Positions 1 to 54,655 of a DNA stretch of 54,655 nucleotides are shown in pieces. How positions within the stretch are numbered: the first letter of the stretch is position 1; each line of letters begins with the position of its first letter. Origin of the DNA: Enterobacteria phage mEp021. The position numbers and the translations under genes were made by a program. Below the pieces are notes generated by a model that made no database searches, had not been told where the DNA came from, and saw only the letters and a list, made by a program, of their open reading frames with translations. The stretch is taken from sequence record MH706966; one strand, given 5' to 3'.

Positions 1-149
1 TCCAGACAGTAACGATTCGTAGTGTTTAGTTGCGTTCAGACTGGTTAATGGATGATAGAAAATATCATTTAAATTCACTAAGTTACACATCAATCTTCCG
101 CAGATGTGTTTTAATCCGTTCGATGATGTTAATATCCGTTCAGATAAAA

Positions 150-172
150 TTGTGTACCAAATCGTGACCAAA
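150..172. repeat. Candidate attL core (direct repeat of 54564-54586, 21/23 identical)
   Basis: TTGTGTACCAAATCGTGACCAAA here versus TTGTGTACCAAATAGAGACCAAA at the right end, in the same orientation. It lies 14 nt upstream of the int start. Confidence 0.4.
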
Positions 173-185
173 AAGAGGTGTCATA

Positions 186-1400
186 ATGCTGACGGATACG
201 AAATTACGCGCAATAGCAAACAAGCCATATGACGGCCCGAACGAGATAGCAGATCGCGACGGCTTGTCTGCAAGGGTAAGCCCGAAAGGGAAAATAACTT
301 TCCAGTTCAGGTACAGGTTCAACGGTAAGCCTGTAAGGATGAAGATCGGCGATTACGGCAGCATGACGTTAAAAGATGCACGCTACGCGGTTGCAGAATA
401 CAAAGAGCTATTAGCGAAGGGGAAGAACCCAACTGTTTCAGTAAAGCAAGCGATAAGTTTTGAGCGTGGCAAATTAACGATAAGCGCCATTGTGAGCGAC
501 TATTTATCTCTGCCAAACGTTATTAAGCTGGTTGCATATAATGACGTCAGGAGCGCGCTTAAGCGTCATGTTGTCGATAAATTCGGTGAGTATATTGCCG
601 ATGATGTCAGCACGAAACAATGGATGGATATGTTTGGTGAGATCACTGCGGCGGGCCACGCGGTTACGGCTGGCCTAATACTTAAGCGAATGAAGATTGT
701 TGTGAACAGTGCTATCCGGCGCGGGCTAATGACCAGTACGGCGATAAACAACATCAGGGTTATTGACGTTGGCGAAAATTATGCGGTTGGCGAACGTTAT
801 TTATCATGCGATGAAATAGGCCATTTCTGGCGAACGGTGGATGATTCGCAGATCTACCGTCAGAACAAGATAGCATTAAAGCTATTGTTGCTCACCGGGT
901 GCAGGGTGGGAGAATTGCAGAAAATGCGGAGGGAACACCTCGACCTGGATAACGGTGTGTGGACCGTTCCGGCAGCGGTGGCGAAGACAAGGAGTGAAAT
1001 CAGGCGTGGATTATCTGATCTGTCAATAGAAATGCTCAGGGAGGTATTAGCCTCCCATGAGTATGATTATGTGTTCCCGCCAGTGATTAACGGCGGTAAC
1101 AGGCCAGTAAACGCATCAGTGATAAAAGTAGCTGCAATCTTCGTGCGTAAAAGAATGGGCGGTAAGTCGTGGTCCTGTCACGACCTCCGCCGGACGTGCA
1201 GGACGCACCTGTCAGCCATAGGTGTTCCGGTACATATCGCGGAAAAGATTTTAGGCCACTCACTAAGGGGAATTCTGGCGGTGTACGACAAATATGATTA
1301 TCTTGATGAACAAAAGGATGCGCTAAATAAGTTTGCGGATTATGTATTATCTTTGGCTGACGTCAAACCAATCTCATCAAAGAACCGCATTACATCCTGA
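186..1400 (+). CDS. int: Tyrosine recombinase / phage integrase (P4-like, N-terminal arm-binding domain)
   Basis: 404 aa. The N-terminus LTDTKLRAI...GLSARVSPKGKITFQFRYRFNGK is typical of P4-type integrases. The C-terminal catalytic signature is HDLRRT...LGH...Y. Confidence 0.9.
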   Translation: MLTDTKLRAIANKPYDGPNEIADRDGLSARVSPKGKITFQFRYRFNGKPVRMKIGDYGSMTLKDARYAVAEYKELLAKGKNPTVSVKQAISFERGKLTISAIVSDYLSLPNVIKLVAYNDVRSALKRHVVDKFGEYIADDVSTKQWMDMFGEITAAGHAVTAGLILKRMKIVVNSAIRRGLMTSTAINNIRVIDVGENYAVGERYLSCDEIGHFWRTVDDSQIYRQNKIALKLLLLTGCRVGELQKMRREHLDLDNGVWTVPAAVAKTRSEIRRGLSDLSIEMLREVLASHEYDYVFPPVINGGNRPVNASVIKVAAIFVRKRMGGKSWSCHDLRRTCRTHLSAIGVPVHIAEKILGHSLRGILAVYDKYDYLDEQKDALNKFADYVLSLADVKPISSKNRITS

Positions 1401-1570
1401 TAGCGATACATGACGCCACGCCCGGTCCCCAACACATCAACCGGGTCCGGGAATGGAGTTCCGTTTTCCTCCCACTTTTTACGCCATGAATAAAACGTTC
1501 CCCTGCTAATTCCGCCCAGCATACGGCAGATGGCAGGGCGACTAAGAAGAATTGTTGCCGTCTTATCCAT
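1340..1570 (-). CDS. AlpA/excisionase-family small HTH protein (likely Xis/recombination directionality factor)
   Basis: 76 aa with an LSRPAICRMLGGISRGTFYSWRKK helix-turn-helix. It sits adjacent to int, convergent with it, and overlaps the int 3' end by 61 nt. Confidence 0.65.
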   Translation of the reverse strand: MDKTATILLSRPAICRMLGGISRGTFYSWRKKWEENGTPFPDPVDVLGTGRGVMYRYQDVMRFFDEIGLTSAKDNT

Positions 1571-1573
1571 TAT

Positions 1574-2227
1574 TTACCCCCCCGTGTATTCAACGTGTGC
1601 GATACAGCCATCAATAATTGCTTGTGCCATGTTGCGATAATCGCACGAAAAATCATTGTCATGGTTAAAGTCAATCTCTTTTGCCGCGTCTTCACCAATC
1701 ACCTTAGTAGCCAGCGCAAACGCAATTTGTGACAGTGCTTTTTCTTTTGGATCTATCCATCTGCGATATTTAAACCCATTCCATCTGGCTGTTTCTTCGT
1801 GTTTACCATCCTTTCTAACAAAGATCCCTAACTCATCGCCAGTAAAAATATATTTAGCTACGCAGTACATAGGGGCAAATTCCCCTGGGTAAAATTCTAG
1901 CCATACATTTAACGGCGGTCTTTCTCCTGGCTGCCATTCCTCGACTTTCTGCTTATCGCAATCATGGCGCTCATCTTCGATTAATTCATCAATGATTTCA
2001 CTTTCTTTATTCATGCCGTCATCATCCTTATTCGATAAATCATCGTATTTTTCAAATTTCCAGCCTGAAGCCATAGCCGAATAAGTGCTGCCATTGTCAG
2101 CACGGATACCTAATAAATAGTATGTTCCGAAATTATATTCTGTGCGGCATGTTGCCACCTCAAACGATGGGTAACACTCAGGGTTAGCGCGATGACTAAT
2201 CACGCCAATTGCTTTAAGTTTATTCAT
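1574..2227 (-). CDS. Hypothetical protein (217 aa, acidic centre)
   Basis: Long ORF tightly packed at the end of the minus-strand early operon. No motif recognised. Confidence 0.55.
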   Translation of the reverse strand: MNKLKAIGVISHRANPECYPSFEVATCRTEYNFGTYYLLGIRADNGSTYSAMASGWKFEKYDDLSNKDDDGMNKESEIIDELIEDERHDCDKQKVEEWQPGERPPLNVWLEFYPGEFAPMYCVAKYIFTGDELGIFVRKDGKHEETARWNGFKYRRWIDPKEKALSQIAFALATKVIGEDAAKEIDFNHDNDFSCDYRNMAQAIIDGCIAHVEYTGG

Positions 2228-2241
2228 TTGCTTATCCTCAA

Positions 2242-2418
2242 TTACGCCACAGCTACATTGTCAACTTTGATAAAATATTCAGGGTGATTTTCTATTTCGT
2301 GCTGAAAGTGAGCGTGACATAATCGCCAATCACGCGCCTGGTTGTGAAAGTAATAAACGTATTCGCCATCAACCTTATACAAAATGCCTGTAGGTTTAGC
2401 CATGTAATAACTAACCAT
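2242..2418 (-). CDS. Hypothetical small protein (58 aa)
   Basis: Not in the ORF track (under 60 aa). Its ATG overlaps the ninB stop as TAATG, and it fills the gap between two genes. Confidence 0.4.
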   Translation of the reverse strand: MVSYYMAKPTGILYKVDGEYVYYFHNQARDWRLCHAHFQHEIENHPEYFIKVDNVAVA

Positions 2419-2849
2419 TATTGCCCCCAGCGTTTTATAAATTCCTCGTTCAACTTAGTGTCACCAGACCATTGAACATTATGTTCAGCGCCGAACGAGT
2501 AGATCAGTTCGATTAGTTCGCTAAATTCTGCTTTACTCATCCGGCTGGTTGACGTACCCAGCACAACAAAACCTGATTTATCCAGGTTAGGGACAACGCC
2601 ATATTTCTTAAGTCCGGCAGTAAATACCGCCTTCCAGTCTTCCGGCGACAGCTTTTTTCCGTACCAATTAACCTGATCGCTAATGTCGGTTAACAGCGCC
2701 CATAAAAGGCTATTTTGACTAAGCGAGCGGGTTTTCTCCTGGATGGTAATTATCAGCGGGCTTTTGCTATCAGACTGGATCTCTCTTATCTGCCTGATAG
2801 CGTTTTCTTTTACGGCGTCGTTTACTATTTCAAATCTAATTTGCCTCAT
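2418..2849 (-). CDS. ninB: NinB/Orf-family recombination mediator
   Basis: 143 aa. Collinear with my recollection of lambda NinB: ...ITIQEKTRSLSQN..LWA...VVPNL...GFVVLGTSTSRM...EF.ELIELI..FG....V.WS. Confidence 0.8.
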   Translation of the reverse strand: MRQIRFEIVNDAVKENAIRQIREIQSDSKSPLIITIQEKTRSLSQNSLLWALLTDISDQVNWYGKKLSPEDWKAVFTAGLKKYGVVPNLDKSGFVVLGTSTSRMSKAEFSELIELIYSFGAEHNVQWSGDTKLNEEFIKRWGQ

Positions 2850-3573
2850 GGTTAGATAACGCCTCGTTTATTCTATTTGATGCAATTTCGAAATATTTTT
2901 CATCCTTTTCTATGCCGATAAAACGTCGGTTAGTATTAATGCAGGCAACGCCTGTAGTTCCGCTGCCCATAGTAAAATCGAGAACCGTTTCCCCTTCGTT
3001 AGTGTATGTCTTAATTAGGTATTCCATCAGTGCGACAGGCTTTTGTGTTGGGTGTACCTTGCCTTTCTGGTTTGCGTTACTTATCTCTATAATGCTTTTA
3101 GGGTGCTTATCCTTATAAGTCCTTAAATCACCATAATTAATTATGCGGTTTGCCTCCCCAGCAGAATATGTTTTACCCGTCCTTTCCTTTTGCGGAGTTT
3201 TTATTGGGTAATATTTGACAGCGCCTTTAGAAAAAACAACAACATCCTCATGCACCCTATAAGGTTGCCATTTGAGGACTTGCATGTTACCGCCTTTCTT
3301 CTTGTCCCATACCCAGCAATATTTAAACATGCTTATGTTGCTTGCAATTAGTGTTGTAGTGAACGGCTGACTTGCAGTCATCACAATGGCGCAATTCGGC
3401 TTAACTATGCGCTTTAATTGCTCCCACATTGGATTAAGAGGAATGACGGAATCCCATTTGCAGGCCGTTGTGCCGTAAGGCGGATCAGCCATTACCATAT
3501 CAACGCTACCGCCTGGGATAGAGTTCATGACCTCCAGACAATCACCCAACAATAATGTAACATCTTTATTCAT
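2836..3573 (-). CDS. DNA methyltransferase (N6-adenine/N4-cytosine class, DPPY motif)
   Basis: 245 aa with the catalytic motif VMADPPYGT and an HPTQKP motif, followed by a C-terminal SAM-binding FTMGSGTTG. Confidence 0.85.
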   Translation of the reverse strand: MNKDVTLLLGDCLEVMNSIPGGSVDMVMADPPYGTTACKWDSVIPLNPMWEQLKRIVKPNCAIVMTASQPFTTTLIASNISMFKYCWVWDKKKGGNMQVLKWQPYRVHEDVVVFSKGAVKYYPIKTPQKERTGKTYSAGEANRIINYGDLRTYKDKHPKSIIEISNANQKGKVHPTQKPVALMEYLIKTYTNEGETVLDFTMGSGTTGVACINTNRRFIGIEKDEKYFEIASNRINEALSNHEAN

Positions 3574-3582
3574 TATGTTGCC

Positions 3583-3780
3583 TCATGATACACCGTTACT
3601 ATTTTTCCACTGTGACCGCGCATACATGATCGCCCACAGAGAAATAAGCCTTGAGCTAGACATATAATCGTTTTTGAGTTTTTTCATATCAATAATAACA
3701 GGACTATCAGGATCGTCACCTCGCATGTATTCCGCAATCGTGCTCAAGTCTTCCACGGTCAAATCTAATTCCCTATTCAT
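3583..3780 (-). CDS. Hypothetical protein (65 aa)
   Basis: ORF packed in the minus-strand operon. Confidence 0.45.
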   Translation of the reverse strand: MNRELDLTVEDLSTIAEYMRGDDPDSPVIIDMKKLKNDYMSSSRLISLWAIMYARSQWKNSNGVS

Positions 3781-3789
3781 GGTCGCCCC

Positions 3790-3996
3790 TTACACAATCC
3801 GCATTGTGTTTCGTAATTCACCGCGCAACGCCTGCAAAGCGTAATGAATCGGCACAAAAGCACGGTTAAATTTTACGTGCTTATACTTGCGCATTAGTGG
3901 CGGCGTATAAACCATCGTGCCGCAAGGATCGCATGTGAATTTAAAGTGAGATTCGTCAATAAACGTTTCAACTGAATAAAAAATTACCCGTCTCAT
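3790..3996 (-). CDS. Hypothetical protein (68 aa)
   Basis: ORF packed in the operon. Overlaps the upstream gene by 4 nt. Confidence 0.45.
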   Translation of the reverse strand: MRRVIFYSVETFIDESHFKFTCDPCGTMVYTPPLMRKYKHVKFNRAFVPIHYALQALRGELRNTMRIV

Positions 3997-4586
3997 AATT
4001 CCAACCCCGTTTCCACGTTGAGTTTTTCAATCTCAAATACTGGTTTATCAGGAAGCAGCCCGTTATTTTTACGGTATTCGTTCAGGCGGCTGTCAAAGTC
4101 AAACGCCAAATCATTAGCGTGACCGAATCGCCCAGGTTTAAACAGTGAGTAAAAGTTAACCCCGTGCCTATTTGGATCAACGCAAAGCGTTTCATCAATC
4201 ACCATTAGGCGAAGAGTACGAGAAAGATAATTCCACGGGATACCAGTCTCCGCACTAATGTCACGCATACGCTTTTTAACGCTGTAGTCACCAAATAACG
4301 ACGCAACACGCTCACGACGTTCAGCATATAACTGTTTAATACGATAGCCCAGCAGACGGCGGCGGCGTCCAAAACATGTATATACGCGCTCGACGATACC
4401 GTTTTTTATTAAGTGTTTAATTGTCTCAGGAAGTAACCCATCTTTATCATATCCAGCTAATAACCCCGTTTTATTGCGCAACTGGTGCATTGTTGCGATG
4501 CCATCAAGTTCAAGGATATTGATAACTTTTGTTTCAAGTTCAGCGCTCATTGTTTTTAGCCTCGTTTTAAACGCGATAACAGCCAC
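3993..4586 (-). CDS. Hypothetical protein, possible winged-helix DNA binder (197 aa; alternative start 4550)
   Basis: Long ORF immediately downstream of the helicase. Basic, with an HTH-like segment IATMHQLRNKTGLL. Confidence 0.5.
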   Translation of the reverse strand: MAVIAFKTRLKTMSAELETKVINILELDGIATMHQLRNKTGLLAGYDKDGLLPETIKHLIKNGIVERVYTCFGRRRRLLGYRIKQLYAERRERVASLFGDYSVKKRMRDISAETGIPWNYLSRTLRLMVIDETLCVDPNRHGVNFYSLFKPGRFGHANDLAFDFDSRLNEYRKNNGLLPDKPVFEIEKLNVETGLEL

Positions 4587-4629
4587 CAGAAAGCGGTAAA
4601 CTTTCCGGTAAGCCGTTTGCTCATATTGA

Positions 4630-6045
4630 TTAAAAAGATGCGTTATTCTGGTTGTTTCGTTGGTTAAATCTGCCTGTGCGGTGATTCATAGACTGAATAC
4701 ACGCAGCAGCCGCGCGTGCCTGGTCGCATGGTAAAATGTTGCCGTTATCATCAAACCGCTGGTAAACAGTGCCAGATTTACCATGACGGTTTTTCGATAC
4801 AATGATTTCCATATATTCGCGGGCTACAGACTGCTCATCGTAATATCCATCGCGGTAAACCATGATGATCCTGTCAGCATCTTGTTCAAGGTTCCCGGAA
4901 TCGCGCAGATCTGAATTGTTAGGACGCTTGTTCGGTCGCTCCTCAACGCGGCGTGACAACTGCGCCAGCGCTAACACTGGAACGCGCAATTCTTTTGCCA
5001 TCATCTTCAACGACCATGACAATTGCCCAACAGCGAGATCATGACGTTCAGCCTTAGCCAGCTTCATCAACCCGATGTAGTCAATCATTACCATACCCAG
5101 GTTAGGATGTTCCTGTTTCATCCGTTCCGTGGTGGCGCGTATTTCCTCAACCGTTAACTGCGACGCGTCAACGATCCACACATCAAGATTAGCAAGTGCG
5201 CTCATACCCTTGCCGACATGCGCCCACCCCTCATCATCAAGTTTTACCGGATTACGCAGGCAGTCTGTTGATAAATTACCAGCGCCAGCTATAGCGCGTT
5301 CAGTCATCTGATCGAGTGACATTTCAAGCGTGAAGAACAAAACGCCAACCCGCTGATCTTTACTGCCAGGGTAAGGGCGCTCAGCGGCAGCGCGGGCAAT
5401 TGTCAGCGCCAACGCAGATTTACCAGACCCAGGGCGTCCAGCTAAAAGCACCAAATCAGTAGCGTTAATGCCTCCCAACATCTCATCGAGTGGATCTATC
5501 CCTGTTTTGATGTTGTCAGAATTAACACCGCATTCCATGCGCTTGCTTAAAACGTCCGTATATTCCTGTACCGCATCACGCAACAGAACAGGAATGATCT
5601 TATCTTTCGTTACCTTTAATTTTGAATACCGGGAATCAAAATCTTTCATCGTCTCTTTGACGACCTCAAGCGTCCCCGTCTCCAGTTTGTAGCGCATATC
5701 GTCGATGAGTTCCAACATCTGCCGCCGCTGGTGCTCTTCACGTAGTAGCTGTGCGTATCCCTTCAGGTTGGCAGCAGACGGGCACGATCTCGCCGTTTGC
5801 ATTAGCGGTACAAAGTTTTCGTTGCCAATCTCATCGCCAACCAATAACGCGTCAATAAGATTCCTGTTTCTGGCTTGCGCCCTGATAATTTCAAACGCAC
5901 GTTTATACAGCGGAATCGTGAACACTTCAGGATCAAGAGTGGCGAGAACATCTTGCGCGTTAGGAGTAAGGCCGCCCAACAGCAGCCCACCGATAACTGA
6001 CGCCTCACGTTCCTGCCGTAGTGAGTTTATTTGCTCAGTTACCAT
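4630..6045 (-). CDS. Replicative DNA helicase, DnaB family
   Basis: 471 aa. Walker A motif GRPGSGKSALAL, DnaB-type motifs (LFFTLEMS, DYIGLM, LAQLSR...RPNNSDLRDSG.IEQDAD) and a DnaB-like N-terminal domain. Confidence 0.9.
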   Translation of the reverse strand: MVTEQINSLRQEREASVIGGLLLGGLTPNAQDVLATLDPEVFTIPLYKRAFEIIRAQARNRNLIDALLVGDEIGNENFVPLMQTARSCPSAANLKGYAQLLREEHQRRQMLELIDDMRYKLETGTLEVVKETMKDFDSRYSKLKVTKDKIIPVLLRDAVQEYTDVLSKRMECGVNSDNIKTGIDPLDEMLGGINATDLVLLAGRPGSGKSALALTIARAAAERPYPGSKDQRVGVLFFTLEMSLDQMTERAIAGAGNLSTDCLRNPVKLDDEGWAHVGKGMSALANLDVWIVDASQLTVEEIRATTERMKQEHPNLGMVMIDYIGLMKLAKAERHDLAVGQLSWSLKMMAKELRVPVLALAQLSRRVEERPNKRPNNSDLRDSGNLEQDADRIIMVYRDGYYDEQSVAREYMEIIVSKNRHGKSGTVYQRFDDNGNILPCDQARAAAACIQSMNHRTGRFNQRNNQNNASF

Positions 6046-6079
6046 TATGTTATTACCTCCGGTTTACAAAATGGAAAAT

Positions 6080-6586
6080 TCAGGGTAAAGAAATACCGTG
6101 ATTGCTATGAAAGTTATACATTCTTTCAGCTTCTTTTCTTGCTTTTACGGCATCATCAAATGAGTCACCGTAATAAACGTACATTGTTTTCTTTTTCCCA
6201 TCAGACCCCCTTATACCTATTTGCGCCCGCCATTTATGGGTTTTCTTGTTCCACGTAACGCCAACGCATCCGCTAGTATTACTTGATGGCATTGTTTTGT
6301 TTCTGTTATTCTCCTTCCTTGTCACTATCCTTAAGTTTTCGATTCTATCGTCACCAGGTACATGATTTATGTGATCTATTTCCATTCCATCAGGAATAGG
6401 GCCGTTAAACATTTCCCAGATAATGCGGTGACGCCATGTGCAACAAATACCATTAACGCGTATAGTCCAATATCCGCGATAATGTTTACATCCAGCCACG
6501 CTACCTGCTTTTATTTTGTTATTTGCACGGTTACAAGACCAATATAGAACGCCGTCGCTATATGTAAATAAATCATCCCACATCAT
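6080..6586 (-). CDS. HNH homing endonuclease with AP2-type DNA-binding domain
   Basis: HNH_3-like EIDHINHVPGDDRIENLRIVTRKENNRN followed by the AP2-like SGCVGVTWNKKTHKWRAQI. The start was moved to the ATGATG at 6586/6583 so that only 14 nt overlap the upstream gene. Confidence 0.8.
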   Translation of the reverse strand: MMWDDLFTYSDGVLYWSCNRANNKIKAGSVAGCKHYRGYWTIRVNGICCTWRHRIIWEMFNGPIPDGMEIDHINHVPGDDRIENLRIVTRKENNRNKTMPSSNTSGCVGVTWNKKTHKWRAQIGIRGSDGKKKTMYVYYGDSFDDAVKARKEAERMYNFHSNHGISLP

Positions 6587-7703
6587 GACACCCAACCATT
6601 TCAGGCCTATATACAAAGCGACCAATTTCGCCATAATCAGGGCTGTAAATGATAACCGCCGCGCAACGTTGCGATCTCCAGCCTCCATTAGTTGAATAAG
6701 CGTCTTTTCCCGCTAACGTGCCGTGGTGTTCAACTATGCCTATAGATGATTCTGTTACTGATTTATGGTGCAAATGTCCGACATGGACGTAAACATATTT
6801 CGACTTGCCAAAATCCTCACGCCAGTCAGCTACGCAAGCAGACAATAAATTTTCAGGCTTTTTGATAGTGTGCCCGTGGTGGTAAGCAAGGAATGTTTTT
6901 CCGTACTGTGTGTGGTGGACGATGGCAGGGGACACATCAACCGTCACGCGCGGTTCATCTTCGTAAAAAGCCGCCAGCGCCGCACGTAGCCAGATCATTC
7001 CTGACTGGTCGTGATTGCCGGATAACACCTGGATTTCAACATCCTTATGATTTAATAACATCTTCCCTACCGCCCGCCGGACAGACCGGATCGCTACATA
7101 AACAAGTTTTGCGTAGCGACTATCTTGATCAAGAATGTGCCCGCTTGTTGGTGTCACCGGGACCATACCGTCAGAATGAAGTAGATCGCCACCGAGGAGC
7201 AGTACTGCTTTTTCAGACATAGGAGCAGCGCCAACCGCGTAGTCAAAGAAGTCATTCAACACGCGCTCAGCGATCCCAGTATCGTAGCTCTCACCGCATT
7301 CAGCTTTATGAGCAAGTGCCCCGATATGCAGGTCAAACACCGGATAAAGAGCCAGGCTTTTTTGAAAATCAATTTCCGGCACTGGCACTGCCTCCGCGCG
7401 TGGTATTTCTTCCGTGAATGCGTCGCGGGCGGCTTCCATTAGCCTTTCCATTTCATCGCGATCACGGGCTGTTTTAATCCAGCGCATGACCGTATTACCA
7501 GCCTTATCGACAAGAACAGATTCACCAGTAACGCCAAAACCCGGTGCGCGGCGCGTTGATAATAAACCGCGTTTCGCCAGCTTTGCGCCAAGCCGCTCGA
7601 CGTTGCGTTTTGACATGCCATATTTTTCGGCGATCTGTTTATACGTTAAACCGTTGTTATATTCAGCGATCAATTGCTCATCGCTTATCTTTCTTTGCGA
7701 CAT
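6573..7703 (-). CDS. N-terminal HTH fused to a calcineurin-like metallophosphoesterase (replication-module protein)
   Basis: 376 aa. HTH LTYKQIAEKYGMSKRNVERL, then phosphoesterase motifs DLHIG, GGDLLHSDG, GNHD, HHGH and GHLHH. Confidence 0.7.
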   Translation of the reverse strand: MSQRKISDEQLIAEYNNGLTYKQIAEKYGMSKRNVERLGAKLAKRGLLSTRRAPGFGVTGESVLVDKAGNTVMRWIKTARDRDEMERLMEAARDAFTEEIPRAEAVPVPEIDFQKSLALYPVFDLHIGALAHKAECGESYDTGIAERVLNDFFDYAVGAAPMSEKAVLLLGGDLLHSDGMVPVTPTSGHILDQDSRYAKLVYVAIRSVRRAVGKMLLNHKDVEIQVLSGNHDQSGMIWLRAALAAFYEDEPRVTVDVSPAIVHHTQYGKTFLAYHHGHTIKKPENLLSACVADWREDFGKSKYVYVHVGHLHHKSVTESSIGIVEHHGTLAGKDAYSTNGGWRSQRCAAVIIYSPDYGEIGRFVYRPEMVGCHDVG

Positions 7704-7736
7704 AATGTTACTTCCTCATGTTTACGTTTTGTATAT

Positions 7737-9224
7737 TCATTGGCAGAAAACAATCTCTTTAAATGCTTTTTCTACCATGTCGAATACTTCCGGCCTGTAA
7801 TAGAAAAACTCATTGCTTCCATCAAATTTCACAGGAAAATTGATTTTATAATTACTAAAAGCCTTATGCATCGTGTTTTCTAGTTTATGTATACTTTCGG
7901 TTGGCCCTTCTAACGTTTTCACGACACACAAATCAGGGATTCTAACACCTGCTTTATGTGCGCTTTTTAATATCCGATTTCTTCGCTCGTTCTCCTTAAC
8001 ACTTACGCCGATTTTCATTTGTGTAGGTAATTCCAGATCATCAACCATGATGTAAAGTTTGCCATAATCATAACGAAAGAAACCGTATTTAGCGCATTTT
8101 TGGCAACCCCTACCGCGCTTAAGTTCTCTAGGTCTAACCGACCACTTATGATTACAAACCTTACAGCGGCATGATACTTTTTTATTTACGTTCGTTATTT
8201 CTCCCAGCACTTCAACATCAGGATTAACCTTAGCAATAGCTAAAACATGTTCTTCGTGCGTTATAATCTTCCCAGCACATTTTGGGCAACCCTTCCCGCG
8301 TTTAAGGTTGCTAGGAGTAACCGACCACTTATGATTACAAACCTTACAGCGGCATGATACTTTTTTATCTACGTTCGTTATTTCTCCCAGCACTTCAACA
8401 TCAGGATTAACCTTAGCAATAGCTAAAACATGTTCTTCGTGCGTTATAATCTTCCCAGCACATTTTGGGCAACCCTTACCGCGCTTAAGGTGGTTAGGTC
8501 TAACTGACCATTCATGATCACAAACCTTGCAGCGGCATAATACTTTTTTGTCGCCACCTGTAATTTCACCCAGCACTTCAACATCAGGATTAACCTTCGC
8601 AATGGCAGCAATTTGTTTATAATGTGATAGTCTTAGTTTTTGTGCAATTTTCACACATTTACATTTCGGGCAACCGCTCCCGTGTTTAAGGGCGTCAGGC
8701 GTAGCCGACCATACACGATCACAAATCTTGCAGCGGCATAATACTTTTGTTCTGCTATTAACAATTTTCCCCAGCACTTCAACATCAGGATTAATTCTTG
8801 AGATGGCGGCGATCTGTTCTTCGTGTGATAATCTTTTTGGCCCTTGCTTTAACATTGCGCATTTCGGGCAACCATTCCCGCGTTTAAGGTTGCTAGGAGT
8901 AACCGACCACTCATGATCACAAACCTTGCAGCGGCATAATACTTTTGTGCTGTTATTTATTATTTCCCCCAACACTTCAACATCAGGATTAATTTTAGCA
9001 ATAGCCGCAATTTGTTCTTCGTGGGATAGCCTTGCGTTCCCAGCGCATTTTGGGCAACCTTTACCGTGTTTAAGGTTGCTAGGAGTAACCGACCATTCAT
9101 GATCACAAACCTTGCAGCGGCATAATACTTTTTCCCGGCTTCCAGTAATTTCTCCCATCACTTCAACATCAGGATTAACTTTCGCAATAGCTGCAACCTG
9201 TTCTTCGTGTGTTAGCTTGCACAT
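7737..9224 (-). CDS. Six tandem Zn-ribbon modules (CxxC...GCPKC) fused to a C-terminal T5orf172/GIY-YIG-like domain
   Basis: 495 aa. A module of about 61 aa, HEEQ(V/I)AAIAKVNPDVEVLGEI...KVLCRCKVCDHEWSV.P..LKRGKGCPKCAG, is repeated six times. The C-terminus GKLYIMVDD...MKIGVS...R..IL...H...F...KINFPVKFDGSNEFF resembles T5orf172. Confidence 0.8.
   Translation of the reverse strand: MCKLTHEEQVAAIAKVNPDVEVMGEITGSREKVLCRCKVCDHEWSVTPSNLKHGKGCPKCAGNARLSHEEQIAAIAKINPDVEVLGEIINNSTKVLCRCKVCDHEWSVTPSNLKRGNGCPKCAMLKQGPKRLSHEEQIAAISRINPDVEVLGKIVNSRTKVLCRCKICDRVWSATPDALKHGSGCPKCKCVKIAQKLRLSHYKQIAAIAKVNPDVEVLGEITGGDKKVLCRCKVCDHEWSVRPNHLKRGKGCPKCAGKIITHEEHVLAIAKVNPDVEVLGEITNVDKKVSCRCKVCNHKWSVTPSNLKRGKGCPKCAGKIITHEEHVLAIAKVNPDVEVLGEITNVNKKVSCRCKVCNHKWSVRPRELKRGRGCQKCAKYGFFRYDYGKLYIMVDDLELPTQMKIGVSVKENERRNRILKSAHKAGVRIPDLCVVKTLEGPTESIHKLENTMHKAFSNYKINFPVKFDGSNEFFYYRPEVFDMVEKAFKEIVFCQ
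8138..8503 (-). repeat. Near-perfect 183-bp (61-codon) tandem duplication inside the Zn-ribbon gene
   Basis: 8138-8293 repeats at 8321-8476 with about one mismatch. The rest of the gene (to about 9215) consists of diverged copies of the same unit. Confidence 0.85.
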
Positions 9225-9365
9225 CGTTTCAACTCCTTAAAACGCCTCAGACACTCTACAACGCAAAAACACACCGCGTAATCCACTTGTAATGGTGCAG
9301 TGTCTTTTTTGCGCCAGAATCGCAATCAGGTGGCTAATTTTTTGATTTACAGACTGGTATGAAGG

Positions 9366-9467
9366 TTATGGATTTACTAGAAGGAACAAGCCGCCGAACA
9401 AAGCGACGTTAACAGCGATTGCAGCGGCGATGGCAAAAGCCAGGGCGAAAACGTGTTTACCGTCCAT
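9366..9467 (-). CDS. Possible 33-aa hydrophobic peptide MDGKHVFALAFAIAAAIAVNVALFGGLFLLVNP
   Basis: Not in the track. GAGAGGA sits 7 nt upstream of the ATG, and the peptide has a single predicted TM helix. It lies in an otherwise empty 375-nt gap. Confidence 0.3.
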   Translation of the reverse strand: MDGKHVFALAFAIAAAIAVNVALFGGLFLLVNP

Positions 9468-9600
9468 TTTAAAATCCTCTCTAAAACGCTCTCTAACGAG
9501 CTAAACCGCTAAAGGTATGCAAGTGTAGCACCCAATGCTTTTTAGCTCGCTTATGGGCTTGTTTTGTTGGTAATTTTTGATTTTTGCGTATTGTGGTTGG

Positions 9601-10608
9601 TCAAATAGCGCCTGCGCGTGTATCGCGTAGCGTTTTTGGTTTAAGCAGGAAATCAAGTGTCGCAGTGAAGCCATTGCCGAAGTAAAAGTCTGAAGCCGTG
9701 TTTTTAAACGCCTCAAAGTAAGCAATAAAGCCAGTGATGCTTTTGTCTTTCAGGTAGTCAGTGAACGCATAGATCTTGCGTTCAAGATCCCGATCCAGTT
9801 CAGCAGGTGGCAACAGGCCATCAAACGTGCTGTTAAATGCTTCCACTACGTCGGCAGCGTTTGCAGTGACTGACAGTTTGCTCCATTGTTCAGCATCAGC
9901 CAGATACCCATCGAATTTAGTTACCCGGCAAATGTTAACAGGCTTAGGCACTCCACCACGGCCACGCCATTGCGTTAAAGCCCACTCAATCACTAATGTG
10001 ATCTCACCCTCCGTATACGCTTTGCGTGTTTTTGTTTCTGTCAGTAGTTCTACGAATGGCTTTGCATCACGACATTTGCATCCTGCCTTGTCGTTGTAGA
10101 AGGACAGGCAACGCAATGCCGCCAGATTAACCTCCCGATCTTCTTCGCTGATAGACTCGTCTTTTTCCAATACACGAAGTGTATTGTTTTTAATGTTCTC
10201 TTTACTGGTTATATATGACTGATTAGGGTTGCTCTCTGCCACTACCCCCGGTTGCTTTGTGCCACTACCCTGGTTGCTCTCTGCCACTACCCCCGGTTGC
10301 TTTGTGCCACTACCTGACAGTGAAGGTAAAACGATTACATAGAAATTGCTCGTTTGTTCTTTCCCTCCTATTAAATATCGAGGCTGTTTTAGTAATAAAC
10401 CTTTTTTGCAAAGAGCCTCGATTGCTCTCATTGCCGTACTTTTGTTTATTTCGCATTGCTTTGCTATGTGCTGGTAAGAAGGGTAGCACTCTCCGTTATC
10501 GTTAGCGTTATCAGCCAACTTTAACAGCACAAGTTTGTGCATTGGGTTGCCGACTTCAGTATGAAAGACTTCAACCATTAGCCGCATACTCATAAGCATT
10601 AACCTCAT
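9601..10608 (-). CDS. Replication initiator, lambda O-like (N-terminal winged HTH; start codon ambiguous, 10608-10578)
   Basis: The N-terminus KLVLLKLADNANDNGECYPSYQHIAKQCEINKSTAMRAIEALCKKGLL is typical of phage O/HTH_36 initiators. The gene contains iterons (peptide repeat SGSGTKQPGVVAESN twice), as lambda O does. Confidence 0.8.
   Translation of the reverse strand: MRLMLMSMRLMVEVFHTEVGNPMHKLVLLKLADNANDNGECYPSYQHIAKQCEINKSTAMRAIEALCKKGLLLKQPRYLIGGKEQTSNFYVIVLPSLSGSGTKQPGVVAESNQGSGTKQPGVVAESNPNQSYITSKENIKNNTLRVLEKDESISEEDREVNLAALRCLSFYNDKAGCKCRDAKPFVELLTETKTRKAYTEGEITLVIEWALTQWRGRGGVPKPVNICRVTKFDGYLADAEQWSKLSVTANAADVVEAFNSTFDGLLPPAELDRDLERKIYAFTDYLKDKSITGFIAYFEAFKNTASDFYFGNGFTATLDFLLKPKTLRDTRAGAI
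10168..10316 (-). repeat. Candidate origin of replication: four 22-23-bp iterons, an AT-rich stretch and a palindrome, inside the O-like gene
   Basis: Iterons GGTTGCT(C/T)T(CT/-)GTGCCACTACCC at 10228, 10250, 10272 and 10295. AT-rich segment at 10187-10227. Perfect palindrome CAATACAC-GAA-GTGTATTG at 10168-10186. Confidence 0.7.
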
Positions 10609-10614
10609 GACGAA

Positions 10615-10860
10615 CTAAAACATTAACTGATAAACACAGAAGAAGCCTGGAAGCTGGCTAATCAGGCCGCTTCTTTTCAGTTGATGCAGTGCAGAGATAG
10701 TGTCACGTAACGAAATTTCGCACATTTCCGCGATCTCTTCCGGAGTTACTTCGCTTTTGCCGTTGCATCCGGCCTTTGTTGCCAGTGCAATTAAGATAAG
10801 TTTTTGCACATGATCATTGTTATTCAGGCGAATATCAAAAGCCTTGCGAACGTAATACAT
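10615..10860 (-). CDS. Small winged-HTH protein, first gene of the minus-strand early operon (Cro/CII position)
   Basis: 81 aa with a strong RBS (AGGAGAAAGAAACATG). KLILIALATKAGCNGKSEVTPEEIAEMCEISLRDTISALHQLKRSGLI resembles the N-terminal domain of the O-like protein. Confidence 0.6.
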   Translation of the reverse strand: MYYVRKAFDIRLNNNDHVQKLILIALATKAGCNGKSEVTPEEIAEMCEISLRDTISALHQLKRSGLISQLPGFFCVYQLMF

Positions 10861-10968
10861 GTTTCTTTCTCCTATGGTTAGAGTGAACGCGCGGGCGGGT
10901 ATCCAATTAGCATTAGATAGCAGTGACTGACCGCTGAACAGATCCCGCCGTTGCGTGATATTTGTTTT

Positions 10969-11001
10969 TCGCTTCGCAGCGACACCGGATTTTTAAAGAG
11001 C
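10969..11001 (-). promoter_or_regulatory. nutR-like site (boxA AGCTCTTTAAAAA, 7-nt spacer, boxB hairpin UCGCUGCGAAGCGA)
   Basis: Read on the minus strand in the leader of the early operon. The boxA matches the rrn boxA TGCTCTTTAACAA at 11/13. The 17-mer GCTCTTTAAAAATCCGG is identical to 20172-20188. Confidence 0.4.
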
Positions 11002-11013
11002 TTTTAAGGTATG

Positions 11014-11129
11014 TACCTTTTGTGCTTTCCCTTATCTTTTTTCTTGCATCATTGCAACTATGGCCTTACCTTGTCAGCAAGTTTACAGAATGGAGCTTTA
11101 AGATCAAGGCTTGAAAAATACGTTTTGTG
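11014..11129. promoter_or_regulatory. Immunity-region operator cluster (three copies of the YACAAAAYGK word) between divergent early promoters
   Basis: TACCTTTTGTG at 11014-11024, TACAGAATGG at 11084-11093 and TACGTTTTGTG at 11119-11129, in the 306-nt gap between the cI-like gene and the divergent operon. Confidence 0.4.
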
Positions 11130-11166
11130 ACTTGCATCAAAATTTTTTAGGTTATAGGGTAGCGAT

Positions 11167-11814
11167 ATGAAAACAAAATGGTATGACTTAGCAAAACAAC
11201 TCATGCGGGCGCAGGGCATGAGCCAGGATTCATTGGCTGATCTTATGGGGATCACAAAAGGCGGCCTTTCTCACTGGCTGAACGGTAGACGTGAGCCAAA
11301 TCTTGAAGATATTGCGCGTATCATGCGGGCGCTTGGGCGTCGGCAGTTCACTGTCACACATGATGGAATGGTCATTGATGATTCTGTTTCTAACACGTTG
11401 CCGGGAGCGCCGCCGCGTGATTTAGGTAGTTACCCGGTTGTTGACTGGAAGGATGTAGTAAACAATATGGAAGATGCAAGGCGATCAACATTACCACACG
11501 TTACGACTAGCGTTATTTGTTCAGATGATAGTTATTGGCTGGTAGCTAAAGGCGAATCAATGAACGCGCCGCAAGGATTGAGTATACCAGCGGGGACGAT
11601 GATACTTGTCGATCCGCACGCGCCAGCTATTGACGGCAAACTGGTTATAGCCCAATTGGAGGAGGGGCAGGTACCGACGTTTAAACAGTTGATTATTGAT
11701 GGAGGTCAAAGACTTTTGCGTTCGCTCAATCCGCTGTATCCGCCAATCCCTATGAATCCAGAATCAAAAATTATAGGCGTGGTGGTTGATGCGAAGATCG
11801 TAAACCTGCCATAA
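11167..11814 (+). CDS. cI: CI-type prophage repressor (XRE HTH + S24/LexA-like autopeptidase)
   Basis: 215 aa. N-terminal HTH MSQDSLADLMGITKGGLSHWLNGRR and a C-terminal S24 domain with AKGESM...K. Divergent from the early operon. Confidence 0.9.
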   Translation: MKTKWYDLAKQLMRAQGMSQDSLADLMGITKGGLSHWLNGRREPNLEDIARIMRALGRRQFTVTHDGMVIDDSVSNTLPGAPPRDLGSYPVVDWKDVVNNMEDARRSTLPHVTTSVICSDDSYWLVAKGESMNAPQGLSIPAGTMILVDPHAPAIDGKLVIAQLEEGQVPTFKQLIIDGGQRLLRSLNPLYPPIPMNPESKIIGVVVDAKIVNLP

Positions 11815-11820
11815 ACATTA

Positions 11821-11844
11821 GCCGCCGGATGGCGGCTTTTCTTT
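11821..11844 (+). terminator. Rho-independent terminator after cI
   Basis: GCCGCC-GGAT-GGCGGC followed by TTTTCTTT. Confidence 0.7.
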
Positions 11845-11924
11845 GCCGTAAAAACACCAAAACGTAAACAGAAAACATGTTTTATCATTTAAATATCAAT
11901 GAGATAGAAAATTTTTTAAAAAAG

Positions 11925-11966
11925 TATACAAAATGGATTGACTCTGTATATCACGGGGCGTATATT
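11925..11966 (+). promoter_or_regulatory. pL-like promoter (TTGACT-17-TATATT) with an abutting TATACAAAATGGA word
   Basis: -35 at 11938-11943 and -10 at 11961-11966. The motif at 11925-11937 is directly upstream. The spacer contains ATATCACG, which also occurs in the other early leader. Confidence 0.5.
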
Positions 11967-12223
11967 GCGAATCAAAGGAAGGAGGCAGGAAACAAAAAAG
12001 CACCTTCCAGGCACTTTAAAAAATCAGGCTTAACACCTTGTCAACCGTGGAGTAACTCCCCGATGGGGGACCGAAAGCGGCACTGATAACAAGGCGCATG
12101 GGGTGTTTAAAGCGTTACACCCCCCACGAAACCGCACGCAAGGCGACGAGTCAGCTTGCTTGGAGTGAGCAAGGTCACACCGGAAACGGCGATGATTGCG
12201 GGATTAGTTGAAAGATGTTAAGC

Positions 12224-12261
12224 CGCTCATTAACAATCTGGTCAGCCGCTGGAAGTGCGGC
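12224..12261 (+). promoter_or_regulatory. nutL-like site (boxA CGCTCATTAACAA, 8-nt spacer, boxB GCCGCUGGAAGUGCGGC)
   Basis: boxA matches the rrn boxA at 11/13. boxB is a 5-bp GC stem with a GGAAG loop flanked by U.U. It lies 57 nt upstream of the N-like gene. Confidence 0.5.
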
Positions 12262-12317
12262 AATTAACGAAGATGATTTTTTATTAAGTATCATCAAGGA
12301 TATAAGGAGATCAGATC

Positions 12318-12608
12318 ATGACAGTTACAATCATGTATGGCAAATGTGACAGTAAACTGAATGCCAGGGAACGCAGAAGAATAAAAAGAGAAAACGAAAG
12401 AAAATCATCACCTGCAATTAATAAAACGGACAATGTGGATAAAGCCATTCGCTTTGCAAACGAGGAAAGATGCAAACCCAATGGCATTAAAGAACGTCGC
12501 AAAGGAGCGGTAAAATGGTATACGGAAAATGAAAGCGGCAACTACTACCACGCAACGCAACCACGCCAGTTAGGGGAAAAACCCCTTGATAAAGTCCGCT
12601 ACCATTAA
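12318..12608 (+). CDS. N: N-like transcription antiterminator (arginine-rich motif protein)
   Basis: 96 aa with the RBS AAGGAG. The N-terminal ARM SKLNARERRRIKRENERK resembles the lambda, P22 and phi21 N ARMs. It is the first gene after the pL-like promoter and the nut-like site. Confidence 0.55.
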   Translation: MTVTIMYGKCDSKLNARERRRIKRENERKSSPAINKTDNVDKAIRFANEERCKPNGIKERRKGAVKWYTENESGNYYHATQPRQLGEKPLDKVRYH

Positions 12609-12638
12609 TACAAAATGTAAATAATCGGAGGTGACATT

Positions 12639-12761
12639 ATGGTTATCGAGGCGCTCAAATTCAAACTTGCGGTAGCGGAAATGCTTCATGATGCCGAAAT
12701 GTGGAGCGCCGCGAATAAAGCCTTATACGTAGTGTTAACAGCGAAGGAGATCAAAGAGTGA
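12639..12761 (+). CDS. Hypothetical small protein (40 aa)
   Basis: Not in the track. RBS GGAGGTGACATTATG. Its stop overlaps the GTG start of the erf-like gene. Confidence 0.4.
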   Translation: MVIEALKFKLAVAEMLHDAEMWSAANKALYVVLTAKEIKE

Positions 12762-13399
12762 AAACAGAGTTACACAAAAAGCTGTGGACGATTCAACAAA
12801 CGTTGAATGCGCCGAAAAATCAGCGTAATAATTTCGGTGGGTACAATTACAGGTCGGCGGAGGATATTTTAGAGGCGGTTAAGCCACTGCTTCAAAATAT
12901 CACGCTGACTGTTAGCGATGAAATCGTCCTGATCGGCAATCGCTATTATGTGAAGGCCACAGCTACGCTAAGCGACGGTGAAGATGAAATTGCGGTAACT
13001 GCTTACGCCAGGGAAGAAGAAAGCAAGAAGGGAATGGACGCAAGCCAGTTAACTGGCGCGACATCAAGTTATGCGCGGAAATACGCGTTGAACGGATTGT
13101 TCTGTATTGATGATGCGCGAGATCCTGATACTGACGCATACGCGAAGCAGACTGGCCAGCAGCCTCGCCAGCAGAAAAACACACCAAAACAACAACCACA
13201 GCAGCAGAAAGCGCCGCCAAATCCTGACGAGGTGTTAGCGCGTTTCTGTGATGCAGCAGCGAAAGCGCCTGACGCTAACAAGTTGCGCGAGATATTCGGG
13301 AAGTGCTGGAAGCTACTTCCTAAAGATTCAGAACAGCAACAGAAAGCTAAAGACGTTTATGATATTCGCTTAAAAGAGCTTAACGGGGAGATCGGTTAA
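12758..13399 (+). CDS. erf: ERF-family single-strand annealing (recombination) protein
   Basis: 213 aa. ...NFGGYNYRSAEDILEAVKPLL...SYARKYALNGLF is typical of the ERF superfamily, with a Q/P-rich linker. Confidence 0.8.
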   Translation: MKTELHKKLWTIQQTLNAPKNQRNNFGGYNYRSAEDILEAVKPLLQNITLTVSDEIVLIGNRYYVKATATLSDGEDEIAVTAYAREEESKKGMDASQLTGATSSYARKYALNGLFCIDDARDPDTDAYAKQTGQQPRQQKNTPKQQPQQQKAPPNPDEVLARFCDAAAKAPDANKLREIFGKCWKLLPKDSEQQQKAKDVYDIRLKELNGEIG

Positions 13400-13809
13400 T
13401 GAGCTTAAATTCAATTACGCTTGGCGGTAACGTTGGGAATGATTGCGAAACGAGATTTACATCAAACGGGAAAGCAATCGGTAGTTTCTCACTTGCTGTA
13501 CAACAAGGTTACGGTGATAACAAACGTGCAATGTGGGTAACGTGTTTAATATTAGGTGATAGAGCAACAAAATTAGCCGAACATATTAGGAAGGGGGATC
13601 ACCTGGTTGTAAGTGGTCGGTTGGATGTTAGGGATTGGGAAGGGCAGGACGGAAGAAAAAACAAATCAGTTGAGGTTATCGTGTCAGATATTGAATTTAT
13701 GAGCGGAAATAAACGCAGCGACCAAAACCAAAACAGACAACGCGAACAGCAACAACAATATAACCAGGATAACGGCGGGCAGGACTGCGACCAAGATATC
13801 CCATTTTAG
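13399..13809 (+). CDS. ssb: Single-stranded DNA-binding protein
   Basis: 136 aa. OB-fold N-terminus (NSITLGGNVGNDCETRFTSNGKAIGSFSLAV), a Q/N-rich tail and the terminal acidic DQDIPF motif. Confidence 0.9.
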   Translation: MSLNSITLGGNVGNDCETRFTSNGKAIGSFSLAVQQGYGDNKRAMWVTCLILGDRATKLAEHIRKGDHLVVSGRLDVRDWEGQDGRKNKSVEVIVSDIEFMSGNKRSDQNQNRQREQQQQYNQDNGGQDCDQDIPF

Positions 13810-13838
13810 CGAATATAATCAATTAGTTAGGTGTTATT

Positions 13839-14363
13839 ATGAGTAATGCCGAACCATTGAAAATATGTTGTACTTGCGGGGCACTATTGCCCCTTTCTTG
13901 TTTTCATAACGATAAGGGCAAGAAAGACGGCAAATCATGTAGATGTAAAGAGTGCGCCAAAAAAGCCACTAGAGAATGGAGTGAAGCGAATAAAGAAAGA
14001 AAAAAGAAAAATGATAGCGAATACGCAAAAACAGATAAAGCCAAAAAGAAAAGGGAAGAATACAGAAAATCGCAAAGAGGTAAAGAGATCGCGGCTGAAT
14101 CAAGAAAAAAATGGAATGAGAAAAACCCTAAAAAATACCACGCCCAAGTGATGGCACATAACGCTATCCGCGACGGCAAATTAATTAAACAACCTTGCGA
14201 AGTATGCGGCAGAGATGACCGCGTACACGCGCACCATTGCGATTATGATAAGCCGCTCGATGTTATGTGGCTTTGCCCGATATGCCATCGAGAGTGGCAC
14301 AACGAACACGGTGAAGGAGCTAATGCACACGACGAGGTATTAAGTGGTGAGCGAATATCTTAA
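13839..14363 (+). CDS. HNH nuclease-family protein with a lysine-rich middle region
   Basis: C-terminal CEVCG...VHAHHCDYDKPLDVMWLCPICHREWH (HNH/Zn) and an N-terminal Cys cluster. Confidence 0.65.
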   Translation: MSNAEPLKICCTCGALLPLSCFHNDKGKKDGKSCRCKECAKKATREWSEANKERKKKNDSEYAKTDKAKKKREEYRKSQRGKEIAAESRKKWNEKNPKKYHAQVMAHNAIRDGKLIKQPCEVCGRDDRVHAHHCDYDKPLDVMWLCPICHREWHNEHGEGANAHDEVLSGERIS

Positions 14364-14628
14364 AGCACCGCCACCGCCACCGCGAACAAAAGAACAAGTA
14401 TTAAAAGAAGCCCGTGATCATATCGATCATGGGCTTTTTTTATGCGGAACGGCGGCGGATCGAATGGCGAAAAGATTTAGTGACCTGTACGCAAAACAAA
14501 TATGGTTCGACAACTGGCAGGCAAGTTTTTACCCACTGCAAAGAAAACCGGATATGCATTGGCCTGAATATGTCGATCCACGTATGCGCAAATATCGCGG
14601 GCGTATGGGCCAGGTTATTAACGATTAA
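14344..14628 (+). CDS. Hypothetical protein (94 aa)
   Basis: ORF packed in the plus-strand early operon. Confidence 0.45.
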   Translation: MVSEYLKAPPPPPRTKEQVLKEARDHIDHGLFLCGTAADRMAKRFSDLYAKQIWFDNWQASFYPLQRKPDMHWPEYVDPRMRKYRGRMGQVIND

Positions 14629-14642
14629 TGAGGTATTAAATC

Positions 14643-14867
14643 ATGATCGAAGATAAAGAAGTTGACGTAGAAATTCCTGACAGCGCTGATGAGCTTATCA
14701 CTTTCGGCGGCGGCCTGTATGAGTTCGATACATCGGCTGGGTGGGTTGATAAGTGGCCTCAGCCTACTCGCCAGGAATTAATTAACCGCAAATCATTCGG
14801 CGAAGATGCAGAACGCCTTGCTAATAACAAGTGGCTTAACAAGTTCATTGCGGAGGGTGATAAATGA
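14643..14867 (+). CDS. Hypothetical protein (74 aa)
   Basis: ORF packed in the operon. Confidence 0.45.
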   Translation: MIEDKEVDVEIPDSADELITFGGGLYEFDTSAGWVDKWPQPTRQELINRKSFGEDAERLANNKWLNKFIAEGDK

Positions 14868-14977
14868 ACCTTGCAAAAATTGCCGCATTGCTTGCGGCTT
14901 TGTCTATCGCTGTGCTGTATCTCAGCGTATCGCTTTATATAACGGTAGCGATCATTAAACTCATTGCTAACATGTGA
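14864..14977 (+). CDS. Small single-TM peptide (37 aa)
   Basis: Not in the track. ATGA overlap with the upstream stop. MNLAKIAALLAALSIAVLYLSVSLYITVAIIKLIANM. Confidence 0.4.
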   Translation: MNLAKIAALLAALSIAVLYLSVSLYITVAIIKLIANM

Positions 14978-14985
14978 GGTTAATC

Positions 14986-15105
14986 ATGAAAGTCGGTAAG
15001 GATATTGTGACGGTCGCGTTTTGCATTATTTGCTTCCTATTTGTGGTTGTGTTTTGTGGCGGATTTGCAGCGCTGGTTAGCTTTATTTTCAGGGGATTGT
15101 TGTGA
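14986..15105 (+). CDS. Small single-TM peptide (39 aa)
   Basis: Not in the track. RBS GAGG. MKVGKDIVTVAFCIICFLFVVVFCGGFAALVSFIFRGLL. Its stop overlaps the next start. Confidence 0.4.
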   Translation: MKVGKDIVTVAFCIICFLFVVVFCGGFAALVSFIFRGLL

Positions 15106-15377
15106 TGAAAACATGGGATGCAAAGACTGGTGATCTTGTTGTATTGCCTGAATATCGTGATGACCCTGGCCTGGTTGTACTGAATAAGATGTATAACGAT
15201 CTAGATCGCCCGCTAGTGGTTAAATACCTGGACGGAACAATCATAGAACCGCGCTACTTTGATGATATTGAACTGAAGGCCCGCAACGTTCGCGTTAAGC
15301 CGTTCCGGGCTTATGTTGAGGACCACTGGCGGAAATTGTTCGCCGGACTGAATGGGATGTACGGCGTATGGCTATAA
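15105..15377 (+). CDS. Hypothetical protein (90 aa)
   Basis: ORF in the operon. TGATG coupling to the upstream peptide. Confidence 0.5.
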   Translation: MKTWDAKTGDLVVLPEYRDDPGLVVLNKMYNDLDRPLVVKYLDGTIIEPRYFDDIELKARNVRVKPFRAYVEDHWRKLFAGLNGMYGVWL

Positions 15378-15559
15378 AGGAAGTAAAGGTCAAAGACCTG
15401 AAAGGCGGTGAGCGATTAAAGGCGTGGTGGGGTCGCGAGTTTACAGCCGCTGCCTTCATGATCATGCAGGGCGGGGAGGTCGTTATATACGATGAAGACC
15501 TGAAGGAAGTCGGCAGGTGGCATCTTGAGCAATATATCGAGGTGTTAGATGAAAATTAA
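15368..15559 (+). CDS. Hypothetical protein (63 aa)
   Basis: Overlapping, coupled ORF. Confidence 0.45.
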   Translation: MAIKEVKVKDLKGGERLKAWWGREFTAAAFMIMQGGEVVIYDEDLKEVGRWHLEQYIEVLDEN

Positions 15560-15881
15560 ATTCCATAAAGGTTATGATTCGGTCACTAACAAGTTATCGC
15601 TATTTATTGAGTTCGAGCGCCGGATCGTGGTTGTTCCTTATTCTCGGCGCTTTAATGATGCGGCAGGGCGGCGGCAATTCGCGTTAGACATGTTGTTACG
15701 TGGCTGCGGCCTTATGCGCCCGCTATCTGATTTGAAACGGATGATGCCGGGATCGTTCGGTCAGATTGATGAAATAGAAATAAGCCCGGAAGAACTGAAG
15801 CGGGAGCGTGATTTATTCCTTTCAAGCGAAGGAAACCCGTTTAATTCAGAAACAGAAATGAAATGGCATCACCCACTATAA
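15549..15881 (+). CDS. Hypothetical protein (110 aa)
   Basis: Overlapping, coupled ORF. Confidence 0.45.
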   Translation: MKIKFHKGYDSVTNKLSLFIEFERRIVVVPYSRRFNDAAGRRQFALDMLLRGCGLMRPLSDLKRMMPGSFGQIDEIEISPEELKRERDLFLSSEGNPFNSETEMKWHHPL

Positions 15882-15894
15882 AAGGATAAATATC

Positions 15895-16515
15895 ATGAAC
15901 GACATTAAAACAGCTTATTCACTAGGCAGCGATGGCATGTTAATCACTCGCTACACTGAAGACGCAAGTTTTCATGAAGTGGAAACGAAGGATTATCACG
16001 AAGTATTAAAAGATATGGAAGCTGGCGCGTATGACGCAGATTTGAATCTGGCTTTACAGATTGTTGATATTATGATGGACGCGTCGATCCGCGATTATGT
16101 GTCTTTAAACGCTGAAGAAAAAACGGCTGTGGCTCGTTATGTCTTCTGCCTAACTTTCGTGAAACGAATGGAAGAGGAATATGGGCGCGTGCCAGTGCCG
16201 GAAGAAATTGACCCGCTGGCGTTCGGAAGCGCTGTTATTTTCCCGTTAGATGAAAATCATACTGGTAGCGTTGCGCTGCATTCTATGCGCGGCGTAATGA
16301 AATGCATCTTTGAGGCTAAAGCGCTACAGAAGTGCATTGATGAAGGGCATGACGAAGAAGACGTAAAAGCGATCATGCCGTTGTTTTATGGCGAAATGGT
16401 TGGGAACAACATGCGCGCAAATGATTTAGGTGTGCAGGCTGCCATAACTGTACTTAACGAAGCGCGGAAAATGTCGCAGCCAATGCCGGAACCTGAAAAA
16501 CGTGTACTGCATTAA
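15895..16515 (+). CDS. Hypothetical protein (206 aa)
   Basis: Long ORF in the operon. No motif recognised. Confidence 0.55.
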   Translation: MNDIKTAYSLGSDGMLITRYTEDASFHEVETKDYHEVLKDMEAGAYDADLNLALQIVDIMMDASIRDYVSLNAEEKTAVARYVFCLTFVKRMEEEYGRVPVPEEIDPLAFGSAVIFPLDENHTGSVALHSMRGVMKCIFEAKALQKCIDEGHDEEDVKAIMPLFYGEMVGNNMRANDLGVQAAITVLNEARKMSQPMPEPEKRVLH

Positions 16516-16525
16516 CATCGTGATT

Positions 16526-16561
16526 GCGATCACATAAATATACATTTTGTGTTGTGATCGC
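16526..16561. promoter_or_regulatory. 36-bp palindromic element GCGATCACA-N18-TGTGATCGC enclosing a TACATTTTGTG word
   Basis: Perfect 9-bp arms, each containing GATC. Lies in the 99-nt gap between 16515 and 16615. Confidence 0.4.
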
Positions 16562-16614
16562 ATATCCGTTTTGTAAACTGAAATCAAAAGGTTTACGGCA
16601 CGGAGGAAAACAAG

Positions 16615-16833
16615 ATGGCAAGCGAATTAATGCTTTATTGTGTTGAAGGTGGCGTGGGACATGATGCCTACGTCGCCGGGAAAAGCTATCCAGCAGATGA
16701 AGTGCTTTCTAATATGCACTTCCGGGAAAATGAAAACCAGGTGTCTGTGTGGAAGCGATGCGTTGATGGCATTGAGGTAGTTAGCCTCGAAAGATATTTG
16801 GGTAAATTTGACTACGCATTGATCGAGGCTTAA
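16615..16833 (+). CDS. Hypothetical protein (72 aa)
   Basis: ORF with the RBS GGAGGAAAACAAGATG. Confidence 0.5.
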   Translation: MASELMLYCVEGGVGHDAYVAGKSYPADEVLSNMHFRENENQVSVWKRCVDGIEVVSLERYLGKFDYALIEA

Positions 16834-16835
16834 CT

Positions 16836-16928
16836 ATGGACGAAACATTGCTATTCATGTGCATTTGCTGGGGTTTTATTGCCTTATGCCTGTTTATCAG
16901 GTGGTTTATTGAATACCATATGAGGTGA
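16836..16928 (+). CDS. Small single-TM peptide (30 aa)
   Basis: Not in the track. MDETLLFMCICWGFIALCLFIRWFIEYHMR. Fills the gap between two genes. Confidence 0.3.
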   Translation: MDETLLFMCICWGFIALCLFIRWFIEYHMR

Positions 16929-16931
16929 TAT

Positions 16932-17126
16932 ATGGAACAGAAAACTGATTATAGAATACCTGACAACCTGAAGTTAGTTGGCATTGGTTTTGGTTGTCGT
17001 TTTGTATCTGACGCAAACGGGGCGATTTATTTAGTGCGCATCATTGATGGCGTTCAACATATAAGAAGGCTAGGACTTTACATCAAAGCATTTAGAAGAG
17101 GTTATTTGAAAACTCATGAAATTTAA
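16932..17126 (+). CDS. Hypothetical protein (64 aa)
   Basis: ORF with the RBS GAGGTGA. Confidence 0.45.
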   Translation: MEQKTDYRIPDNLKLVGIGFGCRFVSDANGAIYLVRIIDGVQHIRRLGLYIKAFRRGYLKTHEI

Positions 17127-17319
17127 ACAGTATAAAGAATGGAAGATTCCAGAAGAAGCGACAAAGGCAGCGCCCGGAATTTTTTCGGGCGTTTATTTTT
17201 ATATGGGCGGTAAATGGTATTTCGGCAGCAGGCCGGATCACTATTATCAAGAATTATGCAAATCTCACACATGGGACATTAATGAACGCGTGCAAGGCGG
17301 TGTAATAGACGAGGTTTAA
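17116..17319 (+). CDS. Hypothetical protein (67 aa)
   Basis: Overlapping, coupled ORF. Confidence 0.45.
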   Translation: MKFKQYKEWKIPEEATKAAPGIFSGVYFYMGGKWYFGSRPDHYYQELCKSHTWDINERVQGGVIDEV

Positions 17320-17320
17320 A

Positions 17321-17557
17321 ATGATTAATGGTTTTTTAAGCTGGTTAAGAGTGTGGTTTTTTGCCACGCTTTTCGTTTTTTTGGCGTTCAGCGGTGTCAT
17401 TGTCATATTTACGCTGGCGATGATGTTCATTACATGGTCAGTACCTGAATTTAACAATCTTGGAAGTATTTTTGCTGTCGCCCGCGCCATGTTTGCTTGT
17501 AGCGCATTTGTTGGTTTTTGTTGGAGTGTTTCGCCTGATTGGGATGATGAATGGTGA
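17321..17557 (+). CDS. Membrane protein (78 aa, 2-3 TM segments)
   Basis: Hydrophobic throughout (FFATLFVFLAFSGVIVIFTLAMMFI...). Confidence 0.5.
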   Translation: MINGFLSWLRVWFFATLFVFLAFSGVIVIFTLAMMFITWSVPEFNNLGSIFAVARAMFACSAFVGFCWSVSPDWDDEW

Positions 17558-17795
17558 TCCTATGGCCTTGTTCAATATGTCAGAACTGCAATTCAACGCC
17601 GTAAAAGCTGCCGCCCGCGCTGCACTTTCTGCTTGCAAAGCGGAGGTAGAGAAAAACGGCTACAGCGATAAAGCCACGCGGCTGATATTAGAAAAGCATT
17701 ATCGCAAGGTCGCCCCACTAATCAGCATTGAGCGCTTTGTGTGGTTGGTGGGGTATTTAAACAACCGTTGGGGGACGGAACAAGATTATTTCTAA
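17544..17795 (+). CDS. Hypothetical protein (about 83 aa; start 17544, 17547 or 17562)
   Basis: The track ORF 17460-17795 was trimmed to the first in-frame ATG near the upstream stop. Confidence 0.45.
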   Translation: MMNGDPMALFNMSELQFNAVKAAARAALSACKAEVEKNGYSDKATRLILEKHYRKVAPLISIERFVWLVGYLNNRWGTEQDYF

Positions 17796-17804
17796 GGGGG
17801 CGTA

Positions 17805-18344
17805 ATGAAAAATGATTTTGGAGGCAGCCACACTCCTAAGGAAATTAAAGATCTATGGCAGACGCCTAAACCAGTTTTCAGAGGAATGGACCGCGAATTT
17901 GAATTTGTCGCTGACGTGGCGGCAAACAAGGAAAATGCGCTAGTTCCTCGGTATATAACCGAAGAAATGGACACGTTGCATTATCCGTGGGGAGCTGTGG
18001 CAATGCCTGGTGAGTATGTCTGGCTTAATCCGCCATATTCTAAACCGGGGCCATTCGTTGAGAAGGCGGCATTAGAACATCAACGAAATCACATTGGCTG
18101 TGTAATGCTGTTGCCCGCTGACATTTCTGTTAGCTGGTTTATGAACGGCGTGGATACGGCAAACGAATGCCGATTAATCACGCGCGGGCGGCTGGCGTTT
18201 ATCAATGCTGCGACTGGTAAGCCAGTAAGCGGAAACAATAAAGGGAGCTTGTTTTTGATCTGGCATCCACGGTGCAGACATGAATGTATTTTTACACACA
18301 TAACACGTAAAGAGCTATACGCAAGAGGTGCAGATAATGACTAG
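17805..18344 (+). CDS. Phage Dam-type DNA N6-adenine methyltransferase
   Basis: 179 aa. WQTPKPVF...FVADVAA...NALVPRY and the catalytic LNPPYS are characteristic of the small phage Dam family. Confidence 0.8.
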   Translation: MKNDFGGSHTPKEIKDLWQTPKPVFRGMDREFEFVADVAANKENALVPRYITEEMDTLHYPWGAVAMPGEYVWLNPPYSKPGPFVEKAALEHQRNHIGCVMLLPADISVSWFMNGVDTANECRLITRGRLAFINAATGKPVSGNNKGSLFLIWHPRCRHECIFTHITRKELYARGADND

Positions 18345-18834
18345 TGCAGCAGATTTACTACGAATCGCAGCGGAAACAATTGAGCAAAGAGGTAAACAAA
18401 ACGGCTACGACAGAAAAGAGGAAAAATCAGCGCCAAAAATAGCCACTATATACAACGCTAAGAAGGGCGCAAATTTAACCCCACTTGATGTATGGGATCT
18501 GATGATTTGTCTTAAGGAGGCGCGTTTAGAGGCTATTTTGGTTAATGGCAGCGATCCCACTGACACTTTGGTTGACCTAATCAGCTACAGCGCACTAAAA
18601 GCTGAGCAAATATTGAATGATCTGGATGAAGAGTTAAAGAAAAATCAGTTCACTGCCGCCAATATTAATGATGGAATAATAAATGACGCAGCAATAACAA
18701 GCTGTAAGGGATTGCCGCCTTCAATGCTTAAACCTCAGTGTGGCTGTATTTCAAATCGGCTTGATTTGAGTTTTGACAGATCTGAAGCTATTCGCGACAA
18801 GAGGTATGACCCAAATGAAAAAGGTGACAATTGA
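18337..18834 (+). CDS. Conserved phage protein (165 aa)
   Basis: RBS GAGGTG. The N-terminus AADLLRIAAETIEQRGKQNGY...DVWDLMICLKEARL recurs in phage early regions as I recall. Function unknown. Confidence 0.5.
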   Translation: MTSAADLLRIAAETIEQRGKQNGYDRKEEKSAPKIATIYNAKKGANLTPLDVWDLMICLKEARLEAILVNGSDPTDTLVDLISYSALKAEQILNDLDEELKKNQFTAANINDGIINDAAITSCKGLPPSMLKPQCGCISNRLDLSFDRSEAIRDKRYDPNEKGDN

Positions 18835-19318
18835 CAGGTTATTGGCCTGCGTTTATGTCGCCGTTTTCGTGATCATCAACCTAATTGTTAACCATTGCGG
18901 CCCGTGGGTGATTCCTATCACTACGGTAGCCGCTGTGTGTGTCAATATGATGATCCGCGACTTCCTGTTATATGACGGCGGTATCAAGTGGTCGGCGACA
19001 ACATGCGCCGCCGCTGGCGCAATCACTGTGCTGATAAATTACGACGCCGGAATGGTAGCGATCGCGTCATTTGTTGCGGTTGTTTCCGGTGCACTTATTT
19101 CTGGCGGCGTTTACCGGGTTTTACCTGGTGACTTTGATTCAAAACGATGGCCTGCAAATATAGCGTCAGCAATAGGCGATGCGTTGATTTTCCCTACGCT
19201 ATCGTTTATGGCATTCATGCCGGAAATATCAGCAATGCAATTCATATCCAAAATGGCGGCGGTAACGGTGATCACTATCATCATGCGCCGCTATTTTACG
19301 TTTGAGGGTAGAAAATGA
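18815..19318 (+). CDS. Polytopic inner-membrane protein, possibly VUT/YhhQ-like (7-deazapurine precursor transporter family)
   Basis: 167 aa with 4-5 TM segments. ASFVAVVSGALISGGVYRVL...KRWPANIASAIGDALIFPTLSFMAF resembles my memory of the E. coli YhhQ C-terminal half. The family assignment is weak. Confidence 0.5.
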   Translation: MKKVTIDRLLACVYVAVFVIINLIVNHCGPWVIPITTVAAVCVNMMIRDFLLYDGGIKWSATTCAAAGAITVLINYDAGMVAIASFVAVVSGALISGGVYRVLPGDFDSKRWPANIASAIGDALIFPTLSFMAFMPEISAMQFISKMAAVTVITIIMRRYFTFEGRK

Positions 19319-20073
19319 GCAGGGGTAAACATTGGTTTAATAATTGGCTTAGAAATTGGGTCGTTTGGTCGTTGTACGACGGCAGCGGGTACGCCGTCAA
19401 AGATTGGGCGGAAGCAGGATATAAGTGCTATTGCTTCAACTATGACGGCGCAAATCACGGCGATTATGAAGGCGTTAAAATCATTCATCCAAATATTGAA
19501 TACGTTAACGTATGGATTGACAGTCACTTCCTGGTGATGTTCTCGCCTGAACTGTCAGTTTACCCAGATCCTGATATTATCCTGGGCTTCCCGCCGTGCG
19601 ACGATCTCGCCGTGTCTGGCGCTCGCTGGTTCGCTGATAAACGGAAAAAAGATCCTGACTTCCAGGTGAAGGCGGCGAATAGCGCAAAACTGGTAGAAAA
19701 ACTGGCGGATATGCACAACGTGCCGTGGATGGTGGAAAATCCGGTGGGAGCACTGTCAACGCTATGGCGCAAACCTGATTTTATTTTCAACCCTTGCGCT
19801 TACGGTGGCTACCTGCCGGAAGACGACAAACATCCTGCTTTCCCTGATGTTTACCCTGCGCGCGACGCGTATACAAAGAAAACTTGCATATGGTGCGGCA
19901 ACGGATTCAAACAGCCGCTTTTTAGACCTGTAGATCTTAACTCTGGCGATAACCCTGGGTGGGCGAAAACAGGAGGCAGGACGAAACGAACAAAGATGAT
20001 ACGCTCACTAACTCCGCGCGGCTTTGCCCGTGCTGTATTCATGGCTAACCATGACCGCGTTTTACCGGACTGA
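19315..20073 (+). CDS. Compact C5-cytosine-methyltransferase-like protein
   Basis: 252 aa. Motif I-like SLYDGSGYA, motif IV-like GFPPCDDLAVSGA, motif VI-like MVENPVG and motif X-like LTPRGFARAVF. No obvious target-recognition domain. Confidence 0.6.
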   Translation: MSRGKHWFNNWLRNWVVWSLYDGSGYAVKDWAEAGYKCYCFNYDGANHGDYEGVKIIHPNIEYVNVWIDSHFLVMFSPELSVYPDPDIILGFPPCDDLAVSGARWFADKRKKDPDFQVKAANSAKLVEKLADMHNVPWMVENPVGALSTLWRKPDFIFNPCAYGGYLPEDDKHPAFPDVYPARDAYTKKTCIWCGNGFKQPLFRPVDLNSGDNPGWAKTGGRTKRTKMIRSLTPRGFARAVFMANHDRVLPD

Positions 20074-20128
20074 AATTTACAAAATGGCGTCATTGCGTGA
20101 TGTGGATCACATAATGGCGCTATTCACC

Positions 20129-20156
20129 TTGTTCTGATGTATCCATTTTGTATACT
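20129..20156 (+). promoter_or_regulatory. Candidate promoter (TTGTTC-16-TATACT) overlapping a CCATTTTGTATA word
   Basis: Read in the 159-nt gap after 20073. It would start transcription just upstream of the third nut-like site. Confidence 0.35.
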
Positions 20157-20170
20157 TCAAACAAGCAAAA

Positions 20171-20204
20171 TGCTCTTTAAAAATCCGGCAGCGCTGAAAT
20201 GCGT
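20171..20204 (+). promoter_or_regulatory. Third nut-like site (boxA TGCTCTTTAAAAA, 7-nt spacer, boxB GCGCUGAAAUGCGU)
   Basis: boxA matches the rrn boxA at 12/13. The 17-mer GCTCTTTAAAAATCCGG is identical to the nutR-like site on the other strand. boxB shares the CGCUG..AA..GCG pattern. Confidence 0.45.
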
Positions 20205-20232
20205 AGAAATCACCTGAAAAGGAGAGAGCATT

Positions 20233-20409
20233 ATGCCTTTTAATAATTACCAATGGCATGACGACTATGAACGAGAAAGCGTCATGCGTGCAATGTGCAA
20301 TGTATGCAGCACGAAGAAAGGAGACTGCAACGAGTGCAACGAATGTTTAGATCATTGGCTAAGGGCCGGACACGCCGAAAGGCTGAACGAAACAGAAAAT
20401 CAAAAATAA
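20233..20409 (+). CDS. Small Cys-rich protein (58 aa)
   Basis: Not in the track. RBS AGGAGAG. MPFNNYQWHDDYERESVMRAMCNVCSTKKGDCNECNECLDHW... Confidence 0.4.
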   Translation: MPFNNYQWHDDYERESVMRAMCNVCSTKKGDCNECNECLDHWLRAGHAERLNETENQK

Positions 20410-20423
20410 TCGGGGTGATTTTT

Positions 20424-21029
20424 ATGCAGAACCCTAAAAAACCAATACGACGCCGTTGCAAATGCTGCGGCGTTTTTTTTGAGCCTAAATATCACAATCA
20501 AACGTGGTGCAGTGATGAATGTCTGGAAGAACTGAAGTTTGACCAGCTATGCCGCGACCGAGAAAAGGCTATGAAGGCTATGGAACGGAAGAAACGCCGC
20601 GACAGCCAGCGTGAGGAACGCAACCGGAAACGTAAACAGTTAAATCCGCGCAGCTACTGGATTAAACAGGCGCAAAACGTGTTTAACGCATATATTCGCG
20701 AACGTGACGCAGGACAGCCGTGTATATCTTGCGGGACTTATTATTACGAACAATGCGGCGCTGATGCTGGACACTGGCGCACAGTAGCGGCAGCCGGACA
20801 CCTTCGCTTTAACGAGGATAACGTAAACCTACAATGCCGACATTGCAATCAGGTATTAGACGGCAATGTAGAGTTATACAGAATAAATTTAATAAAAAAA
20901 ATAGGATTAGAAAGGGTGGAGGCATTAGAAAATAATAACGAGACTCACAAATGGACGATAGAAGAATGTAAGGAAATCATAAAAGTCTATCAGGCTAAAT
21001 TGGACGCCTTAAGGAGAAAGGCGGCATGA
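20424..21029 (+). CDS. ninG: NinG/Rap-family recombination endonuclease
   Basis: Trimmed to MQNPKKPIRRRCKCCG... PRSYWIKQAQNVFNAYIRERDAGQPCISCGT...GHWRTVAAAGHLRFNEDNVNLQCRHCN matches my recollection of lambda NinG closely. Confidence 0.8.
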   Translation: MQNPKKPIRRRCKCCGVFFEPKYHNQTWCSDECLEELKFDQLCRDREKAMKAMERKKRRDSQREERNRKRKQLNPRSYWIKQAQNVFNAYIRERDAGQPCISCGTYYYEQCGADAGHWRTVAAAGHLRFNEDNVNLQCRHCNQVLDGNVELYRINLIKKIGLERVEALENNNETHKWTIEECKEIIKVYQAKLDALRRKAA

Positions 21030-21433
21030 ATGAATATTCTTTTAGCCTGCCTTACCCGCCATCGAACAATCGCTATTACCGACATTCTCGCGGTTTTCAC
21101 TATATTAGCAAAGTGGGGAAGGAATACAGGGAACAAGTAAGAGACATCATCGAGCTATTAAATTTAAACATCAACCTATCTTGCCGACTGGCAATAACTA
21201 TTCATGCCGCGCCGCCTGATAACCGGATCAGAGATCTGGATAATATCCCAAAATGCCTTTTTGATAGCCTTACTTACGCCGGATTCTGGACCGACGACGG
21301 ACAAATCGATTCTATAAAAATTGTTCGCTGCCGGAAGGTGAAAGGCGGGCGATTGTTTATTAAGGTGCGCGAGCGCGGCGACCTGTTACCGGATATTGGC
21401 GAATACGAAACTAATATATGGGGTGAGAAATGA
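21026..21433 (+). CDS. rusA: RusA-family Holliday junction resolvase
   Basis: 135 aa. LPYPPSNNRYYRH...RDLDNIPKCLFDSLTYAGFWTDDGQI. Confidence 0.85.
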   Translation: MNEYSFSLPYPPSNNRYYRHSRGFHYISKVGKEYREQVRDIIELLNLNINLSCRLAITIHAAPPDNRIRDLDNIPKCLFDSLTYAGFWTDDGQIDSIKIVRCRKVKGGRLFIKVRERGDLLPDIGEYETNIWGEK

Positions 21434-21612
21434 AAAACGAAATTAAAGATCTGCAAATAGATATTCAGCGCGACGAGCTTGATTTAGCTACAGTCAGGCA
21501 AATCCAGGCTTTCCACATGAGAGAATTGCTTGCGCTGAAAGAGCTTGAAAGAAAGTTGGTCCAGTCAATATCTGATCGCAAAAGACTGGTTGCGCGTTAC
21601 GGGGGTAAATAA
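21430..21612 (+). CDS. Hypothetical coiled-coil protein (60 aa)
   Basis: Coupled ORF between rusA and Q. Confidence 0.45.
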   Translation: MKNEIKDLQIDIQRDELDLATVRQIQAFHMRELLALKELERKLVQSISDRKRLVARYGGK

Positions 21613-22334
21613 TGAATTTGGAATCTATTCTTAAATTCCATTTCCCAAAGTCACCGCGTTTGTCAGATGAAAGCCGTGGAACATCACCTGATGCACTTAA
21701 TACTACTGATGCACTAACCGCCGCAGGTATGGCGCAATCTCGCGTAGAGCTTGGATATAGCGCTTTTTTAGGGAAGATGGAACTATCACAAGCCGAAAAA
21801 CATAAGGCCGTAGTTTTGCTTATAGAGCGTTTAAAGGCTATGGCAAAAGATTATAAATACGTTATGGAACTGGACGAGGCACAACGCAATGATCTCATTA
21901 TTCTTGTTGCCGTTTTTGCGTTTCGGGATTATTGCCAGAGTGCCGCGACGGAAAAAACTTGCATGGAGTGCGGCGGATATAAATTTACGTTTGACGAATA
22001 CGGTGAAAAACACCTTTGTAAAAAATGCAAGGGGCATGGGACAGTTCGCAATCATTGTAAACAATGCAAGGGCCGTGGCGAAGTACCGGACAAAGCAGCC
22101 AGCGAAGCGACGGAAATGCCAGTATTCAAAACGTGCCAGCATTGCGGCGGGCGCGGTTACTCGCGTTTCCCAGTAGATCTTGTTCGGCAGGCGGTTAATC
22201 AGCTTGTTTTCCCTGTAAGCCGATCAACATGGTGGAAGAAATACAGGGTTTTCTATGAAGACGCCATAGTGGAGCTATTCAAAGAAGAATCTCGCGCGGA
22301 AAGCGAAATCAAACGAGTGACACGGGGTGAATAA
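21612..22334 (+). CDS. Q: Late-gene antiterminator Q (Zn-finger type, phage 82/21-like)
   Basis: 240 aa immediately after rusA. DnaJ-like CxxCxGxG repeats (CKKCKGHG, CKQCKGRG, CQHCGGRG), as in one Q family. Confidence 0.65.
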   Translation: MNLESILKFHFPKSPRLSDESRGTSPDALNTTDALTAAGMAQSRVELGYSAFLGKMELSQAEKHKAVVLLIERLKAMAKDYKYVMELDEAQRNDLIILVAVFAFRDYCQSAATEKTCMECGGYKFTFDEYGEKHLCKKCKGHGTVRNHCKQCKGRGEVPDKAASEATEMPVFKTCQHCGGRGYSRFPVDLVRQAVNQLVFPVSRSTWWKKYRVFYEDAIVELFKEESRAESEIKRVTRGE

Positions 22335-22564
22335 TGGAGCTAAAAATCTGGCAGGCTATCGACGTTGTTGATAATGAATTGTCTATGTTCGCCACTAACG
22401 GGAAACGCGTTGTGATCGCTACATGGACTCGTAACCATGATGATATTGCTTTTCGTCGCGCGGCGGCGGAATTGCTTTTCTCTGATGGCGGCTACACGAT
22501 GAACATCGACCAGCTTGCAAGAATGAAAGATGAAAAACTGGTTGATAGCTACACAACTGCTTAA
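22334..22564 (+). CDS. Hypothetical protein (76 aa)
   Basis: TAATG coupling to Q. Confidence 0.45.
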   Translation: MELKIWQAIDVVDNELSMFATNGKRVVIATWTRNHDDIAFRRAAAELLFSDGGYTMNIDQLARMKDEKLVDSYTTA

Positions 22565-22574
22565 CGGGGTGAAT

Positions 22575-22808
22575 ATGCGTATCTATGAACACAAGCGGGA
22601 TAAAACCCGCTTTTTTGTTCGTGCTGGAGTGGCGTACCAGTATCACGAATGCGGTTACATTGAGGCGCTTGCTTACGATCTGGACTTCGAGCAAGAAAAG
22701 GAATGGTTCGATTTTAAAATTTACCGGAAGCGCAAACCAACGCGCGACGAGCGACACGCTATCCGTGACTTTTTAATCAGCATTGAACGTTGGGAGACAG
22801 AGGAATGA
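22575..22808 (+). CDS. Hypothetical protein (77 aa)
   Basis: Trimmed to the ATG with RBS GGGGTGA. Confidence 0.45.
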   Translation: MRIYEHKRDKTRFFVRAGVAYQYHECGYIEALAYDLDFEQEKEWFDFKIYRKRKPTRDERHAIRDFLISIERWETEE

Positions 22809-23032
22809 AGGTAAAATTCTTGCACGATCACGGTTATCCGTCATTGAAACAGGTTGTTGGTAAGGTCGTTGATGTCGTTCATAGCGATGATGTCACTTGC
22901 ATGATTAACGGTGCTGATCTAATTGCCGCTGGTGCTGATGACCATTACATAAATCCAGCGTGGTCGTATACGTTTAGCCTGGGCGACTTCGTTGGCGACA
23001 AGGGGCGCGGGCTGGAAGTGGTCGAGGGTTAA
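22805..23032 (+). CDS. Hypothetical protein (75 aa)
   Basis: ATGA overlap with the upstream gene. Confidence 0.45.
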   Translation: MKVKFLHDHGYPSLKQVVGKVVDVVHSDDVTCMINGADLIAAGADDHYINPAWSYTFSLGDFVGDKGRGLEVVEG

Positions 23033-23036
23033 CATC

Positions 23037-23285
23037 ATGGACGTTTACGAAGATCTATACCTCCAGACAAACACCAACACTTTTTATTTTCTTAAAAACG
23101 GCGTCGTGTATCGCAGTGACGACGGGGTGATAATGAAAGAGTGGTTATTTAAGCGTGAAGACCTACTCGACGATCTGGTTTTTGCCGGTGTATTTCGTAA
23201 ACGTCCGGCTAACCTGGAAGAAGAAATGTTGATTGAGGTTATTAAAAATGAAAATCAGGGTAAGTTATTTCCGGGCGAAAGATAA
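23037..23285 (+). CDS. Hypothetical protein (82 aa)
   Basis: Trimmed to the first ATG after the upstream stop. Confidence 0.45.
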   Translation: MDVYEDLYLQTNTNTFYFLKNGVVYRSDDGVIMKEWLFKREDLLDDLVFAGVFRKRPANLEEEMLIEVIKNENQGKLFPGER

Positions 23286-23499
23286 GGCAACAGGAAAGCA
23301 GGTGGCGATCCTGGTTAACGAGGCGCAGTACATGTTTGTCCTTCAGCCGTGGTGTATGGCTGACTATAGCAGTGATTATCGCCGTCATGCTGCGCGGAGT
23401 GCGGTAGGGATGAAGGGATGGCAACCGCGCGACATGGAAAACTATTGTGAATGGAAATTAGTAGCAAAATACACGGTCGATTATAAAGGGGTTTTCTGA
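23248..23499 (+). CDS. Hypothetical protein (83 aa)
   Basis: RBS GAGG 9 nt upstream. Overlaps the previous gene by 38 nt. Confidence 0.4.
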   Translation: MKIRVSYFRAKDKATGKQVAILVNEAQYMFVLQPWCMADYSSDYRRHAARSAVGMKGWQPRDMENYCEWKLVAKYTVDYKGVF

Positions 23500-23571
23500 T
23501 TAATGTCACTTTCCTGGACGATGCGCGAAACAGGGGCCAAATGGCCCCATTAAACCAGAAGGGGTGGGATC

Positions 23572-23871
23572 ATGAAAAGCGATAAATTCATTGCGTGCTG
23601 TTTTGTCGAAGTTCCTAATGATGATGTTTTCTACAATTATGAATTTAAAGACAGTTGGGGCGGATCTCATGTTGTAGTTGGCAAGCGCGGCGACTGGTTA
23701 TATATCACTGATGGTGACAGGATCTTCACTAAAAACCAGTTGTTAAGAATAAAGGCAGAAAATAATGAAATACCAGTTGGTAATATGGGGATTATGAACT
23801 ACCACGCCTGCCTATGTTTAAAGCAAGATGCGGTAAATAAAGCGCGTAGCTTACCTGGTGCGGAGTTTTAA
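23572..23871 (+). CDS. Hypothetical protein (99 aa)
   Basis: RBS AGGGGTGGG. Confidence 0.5.
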   Translation: MKSDKFIACCFVEVPNDDVFYNYEFKDSWGGSHVVVGKRGDWLYITDGDRIFTKNQLLRIKAENNEIPVGNMGIMNYHACLCLKQDAVNKARSLPGAEF

Positions 23872-23873
23872 TT

Positions 23874-24047
23874 ATGGTTGTGTTCAGGCTATGGCGCGGT
23901 GTTAGTCGTACCGATGGCACGTACAGCCGCGTGATTGAAGATGTAAATCGTGGGCGTTTTTATGAACTGGCATACAATGAGGGAATGGGAAATACATATT
24001 TTGATGAATCTATCCATATGTGGCGGAAGATGGCTGGTGAAGGTTAG
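23874..24047 (+). CDS. Hypothetical small protein (57 aa)
   Basis: Not in the track. RBS GGAG 8 nt upstream. Confidence 0.35.
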   Translation: MVVFRLWRGVSRTDGTYSRVIEDVNRGRFYELAYNEGMGNTYFDESIHMWRKMAGEG

Positions 24048-24053
24048 CGACCT

Positions 24054-24230
24054 ATGAACGAGATTGAAGACGGTATCTATTTACACAAGGTATTTAACAT
24101 CACCTATTTACTTAGAGGTGAATCGGTGATGATAAGACCTGATGATGATCCGTATTGGGAATCAAGCGACATGGATCGGTGGCATATGCAAACATTACTA
24201 AATAATGGCCTGATATATAGAAAGCCGTAA
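24054..24230 (+). CDS. Hypothetical small protein (58 aa)
   Basis: Not in the track. Fills the gap before the late promoter region. Confidence 0.35.
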   Translation: MNEIEDGIYLHKVFNITYLLRGESVMIRPDDDPYWESSDMDRWHMQTLLNNGLIYRKP

Positions 24231-24238
24231 AGCCGTAT

Positions 24239-24267
24239 TTGTAGAGCGTAAACAAACAGATTAAAAT
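24239..24267 (+). promoter_or_regulatory. Candidate late promoter pR'-like (TTGTAG-17-TAAAAT)
   Basis: The only good sigma70-like promoter in the gap directly upstream of the lysis cassette, followed about 30 nt later by a strong terminator. Confidence 0.4.
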
Positions 24268-24295
24268 ATTACCTAACAATGCGAAATTGTAATTA

Positions 24296-24317
24296 CCCGG
24301 CCCCGCGCCGGGTTTTT
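24296..24317 (+). terminator. Rho-independent terminator (tR'-like) between the late promoter and the holin gene
   Basis: CCCGGC-CCCGC-GCCGGG followed by TTTTT. Confidence 0.6.
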
Positions 24318-24337
24318 GCTTTGTTGGAGGTAAATCT

Positions 24338-24538
24338 ATGTTCGACAGAATACGGGAGGCGTGTGCGTATGTGACTGGGGCCGTAACTGCTTTTTTCGGC
24401 GCTATAACCATCAATGACGTCGCTGTTTTCGTTGGTATCTTATCAACCATAGGCACATTTGCCGTTAATTATTACTTCAAATCACAGGAGAACAAGCGGG
24501 CGCAAGAGGAACACGACGCGCGAATGGGGAATAAGTAA
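24338..24538 (+). CDS. Class II holin (pinholin-like, two TM domains)
   Basis: 66 aa with two hydrophobic helices and a charged C-terminus. Immediately precedes a SAR endolysin, as in phage 21. Confidence 0.7.
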   Translation: MFDRIREACAYVTGAVTAFFGAITINDVAVFVGILSTIGTFAVNYYFKSQENKRAQEEHDARMGNK

Positions 24539-25030
24539 ATGATTAGCCAATCGCTGAAAAACAAGATTGTTGCGGCGGCGGCTGGTGGGGCGATCGCTAT
24601 TGCGGCGGTGATGATTAAGCCATTAGAGGGCGTGGAATACGATCCTTATCGTGATGTTGTTGGCGTATGGACTGTTTGCTACGGTCACACCGGAAAAGAC
24701 ATCATGCTTGGGAAGACTTACACGCAATCAGAATGCGATGCTTTGTTGAACAAAGATCTACATAAGACCGCAAAAGCGATTGACCCATATATCAAAGTCG
24801 AAATATCAGATTTTACCCGCGCTGCACTTTATTCATTCGCCTATAACGTAGGCGCAACCAACTTCAAAACATCAACCTTATTAAAGCTACTCAATGACGG
24901 CAAGAAATCAGAGGCGTGCGCACAGCTTAAGCGCTGGGTATACGCTGGCGGTAAGAAGTGGCAAGGCCTGGTTAACCGCCGCGAGGTTGAATATGCCGTT
25001 TGCGAATGGGGTGAGAAATGGACAAGGTGA
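24539..25030 (+). CDS. SAR endolysin (T4-lysozyme/GH24 fold, phage 21 R-like)
   Basis: 163 aa. The N-terminal Gly/Ala-rich signal-anchor-release segment [15 protein letters not shown] is followed by [33 protein letters not shown], close to my recollection of R21. Confidence 0.9.
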
Positions 25031-25488
25031 AGACGTTAATCATCGCCGTTGTTGTTTGCATTATTGCCGGACTGATCGCCGTAACGTGTTATTACCAGGG
25101 TGAAACGGCAAGGTTACAGGAAGAAGTCACGGTGACGAAAGGCGCACTGAAGACAGCAAGTAACACTATTCAGCAGATGAAGGAGCGAAACGCCGAACTG
25201 TCAAAACTTGATAAGAGGTATCACGATGAGATTAAAGCTATCAGATCTGACATTGCCGATCTGCGCACTGGCATTGATAACGGTACTATCAGGCTGCGCG
25301 TCAACGCCGTGCCAATGCGAACAGACAGTAATACCGGAACCTCCAGCCGCATTGATGGAGCCACCTGCGAACCTACTGCCGACGCTAAATCGGCTTATCT
25401 ATCCCTCAGAGAACAACTAAAAATAAAAGACGCACAGATCACTGGCCTACAGGACTACATCAAAACGCAGTGCTTACGCAAAGAATAA
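25018..25488 (+). CDS. i-spanin Rz
   Basis: 156 aa with an N-terminal TM anchor and coiled coils. Overlaps the endolysin end. Confidence 0.8.
25226..25420 (+). CDS. o-spanin Rz1 (lipoprotein embedded in Rz, +1 frame)
   Basis: [24 protein letters not shown] lipobox, Pro-rich mature part. RBS AAGAGG. Confidence 0.75.
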   Translation: MRLKLSDLTLPICALALITVLSGCASTPCQCEQTVIPEPPAALMEPPANLLPTLNRLIYPSENN

Positions 25489-25824
25489 CAGCGCGTGGAC
25501 GTGTCGCCGTTTCCGCCAGCCAGCCATAACCGGGCCAATCCTTCCCGCGAGCGACGGCAGAAATTCAAAAACACGTAATACCGGATCAACAGTCCCATTA
25601 ACAGGTCAGGCGCTACCTGGGTAGAAGAAAGCGTCATTACTCACCTGCCATGCGTAGGACGAGCGCCCGGATCTGTTTATCAGAGATGTTAAGCAGGTCC
25701 AGATTTATAAAATTCTGGAAACGGTACTCATGCAGCGCCGTTTTCAGTGTTTTATAGCTGTTTTCACTCCCTGCGGTGTCCAGTTTTGCGGGGGTTATAT
25801 TTTTCAGGATAGAGGAATATTCTG

Positions 25825-26409
25825 ATGGCTAAGGGTAAAGGCATTAAGTTGCCTCAATTCAAAGTTCCGCTCTTTGAGCATACAACAGTTTTCTTCTGCC
25901 CGACCCGCGACATGTTTTATGAATTTTGCGAAAGGGCCGGAATACCAATCGAACCTGATTTCGAACTGGCAGGAGGATTAACGCTTACTTGTACTGGTGA
26001 GAAAGGCGGTAATTTCTATGTGATCGCAGTATTCGACAATGAGTTAGGTACGCTGGTACACGAATGCGCTCACACTACATTCCACGTTCTAAGCGATGTA
26101 GGTGTCGTGGCAACCACTGATCCAACTCATCCGGCAAACGAGACATATGCTTACATGGTAGGCCGTATCTTTGACGCATTCTTCCCAATCCTGGCAGAGT
26201 CAAACGAAGCACAGATTGCAGCAATGCAGGCGGCTGAAGTTGTCGAGAAGGCATTAGATCAGGCAGAAAAGGCGACTGATGCAGCAGAGCAAGCAGTAAA
26301 ACAGGCAGAGGAACCGAAAGAAGAGAAAAAACCAGTTAAGAAAGGCAAACGTAAGCCTAAAGCAAAAGAGGCGCTTGTGCCGCGTGTTATGAGATTTAAA
26401 CGGGGGTGA
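25825..26409 (+). CDS. Hypothetical protein with an HExxH motif (HECAH) and a lysine-rich coiled-coil tail
   Basis: 194 aa with the RBS AGAGGAA. ELGTLVHECAHTTFHVL resembles a zincin active site. Confidence 0.55.
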   Translation: MAKGKGIKLPQFKVPLFEHTTVFFCPTRDMFYEFCERAGIPIEPDFELAGGLTLTCTGEKGGNFYVIAVFDNELGTLVHECAHTTFHVLSDVGVVATTDPTHPANETYAYMVGRIFDAFFPILAESNEAQIAAMQAAEVVEKALDQAEKATDAAEQAVKQAEEPKEEKKPVKKGKRKPKAKEALVPRVMRFKRG

Positions 26410-26411
26410 TT

Positions 26412-26486
26412 ATGATTGACCCGCTCATTATCCTTTCTGCCTGTGTCGCTGTATGGCTGGCGATCATGATATTCATCGAAAGCTGA
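26412..26486 (+). CDS. Mini single-TM peptide 1 (24 aa) MIDPLIILSACVAVWLAIMIFIES
   Basis: Not in the track. RBS GGGGGTGA. Confidence 0.4.
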   Translation: MIDPLIILSACVAVWLAIMIFIES

Positions 26487-26496
26487 AGGTGTTCAC

Positions 26497-26577
26497 ATGA
26501 ACGCATACGAAATGCTATTGCTGGTGGCTGTAGTTGTAGTCATTGCCGTTGATTTCTATCGAGGGTTTAAAAGATGA
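26497..26577 (+). CDS. Mini single-TM peptide 2 (26 aa) MNAYEMLLLVAVVVVIAVDFYRGFKR
   Basis: Not in the track. RBS AAGGTG. Confidence 0.4.
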   Translation: MNAYEMLLLVAVVVVIAVDFYRGFKR

Positions 26578-26645
26578 AAGAAGCAGACTTCTTTTGCATG
26601 ATTGTAGTGATCGTCATCATTGCGGTGATTTTAAACCTTAGTTGA
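26574..26645 (+). CDS. Mini single-TM peptide 3 (23 aa) MKEADFFCMIVVIVIIAVILNLS
   Basis: Not in the track. ATGA overlap with peptide 2. Confidence 0.4.
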   Translation: MKEADFFCMIVVIVIIAVILNLS

Positions 26646-26662
26646 ATCGCAGGGGGTTGAAA

Positions 26663-26731
26663 ATGAAATGGCTTGATTTCTTTTTCCTGATTGTTGCGAT
26701 TGTTCTAACCATGACCGCGCTTGCTCAATAG
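26663..26731 (+). CDS. Mini single-TM peptide 4 (22 aa) MKWLDFFFLIVAIVLTMTALAQ
   Basis: Not in the track. RBS AGGGGG. Confidence 0.4.
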   Translation: MKWLDFFFLIVAIVLTMTALAQ

Positions 26732-26800
26732 GTTATGGCTTGGACGCGCATTTTATGCGCTTCCTAAACTTAGTAAGCCAAAGAAAGAGAATGGCAAACA

Positions 26801-26884
26801 ATGAAATATCTATCCAGTTGGTTTGGTGTATCAATATACTTCGCAACATTAATCGAGTGTTTATATATAGTGAATAAATTTTAA
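26801..26884 (+). CDS. Possible mini hydrophobic peptide 5 (27 aa) MKYLSSWFGVSIYFATLIECLYIVNKF
   Basis: Not in the track. Weak RBS. Confidence 0.25.
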   Translation: MKYLSSWFGVSIYFATLIECLYIVNKF

Positions 26885-26894
26885 GAGGTGAATT

Positions 26895-27380
26895 ATGGCC
26901 CGCACTAAAAAGGCAAAGGCTGACGATAAAAAGACAGCCGCAAAAAGGGTGGGCCGTCCGCATGGTTATACCGAAGAAAAGGCATTAGAGATCTGTGAGC
27001 TGGTGGCGGACGGTCAAAGTATTAACAAGATTTCGAAGATGCCTGATATGCCTGCGCGTTCAACAATCCTTAAATGGTTCAGAGACGTGCCAGAGTTCTC
27101 GGACATGTACATACGCGCGAAGGAGATCGGTTTTGAGGTATTGGCTGATGAGATCATAGATATAGCAGATGCAGCGGAGAACATTGATAAAGACGAATGC
27201 CGCCGCCATCAACTGATGATTGAAACGCGTAAATGGCTATTGGCAAAACTGCAACCGCGTAAATATGGTGAACGCGTCACGCAGGAAATCGTTGGTAACA
27301 GGGAGGAAGCACCCGTCCAGGTAGAAGTCACGAAAGAAGAGATCGCCCGCATCGTCCAGGAAGTAGAAGACGAGGTGTGA
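26895..27380 (+). CDS. Terminase small subunit
   Basis: 161 aa. N-terminal basic HTH (GRPHGYTEEKALEICELVADGQSINKISK). Overlaps the start of the large subunit. Confidence 0.75.
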   Translation: MARTKKAKADDKKTAAKRVGRPHGYTEEKALEICELVADGQSINKISKMPDMPARSTILKWFRDVPEFSDMYIRAKEIGFEVLADEIIDIADAAENIDKDECRRHQLMIETRKWLLAKLQPRKYGERVTQEIVGNREEAPVQVEVTKEEIARIVQEVEDEV

Positions 27381-28861
27381 TTATGTTGACAATCAAAGAA
27401 CGAGTTATTCAGTCCAAATGTGAAAACGATGGCCTGTTTTTCAATCGCTATTTCTATAAACAAGCGAATGGAACGAAGATGTTAATCTCAGGCCATCATT
27501 TAGCTATCCGTGATGCACTACAACGCGTTATTAATGGTGAGATAACCCGCCTCATCATTAACATTCCCCCAGGGTACGGTAAAACCATGATCGCAACTAT
27601 CAACATGATGGCGCGGTCCCTCGCAATAAATCCCCGCACAAGATTCCTTCACGTTTCCTATTCCAACAACCTGGCGCTACTCAATTCCTCTACTGTAAGA
27701 AACATGATCTGTACGCCTGAATATCAGGCAATGTGGCCCATGAAGATCCGCAACGATGCAAACTCCAAATCGATGTGGTGGACCGAATACGGTGGCGGCG
27801 TGTATGCAACGTCATCACTTGGTCAGGTGACTGGGTTCCGTGCGGGGTACATGGAATCAGGATTTAACGGCGCGTTAATCATCGACGACCCATTAAAACC
27901 CGCTGACGCTTACTCTGACGTGGTGAGAAAGCAGGTAAACACCAACTATAACGACACACTTGCTTCACGTCTGGCAGTGCAAACAACGCCTGTTATCGTC
28001 ATCATGCAGCGCATCCACTACGATGATTTGTCCGGCTACCTGCTACGCGGTGGGAGCGGTGAAAAGTGGTATCACCTTAACCTGCCAGTGAAGATCGACA
28101 ACAGCATCGACTACTGGGATCTGTACCCTGAAAACGAGTTCGCCATCCCTATCGCTCACAACCTGCCAGATGGCTGGCTATGGCCTAAAAAGCACAATGA
28201 CAACCACGAAGCAGGACTGAAGGCACACAGAAGGTCATTCGAGGCCCAGTACATGCAGCGCCCGCGTAAATTCGACGAAGAGGGTGCATTGTGGACTGAA
28301 GCGATGATAACCGCCGCGCACCGGATGCAGATAACGCAGGAGAAAATTCGCACTGTGATAGCCATCGACCCGGCGACAACGTCATCTGATGAATCAGACG
28401 AAACAGGGATCGTGGCGTGTTCCGCTTATGGTGGCGGTAAGAATGCTCAGTATTCTGTTGATGGCGACTACTCAGGCCGCATGTCTCCTAACGACTGGGC
28501 GCAAGCCTCAATGAACGCCTACAACATCCATGAAGCTGACGCGATAGTTATCGAAACAAACCAGGGCGGCGAAATGGCAGAGGCCACGCTACGCAATGCA
28601 GGATTTAAAGGCCGCATTGTTAAGGTGCACGCAAGTAAAGGTAAATTCGCCCGCGCCGAACCAATATCAGCACTATATGCACAGGGCAGAGTAGCCCACA
28701 CTGGCAGCCTGTACACGCTGGAAAATCAAATGATGGAATACGTGCCAGCTACCGCTAAAAAATCCCCTGACCGTATGGACGCTATGGTGTGGGGCATCAC
28801 TGAACTAAGCCAACCACAGGCAATGGGCCTCATGTTACCGAAGCGCCTGCGCGGATTTTAA
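27377..28861 (+). CDS. Terminase large subunit
   Basis: 494 aa. Walker A-like PPGYGKT, Walker B LIIDDP and a C-terminal RNaseH-like nuclease region (IAIDPA...DETGIV). Confidence 0.9.
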   Translation: MIMLTIKERVIQSKCENDGLFFNRYFYKQANGTKMLISGHHLAIRDALQRVINGEITRLIINIPPGYGKTMIATINMMARSLAINPRTRFLHVSYSNNLALLNSSTVRNMICTPEYQAMWPMKIRNDANSKSMWWTEYGGGVYATSSLGQVTGFRAGYMESGFNGALIIDDPLKPADAYSDVVRKQVNTNYNDTLASRLAVQTTPVIVIMQRIHYDDLSGYLLRGGSGEKWYHLNLPVKIDNSIDYWDLYPENEFAIPIAHNLPDGWLWPKKHNDNHEAGLKAHRRSFEAQYMQRPRKFDEEGALWTEAMITAAHRMQITQEKIRTVIAIDPATTSSDESDETGIVACSAYGGGKNAQYSVDGDYSGRMSPNDWAQASMNAYNIHEADAIVIETNQGGEMAEATLRNAGFKGRIVKVHASKGKFARAEPISALYAQGRVAHTGSLYTLENQMMEYVPATAKKSPDRMDAMVWGITELSQPQAMGLMLPKRLRGF

Positions 28862-28918
28862 AATCTGCCTCACAATCACCCGCAAGTTTTTCTATTTTTC
28901 GCGTAGCAACGCGTAAAC

Positions 28919-30310
28919 ATGTATTCAGGAGTAAACATTATATTGCGTTTATTAGATTTGGCGGTTAATGCTGCCTTGTCACAACGTCAGGCGGCCTATG
29001 CCCGCTATGCAGCCGCCAACCCATTCACTATGGGGATAGATGCCAAACGAGATACTGCATGGAGTGAATACGGATTCAAGGAAGAAATCACGTATGACGA
29101 CCTGTACAAACTGTATAGACGCGGTGGTATTGCTCACGGTGCTATTGAGAAAATCATCACGACTTGCTGGCGCACCAGGCCAACGATGATCGAGGGAACA
29201 GAAGACGAGAAAGCGGAAACGGAAACACCCTGGGAAAGAGACATCAAGAAACAGTTTGATAACAGATTTTGGCGCACCATTGCCGAATGTGACCGCCGCC
29301 GCCTCATTGGTCGTTATGCTGGCCTGTTGATTCATGTCAGAGATAGCAAGCCGTGGGATCAGCCAGTGACAAAAGGCGTGGGTATTGCCAAATTTACCCC
29401 GGTATGGGCTGGCGCTCTCACACCGAAGGAGTTCGAAGAAGACCCTAACAGTGAAAACTATGGCCTGCCTACATGGTGGGAATACAAAGAGCGCATAAAC
29501 AGCAAGACCATTGCCAGAAAGATCCACCCTGACCGCATATTTATCTTTGGTGACTATTCTGATGATGCCATCGCCTTCCTTGAACCGTCCTATAACGCCT
29601 TTGTGTCACTTGAGAAAGTGGAAGGCGGTAGCGGTGAATCATTCCTGAAAAACGCTGCCCGCCAGTTAGCTATCTCGTTCGATAAAGAGATTGACTTCCG
29701 CTCCCTTGCTGCAACATACGGATGCGACGTCACAGAGCTACGCGAAAGATTCAATGAGGCTGCGGCTGAAATGAATAAGGGTAACGATGTGATGATGGCA
29801 TTACAGGGGGCGACAGTAAGCCCGCTGGTGACTGCCGTATCTGACCCGTCGGCAACCTATGACGTCAACCTGCAAACCGCCGCCGCTGGTATTGATATTC
29901 CAACCCGCATCCTGGTTGGGAACCAGCAGGGGGAACGCGCATCAACCGAAGACCTCCGCTACTTCAACAGTCGCTGCATGACCCGCAGGGAGGAAATCGG
30001 GGGTGAGCTTGAAGATCTGTTTCGCAAGATGGCAGATCTCCGCCTTATCAGTATGCCAGTCGATGTATCAGTTTTATGGGACGACCTGAACGCCATGACC
30101 AAAGCCGAACTACTGGAAGCGGCATACAAAATGGCACAAATCAATCAGGCTTGTCTGGCTACTGGTGAAGAAATATTTAGCGGTGATGAGATCCGCGAGG
30201 CTGCCGGATACGATGGCCCTGCCAGTGTAGTAGAAACGGAAGAGGAAAACGATGATGAAGGTGAAGAAGATAATCAGGCGAATACCTCCAGCCGCGATAA
30301 TGCCATCTAA
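28919..30310 (+). CDS. Portal protein (start codon uncertain)
   Basis: 463 aa directly after terminase, with an acidic C-terminus. Resembles DUF1073-type portals from memory. Confidence 0.8.
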   Translation: MYSGVNIILRLLDLAVNAALSQRQAAYARYAAANPFTMGIDAKRDTAWSEYGFKEEITYDDLYKLYRRGGIAHGAIEKIITTCWRTRPTMIEGTEDEKAETETPWERDIKKQFDNRFWRTIAECDRRRLIGRYAGLLIHVRDSKPWDQPVTKGVGIAKFTPVWAGALTPKEFEEDPNSENYGLPTWWEYKERINSKTIARKIHPDRIFIFGDYSDDAIAFLEPSYNAFVSLEKVEGGSGESFLKNAARQLAISFDKEIDFRSLAATYGCDVTELRERFNEAAAEMNKGNDVMMALQGATVSPLVTAVSDPSATYDVNLQTAAAGIDIPTRILVGNQQGERASTEDLRYFNSRCMTRREEIGGELEDLFRKMADLRLISMPVDVSVLWDDLNAMTKAELLEAAYKMAQINQACLATGEEIFSGDEIREAAGYDGPASVVETEEENDDEGEEDNQANTSSRDNAI

Positions 30311-31196
30311 CACAGAAGACCCTACCATGACAGGGAAGTTAAGGTCAGGCGCTATCAAGCGTTTTAAAGCCTGCCTTAAGAAAGTGGCGGATCCATATAT
30401 TGCCATACTGGACAGAATGCAATACAGCCTTGCTGTTAATAAGAAATACACCTTTCAGATCTACATTGACGAATTACATGACTTACTGGAAGACGCCAGC
30501 GACATGATTGATGAGATATTCGAGTTAACAGACCCGGAAAACTTCTGGTTCTGGCAAGAATATGTGAAGGTGGCATATCAACGCGGCACTTCTCAGGAAT
30601 ATGCCAACCTCGCTAATCAGTCAGTCACATATTCCAGGGCTTATCCTGAAGTGTCAGCGGTATTAACCAGCCAGACCTATCGCACGCGTCTTGCCCTGGT
30701 CCGTACCCGTGTATTTGAAGAGATGCGCGGGCTGACGGCACAGATCAAGAAGGATATGGCCCGCCGATTAACTGAAGGCATGGCCCGTGGTTTAAACCCG
30801 CTTGAAATAGCGCGTACATTGCAGCAGGAAACGCAATTACCGCTATACAGGTGCAAACGTATTGCCCGTACTGAAATATGCACAGCGTTACGCACAGCGC
30901 GTATGGATGAGGCAGAAGCGGCGACGGAAGAGCTTAACTTGCGCACTATGCAAATGCACATTTCGGCATTGTCACCGACTACCAGGCTATCACACGCACA
31001 GCGACACGGGAAAACATACACCATAGAAGAGCAGCGCGAATGGTGGAGTAGATCCCCTAATTCAATTAACTGCAAATGTAGCACTATTACCGTGATGGTT
31101 GATGAGTCTGGTAATATATTAAACAAACGAATATTAGATCGGGCGCAAGAAAACTATAAGGTTGCGCACGCTAAATATGGCGAAGATTGGGAGTAA
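30300..31196 (+). CDS. Head morphogenesis protein (Mu F / SPP1 gp7 family)
   Basis: Trimmed to the ATG overlapping the portal stop. Position and size are typical. Confidence 0.7.
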   Translation: MPSNTEDPTMTGKLRSGAIKRFKACLKKVADPYIAILDRMQYSLAVNKKYTFQIYIDELHDLLEDASDMIDEIFELTDPENFWFWQEYVKVAYQRGTSQEYANLANQSVTYSRAYPEVSAVLTSQTYRTRLALVRTRVFEEMRGLTAQIKKDMARRLTEGMARGLNPLEIARTLQQETQLPLYRCKRIARTEICTALRTARMDEAEAATEELNLRTMQMHISALSPTTRLSHAQRHGKTYTIEEQREWWSRSPNSINCKCSTITVMVDESGNILNKRILDRAQENYKVAHAKYGEDWE

Positions 31197-31201
31197 TAAC
31201 C

Positions 31202-32473
31202 GTGAGTAAAGAATTAATTCAGGTTAATACCAAATTAACCGCTAATACCATCCGCCGGGAAACGTATAACGGGCGTGAGCATATTGTTGTTCCGTCTTAT
31301 ACGTTACCCTTCAATATCGTTATGAATCGTGAATATTACCCGGAAGCTGAAATTATCGCTAATTATCAATCTCTGGAAGGCACGCTCGCACCGCTGGGTC
31401 ATCCTACGGTTGACGGTGAATTTGTTTCCGCATTTAGCCCGGAAGGTCTGAATATTGGCTTTTGTGGGGCATGGAACAGAAATGTTGAATTACGCGGCAA
31501 TCGTGTTTATGTGGAAAAATGGGTTGATGTTGAAACAGCCAGCCATTCAGAACAGGGCCGAGAATTATTAAGCCGAATTGAAGCGCTGGAAAAAGGCGAA
31601 AGCAAAGATCCGATCTGGTCATCCGTAGCCGTATATCGTCAGCGTATGCCAGCTACCGAAGAAATGAAAGCCCAGGGTGCTGACAGCGTTGTCAAAATTA
31701 TGTCGATTGACCATGATGCTATCTTACTGCATGAACCGCCAGCCGCATCGCCAGAACAGGGCGTTGGCCTGATGGTTAACACTGACCAGGCGAAGCCGTT
31801 AATGGCGGTGGCAATGAAAGAAAACAGCTATCGCACGCTTGAAAGACAATTGGAAGAAGCTGCGCGTGAACTGTTCCACGATGCAGATTATGTCTATGTT
31901 GTGGACTTCACAGATAAAGAAGTGACGATTGCCACTAATACCGAAAGTGCTCAAGTTTGCACATATGAAAAACAGGCTGATAAAATTATCTCTGATAATG
32001 GCGAGCTTGCAACCAATGAGGAAAGCAAATCCTGGTTTACGCAGTTCGCCGAACACCTTTCTAATCTTTTCTCCCTGAATGAAAAAATAAAGGCCAATAA
32101 ATCGGAGGACGATCCCATGCCTTTGACCAAAGAAGAACGCGCCGAACTGGTAAAAGAAATTAACGAAGGTTTAGCCGCTAATATCGCTAATGCAGTAGCA
32201 GAGGCATTAAAACCAGTACAGGCAAGCGTTGAAGAATTACAGACCAACCAGAAAGCGATTAAAGAAGAGATCGCAGCAAACGCAAATAAAGAAGTAGCAG
32301 AAAAACGCGCCGCAGTAGCAAAAGTTCACGGCGAAATTGTTGCTAACGCTTTAAGCGGTGAAGCGTTAGAAGCAATGTTTAAATCCCTGGGTAAAGCAGC
32401 ACCAATGGCAGCAAACTCAGCCGCTGGTGGAAATAAACCTGCCACCCCTGACATTAACAACTATTTCGCATAA
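31202..32473 (+). CDS. Scaffolding / prohead-core protein (DUF2213-like N-terminus, coiled-coil C-terminus)
   Basis: GTG start with RBS GGGAG. Ala/Glu/Lys-rich helical C-terminal half. Lies between MuF and capsid. Confidence 0.6.
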   Translation: MSKELIQVNTKLTANTIRRETYNGREHIVVPSYTLPFNIVMNREYYPEAEIIANYQSLEGTLAPLGHPTVDGEFVSAFSPEGLNIGFCGAWNRNVELRGNRVYVEKWVDVETASHSEQGRELLSRIEALEKGESKDPIWSSVAVYRQRMPATEEMKAQGADSVVKIMSIDHDAILLHEPPAASPEQGVGLMVNTDQAKPLMAVAMKENSYRTLERQLEEAARELFHDADYVYVVDFTDKEVTIATNTESAQVCTYEKQADKIISDNGELATNEESKSWFTQFAEHLSNLFSLNEKIKANKSEDDPMPLTKEERAELVKEINEGLAANIANAVAEALKPVQASVEELQTNQKAIKEEIAANANKEVAEKRAAVAKVHGEIVANALSGEALEAMFKSLGKAAPMAANSAAGGNKPATPDINNYFA

Positions 32474-32484
32474 GAGGTGAAATT

Positions 32485-32886
32485 ATGGCCCGTTTTCGTC
32501 GTGTAAATATTGACGGTAAATCCGTTACTGAAACCGCAGTATCTGCCGCAGCACTTAAGCCTGGCACCCCGGTAAAAATGGCGTCTGGTAAATTCGCTGC
32601 CGCAACTGATACCACAGGACGTATTTATGTTGTTAATCCGGCATACCATGAAGGTTTAGGCATTGAAGATGCGATCCCGGTTGGTCATTCCGTGGTTGCT
32701 GACTACGCAGAAGAAGGACGCGAATTTGCAATTCTGCTTCCTGAAGGTACTTACACCAAAGACGCTGCCATCACCATCGGTGAAGGTGGGTTCAAATTGG
32801 TAGCATCTGATGAACCGGTTTTCGCTTTCTGCCAGGAAACTGTAACCCTTGAAGCGGCTGATTTTGTACGTGTCCGCGTTGCATAA
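32485..32886 (+). CDS. Head accessory/decoration-type structural protein
   Basis: 133 aa with a very strong RBS (TAAGAGGTGAAATTATG). Immediately upstream of the major capsid gene. Confidence 0.5.
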   Translation: MARFRRVNIDGKSVTETAVSAAALKPGTPVKMASGKFAAATDTTGRIYVVNPAYHEGLGIEDAIPVGHSVVADYAEEGREFAILLPEGTYTKDAAITIGEGGFKLVASDEPVFAFCQETVTLEAADFVRVRVA

Positions 32887-32905
32887 TAATAAGAGGTGAA
32901 AAACT

Positions 32906-33958
32906 ATGTTGTTTAATAAACACAACCTTGCTACCAACAGCCGCATTCGTGCTCAGTGGGATCACCTTTGGGCGCAGCGCAACATGTTCAATGATCGTGA
33001 CGGCGCTCTTATTGCCGCAAATATGGCAAACATGACCGCTGACATCCTGGCATGTAATGCCGTTGGCGGCTTCGATCAGGAATTCTGGAAAGCTATCGAT
33101 AACCAGATTATCGAAATGAGCACCGAAGAGACTGGCATCGAAATTGTAAACGACCTGATGGCTGTTCAAACCGTATTACCAATCGGTAAAACCGAGAAAA
33201 TGTACAGCGTATCCGGTGATATTAACGATGAAGTTGTCGTTAGTATTGATGGTCAAGCGCCACACGGCTTTGATCACACCGAATACGGTAGCGATGGCGA
33301 CCCGATCCCGATGTTCACAGCGGGTTACGGTGTCAACTGGCGTCATTCCGAAGGTCTGAAAACTGCGGGTATTGACCTTGCACTGGATAGCCAGCGCCTG
33401 AAACTGCAAAAATTCAACAAAGCCCGCGTTGATTATTACCTTAACGGTAACGCAAAAATCAACGTCAACGGTAAACCGGGCCAGGGTATTAAAAATCACC
33501 GTAATACCCAACAGCTGGTAATGACCTCCGAAGACCTCACCACTGACGGATTTGACGATCTCATCAAATTCTTCACCACTGGTGCATTCGGTGTAATGGC
33601 CCGCAATAACCGTGTTGATCAGTATGACATCATGTGGGTGTCCCCTGAAATTATGGCTAACATGGCGGCGCCGCACATTGCTAACGGTACTGTTGTTGGT
33701 ACTGTACTGAATATCGTTAAACCGTTCATTCCGGTTAAAGAAATCCGTCAGACCTTTGCACTGAAAGGCAACGAGTTCATTGCTTACCAACGCCGTCGCA
33801 ACGTCATTACCCCGCTGGTTGGTATGACCACTGGTGTTGTCCCAATGCCGCGCTTTATGCCTACCGATAACTACAACTTCAAAATCATGTCTGCCGAAGG
33901 CTTACAAATCACCTGCGACATGCTGGGCCGTTCCGGTGTTGTTTACGGTCACAAATAA
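32906..33958 (+). CDS. Major capsid protein
   Basis: 350 aa with a strong RBS, followed by a strong terminator. Position is after scaffold and decoration. Confidence 0.8.
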   Translation: MLFNKHNLATNSRIRAQWDHLWAQRNMFNDRDGALIAANMANMTADILACNAVGGFDQEFWKAIDNQIIEMSTEETGIEIVNDLMAVQTVLPIGKTEKMYSVSGDINDEVVVSIDGQAPHGFDHTEYGSDGDPIPMFTAGYGVNWRHSEGLKTAGIDLALDSQRLKLQKFNKARVDYYLNGNAKINVNGKPGQGIKNHRNTQQLVMTSEDLTTDGFDDLIKFFTTGAFGVMARNNRVDQYDIMWVSPEIMANMAAPHIANGTVVGTVLNIVKPFIPVKEIRQTFALKGNEFIAYQRRRNVITPLVGMTTGVVPMPRFMPTDNYNFKIMSAEGLQITCDMLGRSGVVYGHK

Positions 33959-33978
33959 TTTCCTTATTTCCTGTAACT

Positions 33979-34006
33979 CCCCGGCGCAATGCCGGGGATT
34001 TTTTTT
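33979..34006 (+). terminator. Rho-independent terminator after the capsid gene
   Basis: CCCCGGC-GCAAT-GCCGGGG followed by ATTTTTTTT. Confidence 0.75.
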
Positions 34007-34024
34007 GTATGTGGAGCAAACAAA

Positions 34025-34411
34025 ATGGTCACTACAGAACAGGCGCGGGAATATCTTGAAAGCCAGGGTATTGACCTGCCAGACATTATCTTATCCTTGC
34101 TGGTGGAGCAGGCAAACAGCGTTAACGAATGCCTTGATGCCAACTATCCGGCCTCCACTGCAACATTAATTCAACTTTATCTGATTGGCCTGTCAGGACT
34201 AACCCAGGCTAACAAATACGTTTCCTCGCAGACTGGTCCGAACGGTGCAAGCCAGTCATACCGCTATGTCGATTTTAATAAAAAATGGAAGGCGGCCTAT
34301 TCGTTGCTTTATTCCCTGGACAAACATCACTGTACAGCAGAACTAATTCCACCAGATCCAGAAAACACCGCGCACGCCGGGCTGTGGATAGGTAAAAGCG
34401 GGAGGATGTAA
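34025..34411 (+). CDS. Head-tail connector / head completion protein
   Basis: Trimmed to MVTTEQAREYL. First gene after the capsid terminator. Confidence 0.55.
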   Translation: MVTTEQAREYLESQGIDLPDIILSLLVEQANSVNECLDANYPASTATLIQLYLIGLSGLTQANKYVSSQTGPNGASQSYRYVDFNKKWKAAYSLLYSLDKHHCTAELIPPDPENTAHAGLWIGKSGRM

Positions 34412-34413
34412 CA

Positions 34414-34599
34414 ATGTGGAATGACCTGACATTACCGAATCCGTTATTACCGAAACCGTTTACCCGCGTATGGGTGCAGACTGATACCGGGAGGCAGGTG
34501 GCGGCATATCTTAATGACGCTGGCGAATGGGTGATTCTATGCCCGCGCGTGGCGAAAACCCATCCGAAAATCATCAAATGGAGTTGCGGATATGAGTAA
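34414..34599 (+). CDS. Hypothetical structural-region protein (61 aa)
   Basis: Coupled ORF. Confidence 0.45.
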   Translation: MWNDLTLPNPLLPKPFTRVWVQTDTGRQVAAYLNDAGEWVILCPRVAKTHPKIIKWSCGYE

Positions 34600-34960
34600 G
34601 ATCGCGAGATTCAGCTATAAGGCATTAGCCACCATTTACCCCGTGACGCGTGACGACTGGACAAACTCCGACGTATACGGAACGCCATACCTGATTGATT
34701 GTGCATGGGAACGCACTGACGGAACCGCAACAGACGCAAACGGGAATGAGGTTAGCAACACAATAACCGTATATACCGAACTGCTTCACAAGATGCAGCC
34801 AGTACAGCGCCCGGAAAAAGGGTGGATGCTTGCCACTGGTGACACTACTGCTATTGCTGACCCGCTGGCGGCTGGGGCCAACTTTATAACCGGGATCGTT
34901 GAATGGGACATGAGCATGTTTAACGACACGCCGGACTATAAGATCGTCACAGGAGGTTAA
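34592..34960 (+). CDS. Head-tail adaptor
   Basis: 122 aa. Called on position and size. Confidence 0.5.
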   Translation: MSKIARFSYKALATIYPVTRDDWTNSDVYGTPYLIDCAWERTDGTATDANGNEVSNTITVYTELLHKMQPVQRPEKGWMLATGDTTAIADPLAAGANFITGIVEWDMSMFNDTPDYKIVTGG

Positions 34961-34962
34961 TT

Positions 34963-35403
34963 ATGCCTATTAGGGGCGTCAAACGTGTCAGGGAGCGATT
35001 AAAGCAGGAGCTAAAGGAAATCACAGATAAGAAAACTTATGAGGTGTTATGGCGAGTAGGGATGCTGGCTGGTGGCTTCGCAGCGAACATGACCCCAGTT
35101 GACACGGGTTTTTTAATTAACAGTCAATTTCAGTATATAGGTAACACGGCGGAGGGTATGCAATTACGACTGGGGTATACGGCCCGTTACGCTGAATGGG
35201 TGCATGACATGCCGGGTAAATTAAAAGGCCAGCCGCGTAAACATTTCGGCAAAACCAGAGAAGGCGTAGAATTTGGCGGCGGTACTGGTAAGGGTAATTA
35301 TTGGGACCCAAACGCGGAGCCGGAATTTTTGCGTAATGCATTTGAAGATCCAAACAACGCTGACGATATTTATAAAACGATTATAGAAGGTTACAAAACA
35401 TGA
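34963..35403 (+). CDS. HK97 gp10-family head-tail joining protein
   Basis: 146 aa. ...MTPVDTGFLINS... is typical of the gp10 family. Confidence 0.6.
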   Translation: MPIRGVKRVRERLKQELKEITDKKTYEVLWRVGMLAGGFAANMTPVDTGFLINSQFQYIGNTAEGMQLRLGYTARYAEWVHDMPGKLKGQPRKHFGKTREGVEFGGGTGKGNYWDPNAEPEFLRNAFEDPNNADDIYKTIIEGYKT

Positions 35404-35786
35404 AACGCAGCGAGGTTTACGACGAAATAAGGGATTGGATTAAATCCCACGGGTACGACGAAGGTTATATTTTGCAGGCCCGTTTCTGGAATGAGCGATC
35501 CAATTCGAATAACAGCAGATATATTGTCATACAGCAAAACGGCGGAGCGGCGGGAGAAGAGGCGATAACCCGCGACTATTTCCGCATCCTGGTTATTTCG
35601 GCGCGTAATGACGCAAATATCAGTGAAGTGGAAGATCTCGCCGATGCAATACGGCAAAGTATGATAACAGAGTATAAAACTGATAAAATTACATACATGA
35701 AGCCAGTAGGCGCTATTCCTGCAATGCAGACAAGAGAAGGGCGCTTTATTTTTACCGTAGCTTTTCAAACCATCATATCAAGATAA
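35400..35786 (+). CDS. Tail completion / tail terminator protein
   Basis: 128 aa immediately upstream of the major tail gene. Confidence 0.55.
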   Translation: MKRSEVYDEIRDWIKSHGYDEGYILQARFWNERSNSNNSRYIVIQQNGGAAGEEAITRDYFRILVISARNDANISEVEDLADAIRQSMITEYKTDKITYMKPVGAIPAMQTREGRFIFTVAFQTIISR

Positions 35787-35799
35787 GAGGTAACTAAAC

Positions 35800-36276
35800 A
35801 TGTCTCAGACTTGTGATAAAGGTTCGTTCTTAGGCCGCGACGTTGCCGTATTTTACGCTATCGCTTGCCCTAATGCGAAACCTGAAGAAAGCGCTTATAA
35901 AGCGTTAGGCATGATGCGTGGCAAATCTCTTTCCGTAGAATGGGAAACCGCAGACGCCACCGCTGATAAATCAGCAGACTACACCAAAGAATCACTGGTA
36001 ACTTACAAATCTGTTGCCTTCTCAGGTGACGGCGTATCACGCACCGAAGAGATCTACAATCAGAAAGCACTTAAACGCCACGTTATTAACCCTGGCGAAA
36101 CAACTGGTGCGCAGCCTTACGTCTGGTTGAAACTCGTTTCCCCGCTCGACGTAACAGAAGGCCCGTTTCTTTGCACCTCCTTTAAAGAAGAGGATCCGCA
36201 CGACGATGTGTCCACTTGGTCCATTGAATGCGAAAGCGCTGGCAAAGTCACGGTAGGTGACGTTCCGTCAGTGTAA
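35800..36276 (+). CDS. Major tail protein
   Basis: 158 aa with the strong RBS TAAGAGGT, followed by a terminator. Confidence 0.7.
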   Translation: MSQTCDKGSFLGRDVAVFYAIACPNAKPEESAYKALGMMRGKSLSVEWETADATADKSADYTKESLVTYKSVAFSGDGVSRTEEIYNQKALKRHVINPGETTGAQPYVWLKLVSPLDVTEGPFLCTSFKEEDPHDDVSTWSIECESAGKVTVGDVPSV

Positions 36277-36293
36277 CAATAAATATTAACATC

Positions 36294-36319
36294 GGGGCCA
36301 TTTGGCCCCTTTATTTTTT
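36294..36319 (+). terminator. Rho-independent terminator after the major tail gene
   Basis: GGGGCC-ATTT-GGCCCC followed by TTTATTTTTT. Confidence 0.7.
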
Positions 36320-36331
36320 ATGGTGACAGTT

Positions 36332-37012
36332 ATGATTCATGTTCGAACCGGACAATTTGCGGTCGTTGTTGATGGCAGACGTTACGAGTTCAACCCATGC
36401 TTTGCTGCAATGGCTAAGATCGGCAGTGACAGGGAACTGGTTGAATATTTCGCAACTGTGCACGGTGGCAAATACCCACAGCGTTTGCCAACGGATCCAG
36501 ACCTCCGCAATCGCATTATGGCGCGTTGTTATGGTGAGTTAGTGCAAACGTCCATCCACGTCCTGAAATGTTGCTCAGAATGCGAAATAGGCCAGTTATT
36601 GGGCGAATGCAGCTTTACTCCTTCGGGTAAGTTGAGACTGAAACCTGGGTTGATGCCCACCAGCGACGTTATCACACTGGCGCAACACTGCATGTATCAC
36701 GGTTTGATTGGTGACGGACCAGATGAGGACACTGGCGAGGAGCAGGAAGGAGACTATAAACAGACGTTTGACATCCTTGAATACGTTTACTCCGCTGTTG
36801 CTCACCTGGGATTGTCTGAATCTGAAGCATGGGGCATGACAATGACCGGATACAGGGCCGCTGTACGCGCTAAAACGCCACCAGACGAAAGAAACGAGAA
36901 ACGTAAGCCAAACGTTCATATAAATAAACGTGATTATGATGAGCAAATGGAGGCAGCTAAAAGGGTGCTGGAATTGATGAAAAAACGCGAGCAAGAAAAA
37001 GCCCGGGGTTAG
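36332..37012 (+). CDS. Tail assembly chaperone (start 36320 or 36332)
   Basis: Lies between the major tail and tape measure genes. Acidic middle and basic tail. Confidence 0.5.
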   Translation: MIHVRTGQFAVVVDGRRYEFNPCFAAMAKIGSDRELVEYFATVHGGKYPQRLPTDPDLRNRIMARCYGELVQTSIHVLKCCSECEIGQLLGECSFTPSGKLRLKPGLMPTSDVITLAQHCMYHGLIGDGPDEDTGEEQEGDYKQTFDILEYVYSAVAHLGLSESEAWGMTMTGYRAAVRAKTPPDERNEKRKPNVHINKRDYDEQMEAAKRVLELMKKREQEKARG

Positions 37013-37052
37013 CCGGGCGTTATATGTCGATGATGCTTTTTGATGGTGCCAA

Positions 37053-37469
37053 TTATCTGAACCTTGCTATTTCAATTCTGCCGTTGCCCAAGTCAATGAT
37101 GGCATGATTTTTTATACCCGCGCCGCCTTCGTTAAATATTCTTTCAGCAAATGCGGCTTTATCAGCGTTACACTCATTGGCTATTCTGTTTCTTATTTCA
37201 TCGTTGCCTTCGAATACGACGCCTACAGCAGCCTCCTTCACAAGTCCCCAGTTAAACCATCTTGCGTAAACCGGTTTACCTTCGAAATGATCGTCAATTG
37301 CTTTATAAAAAACCTTGATAGCTGCGGGTTCCTTCTTGAAGATTTTGTGGTATTCGGCAACATTATTAGCTACATCATCGCAGTTTATATTCATCACATC
37401 GTTTGCGTTGGCGTTGAATGCTAAACCTACCATTACCGCCATCACTGCCGCTTTGATTAGCCGTTTCAT
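37053..37469 (-). CDS. Secreted (Sec signal peptide) accessory protein, 138 aa
   Basis: MKRLIKAAVMAVMVGLAFNANA signal with an AxA cleavage site. It is on the opposite strand inside the tail operon. Confidence 0.65.
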   Translation of the reverse strand: MKRLIKAAVMAVMVGLAFNANANDVMNINCDDVANNVAEYHKIFKKEPAAIKVFYKAIDDHFEGKPVYARWFNWGLVKEAAVGVVFEGNDEIRNRIANECNADKAAFAERIFNEGGAGIKNHAIIDLGNGRIEIARFR

Positions 37470-37482
37470 ACCCCACCCCCGC

Positions 37483-37569
37483 TTATTTTTTGTTTTTAAG
37501 TGCCTTCAGCATTTCTTCGATAAAGTCGGCATAGTGCTCATGCTCGTTGGGTCGGTAGTAGTTTTTCAT
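37483..37569 (-). CDS. Possible 28-aa hydrophilic peptide MKNYYRPNEHEHYADFIEEMLKALKNKK
   Basis: Not in the track. RBS AGAGGATAAGAAAATG. Lies 13 nt upstream of the secreted-protein gene. Confidence 0.35.
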   Translation of the reverse strand: MKNYYRPNEHEHYADFIEEMLKALKNKK

Positions 37570-37725
37570 TTTCTTATCCTCTTTGCTTCCTCCGGTTAAT
37601 CCGACCTTCTAAATCCCTTTACTCTATCCCTTTCCTTTAGCCTCTTTATACAAAATGTATTCGTTGAAGTGAAGCCATTTTGTATAAAATAGAGATCAGT
37701 ATCACACTTTTTACGAGGTTAAATC

Positions 37726-40071
37726 ATGTCCACCAGTTTAGGTACAATTTATTACGAAGTTGATGCAAAAACTGGTCAACTTCTAGTCGCTCAGAGACAG
37801 GCGGATCAGGCTTTTGACAGTATCGAGCGTGGCGCAAAACGCGCTGACCGCCAGGTTAACACGCTTAAAACTTCAATCAAAGCACTATCCAGGGTTATAC
37901 ATCTGCTACTTGCTGCGGAGGCTGTGCGCCAGTTTATTGACATGGCGGAGCAAGCAAAAATGCTTCGTGTCAAAATTAAAATGCTCACAGGTGACGCAGA
38001 GGCCGCAGGACGTGTTTTTGACGGCCTGAAAAAAATATCAAAGGAAACCGGGCAAAGCCTTAAAGACACTGGCGAATTGTGGCAAGGCCTGGCTATTTCA
38101 CTAAAGAATACTTCCGCTACGGAAGGCCAATTGCTCAACCTGGTTGGCACTATTCAGAAGATGGGGGCGTTAGGAGGCGCGTCAGCGGAACAGATGTCTA
38201 ATTCTATGCGCCAGTTCCGCCAGTCTATAGACGGCGGCGTGCTGCGTGCTGAAGAGTTTAACAGCCTGTTAGAGAACACGCCGACCATCGTACAGACAAT
38301 GGCCCGCCATATGGGGTTGTCAATGGGCCAGTTCCGCGCCGAAATGCTGGACGGCAAGATCACGGCTGAAAGGATGGTTAACGCGATTCAGGCAGCTACA
38401 CAGGAAACAAACGAGAAGTTTGCACAGTTGCCGCGCACGTCCGGCAAGGCTATCAATGAGCTTAAAGTTGAGGTGATGGGGCTTGTCGAACAACTTGACG
38501 ATCTTTTCGGCATATCAGATGGCGTTGTATCAGCTATCGACTTAATAACTGGCGGCGTTGAGGGATTAGGTAAAGGCGCTAAATTCGCCGCAACCTGTTT
38601 TAATACACTCAAAACGGCTGGCAGTGAGTTCATAGACATGTTTGACGACGTGGCTGTTAAGGCTGGCGAGGTGGCGGAAGAAATCATTAGAATGGTAACG
38701 CCAATCAAGGCGCTAATGGATGGCTACAAATGGATGAAGGAGATTGTAGGAAAGCAAACAGAAGAATATAACACCAATTATGAGAAGAAATACGGTAAAA
38801 GACTTGGTAAGGGAATGCAATTTTGGGATGATTGGCAGGCCGTACTTAACCAAACAAAAGAAAACAAGGGAACCGACACCGCTGACGACGGCAAGATCAC
38901 CGGATTCGAGCCACCAGTAGATAAGCCAGGAAAACCGAAAAAAGGAAAAAAAGACAAGAAATCTGAAGCTGATCGGCTTGGTGATGAAGGTATAAAAGTG
39001 TCCGACCAGTACAACAAGGACGCCGCCGCTATGCGCAAAGCATTAGAGAACGGCAAGGCCATTGATGCTGCATTCGCCCAGGGCAAAATCACCCTCCTTG
39101 AGTACAAGGCCGCGCAAAAGGGGATAGGCAAGGAACTGAAGGACGAATTGGCACAAATCCCGGTGGAAGAATTGCAAGATAAATGGGCGCACATAGTAAG
39201 CCCAATGGATCAGCTTAAGGGCGAAATTGACCCAATCAAACAGGCGCAGAATGAGTGGGCTGTCAGAAAACAAATGCTATTAGACCTGGGAGCTACAGAA
39301 GCGCAACAGAGACAGGCGCAGTTAGAATATGAGCAACAGATCAGGGATCTGAAGTGGGAGCAATGGCAGGCGCAAAGCGACACAAACAGCCTGATTGGTG
39401 CTTGTGTTAGCGGCCTCAAGGGTGGCATGGGTAATGCGCTTACTGGCCTGTTAAACGGTACTCAATCATTAAGCGAGGTTTTTGCCAACCTGGGAAGCAG
39501 CATACTTAACACCGTAGGCAATAAACTTTCGGAAATAGCCGCTAACTGGATAGCAGATCAATTGATGATGGAAACGCAAAGCAAGGCTACACAGGCAAGT
39601 ACAGCGGCTGGCGCTGTGGCAGCGCAGGGCGAGATTGCTGCGGCAGCGGCCCCGGCAGCGGCTGCGACGGCGGCATCAACTGGCGGTAGCTGGGCGGCGG
39701 CTGGTGCTGCGGCGCTTTCTGCTATCATGTCGCTGGCAACGTCAATTTTTGGCGGCGGTCGTTATAATGGTGGTTCTGTGAATGGTGGCAGTCTGTATCG
39801 CGTAGGGGAACACGGAATACCGGAGCTATTCCAGACGAGCAACGGGCGTCAGTATATGATTCCTGGGGAAAATGGCAGGGTTATTCCTGGCCGCGATCTT
39901 TTCAGTGGTGGCAGCATCAGTATGCCTGTTAACATTACCGTTCAGACCACAAACGGGTTTAGCGAAGAGGACAGTCGCAGATTGCAAGACGCCATGAAAC
40001 GCGTTGCAATGGGAGTAATTAAAGAGCAAAGTTCAAGGCCCGGAGGTCTTATCCAACCACGAAGAAAATAA
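37726..40071 (+). CDS. Tape measure protein
   Basis: 781 aa, largely helical, with a Gly/Ala-rich hydrophobic segment near the C-terminus. Confidence 0.9.
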   Translation: MSTSLGTIYYEVDAKTGQLLVAQRQADQAFDSIERGAKRADRQVNTLKTSIKALSRVIHLLLAAEAVRQFIDMAEQAKMLRVKIKMLTGDAEAAGRVFDGLKKISKETGQSLKDTGELWQGLAISLKNTSATEGQLLNLVGTIQKMGALGGASAEQMSNSMRQFRQSIDGGVLRAEEFNSLLENTPTIVQTMARHMGLSMGQFRAEMLDGKITAERMVNAIQAATQETNEKFAQLPRTSGKAINELKVEVMGLVEQLDDLFGISDGVVSAIDLITGGVEGLGKGAKFAATCFNTLKTAGSEFIDMFDDVAVKAGEVAEEIIRMVTPIKALMDGYKWMKEIVGKQTEEYNTNYEKKYGKRLGKGMQFWDDWQAVLNQTKENKGTDTADDGKITGFEPPVDKPGKPKKGKKDKKSEADRLGDEGIKVSDQYNKDAAAMRKALENGKAIDAAFAQGKITLLEYKAAQKGIGKELKDELAQIPVEELQDKWAHIVSPMDQLKGEIDPIKQAQNEWAVRKQMLLDLGATEAQQRQAQLEYEQQIRDLKWEQWQAQSDTNSLIGACVSGLKGGMGNALTGLLNGTQSLSEVFANLGSSILNTVGNKLSEIAANWIADQLMMETQSKATQASTAAGAVAAQGEIAAAAAPAAAATAASTGGSWAAAGAAALSAIMSLATSIFGGGRYNGGSVNGGSLYRVGEHGIPELFQTSNGRQYMIPGENGRVIPGRDLFSGGSISMPVNITVQTTNGFSEEDSRRLQDAMKRVAMGVIKEQSSRPGGLIQPRRK

Positions 40072-40089
40072 TTTATTGATTTAATCTTA

Positions 40090-40123
40090 CGCCCGCAAGA
40101 TAATGACGTATCCTTGCGGGCTT
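40090..40123. terminator. Bidirectional hairpin terminator between the tape measure gene (+) and the minus-strand island
   Basis: GCCCGCAAG-N13-CTTGCGGGC followed by TTTGCTT. Confidence 0.65.
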
Positions 40124-40126
40124 TGC

Positions 40127-41461
40127 TTACGCGGCTTTTATAATTTCTTTATACTTATCTTCCACCATGTTAAAAACCTCTGGTCTGTAGTAGAAAAATT
40201 CGCAACTACCATCAAATTTTACTGGGAAGTTAATTTTGTAATTATTAAGGGTTTTGTGTATCGCGCCTTCTAGTTCATAGATATTTTGTGTCGGACCTTC
40301 TAATGTTTTTACGATATGCAAATCAGGAATCGTTACACCCGCTTTATGTGCGCTACTTAGTATTCTATTTCTTCGTTCGTTTTCCTTAACACTTACCCCT
40401 ACTTTCATTAGCGTTGGTACTTCCAGATCGTCAACCATGATATAAAGTTTGCCGCGTTCGTAGGATAAAAAACCCTTTTTAGCACATTTAGAACAGCCGC
40501 TACCTTCCTTAAGTTTTTGCGGCGTGGTTCGCCACTTATAACCACACACTTTACATAAACACGATACTTTGTTTTTATTCCCTGTTATTTTACCTACCAC
40601 TTTGATATTAGGGTTGATGTTGGCAATGGCTTTTACTTGCTCATCATGTGATATTCTTCGTGCTTGCGATCCTTTTCGTTTCGCACACTTCGGGCAACCA
40701 GTACCTTTTTTAAGGCTGGCTGGAGTAGTTAACCACTCATGACTGCAAGACTTACAGCGGCATAACGTTCTCGTAGTATTGTTAATAATTTTTTCTAATA
40801 CCTCAACGCTAGGACTGGTTTTCGCAATAACTGCAATTTGTTCTTCATGTGATAGTTTGGTGTGTCCGCTACATTTCGGGCAGCCAGTACCATGCTTGAT
40901 GTTGTTGGGAGTTGCTGGCCATTCATGATTGCAAATCTTACATTTGCATAATACTTTTTTTAAACTCGCAGATTAAAAGGGGTTTTATTCAATATTGCTG
41001 TTAACCTTCGCAATAGCTGCAACTTGTTCTTCATGCGTTAATCTTCTATCTGCGCATTTTGGGCAACCTTGCCCGATTTTAAGTGTTTCAGGTCTAGCCA
41101 ACCATTCATGATCACAAACTTTGCAATGGCATAATACCTTTGTTTTATTATTAATAATTACCCCTAACACCTTAATATCAGGATTAACTTTAGCAATAAT
41201 TGCAACCTGTTCTTCGTGTGGTAATGCCCGTTTTTGTGCTCTTTTTAACGCCGCACATTTAGGGCAACCAACACCGCGCTTAAGATCAGCAGGTCTACCA
41301 AACCATTCGTGATTACAAGTTTTGCAGCAGCATGATACTTTTTCCATATTCCCGGTAATTACCCCTATCACCTCGATATTGGGGTTAACTTTTGCAATAG
41401 CGGCAACTTGTTCTTCGTGTGTTAATTTTTTTGTCATAATACCGCTCCTACAATCTTCCAT
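40127..41461 (-). pseudogene. Second Zn-ribbon-array/T5orf172 paralogue (five modules), interrupted by two in-frame TAA codons
   Basis: One 445-codon frame. The track ORFs 40985-41461 and 40127-40600 are its two ends. Stops are at 40985-40987 and 40973-40975, and there is no start codon for the 120 codons in between. Confidence 0.65.
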
Positions 41462-41547
41462 TCCGTCCTACATAACTCCTGCCGAACATTACCAACCAGA
41501 TGCTCCAGATCTCCCGCCATGTGTATTTCTCATTCTTCATACCCGCC

Positions 41548-41802
41548 TCACTTATGAGCGCCTTTTACGCCACATAACTTGTTATAAAAATGGTGCTCAA
41601 CGATTAACCAAACCCTCAGATCTTCACTGAACAGCCGCCAATCAGGATTAATGTCAAACTTCCAGCCATAACCATCGCGTAACTTTTTGGGGTTGGCCTC
41701 TTTCTTCAGGAAAGCATTTAATAAGGCTTTTCCCTTTTTGATGATCCGGTCCTGTGCGTTTTTCTGTGCTTTCAGGTTTTTACCAATCGCCACCAATTTC
41801 AT
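41548..41802 (-). CDS. Basic 84-aa protein (weak RelE/ParE-like look)
   Basis: Trimmed to the ATG with RBS GGGGTGG. ...KKLRDGYGWKFDINPDWRLFSEDLRVWLIVEHH. Confidence 0.5.
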   Translation of the reverse strand: MKLVAIGKNLKAQKNAQDRIIKKGKALLNAFLKKEANPKKLRDGYGWKFDINPDWRLFSEDLRVWLIVEHHFYNKLCGVKGAHK

Positions 41803-41820
41803 AATCCACCCCGCAATCAA

Positions 41821-41976
41821 TTAGTTGACCACTTTCAGGAAGAAATCACAGTATTCATCTTCTTTTGCATTCATCATGAACTGACCGTATTTGAATGCGT
41901 CATCAAAGCCTTTTACAATCGCCACTTCCACCTGTTCGAATGCGTTGTTCAGCATTACCACTACATAGCGTTTCAT
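41821..41976 (-). CDS. Acidic 51-aa protein
   Basis: Trimmed to the ATG with the strong RBS AAGGAGGGG. Its stop is 18 nt upstream of the next gene's start. Confidence 0.45.
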   Translation of the reverse strand: MKRYVVVMLNNAFEQVEVAIVKGFDDAFKYGQFMMNAKEDEYCDFFLKVVN

Positions 41977-42042
41977 GATGCCCCTCCTTTGTTGGTACTG
42001 CTTTCTCTTCTTGCCTCCTATATACATCTTGTTACGTCATGT

Positions 42043-42071
42043 GTGAAGCCATTTTGTAAACTGGGTATAAT
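42043..42071 (+). promoter_or_regulatory. Candidate restart promoter for gpM (TATAAT at 42066-42071) overlapping GCCATTTTGTAAA
   Basis: Consensus -10 hexamer but a poor -35 (GTGAAG). The motif copy lies in the spacer. Confidence 0.3.
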
Positions 42072-42146
42072 TCTTGTGACGAAGTTCTCATTTTTCGCGT
42101 AGAAGCGCGTAAAGATGTATGCAATATGTAACTTATAGGGGGAATC

Positions 42147-42500
42147 ATGCCTGAAGTTTTCAGATGGACGCCGCAAAGAAGCTACAGCGTGACCAGGGAA
42201 CCAAATGTGTCGGTCGTTAAACTTGGTGATGGTTATGAACAGCGCCAGGCTAAAGGGATTAACACGTTGCTTGATAGCTACACCCTGGTTTTTAAAGGCA
42301 GTAGCGCAGGATGCGGTGATAGTGGGAACGTGGCGATCCAGGCAGAAGCATTCTTGAGGGCGCGCGGCGCTGTCGAGGCTTTTTACTGGTCGCCGTCTAT
42401 GGATGGTGTGCAAAGGCTTTTTGTTTGCCGTAGCTGGAGTATGACAAAGGACGGGCCTGTATACACGCTAAACGCAACATTTGAGCAAGTTGTCAGTTAG
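42147..42500 (+). CDS. Minor tail protein M
   Basis: 117 aa. FRWTPQRSYSVTREPNVSVVKLGDGYEQRQAKGIN is typical of lambda gpM. Confidence 0.8.
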   Translation: MPEVFRWTPQRSYSVTREPNVSVVKLGDGYEQRQAKGINTLLDSYTLVFKGSSAGCGDSGNVAIQAEAFLRARGAVEAFYWSPSMDGVQRLFVCRSWSMTKDGPVYTLNATFEQVVS

Positions 42501-42511
42501 TGGGGGTTAAT

Positions 42512-42697
42512 ATGTACGGGACTTGTGTAGTGGACAAAACTGACGCTTTTACATTGTTTGACGACTACGAGATCAACGACCTTACTGTAAAGGCTGACAA
42601 TGGCGATACATGGTATCTTCATGATGTTGGTGATGGTTATGTGGGATGCAGATCCAGAGAAGGCAAGGAGGTTTTATTTTTGGTTGATGGCGTATAA
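42512..42697 (+). CDS. Hypothetical protein (61 aa)
   Basis: Trimmed to the ATG with RBS TGGGGG. Followed by a terminator. Confidence 0.45.
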   Translation: MYGTCVVDKTDAFTLFDDYEINDLTVKADNGDTWYLHDVGDGYVGCRSREGKEVLFLVDGV

Positions 42698-42703
42698 TAA
42701 CAA

Positions 42704-42724
42704 CCCCGCTTCGCGCGGGGTTTT
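42704..42724. terminator. Bidirectional hairpin terminator
   Basis: CCCCGC-TTCGC-GCGGGG followed by TTTTCTT. Closes both the plus-strand and the converging minus-strand units. Confidence 0.65.
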
Positions 42725-42728
42725 CTTG

Positions 42729-42866
42729 TCAGTAGTTAATGTACATCAAACTCATTGGGTGAGCGTGCGCCATATTATTGGCTATCGCCGCCCAGTCCCA
42801 ATCGGCAGCATGAACGCCAAATACTATCAGTCCCATTATTATTAGCGCCAAAACTTCTATTTTCAT
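42729..42866 (-). CDS. Small 45-aa protein with an N-terminal hydrophobic signal/TM segment
   Basis: Not in the track. RBS AGGTGA. MKIEVLALIIMGLIVFGVHAADWDW... Confidence 0.35.
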   Translation of the reverse strand: MKIEVLALIIMGLIVFGVHAADWDWAAIANNMAHAHPMSLMYINY

Positions 42867-42876
42867 AATCTGTCAC

Positions 42877-43125
42877 CTATAAGTTATCACGCAGGTAATT
42901 AACGCCCTTATCAGTGACGAATGAATGGTTTACCTGGTTTTCATCCGTCATGATGATGAATAACTTTTCCTGTAGGTATTTCGCTTTCGGGTACAGTGTT
43001 AAACAGACCTGGTACAGTATCCCGCGCTCAATCAGCAAATCAATAAATTCGTGCTCATGATAACCGATAAGGCGGGCGGCCTGTTTCAACGTGTACACAT
43101 AGTCACCGTGATTACGCCGTGCCAT
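42877..43125 (-). CDS. 82-aa protein with an HTH-like segment
   Basis: Trimmed to MARRNHGDYVYTLKQAARLIGYHEHEFIDLLIERGIL (MerR/AlpA-like helix-turn-helix look). Confidence 0.5.
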   Translation of the reverse strand: MARRNHGDYVYTLKQAARLIGYHEHEFIDLLIERGILYQVCLTLYPKAKYLQEKLFIIMTDENQVNHSFVTDKGVNYLRDNL

Positions 43126-43135
43126 GATTTTATTC

Positions 43136-43369
43136 TCACATATCAAAAAATAGCATGTCAGGTATAAAAGTATCGCCGCAAGAATTTCCATATCCTTTTA
43201 CCGTACTACCATCAATATCAATCACTGTGAGCGGCACAAAATTTAAACAGTCATCGACAGTGAAACGGCTGCCAGAAGGTGTAATGAATAATGGGTATCT
43301 ATTTTTTATATTAAAATCATCATTTTTGTTAGATGTAACAACGAGTTTGATAACACCTATCATCTTCAT
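43136..43369 (-). CDS. Hypothetical protein (77 aa), AT-rich gene
   Basis: ORF in the minus-strand cassette. Confidence 0.5.
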   Translation of the reverse strand: MKMIGVIKLVVTSNKNDDFNIKNRYPLFITPSGSRFTVDDCLNFVPLTVIDIDGSTVKGYGNSCGDTFIPDMLFFDM

Positions 43370-43384
43370 ATATCGGCCTACACT

Positions 43385-43738
43385 TTATTTGCCATTAAAA
43401 CAGCCCAGGTTATCTATGCAGAAGTCTTTTGCCGCTTTTTCGTATTCGCGTTTTGCTTCCGGATCGTCAGCTGGAAAACCTTTTGCGTGTATTTCTCCAG
43501 GGCAAGATTGATCCATAGAATCAGCAAATTCAACATTGACGTTAAAGTTAATATCTTTCGGGTTCATCTCTTCCACCTTATCCGGTACTTGGACCGGAGT
43601 AATATCAAAATCACGATAGTTAAACCCACAGCGAAGTAATTCACGACCTTCATCACGCGCCGCAGCATATGTGTCAAATAGGCCCATGCGTTCCCATCCG
43701 CATTTATTAGTAAACACGTCTAAACTGTATTTTTGCAT
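43385..43738 (-). CDS. Hypothetical protein (117 aa), acidic, several Cys
   Basis: ORF in the minus-strand cassette. Confidence 0.55.
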   Translation of the reverse strand: MQKYSLDVFTNKCGWERMGLFDTYAAARDEGRELLRCGFNYRDFDITPVQVPDKVEEMNPKDINFNVNVEFADSMDQSCPGEIHAKGFPADDPEAKREYEKAAKDFCIDNLGCFNGK

Positions 43739-43750
43739 TTTGTTAACCTC

Positions 43751-43906
43751 TCATTTGACGGGTTCGATCTCGTACCCCAAAACGCGTTCGTCTTCAGCAA
43801 GTAAAAGCGCGTCAACCAGCGCATCGCCTTCATCTTTATACAGGGCCACAAGCATTTCCCTGCCATCAGCCAGGAACACCGTCAACCTCCACACCTTATC
43901 ATCCAT
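43751..43906 (-). CDS. Acidic 51-aa protein, first gene of the cassette
   Basis: Trimmed to the ATG with RBS GGAGGTG. A motif copy lies directly upstream. Confidence 0.45.
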   Translation of the reverse strand: MDDKVWRLTVFLADGREMLVALYKDEGDALVDALLLAEDERVLGYEIEPVK

Positions 43907-43987
43907 CGCACACCTCCGCGCCATTTTGTTAACCCTGCTTCCTTTTGAGTACAATATACATATTGTAAAAAGCGCTATCAACCGTTT

Positions 43988-43996
43988 TGGTATGAT
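43988..43996 (+). promoter_or_regulatory. Extended -10 element TGGTATGAT upstream of gpL
   Basis: Fits the TGnTATnAT pattern, fused to a CCGTTTTGG word. Confidence 0.3.
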
Positions 43997-44033
43997 TTAG
44001 CGTGACGTAGATCACAAATTGCAAGGTGATAAA

Positions 44034-44738
44034 ATGCGCAGCATACCTACAGAAATGATTATTGATTCCGTGGATGCCGGAGTCGGCGCGGTAATTGACT
44101 TGTTTGAATTAGACCTCACGCCCCTGGGTGGCGAGGTTATCCGCTTCCATTCCGGCGCGAATGGCTATTACGGCCCGGTTATCTGGAAGGGGGTGGCCTA
44201 CAACAGCTACCCAATCGAGGCGACTGGCTTCGAAATGAAAAACGAAGGCGTTTACTCACGCCCACAAATGGTAGTAGCCAACATCGGCGGGCTAATCACC
44301 GGGATGAATAACGATTTTAACGACCTGCGAGGAATGAAGGTTACGCGCCGCCAGGTGGAGGTAAAATACCTGGACGCCGTTAATTTCCCCAACGGCAACC
44401 CGGATGCAGATCCATCTATTGAGGCTGTGTCTTTTTACGTCGTTGAAGCGATGAGTGAAGAAACAGCCGACCAGGTGCAATATGAACTGTCAACGCCAAT
44501 TGATGCTGATAAGGCGGTTATCCCTGGGCGCACAATTCTCGCTGACGTTTGCCAGTGGCAATATCGCGGCGACGGTTGCGGATACAGTGGCGGCCCTGTA
44601 GCTACAGATAAAGACGAATCGACCAGCGATCCAAAACTGGATAGATGCAGCCACCGCCTGAGCGGTTGCCGTTTGCGTTTTCCGCGCCCCAACCCGTTAC
44701 CAATTTCCTGTTTCCCGGGATCAAGCAAGGTGGGTTGA
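44034..44738 (+). CDS. Minor tail protein L
   Basis: Trimmed to the ATG with RBS AAGGTGA. Carries the conserved gpL Cys cluster CQWQYRGDGCGY. Confidence 0.85.
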   Translation: MRSIPTEMIIDSVDAGVGAVIDLFELDLTPLGGEVIRFHSGANGYYGPVIWKGVAYNSYPIEATGFEMKNEGVYSRPQMVVANIGGLITGMNNDFNDLRGMKVTRRQVEVKYLDAVNFPNGNPDADPSIEAVSFYVVEAMSEETADQVQYELSTPIDADKAVIPGRTILADVCQWQYRGDGCGYSGGPVATDKDESTSDPKLDRCSHRLSGCRLRFPRPNPLPISCFPGSSKVG

Positions 44739-44740
44739 TT

Positions 44741-45472
44741 ATGGCGCTTGAAGATAAAATGATTCGCTATGCCGCAGCACACCCGGAAGAGGAGGTGTGC
44801 GGGCTGGTGATAGATAACGATTATTTTTACCCGTGCTTAAACGTGTCTGAAACGCCGCACAACAGCTTTAAAATATCGCCTGACGATTATATCAAAGCTG
44901 ACGAATTAGGCGTTATAACCGCCGTTTTTCACTCCCATACTGACAATTCGTTGATATTGTCAGCACGGGATCGACAACAGCAGGTTATTTCCGGCCTGCC
45001 GTGGTATTTGTGTTCCGGCGGCAGGGTTAGAAAGTTCCGCCCGGTGGCGCACCTGTTGGGCCGTAAATTTGAACACGGTAAAACAGATTGTTACTCGCTT
45101 TTCCGTGACGCATATCACCTATGCGGCGTGGATCTGCCCGACTTTGAGCGCCACGATGGGTGGTGGCTGCGTGGGGAAAACCTGTACATAAAAAACCTGC
45201 CATTGAACGGGTTTTTCATGGTTGACGCGCAAAGCATTCAGCCAGGTGATGTGATTATTCGCCAGCCTTTTAAAGGCGCTGACCCATGTCACGCGATGAT
45301 TTACCTGGGCGATAACACCGTTTTGCATCATGACAATGCCGGACTGTTAAGCCGCCGCGAGCAAATGCGGCCAGCTTATGTTAGGCAAACGCATTCAATA
45401 TGGAGATCTGACAAATGCTCAAATTTAGATTTACGGGCAATCTTCGAAGATATTACGGCAAGGTGTGTTTAA
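44741..45472 (+). CDS. Tail assembly protein K (JAB/MPN + NlpC/P60 domains)
   Basis: EEEVCG...AVFHSHTDNS (JAMM-like) followed by GKTDCYSLFRDAY...H (NlpC/P60-like). Confidence 0.85.
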   Translation: MALEDKMIRYAAAHPEEEVCGLVIDNDYFYPCLNVSETPHNSFKISPDDYIKADELGVITAVFHSHTDNSLILSARDRQQQVISGLPWYLCSGGRVRKFRPVAHLLGRKFEHGKTDCYSLFRDAYHLCGVDLPDFERHDGWWLRGENLYIKNLPLNGFFMVDAQSIQPGDVIIRQPFKGADPCHAMIYLGDNTVLHHDNAGLLSRREQMRPAYVRQTHSIWRSDKCSNLDLRAIFEDITARCV

Positions 45473-45945
45473 ACGTTGATACGCCAGCGCAGGGACTTCG
45501 CTTATTGACCGCACAGAATCAGGAGTTCAAGAAGGCTTTTTTAAACACCCCATTGCGCTTGCGAATTGCCGGAAAAGATTACGACGAAAAGACCGCACCC
45601 GCAGCGGTTAACAGTAAATACCAGGATGGTACTACCGTCATTGTTGCGCCAGTGGTGGAAGGCGGTATTGCAGGGATTGGCGTTGTAGGCTGGATTTTGA
45701 TCGGTGTTTCGGTTGTTAGCGTTGCGTTCTCAAGAGTTGTGTCACGCAACATGAAGATAAAAACATCAGCAGAAAGCGCACAAGATAACACCATATCTAA
45801 CAACACATACACCAGCGTTGAAAACAAGGTTGGCCAGGGTAGACCAGTGCCGATCCTGTTGGGTGAAATGAAAATAGGTTCAAACGTCGGATCGTTAGGC
45901 ATAGACACAAGTAATAACAAAGACGCCTTAGACGTTGTAAGTTAA
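45415..45945 (+). CDS. Tail assembly protein I
   Basis: 176 aa. Ubiquitin-like N-terminus with a central hydrophobic segment, and it overlaps K as in lambda. Confidence 0.75.
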   Translation: MLKFRFTGNLRRYYGKVCLNVDTPAQGLRLLTAQNQEFKKAFLNTPLRLRIAGKDYDEKTAPAAVNSKYQDGTTVIVAPVVEGGIAGIGVVGWILIGVSVVSVAFSRVVSRNMKIKTSAESAQDNTISNNTYTSVENKVGQGRPVPILLGEMKIGSNVGSLGIDTSNNKDALDVVS

Positions 45946-45957
45946 TAGGGGGTTACA

Positions 45958-46524
45958 GTGAACTGGTCTGAATTGTTTGTTTATGATGAAGATTCTCCTT
46001 CATGTTTAAGGTGGAAAGTCACCGCTAACAGCAGAACGGCGAGGACTGGCGATGCGGCAGGAAAAATAGTAGCGGCAAAAAGCGGCAATAAGTACTGGAA
46101 AATCACATGGAAGGGCCGTCGCTATTATGCTCACCGGATTGTTTACGAATTATGCAGTGGCAGAAAATTAAAACGCAGTGAGATCATCGATCACATTGAT
46201 GGTAATGGGCTTAATAATAAATTCAATAACATACGCGTAACAGATAAAAAAGGTAACGCCAGAAATATGACCATAGGTCGCGCGACAAGGGAGAGCGGAT
46301 TGCCATTTGGGATATGTTGGCACGCAGAAGGGAGATCTATTAGAGCACGTATCACCGCTGATAACGACAAAAGAGTTAGTAAATCATTTAGCGTTATAGC
46401 GTGCGGTGGACTTGAAATGGCTATTAATGCCGCCGTCGCGTGGCGGTCATTCATGATTGAAGAGCTAAATAAAGCTGGCGCAGGATACACGAAATTACAC
46501 GAAACAGGGGGTTTATATGTCTAG
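45958..46524 (+). CDS. HNH homing endonuclease with AP2-type domain (second copy)
   Basis: GTG start with RBS AGGGGG. IIDHIDGNGLNNKFNNIRVTDKKGNARN plus GLPFGICWHAEGRSIRARI. Inserted between I and J. Confidence 0.8.
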   Translation: MNWSELFVYDEDSPSCLRWKVTANSRTARTGDAAGKIVAAKSGNKYWKITWKGRRYYAHRIVYELCSGRKLKRSEIIDHIDGNGLNNKFNNIRVTDKKGNARNMTIGRATRESGLPFGICWHAEGRSIRARITADNDKRVSKSFSVIACGGLEMAINAAVAWRSFMIEELNKAGAGYTKLHETGGLYV

Positions 46525-49500
46525 TGGCGGCGGTAAAGCAAAAACGCCAACTTTGCTTAATGATAATTTGTTTCATAAACAATTTTATCGGGTTTTAGAT
46601 ATTCTAAGTGAAGGACCAATTTTTGGAGTAGTTAACCAAACAGCGCCATTAAACAGCGTAATGCTTAATGACACGCCTATCACTGACGCAAGCGGAAACA
46701 CATCAGTCCCTGGCGTTAGCTTAGCGTGGCGTAATGGTACGGCTGACCAGTCACCAATCAACGGCTTCAACGCTATTGAGTCAACCGTTATTGTCAACGC
46801 AAAAGTAACTCACGACACACCAATAATCAGGACCATTTCAGATCCCAACGTTAACCGCGTAAGGCTGAATCTTGGCGTTGACTCTTTGGTAAGGTCAGAT
46901 GACAAGGGCAATCAATACAATACATCCGTTATGTTGATGGTTGATGTCAAACCTTCATCGTCATCAACGTGGTCACTGGTTAAAGATATTACTATTGGCC
47001 CAGGCAAACAAAGCGGTGAGTATCTAGAAGCCCACATTATCAACGCGCCGGATGAAAAACCGTTTGATATTCGCGTTCGTCGCGTAACGCCAGACAGCAC
47101 GGGAGATCTTCTTCACAATGATACCAGGTGGAGCAGTTACAGCGAGATAATCGATGATAATTTGTCTTATCCCCATACCGCTGTTGCTGGCGCGGTAATT
47201 GACCACGATCAGTATACTGATACGCCTACCCGCACCTATCATCTGCGTGGGCTGATTGTTGATGTTCCTGATAACTACGACCCGGAAACGCGCACGTATT
47301 CAGGATTATGGCTTGGTGGCTTTAAAAAGGCGTATACCAATAACCCTGCATGGCTTTTCCGGTATCTGGTTAAAAATGAACGTTTCGGGCTTGCCCGTCA
47401 TGCTGGTTACATTGATGTTGACGACGGCGCATTATATACGCTTTCTCAATACTGCGACCAGTTGGTTAGCGACGGATACGGCGGCTTTGAACCTCGCATG
47501 ACGCTTAATGCTTACATCACGGAGCAAATGAGCGCACGCGACTTACTTGATAACATTGCAGGCATGTTCCGTGGTATCGCGTTATGGGACGGGCAACGCC
47601 TTACCGTGATGATTGATGCACCACAAGATCCGATCGCCACCATTACAAATGCAAACGTCGTTGATGGCGCGTTTACTCGTTCAAGTATTGCCCGCGCAGA
47701 ATCTTACAACGCCGTGATTGTGTCATGGACTGACCCAGAAAACGGCTGGGAGCAATCAAAAGAATACGTGGCAGATGATGAATTGATCGCCCGCGACGGT
47801 TATAACGAAACAACGCTAGAGGCGTTCGGTTGCACGTCACGCGGGCAAGCGTACCGCGCTGGCAAATGGCTGATAGAAACGGCAAAACGCGAGCCATCAA
47901 AATTCACGTTTAAAATGGCCCGTGACGCAATTCACTTCACCCCCGGGGATATTATCGAGATACTCGACAATAACCGCGCTGGCGCTCGTTTAGGCGGCCG
48001 CATCGTGGCGAACAGTGGGAAGGTGATAACGGTAGACAAGGTTGATTCTGAATATATCGCGGCTGGTGACACTATCAGTTTACTTGATAGTGATGGCAAG
48101 TTTAAAAAACACCAGATCACCGGAGTTAACGGAAACAACATCACCCTTGCAACCGCCCCCGCATGGATTCGTAACGGGACCGTATTCGCTGTGTCAACTG
48201 AAGCGGCAAAACCTGTTCTGTGTCGAATTATCAGCGTAGCAGAAACAGAAAATAACAGCGTGTACACCATCGAGGCAGCACAACATGACCCACACAAACA
48301 GGCTGTAGTTGATGAAGGCGCAATCTTCGAGGTAAACAACGACACGCTTAATCACTTCCGCGTGCCGAACATTGAAAATCTGAAGGTGTTAAACGTTGGT
48401 TCTGAAACTGTTCAATGTCGCGCTACATGGGAAACACAGACGACAACGCATCGCCTGACCTTTGAAATACGCGTATATAACGCCGAAGGCCGCGTGGTGG
48501 CAGCTTATGAAACAACGAATTACCGCTATGATTTTTATGGCCTCGATGCTGGCAGCTACACACTTGGTATTCGCGGTCGTAATGACACTGGCATGAAGGG
48601 GGCGGAAAGTATTGTTGACCTGGTTATTGGCGCGCCAGCGGCCCCAATTGGAGTTAATTGGGTTCCCGGCGTTTTCCAGGCAACAGTATACCCGATCAGC
48701 AAAACAACACTGACAACTGATACAGCATACGAGTTCTATTTCTCAGGTGAAAATCAGATCACTGACCCATCAAAAGTAACAACTTTGGCGCAGTTTACCG
48801 GGCGCGGCTATCAGTGGACTTTTGGCGGAATGAACACGGGCCATACCTATTACGTTTATGTCCGCACACGTAACGCTTTTGGTGTGTCAGATTTCGTTGA
48901 GTCATCAGGAAAACCAACTGAAAACTTCGATGAAATTAGCGACTACGTCACCAAAGACGTGATTAACTCAGAACAGTTTAAAGGGATGATTAGCGACATT
49001 AAAGATCTTGGCGACCGCGCCGACCTTATCGAAAGCGCTACAAATGACCTTAAAACTGCTACCGACAACCTCAAAACTGCAACTGATAACCTGACAAACA
49101 TCACTGACGATTTAATGGTTGACACTGACAACCTGACAAACATCACTGACGAATTGAGGACTGATACGGACGGCTTAATCACAGAAACAGGGGCCATAAA
49201 AGCTGATACGGACACACTGAAAAAACAAACGGAAGATCTTTATAAAAAGGTTGGGGAAAACGCCGATGATATTGGACAGCATGAGGCAAGAATAGATTCA
49301 CTGGAGGTATCTAGCGAAAAAGTTGGCAGTGAACTTGCGCAAGCAAAAGCAAGCCTGCAAAACGCGTCATTGGCGCTTATCAATAACTCACTTGCACAGA
49401 CTAACACTCGCGTAACTCTTACCGCTCAGTATAAGAAAGGCAGGACAGAGACGAAGGCTGAAATTGACCGTATTGACAACGTTATTGCTGAAGAGAAAAA

Positions 49501-51700
49501 GGCAACGGCTGAATCACTGGAAACCATCACGGCAGAAATGAACACGATGGATTCTAACCTTAAAGGTCAGATCTCAAGCGTGGAACGCGCAGTGGCTGAC
49601 GAGGCCAGCGCACGCGCAGAAGCCATTAACGGTGTGAACGCATCAATAAGCAATCTAGACAAGAAAACAGACGCCAGCATCAATAGACTTGATCAAGCTA
49701 TTGCAGACGAAACGAACGCCCGCACACAGGCAGTCAGTGACGTTAACGCGAGTATCTCATCGCTAGACAAGAAAACTGACGCCAGCGTTAAACGCTTGGA
49801 TCAAGCAATTGCAGACGAAACCAGTGCAAGAACTGAAGCTATCAGCGGCGTGAACGCATCAATTTCCACTCTTGATAGCAAGGTAACAAGCAATGTAACG
49901 CGCATAGATAAAGCTATTGCAGACGAAACGAAGGCACGCACTGACGCAATCAGCGGCGTTAATGCAAGTATTAGCACACTCGAAGGCAACACCAATTCAG
50001 AAGTGAAACGCCTTGATCAAGCAATAGCTGACGAGACTAGTGCCCGCACACAGGCTATCAGCGGTGTAAATGCTTCGATAAGCAATCTTGAAAGCAAAAC
50101 TGACGCGAGCGTTTCCCGTCTTGATAAAGCAATATCAGATGAAACGCAGGCAAGAAGTGCCGCAATAACAGAGGTTAAAGCTGATTTGTCAACGCTCGAA
50201 AATAGCACAAACGCCAGCGTTAAACGCCTTGATCAGGCGATTGCCGACGAATCAAGCGCACGCGCTGAAGCAATATCGGGCATCAACGCAGAGATTGGCA
50301 ACATTGAAAATAATGTTGACAAAAACAGCGATGATATAAATCAGACAAAAGCAAGCCTGCAAAACGCGTCTATCGCGCTTATTAACAACTCAATCGCTCA
50401 AACAAACACGCGTGTTACGCTTACGGCCCAATACAAGAAAGGCCGCAAAGAAACCAACGCGCAAATTGACCGTATTGACAATGTTATCGCTGAAGAGAAA
50501 AAGGCTACAGCGGAAGCGGTTAGCGTGGTAAAAGCATCGATCACGGATCTTGATAAGAAGACTGACGCGAGTGTTTCCCGTCTCGACAAGGCTATCGCAG
50601 ACGAAACAAGCGCACGCAGCGAGGCTATTAGCGGAGTAAATGCCTCAGTGTCAGCGCTAGACAAGAAAACGGATTCAAACATAAGCCGTCTTGATAAAGC
50701 CATTGCAGATGAGACAAGCGCAAGAACTGAAGCTATCAGTGGAGTGAATGCAAGTATTATCACTCTTGAAAGCAACACTGAATCTGAAGTTGGCAGGCTG
50801 GATCAGGCAATTGCCGACGAATCAAGTGCCCGCGCCCAGGCTATAAGCGGAGTGAACGCATCAATTTCCACTCTTGATAGTAAGGTGACAAGTAACGTAA
50901 CCCGTATTGATAAGGCTATTGCAGACGAAACGAAGGCACGCACTGACGCGATAAGTAGCCTTAATTCATCGCTTACCAGTACGATTAATTCGAAAGTGTC
51001 TGAAGTATCAACGGCACTTTCTACGCATGAAGCATCAAGCGCTGAAAAATTTAGCCAGATCTCTGCGTCTTTCGAATCTGTAAACTCAAGTATTACAGAA
51101 TGGTCACAATCTATGGCAACGGCTGACGAGGCATTGTCAACCAAAATTGATCAGTTAACAGTAACCGTTAACGGTAACAAAACGGCGATCGAGACGACAT
51201 CGAATGCGCTAACCGATTTCAAGGGTAACGTTGATGCGTCATATTCAATCAAGCTCGCCACCGATAACAACGGCATGAAGTACGCGACAGGTATGTCGCT
51301 TGGCCTGACTGGTAACGGCACAAACTTTCAATCGCAGTGTATTTTCCTCGTTGACCGCTTCGTGTTAATGACCTCAGCAAACGGCACATATACAACACCT
51401 TTCTATGTCACCAATGGTGCGATGTATGTGAAAGAAGCGTTTATTAAAGACGGATCGATCGATACTGCAAAAATAGCGCAGCAAATCCAGTCAACTGTAT
51501 TTGTTCAAGACTCAAAAGGTTGGATGATTAACAAAGATGGATGGGCGCAATTCAACGAAGTTACTGTAAGGGGTAACGTCATTGTTAAAGGCAATCAAAA
51601 TTTCGATGTACGCAATAGTGACGGACGGGTAATTATTAACAATAATGGCATTACAGTAAATCTTCCTAGTGGTGGTAAAATTATTATCGGTGTTTGGTAA
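46517..51700 (+). CDS. Central tail fibre / host specificity protein J, greatly extended by a coiled-coil repeat region
   Basis: 1727 aa. The N-terminal part of about 800 aa is J-like, including FN3-like segments. It is followed by heptad-like and 36-aa repeats and then a C-terminal beta-rich tip. Confidence 0.9.
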   Translation: MSSGGGKAKTPTLLNDNLFHKQFYRVLDILSEGPIFGVVNQTAPLNSVMLNDTPITDASGNTSVPGVSLAWRNGTADQSPINGFNAIESTVIVNAKVTHDTPIIRTISDPNVNRVRLNLGVDSLVRSDDKGNQYNTSVMLMVDVKPSSSSTWSLVKDITIGPGKQSGEYLEAHIINAPDEKPFDIRVRRVTPDSTGDLLHNDTRWSSYSEIIDDNLSYPHTAVAGAVIDHDQYTDTPTRTYHLRGLIVDVPDNYDPETRTYSGLWLGGFKKAYTNNPAWLFRYLVKNERFGLARHAGYIDVDDGALYTLSQYCDQLVSDGYGGFEPRMTLNAYITEQMSARDLLDNIAGMFRGIALWDGQRLTVMIDAPQDPIATITNANVVDGAFTRSSIARAESYNAVIVSWTDPENGWEQSKEYVADDELIARDGYNETTLEAFGCTSRGQAYRAGKWLIETAKREPSKFTFKMARDAIHFTPGDIIEILDNNRAGARLGGRIVANSGKVITVDKVDSEYIAAGDTISLLDSDGKFKKHQITGVNGNNITLATAPAWIRNGTVFAVSTEAAKPVLCRIISVAETENNSVYTIEAAQHDPHKQAVVDEGAIFEVNNDTLNHFRVPNIENLKVLNVGSETVQCRATWETQTTTHRLTFEIRVYNAEGRVVAAYETTNYRYDFYGLDAGSYTLGIRGRNDTGMKGAESIVDLVIGAPAAPIGVNWVPGVFQATVYPISKTTLTTDTAYEFYFSGENQITDPSKVTTLAQFTGRGYQWTFGGMNTGHTYYVYVRTRNAFGVSDFVESSGKPTENFDEISDYVTKDVINSEQFKGMISDIKDLGDRADLIESATNDLKTATDNLKTATDNLTNITDDLMVDTDNLTNITDELRTDTDGLITETGAIKADTDTLKKQTEDLYKKVGENADDIGQHEARIDSLEVSSEKVGSELAQAKASLQNASLALINNSLAQTNTRVTLTAQYKKGRTETKAEIDRIDNVIAEEKKATAESLETITAEMNTMDSNLKGQISSVERAVADEASARAEAINGVNASISNLDKKTDASINRLDQAIADETNARTQAVSDVNASISSLDKKTDASVKRLDQAIADETSARTEAISGVNASISTLDSKVTSNVTRIDKAIADETKARTDAISGVNASISTLEGNTNSEVKRLDQAIADETSARTQAISGVNASISNLESKTDASVSRLDKAISDETQARSAAITEVKADLSTLENSTNASVKRLDQAIADESSARAEAISGINAEIGNIENNVDKNSDDINQTKASLQNASIALINNSIAQTNTRVTLTAQYKKGRKETNAQIDRIDNVIAEEKKATAEAVSVVKASITDLDKKTDASVSRLDKAIADETSARSEAISGVNASVSALDKKTDSNISRLDKAIADETSARTEAISGVNASIITLESNTESEVGRLDQAIADESSARAQAISGVNASISTLDSKVTSNVTRIDKAIADETKARTDAISSLNSSLTSTINSKVSEVSTALSTHEASSAEKFSQISASFESVNSSITEWSQSMATADEALSTKIDQLTVTVNGNKTAIETTSNALTDFKGNVDASYSIKLATDNNGMKYATGMSLGLTGNGTNFQSQCIFLVDRFVLMTSANGTYTTPFYVTNGAMYVKEAFIKDGSIDTAKIAQQIQSTVFVQDSKGWMINKDGWAQFNEVTVRGNVIVKGNQNFDVRNSDGRVIINNNGITVNLPSGGKIIIGVW
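49580..50990 (+). repeat. About 11 copies of a 108-bp (36-aa) coding repeat, organised as a roughly 1002-bp tandem duplication
   Basis: Unit LDQAIADETSARTEAISGVNASIS.LD.KT.A.V.R. Blocks at 49345-49515 and 49800-49975 recur at +1002 bp with about 85-90% identity by eye. Confidence 0.85.
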
Positions 51701-51740
51701 CCACTGTTGCCCCGCCAAATGGTTGGGGCAACTAATTTTA

Positions 51741-52676
51741 TTAATAAATTACTGGCAAATAAGGAAGATTCATACCTATACAGAAATCCGGCCTGTTACC
51801 TATTTCATACCTGACAATCCTTGATCCTGTTCCGCTTTTCACCTGCCCGTTGTACATCATAATGCCTTTGTATCTTAGTTCCTTGTATGCTGATATAGCT
51901 CTAGTATTAAAGCCGCATCTCAATATTGGGAAGAACGCGTCACCTATTGTCTGGTAACTATTCGATAACGCTATAAATCCCTTAACAACCAATGGCCTTT
52001 GTTTTGTTGAAAACACGCATTGATTATTTTTATTAATGATGGTTATTCCGTCGCCAGGTGATGGCGGTGATTTGCTAAAAATAGCCAAATTCATCGTTAC
52101 CGATCCATATGTGTCACCAGTTGCAGAAGTGTTTGTGTTTGTACAGATCAATTTATTGTTTCCGTCAAACTCAACTGAAACACCGCTATTGCTCCAGTTA
52201 CCGAAAGGAACACCGGCAACTGGCATAGTGTAAGAACCATTAAAGCTAACACTCCCAACCCATAAACATGACATCAATGTATCGTTAGTCGTTATCGATG
52301 CAAAATCTGTGCTATCTGCAACTAATATACCCTCACCAGTAGACGCCTTTGCTATCTCAAACACGCTACCGCTAAAATTAGTGATCCTATCAGAATATGC
52401 GTTCTCACCACTAATTGAAATCCTTGCCGTGCCACCAGAAGCACTAAAGCCTGATATAAAATATGTTTCAACACCCCTGTCAAGCTCAAACGCGTAAGCG
52501 CCTACCTTTGGGATTAGAAACTTATCGCCGCCAGTTAAATCCTTTATGGAAAAACTTTGCGAAAACCCAGCATTTTGAATATTGAAATCTCCAGCGTGTG
52601 AGAACGCACGCAACCCGCTTGTTATTTCCATTGCAGGGCGTCCGTCATTCAGCCCAATATATATACCCGCCCCCAT
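51741..52676 (-). CDS. Beta-rich 311-aa protein of unknown function
   Basis: Trimmed to the ATG overlapping the lipoprotein stop (TAATG). Ser/Gly/Thr/Asn-rich with no signal peptide seen. Confidence 0.6.
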   Translation of the reverse strand: MGAGIYIGLNDGRPAMEITSGLRAFSHAGDFNIQNAGFSQSFSIKDLTGGDKFLIPKVGAYAFELDRGVETYFISGFSASGGTARISISGENAYSDRITNFSGSVFEIAKASTGEGILVADSTDFASITTNDTLMSCLWVGSVSFNGSYTMPVAGVPFGNWSNSGVSVEFDGNNKLICTNTNTSATGDTYGSVTMNLAIFSKSPPSPGDGITIINKNNQCVFSTKQRPLVVKGFIALSNSYQTIGDAFFPILRCGFNTRAISAYKELRYKGIMMYNGQVKSGTGSRIVRYEIGNRPDFCIGMNLPYLPVIY

Positions 52677-52894
52677 TAGTACCACTCCTTACTTCCGCAA
52701 TCTCTAGTCTTGCCACTATGACCATCAGTGCCATCATAAACGCGACAGATCTCACCGGACGGAACCTTAGCCCCGTCAACCCATCTTTCATAGCAGACAC
52801 CGTATGCGCTAGTTGCACAATGGCCGTTGTGTCGATTAGTGTCAGCGCAACCAACCAGAATAGCCGCAACAGCGATAATTGTTACCATTTTCAT
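52676..52894 (-). CDS. Small Cys-rich lipoprotein (72 aa), Cor/Llp-like position
   Basis: MKMVTIIAVAAILVGC lipobox, RBS GGGGTG, and six further Cys in the mature part. Confidence 0.65.
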   Translation of the reverse strand: MKMVTIIAVAAILVGCADTNRHNGHCATSAYGVCYERWVDGAKVPSGEICRVYDGTDGHSGKTRDCGSKEWY

Positions 52895-52986
52895 TAGTAC
52901 ACCCCACTCAGATTGTGTGTATTTGTTGCTTTGTTTATTATAATATACATTTTGTATAAGCATAAAATGCAACATAGATCACAAAA

Positions 52987-52995
52987 TGGTAGAAT
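52987..52995 (+). promoter_or_regulatory. Extended -10 element TGGTAGAAT upstream of the side tail fibre gene
   Basis: Fused to a CACAAAATGG word. The ATG is 34 nt downstream and has a GGAG RBS. Confidence 0.35.
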
Positions 52996-53028
52996 TATTC
53001 CGTTAATTAACATAATGGAGTCATTGCG

Positions 53029-54378
53029 ATGATTTACACAACTGGAACAATTGCCATCAATGGCAACACTGTTACAGGCACGGGTACAAACTTTTCCGCG
53101 CCGCTTTCTCTCATTCGTGTAGGTTGCACGCTCATTACCATCGGCAATCCGGTGCAGATCTTTACCATCACAGAAAGGCCCAGCGGTACTGAACTGTCAG
53201 TAACGCCAGCGGCTAACCCTGCGATCCCCGCCGGAACAAAATTTAGCATTCTGCTTTCTGACTCGATCTCAGTAGATGGTCTTGCTCAGGACGTAGCTGA
53301 AACGCTGCGTTACTACCAGGGTAAGGAAACTGAAATTGCAGAAGCAATTGAATTTTTCCATGAATTTGATTTCAATGCACTTACAACGCTGGCTAACCAG
53401 GTTCACACTGATTCAGCGCAAGTAAGCGCAGATAAAGCGATAGTTCAGCAATATAAAACAGATTCCGAATCAGCCAAATCAGCAGCAGAAGCTGCAAAAG
53501 GTCAGGCGGTGTTAGCTCAAACCGCCGCAGAGACAGCTAATACCAACGCGCAAGCCGCCAGCACTGCAGCGCAGGGATTTTGCGATCGGGCCGAAGAATG
53601 GGCGCAAAGCGTAAACCCCGACAACCTGCTAACTAAAGCCGGCAACCTGGCAGGGTTGACAGATAAATCGGCGGCGAGGTCCAATCTTGGGGTTGGAGAT
53701 AATAGTTTAGTTAAGTTAGGTGCGCTGCACCTGAATGGTGGTGAGTCATTAGTGTTAAGGGGCGCAGAGTCTAACGAGTTAAGGTTGTCAAACTCTTTAT
53801 ACGGGGCTGATAGCTGGGTTGGGATGACGATGCATAAGTGGTACGAGGATTGGACGCGGGCTGGCTTGGTAAGGGGAGGTGGTACCAAATTATCAGACTA
53901 CCGCATCCATGTGTGGAAAGATGGTATATCTGATGCTTTATTCCGATTTTTGCCCGACCAAAGGCTTATTAGCGGCAACAGTGACAACCCGGCGGTTAAC
54001 GAGTTCCAGAAAGCGCCGCTATCGGACCGCGACCATAAAAAAGAAATCCAATACACGGACGGCGAGGAAAGCTACAACCGCGTTCGCCAATGGCTTCCGG
54101 TAATGTTTAAGTATAAAGAGTCGGATGTACAGCGATACGGCCTTATCGCGCAGGACCTGGTAAGGATTGACCCGGAATACGTGCATTTGCTGCCGGGCTA
54201 CGCCATCTATGAGGACGTCAAGGGGGTGGACGAGGAAGGGAACGAGGTAGTAGTAGACCGGAAGGAGATCGGGTATACAGACGATGTGCTGTCTCTAGAC
54301 AGTAATGTGCTGTTGATGGATCTGTGTGCCGCCTTCGTTCATCTGTTGCATAAAGTGGAGAAGCTGGAAGGTAAGTAA
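53029..54378 (+). CDS. Side tail fibre with a C-terminal intramolecular chaperone (peptidase S74) domain
   Basis: 449 aa. The N-terminus IYTTGTIAINGNTVTGTGTNF is typical of fibre proteins. The C-terminus SDRDHKKEI...RYGLIAQDL...LSLD...L is typical of the S74 autoproteolytic chaperone. Confidence 0.85.
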   Translation: MIYTTGTIAINGNTVTGTGTNFSAPLSLIRVGCTLITIGNPVQIFTITERPSGTELSVTPAANPAIPAGTKFSILLSDSISVDGLAQDVAETLRYYQGKETEIAEAIEFFHEFDFNALTTLANQVHTDSAQVSADKAIVQQYKTDSESAKSAAEAAKGQAVLAQTAAETANTNAQAASTAAQGFCDRAEEWAQSVNPDNLLTKAGNLAGLTDKSAARSNLGVGDNSLVKLGALHLNGGESLVLRGAESNELRLSNSLYGADSWVGMTMHKWYEDWTRAGLVRGGGTKLSDYRIHVWKDGISDALFRFLPDQRLISGNSDNPAVNEFQKAPLSDRDHKKEIQYTDGEESYNRVRQWLPVMFKYKESDVQRYGLIAQDLVRIDPEYVHLLPGYAIYEDVKGVDEEGNEVVVDRKEIGYTDDVLSLDSNVLLMDLCAAFVHLLHKVEKLEGK

Positions 54379-54384
54379 GGAAAA

Positions 54385-54406
54385 GGGGCCATACGGCCCC
54401 TTCTTT
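54385..54406. terminator. Hairpin terminator after the fibre gene
   Basis: GGGGCC-ATAC-GGCCCC followed by TTCTTT. Confidence 0.7.
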
Positions 54407-54536
54407 AGTTTGAGTTTTCCCAGCCCATTTTACGCCGCACCAACGAGATTTCGTAGTATTCCTTGCCTTCTACCTCCACCAACGGCCAATCGTTAATAAT
54501 CACGTATATCTCCGCTATACCTCAATCACGCCGCGC

Positions 54537-54565
54537 GAAACGAGGCTAACGCCTCGTTTCTTTTT
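54537..54565 (+). terminator. Strong rho-independent terminator abutting the candidate attR core
   Basis: GAAACGAGGC-TAAC-GCCTCGTTTC followed by TTTTT. The T-tract runs into the repeat. Confidence 0.6.
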
Positions 54566-54586
54566 GTGTACCAAATAGAGACCAAA
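54564..54586. repeat. Candidate attR core (direct repeat of 150-172)
   Basis: TTGTGTACCAAATAGAGACCAAA, identical to the left copy at 21 of 23 positions. Confidence 0.4.
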
Positions 54587-54655
54587 TATCCAAAACAAAA
54601 AGCAAAAGCACTGTAACATACTGTTTTATAAATGATTATTCACAACACTAATCAT

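Follow-up and report, generated by a model that had tools for sequence, protein, structure and literature searches.

The window, the whole stretch of 54,655 nucleotides analysed here, contains three boxA/boxB-like sites and a gene for a small arginine-rich protein, which raises the question of whether these elements form one antitermination system and whether it is already known. The window is the genome of a temperate coliphage of the mEpimmI group (mEp021-like) of Nus-dependent coliphages. It is 93-95% identical in nucleotide sequence to mEp010, mEp013, mEp044, mEp515 and mEp554, and is syntenic with mEp010 and with E. coli prophages; of 11 mEp021 phage-side primers, only 3 match it exactly. 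With a probability of about 0.9, the three sites and the protein are the published Gp17/nutL/nutR1/nutR2 antitermination system of these phages.

Gp17 of mEp021 is a lambda-N-like early antiterminator for which Gp17-dependent antitermination has been reported; its targets are nutL and nutR1, which lie upstream of gp15 (the repressor gene) and of gp17, respectively, and nutR2, which lies downstream of gp32 (the methyltransferase gene); nutL and nutR2 resemble each other most, nutR1 varies most, and arginines 17, 19, 20 and 24 of the protein are invariant (PMC11893012). The window agrees with this system in gene order, arginine positions and pattern of site similarity. The 96-aa protein is the same (92-100% identical among group members, with R17, R19, R20, R21 and R24), as are the three map positions, judged by gene context, and the genome architecture; nutL and nutR2 are likewise most alike, and there is no difference of substance. 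Valencia-Toxqui et al. are said to have described in 2023 Gp17 of mEp021-type phages as a lambda-N-like antiterminator with three nut sites. Since the system had been published for mEpimmI coliphages, the present result is a correct rediscovery rather than a new finding. What sequence comparison adds is conservation across about 42 genomes, boxB covariation, loops that always read GNRA, a shared PHROG family, nearness to P22 and a promoter-like element at nutR2.

Three nut sites and the early operons

The sites, with the folding of their hairpins, are as follows:

12224-12261, plus strand: nutR1; boxA CGCTCATTAACAA (12224-12236), 8-nt spacer TCTGGTCA, boxB GCCGCUGGAAGUGCGGC (12245-12261; RNA GCCGC-UGGAAGU-GCGGC); -8.6 kcal/mol, z-score -2.6
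10969-11002, minus strand: nutL; boxA AGCTCTTTAAAAA (11002-10990), 7-nt spacer TCCGGTG, boxB UCGCUGCGAAGCGA (10982-10969; RNA UCGCU-GCGA-AGCGA); -5.7 kcal/mol, z-score -2.7
20171-20204, plus strand: nutR2; boxA TGCTCTTTAAAAA (20171-20183), 7-nt spacer TCCGGCA, boxB GCGCUGAAAUGCGU (20191-20204; RNA GCGC-UGAAAU-GCGU); -4.5 kcal/mol, z-score -2.4

An earlier note, made from the sequence alone, had proposed these three sites, and all are present as it described; for the minus-strand site its start at 10969 stands, but its end at 11001 falls one base short. The hairpins it proposed to fold do fold as stated (z-scores from -2.4 to -2.7), while their 61-nt context is not exceptional, as expected for elements so short. 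At each site, minus-strand nutL included, the order from boxA to boxB follows the direction of the operon.

Both the elements and their non-random occurrence are directly observed. The composite GCTCWTTAAMAA-N8-10-CGCTG has exactly three matches in the window (0.00 expected), whereas boxA alone is not significant (5 matches at up to 2 mismatches, 1.95 expected). A covariance model built from the composite motif scored nutL at 58.2, nutR2 at 56.4 and nutR1 at 52.1 bits, the next match reaching 9 bits; no fourth nut site was thus found in the window.

As the note had also claimed, nutL and nutR2 share an exact 17-mer, GCTCTTTAAAAATCCGG, which has just two copies, at 10985-11001 (minus strand) and 20172-20188 (plus strand); at up to 3 mismatches the sole further match is nutR1 (0.19 expected). 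Two identical 17-nt stretches lying 9.2 kb apart in opposite orientations could betray an element acting at the DNA level rather than an RNA signal, for instance one bound by a protein, or an inverted repeat through which 10985 and 20188 recombine. We regard this as extremely improbable. Among relatives only the 12-nt boxA part of the 17-mer is invariant, and the 5-nt extension varies independently at both sites (TCCGG, CCCGG, TCTGG, CCAGG, CTAGG, CCTGG), so that identity over all 17 nt is peculiar to this genome. The opposite orientations simply reflect the directions of two divergent operons, and gene order between the copies is identical in all relatives, which gives no sign of an inversion.

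The early promoters of these operons, whose exact positions are predicted from sequence, and the genes around nutL and nutR1 are listed below:

11938-11966, plus strand: early rightward promoter PR1, feeding nutR1 and gp17 (-35 TTGACT, 17 nt, -10 TATATT; consensus 10/12)
11080-11107, minus strand: candidate early leftward promoter PL, feeding nutL (-35 TTGATC, 16 nt, -10 TAAACT), proposed from sequence, scan and conservation pattern
11077-11048, minus strand: alternative PL candidate (CTGACA-18-AATGAT)
11167-11814, plus strand: CI-like repressor Rep, the gp15 orthologue (HTH_3 and Peptidase_S24 domains; phrog_4); match to the forward primer for mEp021 Rep at 11167
11820-11837, plus strand: intrinsic terminator after the Rep gene (terminator scan)
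9601-10860, minus strand: first leftward-operon genes downstream of nutL, namely an 81-aa HTH protein (10615-10860) and an O-like replication initiator (9601-10608)
4630-6045, minus strand: helicase gene, further along the leftward operon

The boxA of nutR1 begins at about +252 from PR1, both hexamers of which are conserved among 45 sequences with a variable spacer. The candidate PL -35 is TTGACC in relatives, compared with TTGATC here.

The N-like protein

12318-12608, plus strand: Gp17 orthologue, 96-aa N-like antiterminator (open reading frame with Shine-Dalgarno AAGGAG; phrog_271)

The N-terminus of this protein is MTVTIMYGKCDSKLNARERRRIKRENERK, and the earlier note was right in calling it N-like and arginine-rich: the arginine-rich motif (ARM) corresponds to residues 15-29, and R17, R19, R20, R21 and R24 are present, as published. 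The protein is 100% identical to that of mEp515/mEp044, and the C-terminus KWY.ENESGNY.HATQPR.LGE.PLDKVRYH is invariant. Outside the mEpimmI group Gp17 was not found by tblastn, and a Pfam search gave no match. Family membership is nevertheless directly observed, the protein matching phrog_271 ('anti-termination protein N-like') over its full length with an E value of 1.1e-10. The comparison with known N families suggested by the note thus places it with P22 gp24 (7e-40) and lambda N (4e-23), which phrog_271 takes in along with Gp17 (1e-10), although pairwise and profile similarity to these two is weak (E 0.003-0.02).

With P22 gp24 the identity is local only (E 0.008), the matches being MTVTIMYGK..NARERR with MTVITYGK..NAKTRR, and DNVDKAIRFA with DRVTKAISLA, within a common D.V.KAI..A motif. 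Both proteins have an N-terminal extension before the ARM (in P22, MTVITYGK...NAKTRRHERRRK). The nut layouts are also alike, that of P22 being CGCTCTTTA(A/C)C, 7-8 nt and a hairpin topped by CGCUG or CCGCCG; P22 nutR, CGCTCTTTACCAATCTGAACCGCCGACAACGCGGT, resembles nutR1, CGCTCATTAACAATCTGGTCAGCCGCTGGAAGTGCGGC. When the mEp nut model was run over 8 kb of P22, the annotated nutR and nutL were the two best matches, and the system is therefore nearest to that of P22. P22 differs in having two sites, both with the pentaloop GACAA, where the window has three with 4-nt GNRA loops (GCGA, GAAA) or GGAAG. In P22, gene 24 opens the PL operon and the right operon carries the replication genes, whereas in the window the left operon carries them and the N-like gene accompanies erf and ssb in a rightward operon.

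Lambda N, like Gp17, has its ARM at the N-terminus, and the C-terminal parts have in common a (R/K)(K/N)...WY motif (local match RRKGAVKWY with ERKNQRTWY). In lambda, as in the window, each early promoter is followed by a boxA and then by a boxB hairpin whose loop is of the GNRA type, the N gene is directly 3' of a nut site, and terminators precede Q in an N-to-Q cascade; for the mEpimmI group, Nus dependence has been reported. Lambda has two sites, with boxA CGCTCTTA, 5-nt loops GAAGA and GAAAA and a GCCCU/AGGGC stem, and the mEp nut model did not detect them except for one weak boxA match.

The boxB hairpins among related genomes

The arrangement of boxA, spacer and hairpin, on whose conservation in homologous phages the earlier note had made its reading depend, is directly seen to be retained: about 42 related genomes have all three sites, in matching relative positions (nutR1 in 43, nutL in 41 and nutR2 in 42 of about 45). 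Covariation is likewise observed, with changes on both sides in 4 of 6 stem pairs. In the nutR1 variants GCUAC/GUAGC and UGCAC/GUGCA all stem changes are compensatory, and the outer pair of nutR2 is G.U, A-U or C-G. The covariation score was 0.43; shuffles gave 0.14, with none of 500 reaching the observed score, and all slid controls gave 0.12 or less, the test pooling three paralogous sites with only 11 distinct hairpins.

The loops among relatives are always GNRA (GCGA, GUGA or GCAA at nutL, GAAA, and GGAA plus one base), and in register the three read C-U-[GNRA]-(U/A)-G. The loops that the note considered unusually different for a single N protein therefore have a common core, C-U-GNRA, and lambda's two loops differ as well (GAAGA and GAAAA), so that this remark is not supported. 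They would be predicted to adopt the GNRA fold, and because they have four nucleotides (or GGAA plus one base) rather than the five of lambda and P22, the details of recognition may differ from both.

These data also bear on the idea that the sites are rrn-type boxA antiterminators for which host factors suffice (NusB/E/A/G, SuhB), so that both the hairpins and the 96-aa protein would be incidental. The boxA elements are indeed nearly identical to that of the E. coli rrn operon, TGCTCTTTAACAA (12/13 for nutR2, 13/13 for nutR1 of the related genome L043), and closer to it than lambda's. However, the rrn leader is ordered boxB-boxA-boxC, and boxA followed by boxB is the reverse, phage nut order. 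Compensatory stem changes and loop changes that preserve GNRA argue against incidental hairpins, and an N-family ARM protein is encoded beside nutR1 in every genome compared. With Gp17-dependent antitermination reported for mEp021 (PMC11893012), we consider a host-factor-only mechanism very unlikely.

The third site and expression of Q

The features on either side of nutR2 are:

13878-17373, plus strand: terminator-like hairpins of the rightward operon between gp17 and nutR2 (terminator scan), at 13878-13893, 14882-14898, 17169-17193 (11 bp) and 17347-17373 (11 bp)
19315-20073, plus strand: DNA methyltransferase gene, gp32 equivalent, directly upstream of nutR2 (phrog_757, E 8e-87; counterpart annotated 'DNA cytosine methyltransferase' in RefSeq prophages)
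20129-20156, plus strand: candidate promoter directly 5' of nutR2 (-35 TTGTTC, 16 nt, -10 TATACT)
downstream of nutR2, plus strand: 58-aa open reading frame
20424-21029, plus strand: ninG (PF05766)
20454-20480, plus strand: intrinsic-terminator-like hairpin and an 8-T run, within the 5' end of ninG and some 250 nt beyond nutR2
21026-21433, plus strand: rusA (PF05866)
between rusA and the Q-like gene, plus strand: 60-aa open reading frame
21612-22334, plus strand: Q-like late antiterminator (PF03589; phrog_171, phrog_34 and phrog_127 are listed jointly for ninG/rusA/Q)

The third site thus lies just before ninG-rusA-Q in the plus-strand series, where the note had put it. The gp17-nutR2 interval in mEp010 has the ARNold-predicted terminators T4-T6, and the hairpin at 20454-20480 is homologous to the predicted T7 of mEp010 (2733-nt offset) and is likely a barrier to Q expression. 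The ninG-rusA-Q segment (20424-22334) would then depend on read-through past nutR2; that the terminators are overridden in this phage is a prediction from their sequence.

The identity of nutR2 as a nut site does not depend on why a third site exists. As an internal site it might only reload or boost transcripts begun 8 kb upstream at the gp17 promoter, the promoter-like sequence being unused, and this we hold to be possible though doubtful. Between the methyltransferase stop (20073) and nutR2 there is no predicted terminator, so read-through transcripts would reach the site, and several strong terminators (17169, 17347) separate nutR1 from nutR2, which could make a second loading site worthwhile. 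The promoter that the note assigned to nutR2 is absent from the consensus-scan list (9-of-12 threshold), and its match to the PL region (24/41 overall) is not above chance. It is plausible as a candidate only, on its promoter-type conservation in 43 sequences: a TTGT (-35) block, a hypervariable 6-nt stretch and an invariant GTATCCATTTTGTATACT that includes the TATACT -10, at fixed spacing. Moreover, the 17-mer AAGTATACAAAATGGAT recurs directly beside the gp17 promoter's -35, and the candidate PL -10 is overlapped by its core. Nor is there an obvious need for reloading, since lambda N complexes persist for many kilobases.

By analogy with the orthologous mEp021 system, from whose literature the antitermination activity of Gp17, the use of three sites and Nus dependence are taken, Gp17 would be made from the rightward early promoter (11938-11966), its gene lying just 3' of nutR1, a position like that of lambda N relative to nutL. 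Its N-terminal arginine-rich helix would bind the boxB hairpin of the nascent RNA, at a target common to the three boxB elements (a G+C stem of 4-5 bp topped by C-U-[GNRA]), while the rrn-like boxA alongside would recruit host NusB/NusE, yielding with NusA and NusG a termination-resistant RNA polymerase complex. In this way nutL would modify the transcript of the leftward replication operon, nutR1 that of the rightward gp17-erf-ssb operon, and nutR2 that of the ninG-rusA-Q segment, where the terminator 250 nt downstream would otherwise limit Q expression. A conserved promoter-like element lies 8 nt upstream of nutR2, whose boxA would begin at about +8; nutR2 may therefore be part of a third early operon and not a site at which transcripts are reloaded internally.

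Nut sites of the early operons

Three nut-like sites had been claimed in an earlier note on this DNA, and all three were present as described; only the end of nutL had to be moved, to 11002, one base past the 11001 given there. Each site runs in the direction of its operon and consists of a boxA and, within ~8 nt, a short G+C hairpin whose loop is of GNRA type. As read from the sequence, the sites are:

12224-12261 (+): nutR1; boxA CGCTCATTAACAA at 12224-12236, 8-nt spacer, boxB GCCGCUGGAAGUGCGGC at 12245-12261
11002-10969 (-): nutL; boxA AGCTCTTTAAAAA at 11002-10990, 7-nt spacer, boxB UCGCUGCGAAGCGA at 10982-10969
20171-20204 (+): nutR2; boxA TGCTCTTTAAAAA at 20171-20183, 7-nt spacer, boxB GCGCUGAAAUGCGU at 20191-20204

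The arrangement is thus not that of exactly two nut sites, one per divergent early operon: three sites stand here against the two of the lambda and P22 layout, and the internal one falls, as had been proposed, outside the classical lambda scheme. BoxA taken alone was rejected as evidence, with five matches for 1.95 expected (not significant), and the significance comes from the composite GCTCWTTAAMAA-N8-10-CGCTG, which had exactly 3 matches in the window and none in 100 shuffles. The 17-mer GCTCTTTAAAAATCCGG is indeed common to nutL and nutR2 without a mismatch; when up to 3 mismatches were allowed, nutR1 was the sole additional match (0.19 expected). The isolated RNA hairpins folded as proposed, at -8.6 (nutR1), -5.7 (nutL) and -4.5 kcal/mol (nutR2), with z ~ -2.5. 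A covariance model built on boxA, spacer and boxB of these sites (the mEp nut model) scored them at 58, 56 and 52 bits; since nothing else exceeded 9 bits, and the composite motif gave no further match, there is no fourth nut site in the window. At gathering thresholds Rfam returned no family over the whole window, and at E up to 1 the 10900-12400 interval gave only two chance-level sRNA matches around the repressor terminator.

The boxA-spacer-hairpin arrangement was kept in homologous phages, at the same relative positions (nutL in 41, nutR1 in 43 and nutR2 in 42 of the available loci). In nutL and nutR2 of the relatives the 12-nt boxA GCTCTTTAAAAA is invariant. The five bases that follow it vary freely (TCCGG, CCCGG, TCTGG, CCAGG, CTAGG, CCTGG); the boxA is thus constrained, and its extension to an exact 17-mer is coincidental to this genome. 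In the nutL loop, GCGA is replaced by GUGA or GCAA, so that the GNRA form is kept throughout, and the outermost nutR2 pair may be G.U, A-U or C-G. The GCCGC/GCGGC stem of nutR1 is GCUAC/GUAGC or UGCAC/GUGCA in the clade whose Gp17, the N-like protein, is ~72% identical; there the nutR1 loop is UGAAAU, as in nutR2. All 11 distinct hairpins could be written in one register, N-Y-R-C-U-[G-N-R-A]-(G)-W-G-Y-R-N. Four of the six boxB pairs show changes on both sides, and the covariation score was 0.43 against 0.14 in shuffles (0/500 reached 0.43) and at most 0.12 for slid partners, a test that is supportive rather than rigorous because it pools three paralogous sites. As far as aligned sequences can tell, this pattern of variation is that of an RNA signal.

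In lambda and P22, the boxB loop has five nucleotides, one of which is extruded while the others take a GNRA fold. Judged on the loop sequence, the sites of the window do not follow this form: the nutL loop is GCGA on a U-A pair, the nutR2 loop is GAAA with a U on either side, and five bases (GGAAG) are found only in nutR1 of the main clade, where an alternative drawing gives GGAA with U.G as the closing pair and a bulged U. The earlier note had thought it unusual that a single N protein should read three different loops; this worry is removed, since all of them share a C-U-GNRA core.

The 250-nt leader from the early rightward promoter PR1 to nutR1 includes a self-contained structured domain of ~200 nt (12027-12224, +); a 13-nt inverted repeat, reaching exactly to boxA, closes it. 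For the leader as a whole (11973-12223) the folding energy is -81.8 kcal/mol (z = -3.1). Most group members carry the domain, and L004, L005, L007, L009-L011, L014 and L043 lack it cleanly; one of its hairpins shows three compensatory pairs in the divergent clade, and the domain had no match in Rfam.

Gp17 and its relation to P22 and lambda

The open reading frame at 12318-12608 (+) has a good Shine-Dalgarno sequence and encodes Gp17, 96 residues beginning with MTVTIMYGKCDSKLNARERRRIKRENERK and 100% identical to the mEp515/mEp044 protein. Its N-terminus is arginine-rich, as had been noticed: the arginine-rich motif (ARM) NARERRRIKRENERK occupies residues 15-29, with arginines at 17, 19, 20, 21 and 24, and is kept in 14 diverse homologues. 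Arg17, Arg19, Arg20 and Arg24 were invariant in our alignment and Arg21 was present in most sequences, in line with the invariant Arg17, Arg19, Arg20 and Arg24 and nearly invariant Arg21 given in the available text of PMC11893012. The comparison with N families proved positive, PHROG 271 (phrog_271) taking in Gp17 over its whole length (1.1e-10) together with P22 gp24 (6.9e-40) and lambda N (4.1e-23). Pairwise, Gp17 compared weakly with either protein; the local matches were an N-terminal MTV(T)I.YGK...NA(R/K).RR and D.V.KAI..A for P22 gp24, and (R/K)(K/N)...WY in the C-terminal part of lambda N. Pfam held no family for Gp17, a PDB sequence search gave chance matches only and did not retrieve the N-peptide entries, and tblastn against 50,697 phage records found only the six group members, reaching neither P22 nor lambda. 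An alignment search recovered 42 IMG/VR contigs, and a GTDB scan with one genome per species yielded no Gp17 relatives. In one homologue from E. coli (P0034, 106 aa) the 10 residues VEKAIRFANE are duplicated in tandem; the duplication falls in the central, P22 gp24-like region.

When the mEp nut model was run over the 8-kb P22 immunity region, the annotated nutR and nutL were the two best matches (E 0.004 and 0.017); the lambda nut sites were not found with it. P22 nutR and mEp nutR1 are visibly alike. The mEp loops nevertheless differ from the GACAA loop of the P22 subgroup, and the ARM and N-terminal extension of Gp17 are similar to those of P22 gp24 without being the same. Membership in PHROG 271, the local matches and the cross-detection of the P22 sites place Gp17 and its three sites, by sequence, as a divergent member of the N/nut kind that is closest to P22. 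Besides its third site, it differs from lambda and P22 by a boxA very near the rrn consensus, by its 4-nt GNRA loops, and by a layout in which the replication genes are in the leftward operon and the N-like gene is rightward, behind the repressor gene and its terminator. The early operons are reversed with respect to lambda (4630-10860, -, against 12318-22334, +). After nutL the leftward operon encodes an O-like initiator and a DnaB-like helicase; the rightward genes comprise the N-like gene, erf, ssb, the methyltransferase gene, ninG, rusA and Q. The repressor gene is co-oriented with them and insulated by its own terminator at 11820-11837.

In IMG/VR, the nut composite of tetraloop type matched 97 stretches, nearly all in contigs of the group. 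The 17 stretches outside it correspond to 15 distinct site sequences. The three most nut-like (L079, L107, L135) are parts of coding sequences in unrelated phages and have no N-like gene in their vicinity, and the others have no convincing hairpin, judged from the site sequence alone; all were set aside.

Early promoters, a recurring motif and the role of nutR2

The promoter and terminator candidates of the early region are:

11938-11966 (+): PR1, TTGACT-17-TATATT, 10/12 consensus positions
11107-11080 (-): candidate 1 for PL, the early leftward promoter, TTGATC-16-TAAACT (sequence, scan, conservation)
11077-11048 (-): candidate 2 for PL, CTGACA-18-AATGAT (sequence, scan, conservation)
20129-20156 (+): candidate promoter before nutR2 (PR2), TTGTTC-16-TATACT, predicted start ~8 nt before boxA
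20454-20480 (+): intrinsic-terminator-like hairpin and run of eight T, in the 5' end of ninG and ~250 nt past nutR2 (terminator scan)

PR1 is a well supported promoter candidate, both hexamers being conserved in 45 sequences with a spacer that varies. Before nutR2, the TTGT block and GTATCCATTTTGTATACT are conserved among 43 genomes and the six bases between them are hypervariable, a predicted promoter signature. The proposal that the third site has its own promoter is plausible and supported by the promoter-like conservation, but the candidate did not pass a consensus promoter scan, and we put the chances that nutR2 is so served at about even. Alternatively, nutR2 may serve read-through from PR1, alone or besides a promoter of its own. 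The region is not a recognizable paralogue of the PL region: their ungapped identity of 24/41 lies within the null (mean best 23.9), and only a short core motif is shared.

The 9-mer ACAAAATGG occurs 11 times in the window for 0.8 expected, and the extended 15-mer KTWTACAAAATGGMW 20 times for 2.7 expected when up to 2 mismatches are allowed. The over-represented motif is GT(A/T)TACA(A/G)AATGG, and its sites include:

6062-6076, 11081-11095, 11924-11938, 20075-20089, 37646-37687 and 52945-52989: copies of the motif, among others
20141-20155, 42047-42061 and 43733-43970 (-): copies on the minus strand

ORF coordinates, read by hand, put approximately 13 of the 20 extended sites between genes, which is an estimate and no calculated statistic. 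The motif occupies the same five early-region places in 25 related loci, among them positions beside or overlapping each of the three candidate early promoters: it lies 5' of the helicase gene, in the PL region, directly 5' of the PR1 -35 sequence, and in two inverted copies on either side of the candidate nutR2 promoter. That candidate and the promoter of gp17 share a 17-mer, AAGTATACAAAATGGAT, in inverted orientation. The motif may have a role as operator or as some other site linked to promoters, and the GTATACAAAATGG sites may be regarded as candidate operators; some of the copies elsewhere may be mere start-codon contexts. A -35 function for ACAAAATGG, through its TTTACA hexamer, was rejected, there being no consistent -10 at 16-18 nt downstream. 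Operators of the mEpimmI group, the mEp021-like coliphages, are not described in the available text of PMC11893012. Other elements lie in the divergent region of PL and the repressor promoter:

11043-11058: palindrome CTTGC-N6-GCAAG
11070-11081: palindrome CTTG-N4-CAAG
11128-11141: related half-site ACTTGCATCAA

Both palindromes and the half-site are conserved in relatives save for changes limited to the central bases, which makes them alternative candidates for the repressor operators. The repressor gene itself shows no recognisable Shine-Dalgarno sequence (11148-11169 region), and a TATAGG hexamer resembling a -10 sequence ends ~10 nt before its ATG; the maintenance transcript may therefore be leaderless, like that of lambda cI from PRM.

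A bolder reading, to which we assign a probability of roughly 0.4, would have three repressible early promoters and a nut site behind each of them (nutL at ~+70 from PL, nutR1 at ~+250 from PR1, and nutR2 at +8 from the undescribed PR2), all three promoters being marked by the recurring motif, and a Gp17 that reads 4-nt GNRA tetraloops and not the pentaloops of lambda and P22. Neither a third early promoter nor tetraloop reading by Gp17 was found in the accessible literature, the 2023 primary paper excepted.

The scan placed terminator-like hairpins downstream of both nutR1 and nutR2. The one at 20454-20480 has a homologue in mEp010, the predicted terminator T7, and would make Q expression dependent on Gp17, paralleling the lambda N-to-Q cascade. 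It lies within the ninG coding sequence (codons for CKCCGVFF), so that the same DNA would be both coding sequence and regulatory terminator. Between nutR2 and ninG, the first gene past the candidate nutR2 promoter encodes a 58-aa Cys-rich product (20233-20409, +; full-length match to phrog_30170, E 2e-43). In L009-L011 and L043-L045, the clade whose nutR2 stem is CCGC/GCGG, another short ORF takes its place.

The mEpimmI system and its significance

Over 10500-13000, the identity is 93-95% both to the Escherichia phages mEp010, mEp013, mEp044, mEp515 and mEp554 and to MagusPhagus; similarity and synteny with mEp021-group phages extend across the genome, and the first 25 kb of the window match prophages in 37 complete E. 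coli genomes. Of 11 published phage-side primers for mEp021, only 3 had an exact match, from which the window was judged to be a relative of mEp021 and not that phage itself; two more primers, B1 and B2, belong to the bacterial flanks, and no match to phage DNA is expected of them. The mEpimmI phages are Nus-dependent, non-lambdoid coliphages (PMC11893012). The available text of that article, citing Valencia-Toxqui et al. 2023 (Arch Virol 168:92), reports this Nus dependence and describes Gp17 of the archetype mEp021 as lambda-N-like and responsible for early antitermination. Its targets are given as nutL, which lies upstream of the repressor gene gp15, nutR1, upstream of its own gene gp17, and nutR2, which comes after the methyltransferase gene gp32; similarity is greatest between nutL and nutR2, nutR1 varies most, the extra site is what distinguishes the system from that of lambda, and conservation of the system is shown across 48 genomes (PMC11893012, available text). 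The genes next to the sites are:

11167-11814 (+): repressor gene (HTH_3 and Peptidase_S24 domains)
19315-20073 (+): methyltransferase gene (phrog_757)

These positions match the published ones for nutL, nutR1 and nutR2, and NinG, RusA and Q do come after nutR2. Altogether, the window fits each published point of the three-nut system. The N-like protein and its sites are real and were correctly interpreted from sequence alone, in what amounts to a rediscovery of a system already described both experimentally and comparatively.

N/nut antitermination is the textbook case of a small RNA-binding protein that reprograms RNA polymerase. Here the practical value lies in annotation: the 96-aa ORF, hypothetical in most records, is to be named an N-like antiterminator, and the three nut sites and the likely terminator inside the 5' end of ninG can be added. 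Setting the 2023 paper aside, the GNRA tetraloop consensus, the affinity with P22, the possible third early promoter, the recurring motif and the structured leader may be new; only the possible third promoter and the promoter-associated motif might add novelty to the system as a whole. A natural system with three nut sites, an rrn-like boxA and a tetraloop boxB is a useful comparative case, one already made experimentally for mEp021 according to the available text of PMC11893012, and it bears on how ARM peptides recognize GNRA folds and on the number of loading sites that an antiterminator needs.

Follow-up and report, generated by a model that had tools for sequence, protein, structure and literature searches.

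Secondary transporters of the VUT/QPTR family (YhhQ, COG1738) import queuosine precursors, i.e., preQ0, preQ1, and similar 7-deazaguanine bases. DpdA is a 7-deazaguanine DNA transglycosylase that replaces guanine in DNA with preQ0. A transglycosylase of the DpdA/TGT family is the signature of phage 7-deazaguanine DNA modification systems (PMC10516641). The E. coli phage CAjan, whose DpdA has been validated experimentally, carries the gene cluster folE-queD-queE-queC-yhhQ-dpdA; its DNA modification was unchanged when the yhhQ homolog was deleted (PMC7544227). CAjan gp41, a putative preQ0 transporter, is a short VUT protein of 159 amino acids. The substrates of QPTRs differ, being preQ0 and preQ1 in E. 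coli and queuine in Chlamydia (PMC11130926), and the YhhQ homologs of phages have been stated to be uncorrelated with any phage group (PMC6884629).

The locus compared here with these systems lies in a stretch of 54,655 nucleotides from Enterobacteria phage mEp021 (sequence record MH706966), the whole of which is referred to as the window. According to its sequence, the window represents a temperate E. coli phage that belongs to the mEpimmI group, and it is 99.2% identical to phage mEp515 over the 1,451 bp compared. In the mEpimmI phages, a block of genes has the order Dam-DUF6378-VUT-C5MTase (Table 1). Six mEp-type isolates carry the third gene of this block, as do 35 of 5,426 complete E. coli genomes. 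Its homologs are labeled “hypothetical protein” in phage records and RefSeq, and the gene goes unmentioned in the paper describing the mEpimmI phage group (PMC11893012).

Table 1. Features of the gene block, in coordinates of the window.
Feature	Position	Strand	Basis or remark
Dam-type N6-adenine DNA methyltransferase gene	17805..18344	+	PF05869, E = 5.5e-52; first gene of the block
DUF6378 protein gene, 168 aa	18328..18834	+	PF19905, E = 2e-8; overlaps the start of the transporter gene
Divergent phage-type VUT/QPTR (YhhQ-family) putative transporter gene, 167 aa	18815..19318	+	ORF from ATG 18815; phrog_4899, E = 1.3e-46
GAGGG Shine-Dalgarno-like element (putative function)	19303..19307	+	7 nt before the methyltransferase ATG, inside the 3′ end of the transporter gene
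ATGA stop/start overlap of transporter and methyltransferase genes	19315..19318	+	TGA 19316-19318 over ATG 19315-19317
Small DNA cytosine-C5 methyltransferase-like gene, 252 aa (phrog_757)	19315..20073	+	Motifs I YDGSG, IV FPPCDD, VI ENP

Family affiliation of the transporter-like protein

The direct match of the protein to the Pfam model Vut_1 (PF02592) was weak (12 bits, E = 0.28) and missed the gathering threshold of 27.2, with an alignment spanning residues 13–157 and profile positions 6–149 of 152. BLASTP against YhhQ of E. coli K-12 aligned exactly residues 75–137 to YhhQ residues 105–173, but with an E-value of only 0.19. A profile built from seven close homologs of the transporter, however, recruited 257 relatives at E ≤ 1e-3, which carry source names such as VUT family or queuosine precursor transporter. 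Vut_1 was matched at E ≤ 1e-3 by 77 of the 81 relatives scanned, and all 10 that were examined individually exceeded its gathering threshold. When the broad alignment was compared with E. coli YhhQ by hhalign, the two aligned over 141 columns covering YhhQ residues 13–191 (93.5%, E = 2.4e-7), and the corresponding broad HMM matched CAjan gp41 (1.7e-17) and YhhQ (5e-10). The similarity to YhhQ is thus significant only with profiles, and among these only with the broader one, since a profile of the window clade alone (A1, Neff 1.5) gave no significant match to YhhQ or CAjan gp41. From a resemblance of the C-terminal half to YhhQ, the initial annotation had guessed at a VUT family protein and had named profile searches as the check; at the profile level this guess was right. 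On these comparisons, the protein is regarded as a divergent member of the VUT/QPTR (YhhQ, PF02592, COG1738) superfamily, which provides a predicted identity for a gene so far labeled as hypothetical. A search of PDB sequences with the VUT profile returned chance matches to Tim22 (E approximately 0.1) and no solved structure of a VUT-family protein, and NCBIfam contained no match for any of the three proteins searched.

With a GRAVY of 0.93, the protein is very hydrophobic; it has about six hydrophobic helices and contains six hydrophobic windows of 19 residues, two of them overlapping, in agreement with its first description as a 167-amino-acid polytopic membrane protein. An AlphaFold model was all-helical, with six long helices and one short helix, but it was a single-sequence model of low confidence (pLDDT 44) and was unusable for a fold search. 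Translation could also start in frame at ATG 18806 or TTG 18773, the former being the start given in the mEp515 record. E. coli YhhQ shares with the window protein the polytopic helical membrane type, the Arg of an “RD” motif, an “A-x-A-S” motif, and, ahead of a conserved Phe, the Asp of “D-(S/A/T),” but it is longer (221 amino acids), whereas the window protein is phage-encoded and has Ser in place of the Asp in the YhhQ sequence “ILDVHVF.”

Of the 18 positions conserved to at least 90% in alignment A2, 15 are retained in the window protein, and the retained residues, read from the sequence by eye, include R48-D49, N115, D122, F126-P127, and K146. Three replacements are fixed in the window clade: D44N, D96S, and a change of an otherwise invariant Asn to Thr. 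The positions concerned are 94–100% conserved in the DpdA-linked relatives, and that of D96 is occupied by Asp in both YhhQ and CAjan gp41. Such replacements of conserved residues mean that the substrate, and even the activity, may have changed. The first of the replaced positions is without Asp in CAjan gp41 as well, however, so that the replaced residues may be markers of a subfamily rather than essential.

Linkage to DpdA in other phages and its absence in the mEpimmI lineage

VUT relatives of the transporter are encoded by more than 540 IMG/VR contigs, and neighboring genes were counted in the best 80 of these. A DpdA-like ORF was located within approximately 450 nt of the VUT gene in 78 of 83 other viral loci, and in all five cultured phages checked the VUT gene stood beside DpdA. 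The DpdA HMM matched the ORF following VUT in the five cultured phages with values of 1e-65 to 1e-72, compared with 1.5e-18 for CAjan DpdA. In three loci (L005–L007) the neighbor belongs to phrog_887, “queuine tRNA-ribosyltransferase” (E = 6e-69). In the sampled viral contigs, the genes of the short phage VUT protein and of DpdA thus make up a tight two-gene cassette, a pattern that sharpens the earlier statement on phage YhhQ homologs (PMC6884629). The cassette is found in LHE71, Opt-719, Phc, RCIP0319, ECO111 5-P, and PEAT2 (Drexlerviridae or related) and in hundreds of IMG/VR contigs; with the window these phages share phrog_4899, 28–36% identity over the full length, and an early-gene position. 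In LHE71 and RCIP0319, VUT and DpdA are linked by a 4-nt overlap, as are VUT and methyltransferase in the window. The DpdA neighbor lies either downstream or upstream, whereas the window instead has a C5 methyltransferase gene and lacks DpdA. Most cassettes are devoid of preQ0 synthesis genes in the available flanks (median locus size approximately 7 kb): a search with the CAjan Que proteins in 84 loci and the ORF set of the window revealed one QueC, located outside the window. One bacterial VUT homolog follows QueF-QueC. Together, gene neighborhoods and sequence similarity support a link of the short phage VUT subfamily (phrog_4899) to 7-deazaguanine metabolism.

DpdA was not found in the window, either by tblastn or with the DpdA HMM (--max, E ≤ 50). 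The 26 ORFs of at least 200 amino acids outside larger ORFs were considered for family assignment, with 44019–44738, 37726–40071, and 46517–51700 left unscanned, and no TGT-like PHROG or Pfam family and no gene of preQ0 synthesis (Que) was detected among the scanned ones. PHROGs or Pfam placed 23 scanned ORFs in families distinct from TGT/DpdA; ORF 1574–2227 had no match, and ORF 15895–16515 matched only phrog_1515, to which no function is assigned. A 245-amino-acid ORF (2836–3573), equal in length to the DpdA of locus L005, was considered as a hidden DpdA and rejected as an N6/N4 DNA methylase (PF01555). By ORF scan, HMM, and tblastn, the window therefore lacks the phage-encoded transglycosylase that defines a DpdA-based modification system. 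Beyond the window, none of the 35 mEpimmI-like contigs contained DpdA within 5 kb of the block. The transporter gene of the mEpimmI lineage is thus an orphan whose DpdA partner is absent.

The adjacent methyltransferase and the gene block

The ATGA overlap and the PC- and ENV-like motifs reported for the downstream gene were both recovered, the latter as “FPPCDDLAVSG” and “MVENPVG.” In 30 homologs, the residues G23-S24-G25, P93-P94-C95, and E141-N142-P143 are invariant; motif VI reads ENP instead of the canonical Glu-Asn-Val. The window protein itself does not match PF00145, which is matched by 6 of the 30 homologs (best E = 1.3e-6), and its profile reached DNMT3B in the PDB at an E-value of 0.16. 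Structure comparison nevertheless revealed the three-dimensional fold of C5-methyltransferases. Compared with the catalytic domains of DNMT3A/3B and the M.HhaI class (PF00145), the 252-amino-acid enzyme differs in motif VI and in lacking a PF00145 match of its own, and it shares the short target-recognition region of DNMT3. The view that it is an atypical enzyme without a target-recognition domain hence could not be upheld; by the modeled fold and its motifs, it is most likely an ordinary stand-alone DNA C5-methyltransferase that would act alone with S-adenosylmethionine.

The VUT and methyltransferase genes are adjacent in all 35 mEpimmI contigs, in both isolate genomes that were inspected, and in L004, a distant relative. 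Conservation of the block in 35 of 35 contigs is compatible with a functional link of the two genes but is not evidence for it. Only one phage lineage shows the pairing: the methyltransferase family has more than 7,700 members, and a VUT neighbor was absent from all 45 of the more distant loci sampled, whose methyltransferases are 53–63% identical. Overlaps of 4 nt are also routine in this region: by a count from the gene table, the homologous 19 kb of mEp515 contain approximately 45 junctions between genes on the same strand, and approximately 8 of these are 4-nt overlaps. Upstream of VUT, the DUF6378 gene (dN/dS 0.20) is kept in L004 and in 34 of the 35 mEpimmI-like viral contigs, and the Dam gene was found in all 35 mEpimmI-like loci. 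As general companions of VUT-DpdA cassettes these two genes were rejected, DUF6378 being present in 1 and this Dam in none of the 83 other loci. A comparison of DUF6378 with the PDB yielded nothing useful.

Possible roles of the orphan transporter

As a whole, the data are best explained, in our opinion with moderate confidence, by a putative orphan VUT/QPTR transporter without DpdA that is encoded next to, but would work independently of, a C5-methyltransferase. The phage-type VUT subfamily presumably feeds DpdA in other phages, and in the mEpimmI lineage the methyltransferase gene occupies the slot directly downstream of VUT, where T1-like phages have DpdA with the same 4-nt overlap. VUT and methyltransferase would then be co-transcribed, and perhaps translationally coupled, only because the early-operon block is tightly packed. 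The putative transporter most likely imports a 7-deazaguanine-type base that would enter only host pathways (Tgt, queuosine-tRNA); alternatively, given that two conserved Asp residues are replaced, its solute may be another, related compound. As to transport activity, substrate, and the independence of the two proteins, this is what we infer. Against the explanation, E. coli possesses YhhQ and synthesizes preQ0, which makes it hard to see what a second importer would add; nor does the explanation account for strong selection on a gene that lacks a visible partner. The mEpimmI lineage is a natural exception, in which the transporter is under strong selection and the transglycosylase is absent. 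It offers a simple system in which to ask whether phage QPTRs act on the queuosine-tRNA of the host, or whether deazaguanine modification of DNA truly depends on DpdA; unless a new modification were found, the practical consequence would be modest.

The initial annotation had instead proposed that VUT and methyltransferase form a functional pair in a DNA modification other than methylation, i.e., that a precursor (7-deazaguanine or other) imported by the transporter is used by the adjacent enzyme of C5-methyltransferase fold. The gene overlap, the invariable adjacency within the lineage, and the position of the methyltransferase in the slot held by DpdA in T1-like phages agree with this proposal, but it did not find support and is judged very unlikely: the conserved partner of VUT is DpdA, which is missing here, the large methyltransferase family does without VUT outside the lineage, the enzyme keeps the S-adenosylmethionine-binding and catalytic motifs of ordinary C5 methyltransferases, and 4-nt overlaps are common in the operon. 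Moreover, we know of no chemistry by which a C5-methyltransferase fold uses a free deazapurine base. It is equally hard to credit that the orphan transporter feeds a DpdA-independent modification through any unrecognized enzyme, be it the adjacent protein, the DUF6378 protein, or the product of an unassigned ORF; were this the case, temperate coliphages of the mEpimmI group would modify DNA or tRNA by a route exempt from the rule that all 7-deazaguanine phages encode DpdA. We also regard as improbable that the transporter serves 7-deazaguanine modification of the phage DNA via an unrecognized transglycosylase, non-homologous or extremely divergent, of phage or host. To our knowledge, the laboratory host E. 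coli K-12 has no DNA transglycosylase, no frame of the window gave a TGT/DpdA signal, preQ0 synthesis genes were not found there, and the two ORFs of at least 200 amino acids without functional assignment (1574–2227 and 15895–16515), which together with the strong purifying selection on a gene that seems to lack a partner would favor such an enzyme, do not look like TIM barrels by eye. DpdA3 and DpdA4 are very distant TGT homologs that were overlooked for years, which speaks for a hidden transglycosylase, but every phage known to carry 7-deazaguanines in its DNA encodes DpdA (PMC10516641).

Neofunctionalization, by which the protein would have kept the VUT fold and moved to a different solute or become a non-transport membrane factor (superinfection exclusion, host takeover), is a less likely but plausible reading. 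The three replacements fixed throughout the clade, the loss of the usual DpdA partner, the direct Pfam score far below threshold, and the variable substrate specificity within the family (PMC11130926) would fit it, whereas the retention of most of the best conserved family positions argues against it, as does the lack of the first Asp in CAjan gp41, by which the replaced residues may be subfamily markers. That the gene is a decaying, non-functional remnant of an ancestral VUT-DpdA cassette, as the absent partner and the replaced Asp residues might suggest, is extremely improbable and is already contradicted by the selection analysis. In comparison with MagusPhagus, its dN/dS is 0.035 at a dS of 0.35, the lowest value in the block, and such strong purifying selection indicates that the gene is used. 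The ORF is intact in all isolates and, with few exceptions, in the 35 viral contigs, is of full length in 30 of 35 E. coli prophages, and has a full-length counterpart of 53% identity in the distant relative L004.

Family affiliation of the membrane protein

The 167-aa membrane protein is strongly hydrophobic (GRAVY 0.93, six hydrophobic 19-mers) and VUT/YhhQ-like at the profile level, as the initial annotation had proposed from weak similarity, although direct tests were weak. Pfam Vut_1 (PF02592) aligned over its whole domain with an E-value of 0.28 (12 bits, below the 27.2-bit threshold), BLASTP with E. coli K-12 YhhQ, the queuosine-precursor (preQ0/preQ1) transporter, gave an E-value of 0.19 for exactly the segment named in the annotation, and an NCBIfam search returned no match. 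Close homologs are few (12 clusters, all with at least 54% identity). A profile of seven close homologs, used in a HMMER search of 1.84 billion representatives, recruited 257 proteins at E ≤ 1e-3; Vut_1 was found at E ≤ 1e-3 in 77 of the 81 best full-length matches, and all 10 individually inspected matches exceeded its gathering threshold. A second search with an 81-sequence alignment as query returned PF02592-carrying proteins named “VUT family protein,” “queuosine precursor transporter,” or “YhhQ (DUF165 family)” in their sources. E. coli YhhQ aligned to these 81 sequences by hhalign with 93.5% probability (E = 2.4e-7, YhhQ residues 13–191), and their HMM matched YhhQ at 5e-10 and coliphage CAjan gp41, annotated as a preQ0 transporter, at 1.7e-17. 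The window protein shares phrog_4899 with its short VUT relatives and, of the 18 positions most conserved in the family, keeps 15. Extra domains occur in some relatives (P0158, P0160, P0162, P0183, P0193 (~300 aa), P0202, P0393, and one member of the 81-sequence alignment), comprising an unassigned C-terminal extension of ~140 aa, DUF5020 in P0202, a nucleoside 2-deoxyribosyltransferase domain (PF05014) in P0393, and a QueF-like domain in one sequence.

The window represents a temperate E. coli phage. Over 1.45 kb around the VUT and methyltransferase genes, its identity is 99.2% with Escherichia phage mEp515 and 85–92% with mEp010, mEp554, mEp044, mEp013, and MagusPhagus; mEp515 and these five relatives belong to mEpimmI, a non-lambdoid group described recently (PMC11893012). 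PHROG/Pfam scans placed NinG, RusA, and a Q-like antiterminator downstream of the methyltransferase gene on the same strand. The ATGA overlap between the two genes is present as annotated, formed by the transporter TGA and the methyltransferase ATG, with GAGGG 7 nt upstream of the latter. This junction has little evidential weight because four-base overlaps are frequent in the same early region of mEp515, where about 8 were annotated among ~45 same-strand junctions in addition to several 1-base overlaps.

Window features, with dN/dS ratios of genes of the block
Feature	Position	Strand	Remark	dN/dS
ORF, 217 aa	1574–2227	−	beside integrase; no PHROG or Pfam match	
N6/N4-type DNA methyltransferase	2836–3573	−	PF01555 (E = 4.8e-36), phrog_67	
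DnaB-like helicase	4630–6045		replication module	
HNH endonuclease	6080–6688	−	replication module	
Exonuclease	6573–7703		replication module	
HNH endonuclease	7737–9224	−	replication module	
O-like initiator	9601–10608		replication module	
ORF	15895–16515		only phrog_1515 (function not known)	
Dam	17805–18344	+	PF05869	0.063
DUF6378 protein, 168 aa	18328–18834	+	end overlaps transporter start by 20 nt	0.20
VUT transporter, 167 aa	18815–19318	+	ORF	0.035
Hairpin with T-rich tail	19111–19131	+	within transporter ORF; “terminator T5” of mEp515 record	
C5 methyltransferase, 252 aa	19315–20073	+	ORF	0.093
NinG				0.094
RusA				0.096
DUF6453 membrane protein	51741–52685	−	phrog_1265, category “moron”	

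Linkage of short VUT genes to DpdA

The gene neighborhoods of short VUT are very consistent and therefore tie this subfamily firmly to 7-deazaguanine metabolism. In three metagenomic temperate-phage contigs (L005–L007) it overlaps the end of a 245-aa gene of phrog_887, “queuine tRNA-ribosyltransferase” (E = 6e-69). More than 540 IMG/VR contigs carry a transporter relative; among 83 non-mEpimmI loci, whose IMG/VR part comprised the best 80 of these, 78 had an ORF resembling the 7-deazaguanine DNA transglycosylase DpdA within ~450 nt of VUT, mostly directly upstream and overlapping, and in three of the other five VUT lies at a contig end. An HMM built from these neighbors matched CAjan gp35, a genetically validated DNA transglycosylase (PMC7544227), at 1.5e-18, and the ORF right after VUT in the cultured phages LHE71, Opt-719, Phc, RCIP0319, and ECO111 5-P at 1e-65 to 1e-72; in LHE71 and RCIP0319 VUT and DpdA overlap by 4 nt, the junction type of VUT and methyltransferase in the window. 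Within the covered flanks, just one of 80 viral loci had a preQ0 synthesis gene (QueC, contig L008, 1675–2199, +, between DpdA and VUT), and in an Anaerolineae genome a VUT homolog follows QueF and QueC. Presumably, short VUT usually supplies an imported base to DpdA; we can only infer this role because in CAjan, which also makes preQ0, transporter deletion had no effect on modification (PMC7544227).

In the window no DpdA, TGT-family, or Que homolog was detectable, and neither tblastn with the L005 DpdA nor hmmsearch with the DpdA HMM (--max, E ≤ 50) gave a match. There are 26 ORFs of at least 200 aa outside larger ORFs; the 23 compared with PHROGs and Pfam (omitting late-region 44019–44738, 37726–40071, and 46517–51700) matched families other than TGT/DpdA, with the exceptions of 15895–16515 and 1574–2227, the latter possibly a lysogeny-expressed accessory gene. 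Since every phage known to have 7-deazaguanines in its DNA encodes DpdA (PMC10516641) and none is detectable here, such bases are, on present knowledge, not predicted in the DNA of this phage.

The adjacent predicted C5 methyltransferase

The downstream gene product belongs to phrog_757, “DNA methyltransferase” (E = 8e-87), and has more than 7,700 homologs, of which many bear the name DNA cytosine methyltransferase. Motifs I (GSG), IV (PPC), and VI (ENP) were invariant in 30 homologs, six of which matched PF00145. Its AlphaFold model was confident (pLDDT 89, pTM 0.87), and the top Foldseek matches were all DNMT3A/B/C catalytic domains (E ~1e-7). The region after motif VI is short, resembling the short target-recognition region of DNMT3, rather than missing. 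The gene is predicted to encode a rather typical small C5 DNA methyltransferase and not the atypical, TRD-less enzyme of the initial annotation. With Dam and the N6/N4-type enzyme, the phage therefore has three different DNA methyltransferase families.

Among 80 viral loci with this methyltransferase family, the 35 closest (at least 79% identity, ~53-kb mEpimmI-like genomes) all had VUT directly upstream and Dam, 34 had DUF6378, and none had DpdA; within 5 kb of the 45 others (53–63% identity), VUT, DpdA, Dam, and DUF6378 were not found. Because VUT is present at all close and no distant loci, the pairing characterizes this lineage rather than either family as such. The divergent relative L004 retains the four-gene block with a 53% identical VUT, and elsewhere DUF6378 and Dam are not companions of VUT-DpdA cassettes. 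A modification pathway joining transporter and enzyme, as had been suggested, is not supported, the adjacency being confined to this lineage and DpdA being the VUT partner elsewhere; the methyltransferase probably works independently of the transporter. In the simplest history, a VUT-DpdA type cassette, or VUT alone, would have entered the early operon of the lineage, and the slot after VUT would then have come to hold the C5 methyltransferase in place of DpdA.

VUT, DpdA, and a C5-methyltransferase-like gene can coexist in one phage, since contigs L040 (7060–7686, +) and L018 (4226–4822, −) contain a phrog_757-type gene within a few kb of VUT-DpdA. In the T1-like phage LHE71 the homolog is split into two ORFs (locus L090, 169–483 and 480–884, −), which both match the family HMM (1e-48 and 1e-41), lie ~2 kb from its VUT-DpdA pair, and may reflect a frameshift or pseudogene.

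Selection on the orphan VUT gene

The orphan transporter is still in use, because its dN/dS between the window and MagusPhagus (dS 0.35, dN 0.012) is the lowest in the block. As a prophage, the block was present in 35 of 5,426 complete E. coli genomes, whose annotations list VUT as hypothetical. In the window clade, three substitutions have become fixed at positions 94–100% conserved in 65 distinct DpdA-linked relatives: Asn replaces Asp at residue 44, Ser replaces Asp at residue 96, where YhhQ and CAjan gp41 have Asp, and Thr replaces an invariant Asn. They may reflect a shift in substrate, or they may be subfamily markers, since the first Asp is likewise absent from CAjan gp41. We infer that the transporter carries a 7-deazaguanine-type base, which could feed host pathways only. 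Such strong conservation of an importer that lacks a partner is puzzling, given that the host makes preQ0 and already possesses YhhQ.

The DUF6378 protein is only 99 aa long in L004 (5374–5673) versus 168 aa in the window, and its C-terminal half is variable. Terminator-like sites showed no clear excess in this region (4 versus 2.7 expected in shuffled sequence). The two HNH endonuclease genes may be mobile insertions, and the DUF6453 gene, which is on the opposite strand, separates the large tail gene from the tail fibre gene.

What the first reader, a model, noticed from the sequence alone, without database searches (positions are those of the whole stretch)
26412..26884. Tandem array of four (possibly five) 22-27-aa single-TM mini-ORFs between the lysis cassette and terminase
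- Between the HExxH gene and terS there are back-to-back tiny ORFs, each a single hydrophobic helix.
- The first, second and fourth have Shine-Dalgarno-like sequences (GGGGGTGA, AAGGTG, AGGGGG).
- The third is coupled to the second by an ATGA overlap.
- The four peptides are MIDPLIILSACVAVWLAIMIFIES, MNAYEMLLLVAVVVVIAVDFYRGFKR, MKEADFFCMIVVIVIIAVILNLS and MKWLDFFFLIVAIVLTMTALAQ.
- A weaker fifth is MKYLSSWFGVSIYFATLIECLYIVNKF.
- All are below standard gene-calling thresholds.
- They would be transcribed with the late genes.

Possible roles include membrane-active modulators of lysis timing, superinfection exclusion, and small toxins or anti-defence peptides. An array of paralogue-like mini-proteins at this position is not a described lambdoid feature to my knowledge.
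Basis: seen in the sequence. Interest (0 to 1): 0.6.

Follow-up and report, generated by a model that had tools for sequence, protein, structure and literature searches.

The report
Tandem micro-genes for membrane peptides
Between a metallopeptidase-like gene and the small terminase gene of coliphage mEp515 lie five real but essentially unannotated genes for 22-27-residue single-helix membrane peptides. They are the short version of a 3-13-gene array that is conserved, under protein-level selection and rapidly reshuffled across this gut phage group, and its function is still unknown.

Summary
The window is Escherichia phage mEp515, which belongs to the mEpimmI group that its describing paper calls non-lambdoid.

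**What is in the window**
- Five ATG-started hydrophobic mini-ORFs fill the 485-bp gap between the HExxH gene and an Sf6-type terS.
- Shuffled versions of the gap give 0.42 such ORFs on average, and none of 2000 shuffles reached five.

**What the relatives show**
- All 59 related loci keep the same interval with 3-13 such ORFs (median 9).
- The ORFs fall into about 23 peptide families in a fixed order, with whole genes present or absent.
- Pooled pN/pS is 0.25 in the proposed frame, against 0.99 and 1.46 in the shifted frames.
- Starts, stops, Shine-Dalgarno sites and ATGA overlaps are conserved.
- The "weak fifth" ORF belongs to the most constrained family, which is present in every locus.
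- The peptides share one design: a short acidic head, 15-19 hydrophobic residues and a neutral or basic tail. This predicts N-out/C-in insertion.

**Database status**
- No Pfam, PHROG, NCBIfam or Rfam match was found.
- PGAP annotates almost nothing in the gap.
- The GenBank record has one of the five frames right.

Function is inferred only: late-made peptides that act inside the bilayer on other membrane proteins.

The parts
25825..26409 (+). Upstream anchor gene. It encodes a 194-aa HExxH (HECAH) protein with a long C-terminal helix and a Lys-rich tail. Its stop codon lies 2 nt before the first mini-ORF's ATG.
   Evidence: - The ORF was found.
- It matches phrog_1365, of unknown function, and has no Pfam or NCBIfam family.
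- One database homologue is labelled a PolyVal metallopeptidase domain.
- The stop-to-ATG spacing is 2 nt in 58 of 59 loci.
- pN/pS is 0.07.
26412..26486 (+). Mini-gene 1 (family F01a), 24 aa: MIDPLIILSACVAVWLAIMIFIES. SD GGGGGTGA. Near-universal core member.
   Evidence: - Located.
- Present in 54 of 59 loci.
- pN/pS is 0.27.
- The peptide is identical in L061, where the flanking HExxH protein is only 59% identical.
- Not annotated in GenBank record PP180003.
26497..26577 (+). Mini-gene 2 (family F02), 26 aa: MNAYEMLLLVAVVVVIAVDFYRGFKR. SD AAGGTG, acidic head, basic tail. Core member.
   Evidence: - Located.
- Present in 57 of 59 loci.
- pN/pS is 0.25.
- Paralogous to F15 and F06.
- Not annotated in GenBank. 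The annotated CDS mEp515_65 lies in another frame across it.
26574..26645 (+). Mini-gene 3 (family F10), 23 aa: MKEADFFCMIVVIVIIAVILNLS. Its start overlaps the stop of gene 2 (ATGA). Accessory member.
   Evidence: - Located.
- Present in 20 of 59 loci.
- pN/pS is 0.24.
- Paralogous to F04, F11 and F21 (z = 5.8-8.8).
26663..26731 (+). Mini-gene 4 (family F04), 22 aa: MKWLDFFFLIVAIVLTMTALAQ. SD AGGGGG. Core member.
   Evidence: - Located.
- Present in 55 of 59 loci.
- pN/pS is 0.13.
- It is the only one of the five whose frame is annotated in GenBank, as a 29-aa TTG-started version (WWQ70453.1).
26732..26800 (.). A 69-nt spacer with no mini-ORF, at the place where longer arrays carry families F05, F07, F11 and F12. 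It contains a small hairpin (GCGCAT-TTT-ATGCGC).
   Evidence: - The same 59-69-nt spacer occurs in L002, L005, L015 and L020.
- The fold is not better than shuffles (z = -1.4).
26801..26884 (+). Mini-gene 5 (family F19, a variant of F03), 27 aa: MKYLSSWFGVSIYFATLIECLYIVNKF. It ends 10 nt before the terS ATG, and the terS SD (GAGGTG) follows its stop codon directly.
   Evidence: - Located.
- F03 or F19 is present in 59 of 59 loci.
- F03 and F19 are homologous (z = 12.2).
- F03 has the lowest pN/pS, 0.08.
- The stop-to-terS spacing is 10-11 nt in 54 of 59 loci.
- GenBank CDS mEp515_67 covers this stretch in the wrong frame.
26895..27380 (+). Downstream anchor gene: the small terminase subunit (161 aa, Sf6 type). 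It is followed by terL, which starts at 27377.
   Evidence: - About 38% identity to the terS of Sf6 and HK620.
- The L061 homologue is assigned PF20901, Sf6_terminase.
- pN/pS is 0.11.
24338..25488 (+). Context: the lysis cassette on the same strand upstream. It comprises a 66-aa two-TM holin, a SAR-type endolysin (N-terminal [18 protein letters not shown]) and the Rz i-spanin. A strong terminator-like hairpin lies upstream at 24295-24313.
   Evidence: - Translations.
- Pfam assignments of the L061 homologues.
- Terminator scan.
- The GenBank record annotates a terminator (T9) at the same place.

Best explanation
**What it is**
The five ORFs are genuine protein-coding genes. Together they are the short ("core plus one") version of a lineage-specific array of 3-13 microprotein genes that fills the interval between the HExxH gene and terS in mEpimmI coliphages.

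**Expression**
The genes are transcribed with the downstream part of the late operon and translated as a tightly coupled chain. The first ATG lies 2 nt after the HExxH stop. Internal junctions are -4, -8, +8 or +11 nt. The last stop lies 10 nt before the terS ATG.

**The products**
Each product is little more than one transmembrane helix: a 2-8-residue acidic head (D/E at position 5 in most), 15-19 hydrophobic residues and a neutral or basic tail. I infer that the peptides insert into the inner membrane N-out/C-in. Having almost no soluble part, they would act inside the bilayer by helix-helix contact with other membrane proteins during late infection.

**Core and accessory members**
Four families (F01a, F02, F04, F03/F19) are near-universal. 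The rest are old paralogues that are gained, lost and occasionally pseudogenised quickly, which is how accessory genes behave.

**Targets**
The targets are unknown. My split is:
- about 0.3: host or competitor membrane proteins (membrane-embedded defence effectors or superinfection)
- about 0.3: the phage's own holin / SAR-endolysin / spanin lysis pathway
- the remainder: other roles

**Shown versus inferred**
- Shown: the ORFs exist, are conserved as frames, are under purifying selection at the protein level, have ribosome-binding signals or coupling, share one architecture and turn over rapidly.
- Inferred: translation in vivo, membrane insertion and topology, late timing and the mode of action.
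For: **Coding**
- Pooled pN/pS is 0.25 in frame, 0.99 in the +1 frame and 1.46 in the +2 frame.
- Per-family pN/pS is 0.08-0.39 in 19 of 20 scored families (F11: 0.69 from 3 sequences). Variable sites by codon position are 127:88:240.
- The window holds 5 ORFs against 0.42 expected by chance.
- 59 of 59 loci carry 3-13 + strand hydrophobic mini-ORFs, against 0-2 on the - strand.

**Translation signals**
- Anti-SD duplex energy averages -5.0 kcal/mol at the starts against -2.05 at random positions.
- The junction spacings are stereotyped.

**Operon context**
- There is no terminator-like site between 26164 and 27500.
- Promoter-like hits are no more frequent than in shuffles.

**Shared architecture**
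- 158 of 177 unique peptides have an acidic residue N-terminal of the hydrophobic core, and in 101 it is at position 5.
- The charge difference (C-side minus N-side) is above 0 in 135 peptides and below 0 in 9.
- Substitutions are mostly I/V/L swaps around invariant D, P, W, Y, C and G positions.

**Paralogy**
- z-scores are 6-12 within four superfamilies.
- No DNA-level repeats were found.

**Turnover**
- There are 42 architectures in 59 loci.
- Only 11% of locus pairs with 98-99.5% identical terminase genes share an architecture.
- Isolated start-codon losses and one frameshift occur in accessory families.

**Precedent**
- The 27-aa E. coli protein YohP is a bona fide inserted membrane protein (PMC7549839).
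Against: - There is no expression or localisation data for any member.
- The hydrophobic stretches (15-19 residues) are short for a bilayer span.
- Purifying selection that mainly preserves hydrophobicity would also fit a non-specific, collective membrane effect.
- One uncultivated contig (L049) keeps only three mini-genes and lacks F01a, F02 and F04. If that phage is viable, even the "core" is dispensable.
- No target could be tested with the tools available.
- The array is coupled to terS rather than to the lysis genes, from which it is separated by 336 nt and the HExxH gene. Position therefore does not point clearly to lysis.
Confidence: 0.55

Rival explanations
1. The peptides are lysis-timing modulators that work non-specifically. 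They accumulate in the inner membrane late in infection and collectively thin or leak the bilayer, or act like holins or antiholins. This shifts the moment at which the small holin triggers and the SAR endolysin is released. The number of peptides sets the timing.
For: - The phage has a SAR-type endolysin and a 66-aa two-TM holin on the same strand upstream. Such a system is sensitive to membrane energisation (the sensitivity is established knowledge of SAR endolysins).
- The peptides are short hydrophobic helices whose substitutions are mostly hydrophobic-for-hydrophobic.
- The copy number varies from 3 to 13.
- From my own knowledge: known lysis regulators (T4 RI, the lambda and phage 21 antiholins, the Mu releasin) are small membrane proteins encoded near lysis genes.
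Against: - There is no holin-family match. The best PHROG holin hit is E = 0.04, for the 47-aa F12 only, and F12 is absent from the window.
- The array is separated from the lysis cassette by a 336-nt gap and the HExxH gene, and is coupled to terS.
- Family-specific invariant polar, aromatic and Cys positions argue for specific contacts.
- A median of nine different regulators would be unprecedented.
Confidence: 0.2
2. The array is a translational relay. What matters is that ribosomes keep translating from the HExxH gene to terS, which prevents Rho-dependent polarity and sets the terS level by serial coupling. The peptides are by-products.
For: - Coupling is uninterrupted: +2 nt at the start of the array, 10-11 nt at terS, and ATGA or short spacers inside it.
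- The terS SD follows the last stop codon directly.
- A member next to terS is present in every locus.
Against: - The amino-acid sequences are under selection: pN/pS is 0.25 overall and 0.08 for the terS-proximal family, against about 1 or higher in the other frames.
- The uniform acidic-head/helix design would not be needed for a relay.
- Relatives with 68-70% identical TerL have other genes directly before their small terminase gene and no such array; in two of the four it is a metallopeptidase gene.
Confidence: 0.07
3. The peptides are type-I-toxin-like or other host-killing hydrophobic peptides, comparable to Ibs, ShoB, TisB or Hok.
For: The size and hydrophobicity resemble those of Ibs, ShoB and TisB (recalled from memory). 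Such toxins are common in prophages.
Against: - No Pfam or NCBIfam toxin family matches, even at E <= 1.
- No Rfam antisense RNA family matches.
- Promoter-like sites on the - strand are no more frequent than in shuffles.
- The genes are embedded in a coupled late operon rather than standing as separate toxin/antisense modules.
Confidence: 0.06
4. The ORFs are not genes. They are chance ORFs in a T-rich non-coding spacer (for example a packaging-site region), or the broken remains of a former multi-pass membrane protein gene.
For: - The gap is somewhat AT- and T-rich (GC 0.39-0.42, AT skew -0.19), and such composition by itself favours hydrophobic ORFs.
- Standard annotation calls nothing there.
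Against: - The selection is frame-specific.
- Variation is in excess at third codon positions.
- 59 of 59 loci carry intact, ordered ORFs on one strand only.
- The SD signal is enriched at the starts.
- Each unit has its own start codon.
- The shuffled expectation is 0.42 ORFs against 5 observed.
Confidence: 0.03

Closest known systems
Small single-pass inner-membrane proteins of E. coli. Examples are YohP (27 aa) and the regulators AcrZ, MgtS, MgtR, KdpF and CydX.
   Same: - The size range is 20-50 aa.
- Each is essentially one transmembrane helix.
- They are missed by standard gene callers.
- Where their action is known, they work by binding larger membrane proteins within the bilayer.
- YohP insertion is described in PMC7549839. 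The other examples are from my own knowledge.
   Different: - Those are single chromosomal genes, each with its own regulation.
- Here 3-13 such genes lie head to tail in a phage late operon, translationally coupled, share an acidic-head design and show cassette-like turnover.
- There is no sequence-family match.
Phage lysis regulators that are small membrane proteins: antiholins such as T4 RI and lambda S107, and the phage Mu releasin gp25
   Same: They are small membrane proteins made late and encoded near the lysis genes of phages, some of which have SAR endolysins. The phage here has a SAR endolysin.
   Different: - Those occur as one or two per phage, are 60-100+ aa long and have soluble domains or dual-start logic.
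- No homology was found.
- The array here is attached to terS, not to the lysis cassette.
Type I toxins of Enterobacteria (Ibs, ShoB, TisB, Ldr, Hok)
   Same: They are hydrophobic peptides of 19-50 aa. Some occur as tandemly repeated loci, and they are frequent in prophages (from my own knowledge).
   Different: - Each toxin gene has its own promoter and a cis-encoded antisense RNA.
- Neither was found here, and no family matches.
Predicted small phage genes and hydrophobic intergenic smORFs from large surveys:
- Fremin et al. 2022 (cited in PMC11188072)
- Enterobacteriaceae ismORFs (PMC11188072)
- Small TM proteins of actinobacteriophages (PMC5679793)
   Same: This is the same general class. 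These are short ORFs under purifying selection, mostly hydrophobic or transmembrane, with unknown function and missing from annotation.
   Different: - Those reports describe scattered families or proteins averaging about 137 aa.
- I found no description of an ordered, coupled array of up to 13 genes of 20-32 codons with one shared architecture, and none of this locus in the mEpimmI paper.

Membership tests
Protein-coding genes (as opposed to a non-coding spacer) | Frame-specific purifying selection and conserved starts and stops across relatives | tested here: met
   - pN/pS is 0.25 in frame, against 0.99 and 1.46 in the shifted frames.
- Variable sites by codon position are 127:88:240.
- 59 of 59 loci hold ordered intact ORFs.
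Protein-coding genes (as opposed to a non-coding spacer) | Translation in vivo | not testable with these tools
   - Only indirect evidence is available: SD enrichment and coupling distances.
- Ribosome profiling or tagging is needed.
Single-pass membrane microproteins | One hydrophobic segment long enough to span the membrane, with a charge bias that sets its orientation | tested here: met
   - The maximum 15-residue Kyte-Doolittle window is 1.9-3.7.
- The uncharged core is 15-19 residues in most families.
- The charge difference (C-side minus N-side) is above 0 in 135 of 177 peptides and below 0 in 9.
- Actual insertion was not tested.
Holins / antiholins | Match to a holin family, or a holin-like architecture (at least one TM helix plus a charged C-terminal domain; a dual start for antiholins) | tested here: not met
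   - The five window peptides have no significant PHROG or Pfam match; one weak hit, F02 to a signal-peptide family (E = 0.031), is below threshold.
- The only holin hit is E = 0.04, for the 47-aa F12 of relatives.
- The tails are 0-5 residues long.
Type I toxin-antitoxin toxins (Ibs, ShoB, TisB, Ldr, Hok) | Membership of a toxin family | tested here: not met
   There are no Pfam or NCBIfam hits at E <= 1 to any toxin family.
Type I toxin-antitoxin toxins (Ibs, ShoB, TisB, Ldr, Hok) | A cis-encoded antisense RNA with its own promoter | tested here: inconclusive
   - There is no Rfam match on either strand.
- Two weak - strand promoter-like sites lie in the array, but the number found equals the shuffled expectation.
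- An undescribed sRNA cannot be excluded.
Tandem DNA repeat array | Units that are similar at the DNA level | tested here: not met
   - No direct repeats were found in the window gap.
- Only short chance-level matches were found in the 13-gene array of L046.
- The similarity is at the protein and architecture level only.
Lambdoid late-region features | The phage belongs to the lambdoid group | tested here: not met
   - The window is 100% identical over the 1.6-kb query region to mEp515.
- mEp515 is described as a Nus-dependent non-lambdoid phage of the mEpimmI group (PMC11893012).
- Its terS is of the Sf6 type.

The most novel reading that the evidence does not exclude
The array is a diversifying toolkit of intramembrane "helix binders". 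Each 20-30-residue peptide would dock onto the transmembrane part of a different host inner-membrane protein. Examples are membrane-embedded abortive-infection or defence effectors that fire late in infection, or the entry machinery used by superinfecting phages. Cassette gain and loss would track the hosts' membrane repertoire. That would be a new class of phage counter-defence or exclusion factor, made only of single transmembrane helices.
Probability: 0.15. Interest if true: 0.85.

Novelty: new variant of a known kind. Interest (0 to 1): 0.6.

Why it matters
- mEpimmI phages are reported to be as common in human gut samples as lambdoid phages (PMC11893012). Yet roughly 0.3-1.1 kb of each genome, holding up to 13 genes under selection, is blank in PGAP annotation and mostly mis-framed in the phage records.
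- The locus is a compact natural library of about 23 families of minimal transmembrane helices built to one design. Natural presence/absence variants exist in cultured, genetically tractable E. coli K-12 phages.
- This makes it a convenient system for asking what very small membrane proteins do during infection, how they are inserted, and how such genes are born, duplicated and lost.
- It is also a concrete warning for phage annotation. Length cut-offs hide the genes, and PHANOTATE picks wrong frames.

Tried and rejected
**Family and homology searches**
1. Family searches of the peptides found nothing usable. PHROGs, Pfam and NCBIfam gave no significant match, and Rfam gave none on either strand.
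2. Wider distribution was looked for but not found.
   - terS peptide patterns and a degenerate F01a pattern found nothing in the GTDB species representatives.
   - The F01a pattern in IMG/VR recovered only the same phage lineage.
   - Distant blastn of a 13-gene array found only the six known phage records.
3. Prophages with 68-70% identical TerL in Pectobacterium, Raoultella, Cronobacter and Hafnia have no such array. Their interval between the lysis genes and terS holds Rha/ANT, KilA-N, Tad2-like and PF18894 metallopeptidase genes. The array is therefore lineage-specific.

**The neighbouring HExxH protein**
4. I tried to obtain a functional lead from it, without success.
   - The AlphaFold model is acceptable (pLDDT 75.5), but Foldseek against the PDB gave nothing significant.
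   - BLASTP against the PF18894 protein of a relative showed no similarity.

**Structure and repeats**
5. The spacer hairpin at 26745-26761 folds no better than shuffles.
6. A DNA-repeat explanation is rejected.

**Natural experiments and literature**
7. mEp044 looked as if it had a different lysis cassette, which would have been a natural test of holin specificity. The difference is an annotation artefact.
8. The mEp021 record (MH706966.1) is not in the held collection, and the Fremin et al. 2022 paper is not held.
9. Literature searches found no description of this locus or of a comparable array.

**Not possible with these tools**
10. Structure prediction of the peptides and complex prediction with holin, endolysin or Rz could not be run. 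The peptides are under 30 aa and no multimer mode is offered.
Full report
**Identity of the window**

The 1.6-kb query region around the finding is 100% identical to Escherichia phage mEp515 (PP180003.1; window coordinate = record coordinate + 700). mEp515 belongs to the mEpimmI group. Its describing paper calls these Nus-dependent, non-lambdoid temperate coliphages that are prevalent in human gut samples (PMC11893012). That paper does not mention small hydrophobic ORFs or this interval.

**The observation**

The five ORFs exist exactly as described, at 26412-26486, 26497-26577, 26574-26645, 26663-26731 and 26801-26884, all on the + strand. The quoted SD-like sequences and the ATGA overlap are also present. 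The ORFs fill the 485-bp gap between a 194-aa HExxH protein gene (25825-26409) and terS (26895-27380). Markov-1 shuffles of the gap give 0.42 hydrophobic ORFs of this kind on average, and none of 2000 shuffles reached five.

**Comparative evidence**

I collected 59 homologous loci:
- the window itself
- five other phage records (mEp010, mEp013, mEp044, mEp554, MagusPhagus)
- eight E. coli prophages
- 45 IMG/VR contigs

Four further loci examined later showed the same layout.

Every locus has the layout HExxH gene, then a gap of 318-1154 bp, then terS. Every gap holds 3-13 ATG-started hydrophobic ORFs of 20-60 codons on the + strand (median 24 codons; 79% under 30). These cover 71-94% of the gap in all but mEp013 (47%, because of an HNH gene insertion), whereas the - strand holds 0-2.

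The peptides cluster into about 23 families that always appear in the same order, with whole genes present or absent. mEp515 carries one of the shortest arrays: F01a, F02, F10, F04, F19. Of these, F01a, F02, F04 and F03/F19 are near-universal, present in 54, 57, 55 and 59 of 59 loci.

**Are they genes?**

- Per-family pN/pS is 0.08-0.39 in 19 of the 20 families that could be scored; F11 gives 0.69 from only 3 sequences.
- Variable sites by codon position are 127:88:240.
- Pooled over families, pN/pS is 0.25 in the proposed frame, 0.99 in the +1 frame and 1.46 in the +2 frame. The neighbouring genes score 0.11 (terS) and 0.07 (HExxH).
- Anti-SD pairing upstream of the starts averages -5.0 kcal/mol, against -2.05 at random gap positions.
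- The first ATG lies 2 nt after the HExxH stop in 58 of 59 loci.
- The last stop lies 10-11 nt before the terS ATG in 54 of 59 loci.
- The commonest internal junctions are -4 (ATGA), +8, -8 and +11 nt.

The "weak fifth" ORF is the mEp515 variant of the family with the lowest pN/pS, and that family is the only one present everywhere.

**Architecture**

- Of 177 unique peptides of 35 aa or fewer, 158 have an acidic residue before the hydrophobic core, and in 101 it sits at position 5.
- Net charge averages -1.1 on the N side and +0.5 on the C side.
- The charge difference favours a cytoplasmic C terminus in 135 peptides and the opposite in 9.
- The uncharged cores are mostly 15-19 residues long.
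- Substitutions within families are mainly I/V/L exchanges around invariant D, P, W, Y, C and G positions.

The products are therefore essentially bare transmembrane helices with a predicted N-out/C-in orientation. The orientation is an inference from the positive-inside rule.

**Evolution**

- Four superfamilies of paralogues are detectable against composition-preserving shuffles (z = 6-12). One of them contains the window's ORF3 and ORF4.
- There is no DNA-level repeat, so the duplications are old.
- Array content turns over fast, with 42 architectures in 59 loci.
- Only 11% of locus pairs whose terminase genes are 98-99.5% identical share an architecture.
- A few accessory copies have lost their start codon or carry a frameshift.
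- One contig retains only three genes.

**Distribution and database status**

- The array occurs in 35 of 5426 complete E. coli genomes.
- It was not found in any GTDB species representative.
- It is absent from prophages of other Enterobacterales with 68-70% identical TerL. In those, other accessory genes occupy the interval between the lysis genes and terS, and in two of them a metallopeptidase gene abuts the small terminase gene.

**Annotation status**

- PGAP leaves the interval empty or nearly so.
- The GenBank record of mEp515 has three small CDS in the interval, and only one (a 29-aa TTG-started version of ORF4) is in the supported frame.
- None of the five ATG-started peptides exists in a collection of about 15 billion proteins.
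- No Pfam, PHROG, NCBIfam or Rfam family matches.

**Context**

The same strand carries, upstream, a strong terminator-like hairpin (24295-24313), a 66-aa two-TM holin, a SAR-type endolysin and Rz. No terminator-like site lies in the array, and promoter-like hits are at chance level. Co-transcription with the late genes is therefore likely, but it is inferred.

**Mechanism**

The data show a set of selected, coupled genes for minimal membrane helices. Everything that follows is inference.

Because the peptides have almost no soluble part, they can only act inside the bilayer. I think the most likely mode is helix-helix binding to other membrane proteins during late infection. Two candidate target sets seem about equally likely:
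- host or competitor membrane proteins, which fits the accessory-gene behaviour and the accessory or counter-defence content of this interval in relatives
- the phage's own membrane lysis proteins, which fits the timing and the SAR endolysin

The alternatives considered are:
- a collective, non-specific effect on membrane energisation and lysis timing, which remains possible
- a pure translational relay to terS, which is unlikely given selection on the peptide sequences
- type-I-toxin identity, which has no support
- a non-coding or pseudogene reading, which the comparative data contradict

**Comparison with known systems and novelty**

Small hydrophobic phage and enterobacterial ORFs under selection are a known general class (PMC11188072; PMC5679793). 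Peptides of 27 aa can be true membrane proteins (PMC7549839).

I found no description of an ordered, translationally coupled array of up to 13 genes of 20-32 codons with one shared design and cassette-like turnover, wedged directly in front of terS. I rate it a new variant of a known kind. It has moderate-to-good interest and is readily testable in cultured E. coli K-12 phages.

Noticed in passing
window 14864-15105 (+), possibly to 15183: A second, smaller run of coupled hydrophobic mini-genes lies in another part of the genome.
- The first is 37 aa (MNLAKIAALLAALSIAVLYLSVSLYITVAIIKLIANM) and starts at an ATGA overlap with the preceding gene.
- The second is 39-43 aa (MKVGKDIVTVAFCIICFLFVVVFCGGFAALVSFIFRGLL).
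- The stretch is conserved at 78-90% DNA identity in all five other related phage records, where it is annotated as hypothetical proteins.
   Followed up: partly
window 25825-26409 (+): The HExxH (HECAH) protein has an alpha/beta N-terminal domain, a helix of about 60 residues and a disordered Lys-rich tail.
- It matches phrog_1365 (unknown function) and no Pfam or NCBIfam family.
- One homologue is labelled a PolyVal metallopeptidase domain.
- The AlphaFold model has pLDDT 75.5, and no PDB fold match was found.
- Homologues are almost entirely from E. coli.
   Followed up: partly
window 26543-26641 and 26755-26877 (GenBank CDS mEp515_65 and mEp515_67): Two PHANOTATE-called CDS in the deposited mEp515 record lie in frames that show no protein-level selection (pN/pS about 1 or higher). 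The supported genes F01a, F02, F10 and F19 are not annotated.
   Followed up: yes
L005 (mEp013) 2046-2531; L061 2752-3273: HNH endonuclease genes are inserted at different points of this region in individual relatives. In mEp013 the insertion lies between the HExxH gene and the array. In a metagenomic relative it lies between the endolysin and Rz. Both look like homing-endonuclease insertions.
   Followed up: no
L022 2844-2990, and the same position in L037, L038, L043 and L060: Five relatives carry an extra, non-hydrophobic 47-aa acidic ORF (MVSNEELKMADEIRKALDAAENNETVYFSEREVEKMMDEFKLKFEKDN) between the last mini-gene and terS.
   Followed up: no
window 25455-25637 (-), within the 336-nt gap between Rz and the HExxH gene: A 60-aa ORF on the opposite strand overlaps the end of Rz. 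It is conserved in mEp044 (62 aa) and annotated as a CDS in mEp013. The mEp013 record also predicts a terminator (T11) in this gap.
   Followed up: no
window 24295-24313 and 24539-25030 (+): A strong terminator-like hairpin lies just upstream of the holin gene, at the position where a late-operon terminator that is read through would sit. The endolysin has a SAR-type N terminus ([18 protein letters not shown]).
   Followed up: no
L086-L089 (prophages of Pectobacterium, Raoultella, Cronobacter and Hafnia with 68-70% identical TerL): In these relatives the interval between the lysis genes and terS is an accessory-gene hot-spot holding Rha/ANT, KilA-N, Tad2-like and PF18894 metallopeptidase genes. 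An AcrIF11-like gene lies just upstream of the holin in the Pectobacterium prophage.
   Followed up: no

Follow-up and report, generated by a model that had tools for sequence, protein, structure and literature searches.

The window analysed here (the whole stretch of 54,655 nt, sequence record MH706966) derives from a temperate, mEp021-like coliphage belonging to the mEpimmI group and contains two copies of a 31-nt block, both in the sense orientation relative to the genes that follow them. Copy 1 (ATTTTTCGCGTAGCAACGCGTAAACATGTAT, 28894-28924, plus strand) lies inside the 79-nt spacer between terL and the portal gene, and copy 2 (ATTTTTCGCGTAGAAGCGCGTAAAGATGTAT, 42090-42120, plus strand) lies in the leader of a gene for a gpM-like minor tail protein (42147-42500, plus strand). 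The letters of both copies and their 28/31 identity, given in an earlier note on this DNA, were confirmed on re-reading. The duplication is confined to these two sites: a search of both strands of the window with the 31-nt pattern, at up to three mismatches, recovers only the known copies, where chance predicts 0 (100 shuffles); nhmmer profiles built from relatives find the same pair (E 1e-15 to 1e-26; next best E>0.3), as does a scan of the window for the T-run/GC-stem/AAA architecture. Taken with comparisons of k-mer sharing and antisense complementarity, these searches gave no extra copies beyond chance. The conserved core can be written T(4-6)-CGCG-TAG-N(2-3)-CGCG-TAAA, the base preceding the T-run being a purine in all cases (A; once G), and it fits three descriptions: a U:A-extended RNA hairpin, a 10-bp direct repeat of CGCGTAR, or an 8-6-8 DNA palindrome. 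In copy 1, for example, the core at 28900-28913 (plus strand; CGCG-TAGCAA-CGCG) forms either a stem-loop or, when 28914-16 are included, the direct repeat CGCGTAG/CGCGTAA.

Upstream of copy 1, the hexamer CACAAT (28871-28876, plus strand) aligns with a TATAAT that precedes copy 2. It reads CACAAC in many relatives and, since its last T is not conserved, represents a vestigial or non-functional -10, leaving copy 1 without a conserved promoter. Downstream of the block, the portal Shine-Dalgarno sequence AGGAG (28927-28931, plus strand) is invariant in relatives, where it stands 8 nt before the start codon; all of them have the portal ATG at the position equal to 28940 of the window, 21 nt downstream of the ATG of the copy 1 block. 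The window has ATA at 28940, and the canonical Shine-Dalgarno-ATG pair is lost here. The block ATG (28919), from which the reading frame is also open, had been described as the only ATG that could open the portal ORF. It is correct that no other ATG occurs before about codon 37 and that the block ATG has no Shine-Dalgarno sequence, but a TTG at 28943 follows AGGAG in frame and is the likely start. The gene would then span 28943-30310 (plus strand) and encode a Phage_portal_3 (Pfam) protein beginning MRLLDLAVNAA; its homologues begin MPSNL[DE]LAVNAA and are 456 aa long. No portal N-terminal peptides are present in the supplement of the published study of this phage group (PMC11893012).

The leader of gpM is organised differently around its copy of the block. 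TATAAT (42066-42071, plus strand), a putative -10 for gpM, is invariant in all relatives and keeps a constant 18-nt spacing to the block. Although this hexamer is perfect, the best -35 is GTGAAG (3/6 match) and a consensus promoter scan made no call, so that the promoter upstream of copy 2 is best described as putative; transcription from it would start at about 42078, placing the block at about +12 to +42. The block ATG of copy 2 opens a 7-codon mini-ORF (42115-42138, plus strand), which was said to end 12 nt before gpM; in fact its TAG ends 8 nt before the ATG at 42147, the last sense codon lying 11 nt before it. The mini-ORF is not conserved, because this ATG is replaced by ATA in most relatives and by GTA or GTG in the rest. 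GCCATTTTGTAAAC (42048-42061, plus strand) is one copy of a multi-copy motif and corresponds to half of TATACA-WWW-TGTATA, which is found near many promoters of the phage, while TATGCAATATGTAAC (42118-42132, plus strand), reading TATACAAAATGTAAC in most relatives, is a degenerate version of the dispersed palindromic motif and overlaps the last 3 nt of the block. The statement that both copies open late gene blocks is true of gpM, where a reversed accessory block precedes it, but only loosely of the portal gene, 79 nt after terL. The tail operon of mEpimmI phages is interrupted by three such reversed blocks.

Each of about 45 related genomes has exactly two blocks, in all cases ahead of portal and ahead of gpM, and both copy 1 (44 distinct relatives) and copy 2 (26 distinct relatives) are nearly invariant. 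The core does not change, whereas at the non-coding positions around it 15-35% or more of the genomes differ, a pattern of strong purifying selection on the block. The distance from block to start codon is variable, and the similarity that had been traced upstream through AAGTT does not persist, relatives having GAATT, AAATT, AATGA or AATAT there; being free to vary, AAGTT falls outside the element. Each copy keeps its own diagnostic bases in most genomes (TAAAC vs TAAAG, CAA vs AAG). The element is restricted to the mEpimmI lineage: it was not found in other phage groups, including more distant phages with the same head or tail genes, nor near distant portal homologues in Enterobacter, Klebsiella or a 63%-identical metagenome contig. 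Complete E. coli genomes contain the copy 2 region in 16 cases and the copy 1 region in 34, with annotation limited to the flanking genes. A metagenome scan for copy-2-type loops gave mostly random AT-rich matches and no new stem variant, and a protein scan of genome contigs for more variants had no match. A pattern scan of genome contigs returned chance-level matches plus a few Campylobacter MAG contigs, which may be mis-binned phage DNA. Because the block is near-unchanged in every known relative, both copies very probably constitute a real regulatory signal and, given two copies and a retained stem in every related genome, the opposite of the outcome that the earlier note had named as refuting, there is good support for a shared sense-strand cis-element. 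To this extent the proposal of a shared RNA element in the earlier note stands; the element may act as RNA, but the conserved CGCGTAG-NNN-CGCGTAA agrees equally well with a DNA direct repeat or palindrome.

The CGCG/CGCG stem with a 6-nt loop, which had been described for both copies, is borne out by the coordinates (28900-03 with 28910-13; 42096-99 with 42106-09), and in each case a 5-bp stem with a 4-nt loop is an alternative. Both hairpins are weak: copy 1 folds at -6.1 kcal/mol, which is not better than shuffled sequence (z -0.8), and copy 2 at -9.2 kcal/mol (z -2.2), the latter in an extended form (42090-42116, plus strand) in which the U-run and UAAAGAU pair with each other to enclose the CGCG stem, one U being bulged. 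When an 11-bp model is applied to the relatives, 95.7% of cells pair. The CGCG stem has undergone two changes, both C to U and giving G.U pairs, purine changes in the 3' flank still pair with the U-run, and the one-sided changes, few in number, mostly leave pairing intact. Thus block and stem are both kept in the relatives, but compensatory double changes number 0 in any pair, and a shuffle control for covariation is uninformative because the columns hardly vary. The loop reads UAGCAA in copy 1 and UAGAAG in copy 2, and its positions 4-6 vary among CAA, AAG, AAT, AGG, AAA, CTA, CGA and AT, with GGAA arising from one variant only. No Rfam family matches the window at gathering score, and none matches 28800-29000 or 41950-42200 at E<=10.

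The explanation favoured here, with a probability of roughly 0.4, is that the block is a sequence-specific leader-RNA element, acting from the sense strand, that sets the expression of portal and gpM. The two blocks are paralogues, copies of a single cis-element confined to mEpimmI phages, each on the coding strand within the untranslated leader of a structural gene. In the transcript each would fold into a short GC hairpin with U:A pairs lengthening the stem and one U bulged. This hairpin may be recognised sequence-specifically, or may itself be a 5' barrier or a processing point; immediately 5' of it lies R-UUUUU, which resembles an RNase E site. The element could thereby set the amount or the translation of the portal and gpM messages independently of upstream context. 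Copy 1 does without a promoter: as it has no conserved -10, the element need not be promoter-proximal, which counts against an operator or pause site tied to a promoter. The hairpin stands 13 nt from the Shine-Dalgarno sequence in copy 1 vs 26 nt in copy 2, arguing against masking of that sequence and for a role in stability, processing or binding. Against the RNA reading, the sequence itself is frozen, whereas stems should drift if structure alone mattered; and the TAG at the loop start mirrors the TAA after the second CGCG, which is better explained by a DNA direct repeat, CGCGTAR-N3-CGCGTAR, than by a hairpin. That RNA rather than DNA is the active form is what we infer from these features, and the identity of any binding factor and the direction of its effect are likewise matters of inference. 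A more specific version is improbable, namely that the block is the RNA target of an unrecognised sequence-specific regulator found only in mEpimmI phages, or a factor-independent RNA acting on RNA polymerase or Rho, that couples portal (the head-assembly initiator) and gpM (tail-tip); were it true, it would be a late-gene counterpart of the N/nut system unique to these phages.

The main rival to an RNA element, though somewhat unlikely, is a DNA site for a phage or host protein, either as the tandem CGCGTAR repeat with its 10-bp period or as the 8-6-8 imperfect palindrome TTTTCGCG-N6-CGCGTAAA. Once bound, such a protein would be a roadblock or repressor in two places: at +18 to +40 relative to the gpM promoter, where the constant spacing between TATAAT and copy 2 would suit it, and between terL and portal, where there is no conserved promoter to regulate. 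Conservation takes the form of 7 conserved, 3 variable and 7 conserved bases, both stem substitutions fall at position 1 of the repeat unit, and a frozen sequence without covariation is typical of protein-DNA sites; however, one relative has a 9-bp instead of a 10-bp period, and the TTTT/TAAA asymmetry is conserved in both copies. While the phage clearly uses dispersed DNA motifs near its promoters, its other promoters have no further copies or half-sites of the block. A CpxR-type operator (GTAAA-N5-GTAAA) is matched at 9/10 by copy 2 and 8/10 by copy 1, but such boxes are not enriched (9 found in the window vs 5.5 expected) and would leave the conserved CGC unexplained. Quite unlikely is a nut-like role, in which the hairpin would be a boxB-like RNA for the N-like Gp17 or another factor, and RNA polymerase would be modified to pass terminators at 33978, 36294 and 37001 (after the capsid and tail-tube genes) and 42702 (after gpM). 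An N-like protein is indeed encoded in this phage group, which has three nut sites including one far downstream (PMC11893012), and the boxB hairpins, located at 20192-203, 10981-70 (minus strand) and 12247-61, likewise have a short CGC/GCG stem and a purine-rich loop that begins with U; nutR2 and copy 2 have GCGTAGAA in common. The block resembles lambda-type nut sites, which occur in the same phage group (PMC11893012), in its short GC-stem hairpin with a purine-rich loop in the sense RNA and in its two copies per genome, laid out like nutL and nutR with one near a promoter and the other after genes, and terminator-like hairpins lie downstream of both copies. It differs in its late, structural region, in the want of a boxA (YGCTCTTWA-like, up to one mismatch) in 28860-28900 or 42060-42095, and thus within 30 nt upstream of either copy, and in its UAGCAA/UAGAAG loops, which are not GNRA-like and whose 3' half is free to vary. 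Moreover, nhmmer similarity to the phage nut regions is not significant (E 2-50), the block is missing where the tail operon restarts elsewhere, ahead of the tape-measure gene and ahead of gpL, and the phage already has a Q-like antiterminator.

Two further explanations are less probable still. The block ATG might be the portal start in copy 1 and the start of a regulatory mini-ORF in copy 2, which is very unlikely. In all relatives the portal frame can be read back to the block ATG without a stop, one relative having GTG in its place, and with ATA at 28940 of the window an upstream start could compensate; yet neither block ATG is preceded by a Shine-Dalgarno sequence, homologous portals begin 5-6 residues before LAVNAA, which fits the canonical ATG or the TTG at 28943, and the copy 2 codon is mostly ATA, otherwise GTA or GTG. 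A neutral duplication or recombination scar (the latter already suggested in the earlier note), with the copies kept similar only by occasional gene conversion, is hardly more credible, given an invariant core amid variable non-coding flanks. It would account for the weak similarity of the two regions over about 90 nt, decayed -10 included, as after duplication of a promoter and leader, for the same variable triplet in both copies of two genomes, which suggests gene conversion, and for the homologous spacer without the CGCG repeat in the 63%-identical portal relative. Conversion within a genome, however, cannot hold about 45 genomes identical beside varying flanks, and each copy retains its diagnostic bases in most genomes. 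Other candidates were rejected. An intrinsic terminator on either strand would need the T-run on the other side of the hairpin, which here is preceded by the T-run and followed by AAA, and neither site appears in a terminator scan; a sigma-E reading of GAAGTT fails because the motif is not conserved. For a CII-type site (4-N6-4 repeat at -35), copy 2 alone has a suitably spaced -10-like hexamer (CAATAT/CAAAAT), and the minus strand has none, GTAG is the sole part shared with ops/RfaH, and a preQ1-like aptamer has no Rfam match. A pac site is unlikely given a second copy in the same orientation 13 kb away, and PMC11893012 contains no packaging data. A qut site would lack a conserved promoter at copy 1, and no block hexamer has A2 and T6; nor does the block occur at the candidate late promoter that follows the Q-like gene.

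Phages of the mEpimmI group are as common as lambdoid phages among isolates from the human gut, and the control of their late genes has hardly been studied. A two-copy element in the portal and gpM leaders offers a concrete way into the control of low-copy assembly protein amounts: if a specific factor binds the block, the two would form a new regulator-site pair, and if not, the block would be an ordinary leader hairpin. The block recalls hairpins that serve as 5' stabilisers or barriers, and intercistronic RNase E sites, such as those of the ompA 5' UTR, papBA and T4 mRNAs. As in those systems, a small leader hairpin follows an AU-rich single-stranded stretch (R-UUUUU), its exact distance from the Shine-Dalgarno sequence is immaterial, and it marks the 5' boundary of a cistron block (for review of such hairpins and processing sites see PMC3014915). 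Stabiliser hairpins are usually constrained in structure, whereas the block is frozen in sequence. The SAS/ESAS elements of Cluster K mycobacteriophages, which precede many genes and overlap the ribosome-binding region, are likewise lineage-specific short motifs, sometimes with inverted repeats, just upstream of gene starts; the block differs from them in having two copies only, 13-26 nt before the Shine-Dalgarno sequence. Similarly, the stoperators of mycobacteriophage L5 are short conserved DNA sites within transcription units, downstream of promoters, but a genome has about 30 of them and they match the immunity operator, whereas the block is present only twice and shows no resemblance to the dispersed TATACA-WWW-TGTATA motif of its own phage.

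The two 31-nt blocks, at 28894-28924 in the terL-portal spacer and at 42090-42120 in the gpM leader, read as the earlier note had quoted them and are identical at 28 of 31 positions. Searched with the block pattern at up to three mismatches, the window gives two matches and 100 shuffles give none; profiles built from relatives, and a scan for the architecture of T-run, GC stem, loop, stem and AAA, return the same two sites only. Alignment of the copy 1 and copy 2 profiles spans ~90 nt (28851-28941 against 42048-42153) and is weak outside the core. The phages concerned, the mEpimmI temperate coliphages, are Nus-dependent, non-lambdoid phages that encode an N-like protein, Gp17, and a Q-like protein and have three nut sites (PMC11893012). 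Over ~4 kb around terL-portal, the window shares 92-94% identity with Escherichia phages mEp044, mEp013, mEp010, mEp515 and mEp554, and 87% with MagusPhagus. The gene map comprises a CI-like repressor (11167-11814), the N-like gene (12318-12608), the Q-like gene (21612-22334; Pfam Antiterm), an Sf6-type terS (26895-27380), terL (27377-28861), portal (ending at 30310), the tape measure gene (37726-40071), gpM (42147-42500), a terminator-like hairpin (42702-42722) and gpL-J (from 44035). The tail operon is split by three reversed accessory blocks on the minus strand, which precede the tape measure gene (37053-37469), separate it from gpM (40127-41977; a T5orf172/GIY-YIG-like protein, a DUF4379 zinc-finger protein and a ParE-like toxin with an antitoxin upstream) and lie between gpM and gpL (42877-43925).

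When the block was sought in related phages, as the earlier note had proposed, it was present twice per genome in the mEpimmI group. The comparison drew on IMG/VR, where this group is represented by 31 gpM and 50 portal loci; an exact-pattern scan found the block in 87 stretches, two per genome, all from ~54-kb contigs of the mEpimmI group and from nothing else. GTDB species genomes contain the pattern at chance rate only, and it is missing both from gpM homologues of other phages (~70% identity) and from portal homologues (~60% identity) in prophages of Enterobacter, Citrobacter and Klebsiella. One contig with a 63%-identical portal has a homologous 79-nt spacer in which CTCATAAT and GTAAAC are present and the CGCG repeat is absent. 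This restriction to mEpimmI phages places the origin of the element within their lineage. No Rfam family matches the block, and the account of mEpimmI phages in PMC11893012 does not describe it.

Conservation was computed over 26 distinct sequences of copy 2 and 44 of copy 1. The core shows no variation or almost none, and adjoining non-coding bases and synonymous sites differ in 15-35% or more of sequences. This island of conservation contradicts a neutral scar, and the recombination scar that the earlier note had offered as one explanation is thus most improbable. The 34 distinct variants give the consensus R-T(4-6)-CGCG-TAG-NNN-CGCG-TAAA-N-R-T-R-TA-Y, in which 22 genomes have CAA as the variable triplet of copy 1 and AAG as that of copy 2; AAT, AGG, AAA, CTA, CGA and a 2-nt AT also occur. 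Two genomes, IMG/VR contigs 2541047727_000007 and 3300045988_076772, carry the same triplet in both copies (AAG/AAG and CAA/CAA) and retain copy-specific flanks, which suggests rare gene conversion of short patches across the 13 kb between the sites.

The two copies differ in their surroundings. Upstream of copy 2, by 18 nt, lies a TATAAT (42066-71) that is invariant and constantly spaced in all relatives; its best −35 is GTGAAG, and because this matches at only 3/6 positions the putative gpM promoter was missed by a simple scan. Were it a promoter, transcription would start near 42078 and the block would occupy about +12 to +42. Members of a dispersed motif family flank copy 2: GCCATTTTGTAAAC at 42048-61 in the putative promoter region and, directly after the block in most relatives, TATACAAAATGTAAC, which is degenerate in the window (42118-32). 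An ATG-TAA start-stop pair (42125-42130), 17 nt before the gpM ATG, occurs in almost all relatives (ATG-TGA in one) and is probably incidental, since it has no Shine-Dalgarno (SD) sequence and overlaps the dispersed motif. In the copy 1 leader, CACAAT aligns with TATAAT, the critical last T being C in many relatives; the spacer has small indels, and in some relatives the terL stop is separated from the AAAATCTG preceding copy 1 by ~75 additional nt. This insert, which contains the perfect palindrome CTTCGAAAAATTTTCGAAG, is found in related-phage loci L092 (1341-1410), L093, L094, L101-L103, L105, L106, L112, L115-L117, L124 and L131. Copy 1 thus looks like a promoter-leader duplicate in which selection remains only on the block and the portal ribosome-binding region. 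As copy 1 has no conserved promoter, the function of the block needs none immediately upstream.

In copy 1 the block ATG is conserved and in frame with portal, but all relatives start portal at AGGAG-N8-ATG CCA TC. (protein MPSNL[DE]LAVNAA, 456 aa). At 28940-28951 the window reads ATA TTG CGT TTA against ATG CCA TCN AAT in relatives, a difference at 10 of 12 bases and a patch absent from all IMG/VR contigs. TTG 28943 would give MRLLDLAVNAA, an N-terminus of normal length; portal of this phage must start either there or at the SD-less ATG 28919. The 7-codon mini-ORF described at copy 2 is not a conserved feature, because most genomes have ATA, GTA or GTG in place of its start codon. A translation start or uORF device is accordingly a very unlikely role for the block.

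A role at the transcript level, as an RNA leader element, is our tentative preference, at a probability of about 0.4. Both copies are in sense orientation, copy 1 is independent of a promoter, the distance to the SD differs (13 versus 26 nt) and substitutions preserve pairing; the invariant purine and U-run 5′ of the hairpin resemble an RNase E site ahead of a protective hairpin. In a model of 11 pairs, made up of the CGCG stem, an inner U:R pair and the U-run paired with UAAAGAU, with one U bulged, pairing is kept in 95.7% of cells, against 25-79% after sliding the partner columns. However, the compensatory changes that the hairpin might have been expected to show were not found: no pair of the model is changed on both sides, and its columns give a shuffle control no discrimination. 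Folding energies are modest (copy 1, −6.1 kcal/mol and z −0.8; copy 2, −9.2 kcal/mol and z −2.2). Taken together, these results fit an RNA hairpin and do not demonstrate it. The sequence is, moreover, frozen, and a direct CGCG repeat yields a hairpin automatically because CGCG is self-complementary. The TAG after the first CGCG mirrors the TAA after the second, both conserved, giving CGCGTAR-N3-CGCGTAR with a 10-bp period, a symmetry that fits a DNA site; the block is also an 8-6-8 imperfect palindrome, TTTTCGCG/CGCGTAAA. Either arrangement would suit a DNA-binding protein. The only two stem changes, both C→T (L026/L031 and L030/L236), give G·U in RNA and both fall on position 1 of a CGCGTAR unit. 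A DNA operator is a possible, if rather unlikely, alternative.

That the block is a nut-like site is improbable. Neither copy has a boxA, the loop departs from the GNRA type, the tail operon's two other restart points have no block, and likeness to the phage's own nut sites is not significant. The latter are probably nutR2 (20171-20203), nutL (11002-10970, minus strand) and nutR1 (12224-12261), located here by sequence and not from coordinates in PMC11893012, with boxA GCTCTTTAAAAATCCGG or CGCTCATTA and short CGC/GCG hairpins whose loops are UGAAAU, UGCGAA and UGGAAGU. Readings as qut, terminator, sigma-E or ops sites each fail on defining features. A CpxR reading is doubtful: the GTAAA-N5-GTAAA box is matched at 9/10 positions in copy 2 and 8/10 in copy 1, but the pattern is not enriched in the window (9 found, 5.5 expected) and leaves the conserved CGC unexplained. 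The remaining probability goes to something not considered. On the sequence evidence the block is a genuine cis-element, present in two copies and confined to its lineage, and of an ordinary general type: a short regulatory site in a leader.

Other candidate signals are present in the window. The dispersed motif is far commoner than expected: its palindrome TATACA-WWW-TGTATA has 18 matches at up to three mismatches (6.9 expected), the half-site CCATTTTGTA 21 (6.2 expected) and GCCATTTTGTWAAC 14 (1.65 expected), counts that no shuffle reached. Dispersed-motif sites (52944-52958, 20140-20154, 37647-37661, 43955-43969 and 11925-11939; further, 12607-12621, 16539-16553, 42048-42061, 6062-6075, 11081-11094 and others) cluster at promoter-like regions: on both sides of the repressor gene, before nutR2, and at restart points ahead of the tape measure gene, gpM, gpL and the 53029 ORF. 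They resemble a set of operators through which a phage regulator acts on many promoters, a stoperator-like regulon, which could explain the silence of internal sigma-70-like promoters in lysogens. The gpL leader (43920-44035) has a conserved promoter-like unit, TTGTTA-18-TACAAT, followed by a conserved CGTGA-N4-6-(G)ATCACA (~44005-44022), whose arms are fixed in the relatives and whose centre is free to vary; it may be a CRP-like site (9/10 to TGTGA-N6-TCACA) or else a hairpin in the leader. The unit has a homologue at 52942-52990, ahead of the ORF at 53029. Directly after the stop of the Q-like gene, in the region 22348-22620, CTGGCA-16-GATAAT is a candidate late promoter. Terminator-like hairpins come after it at 22451-22471 and 22593-22612, of which the second is within a called ORF; this layout of promoter and then terminator-like hairpins resembles pR′-tR′ of lambda.
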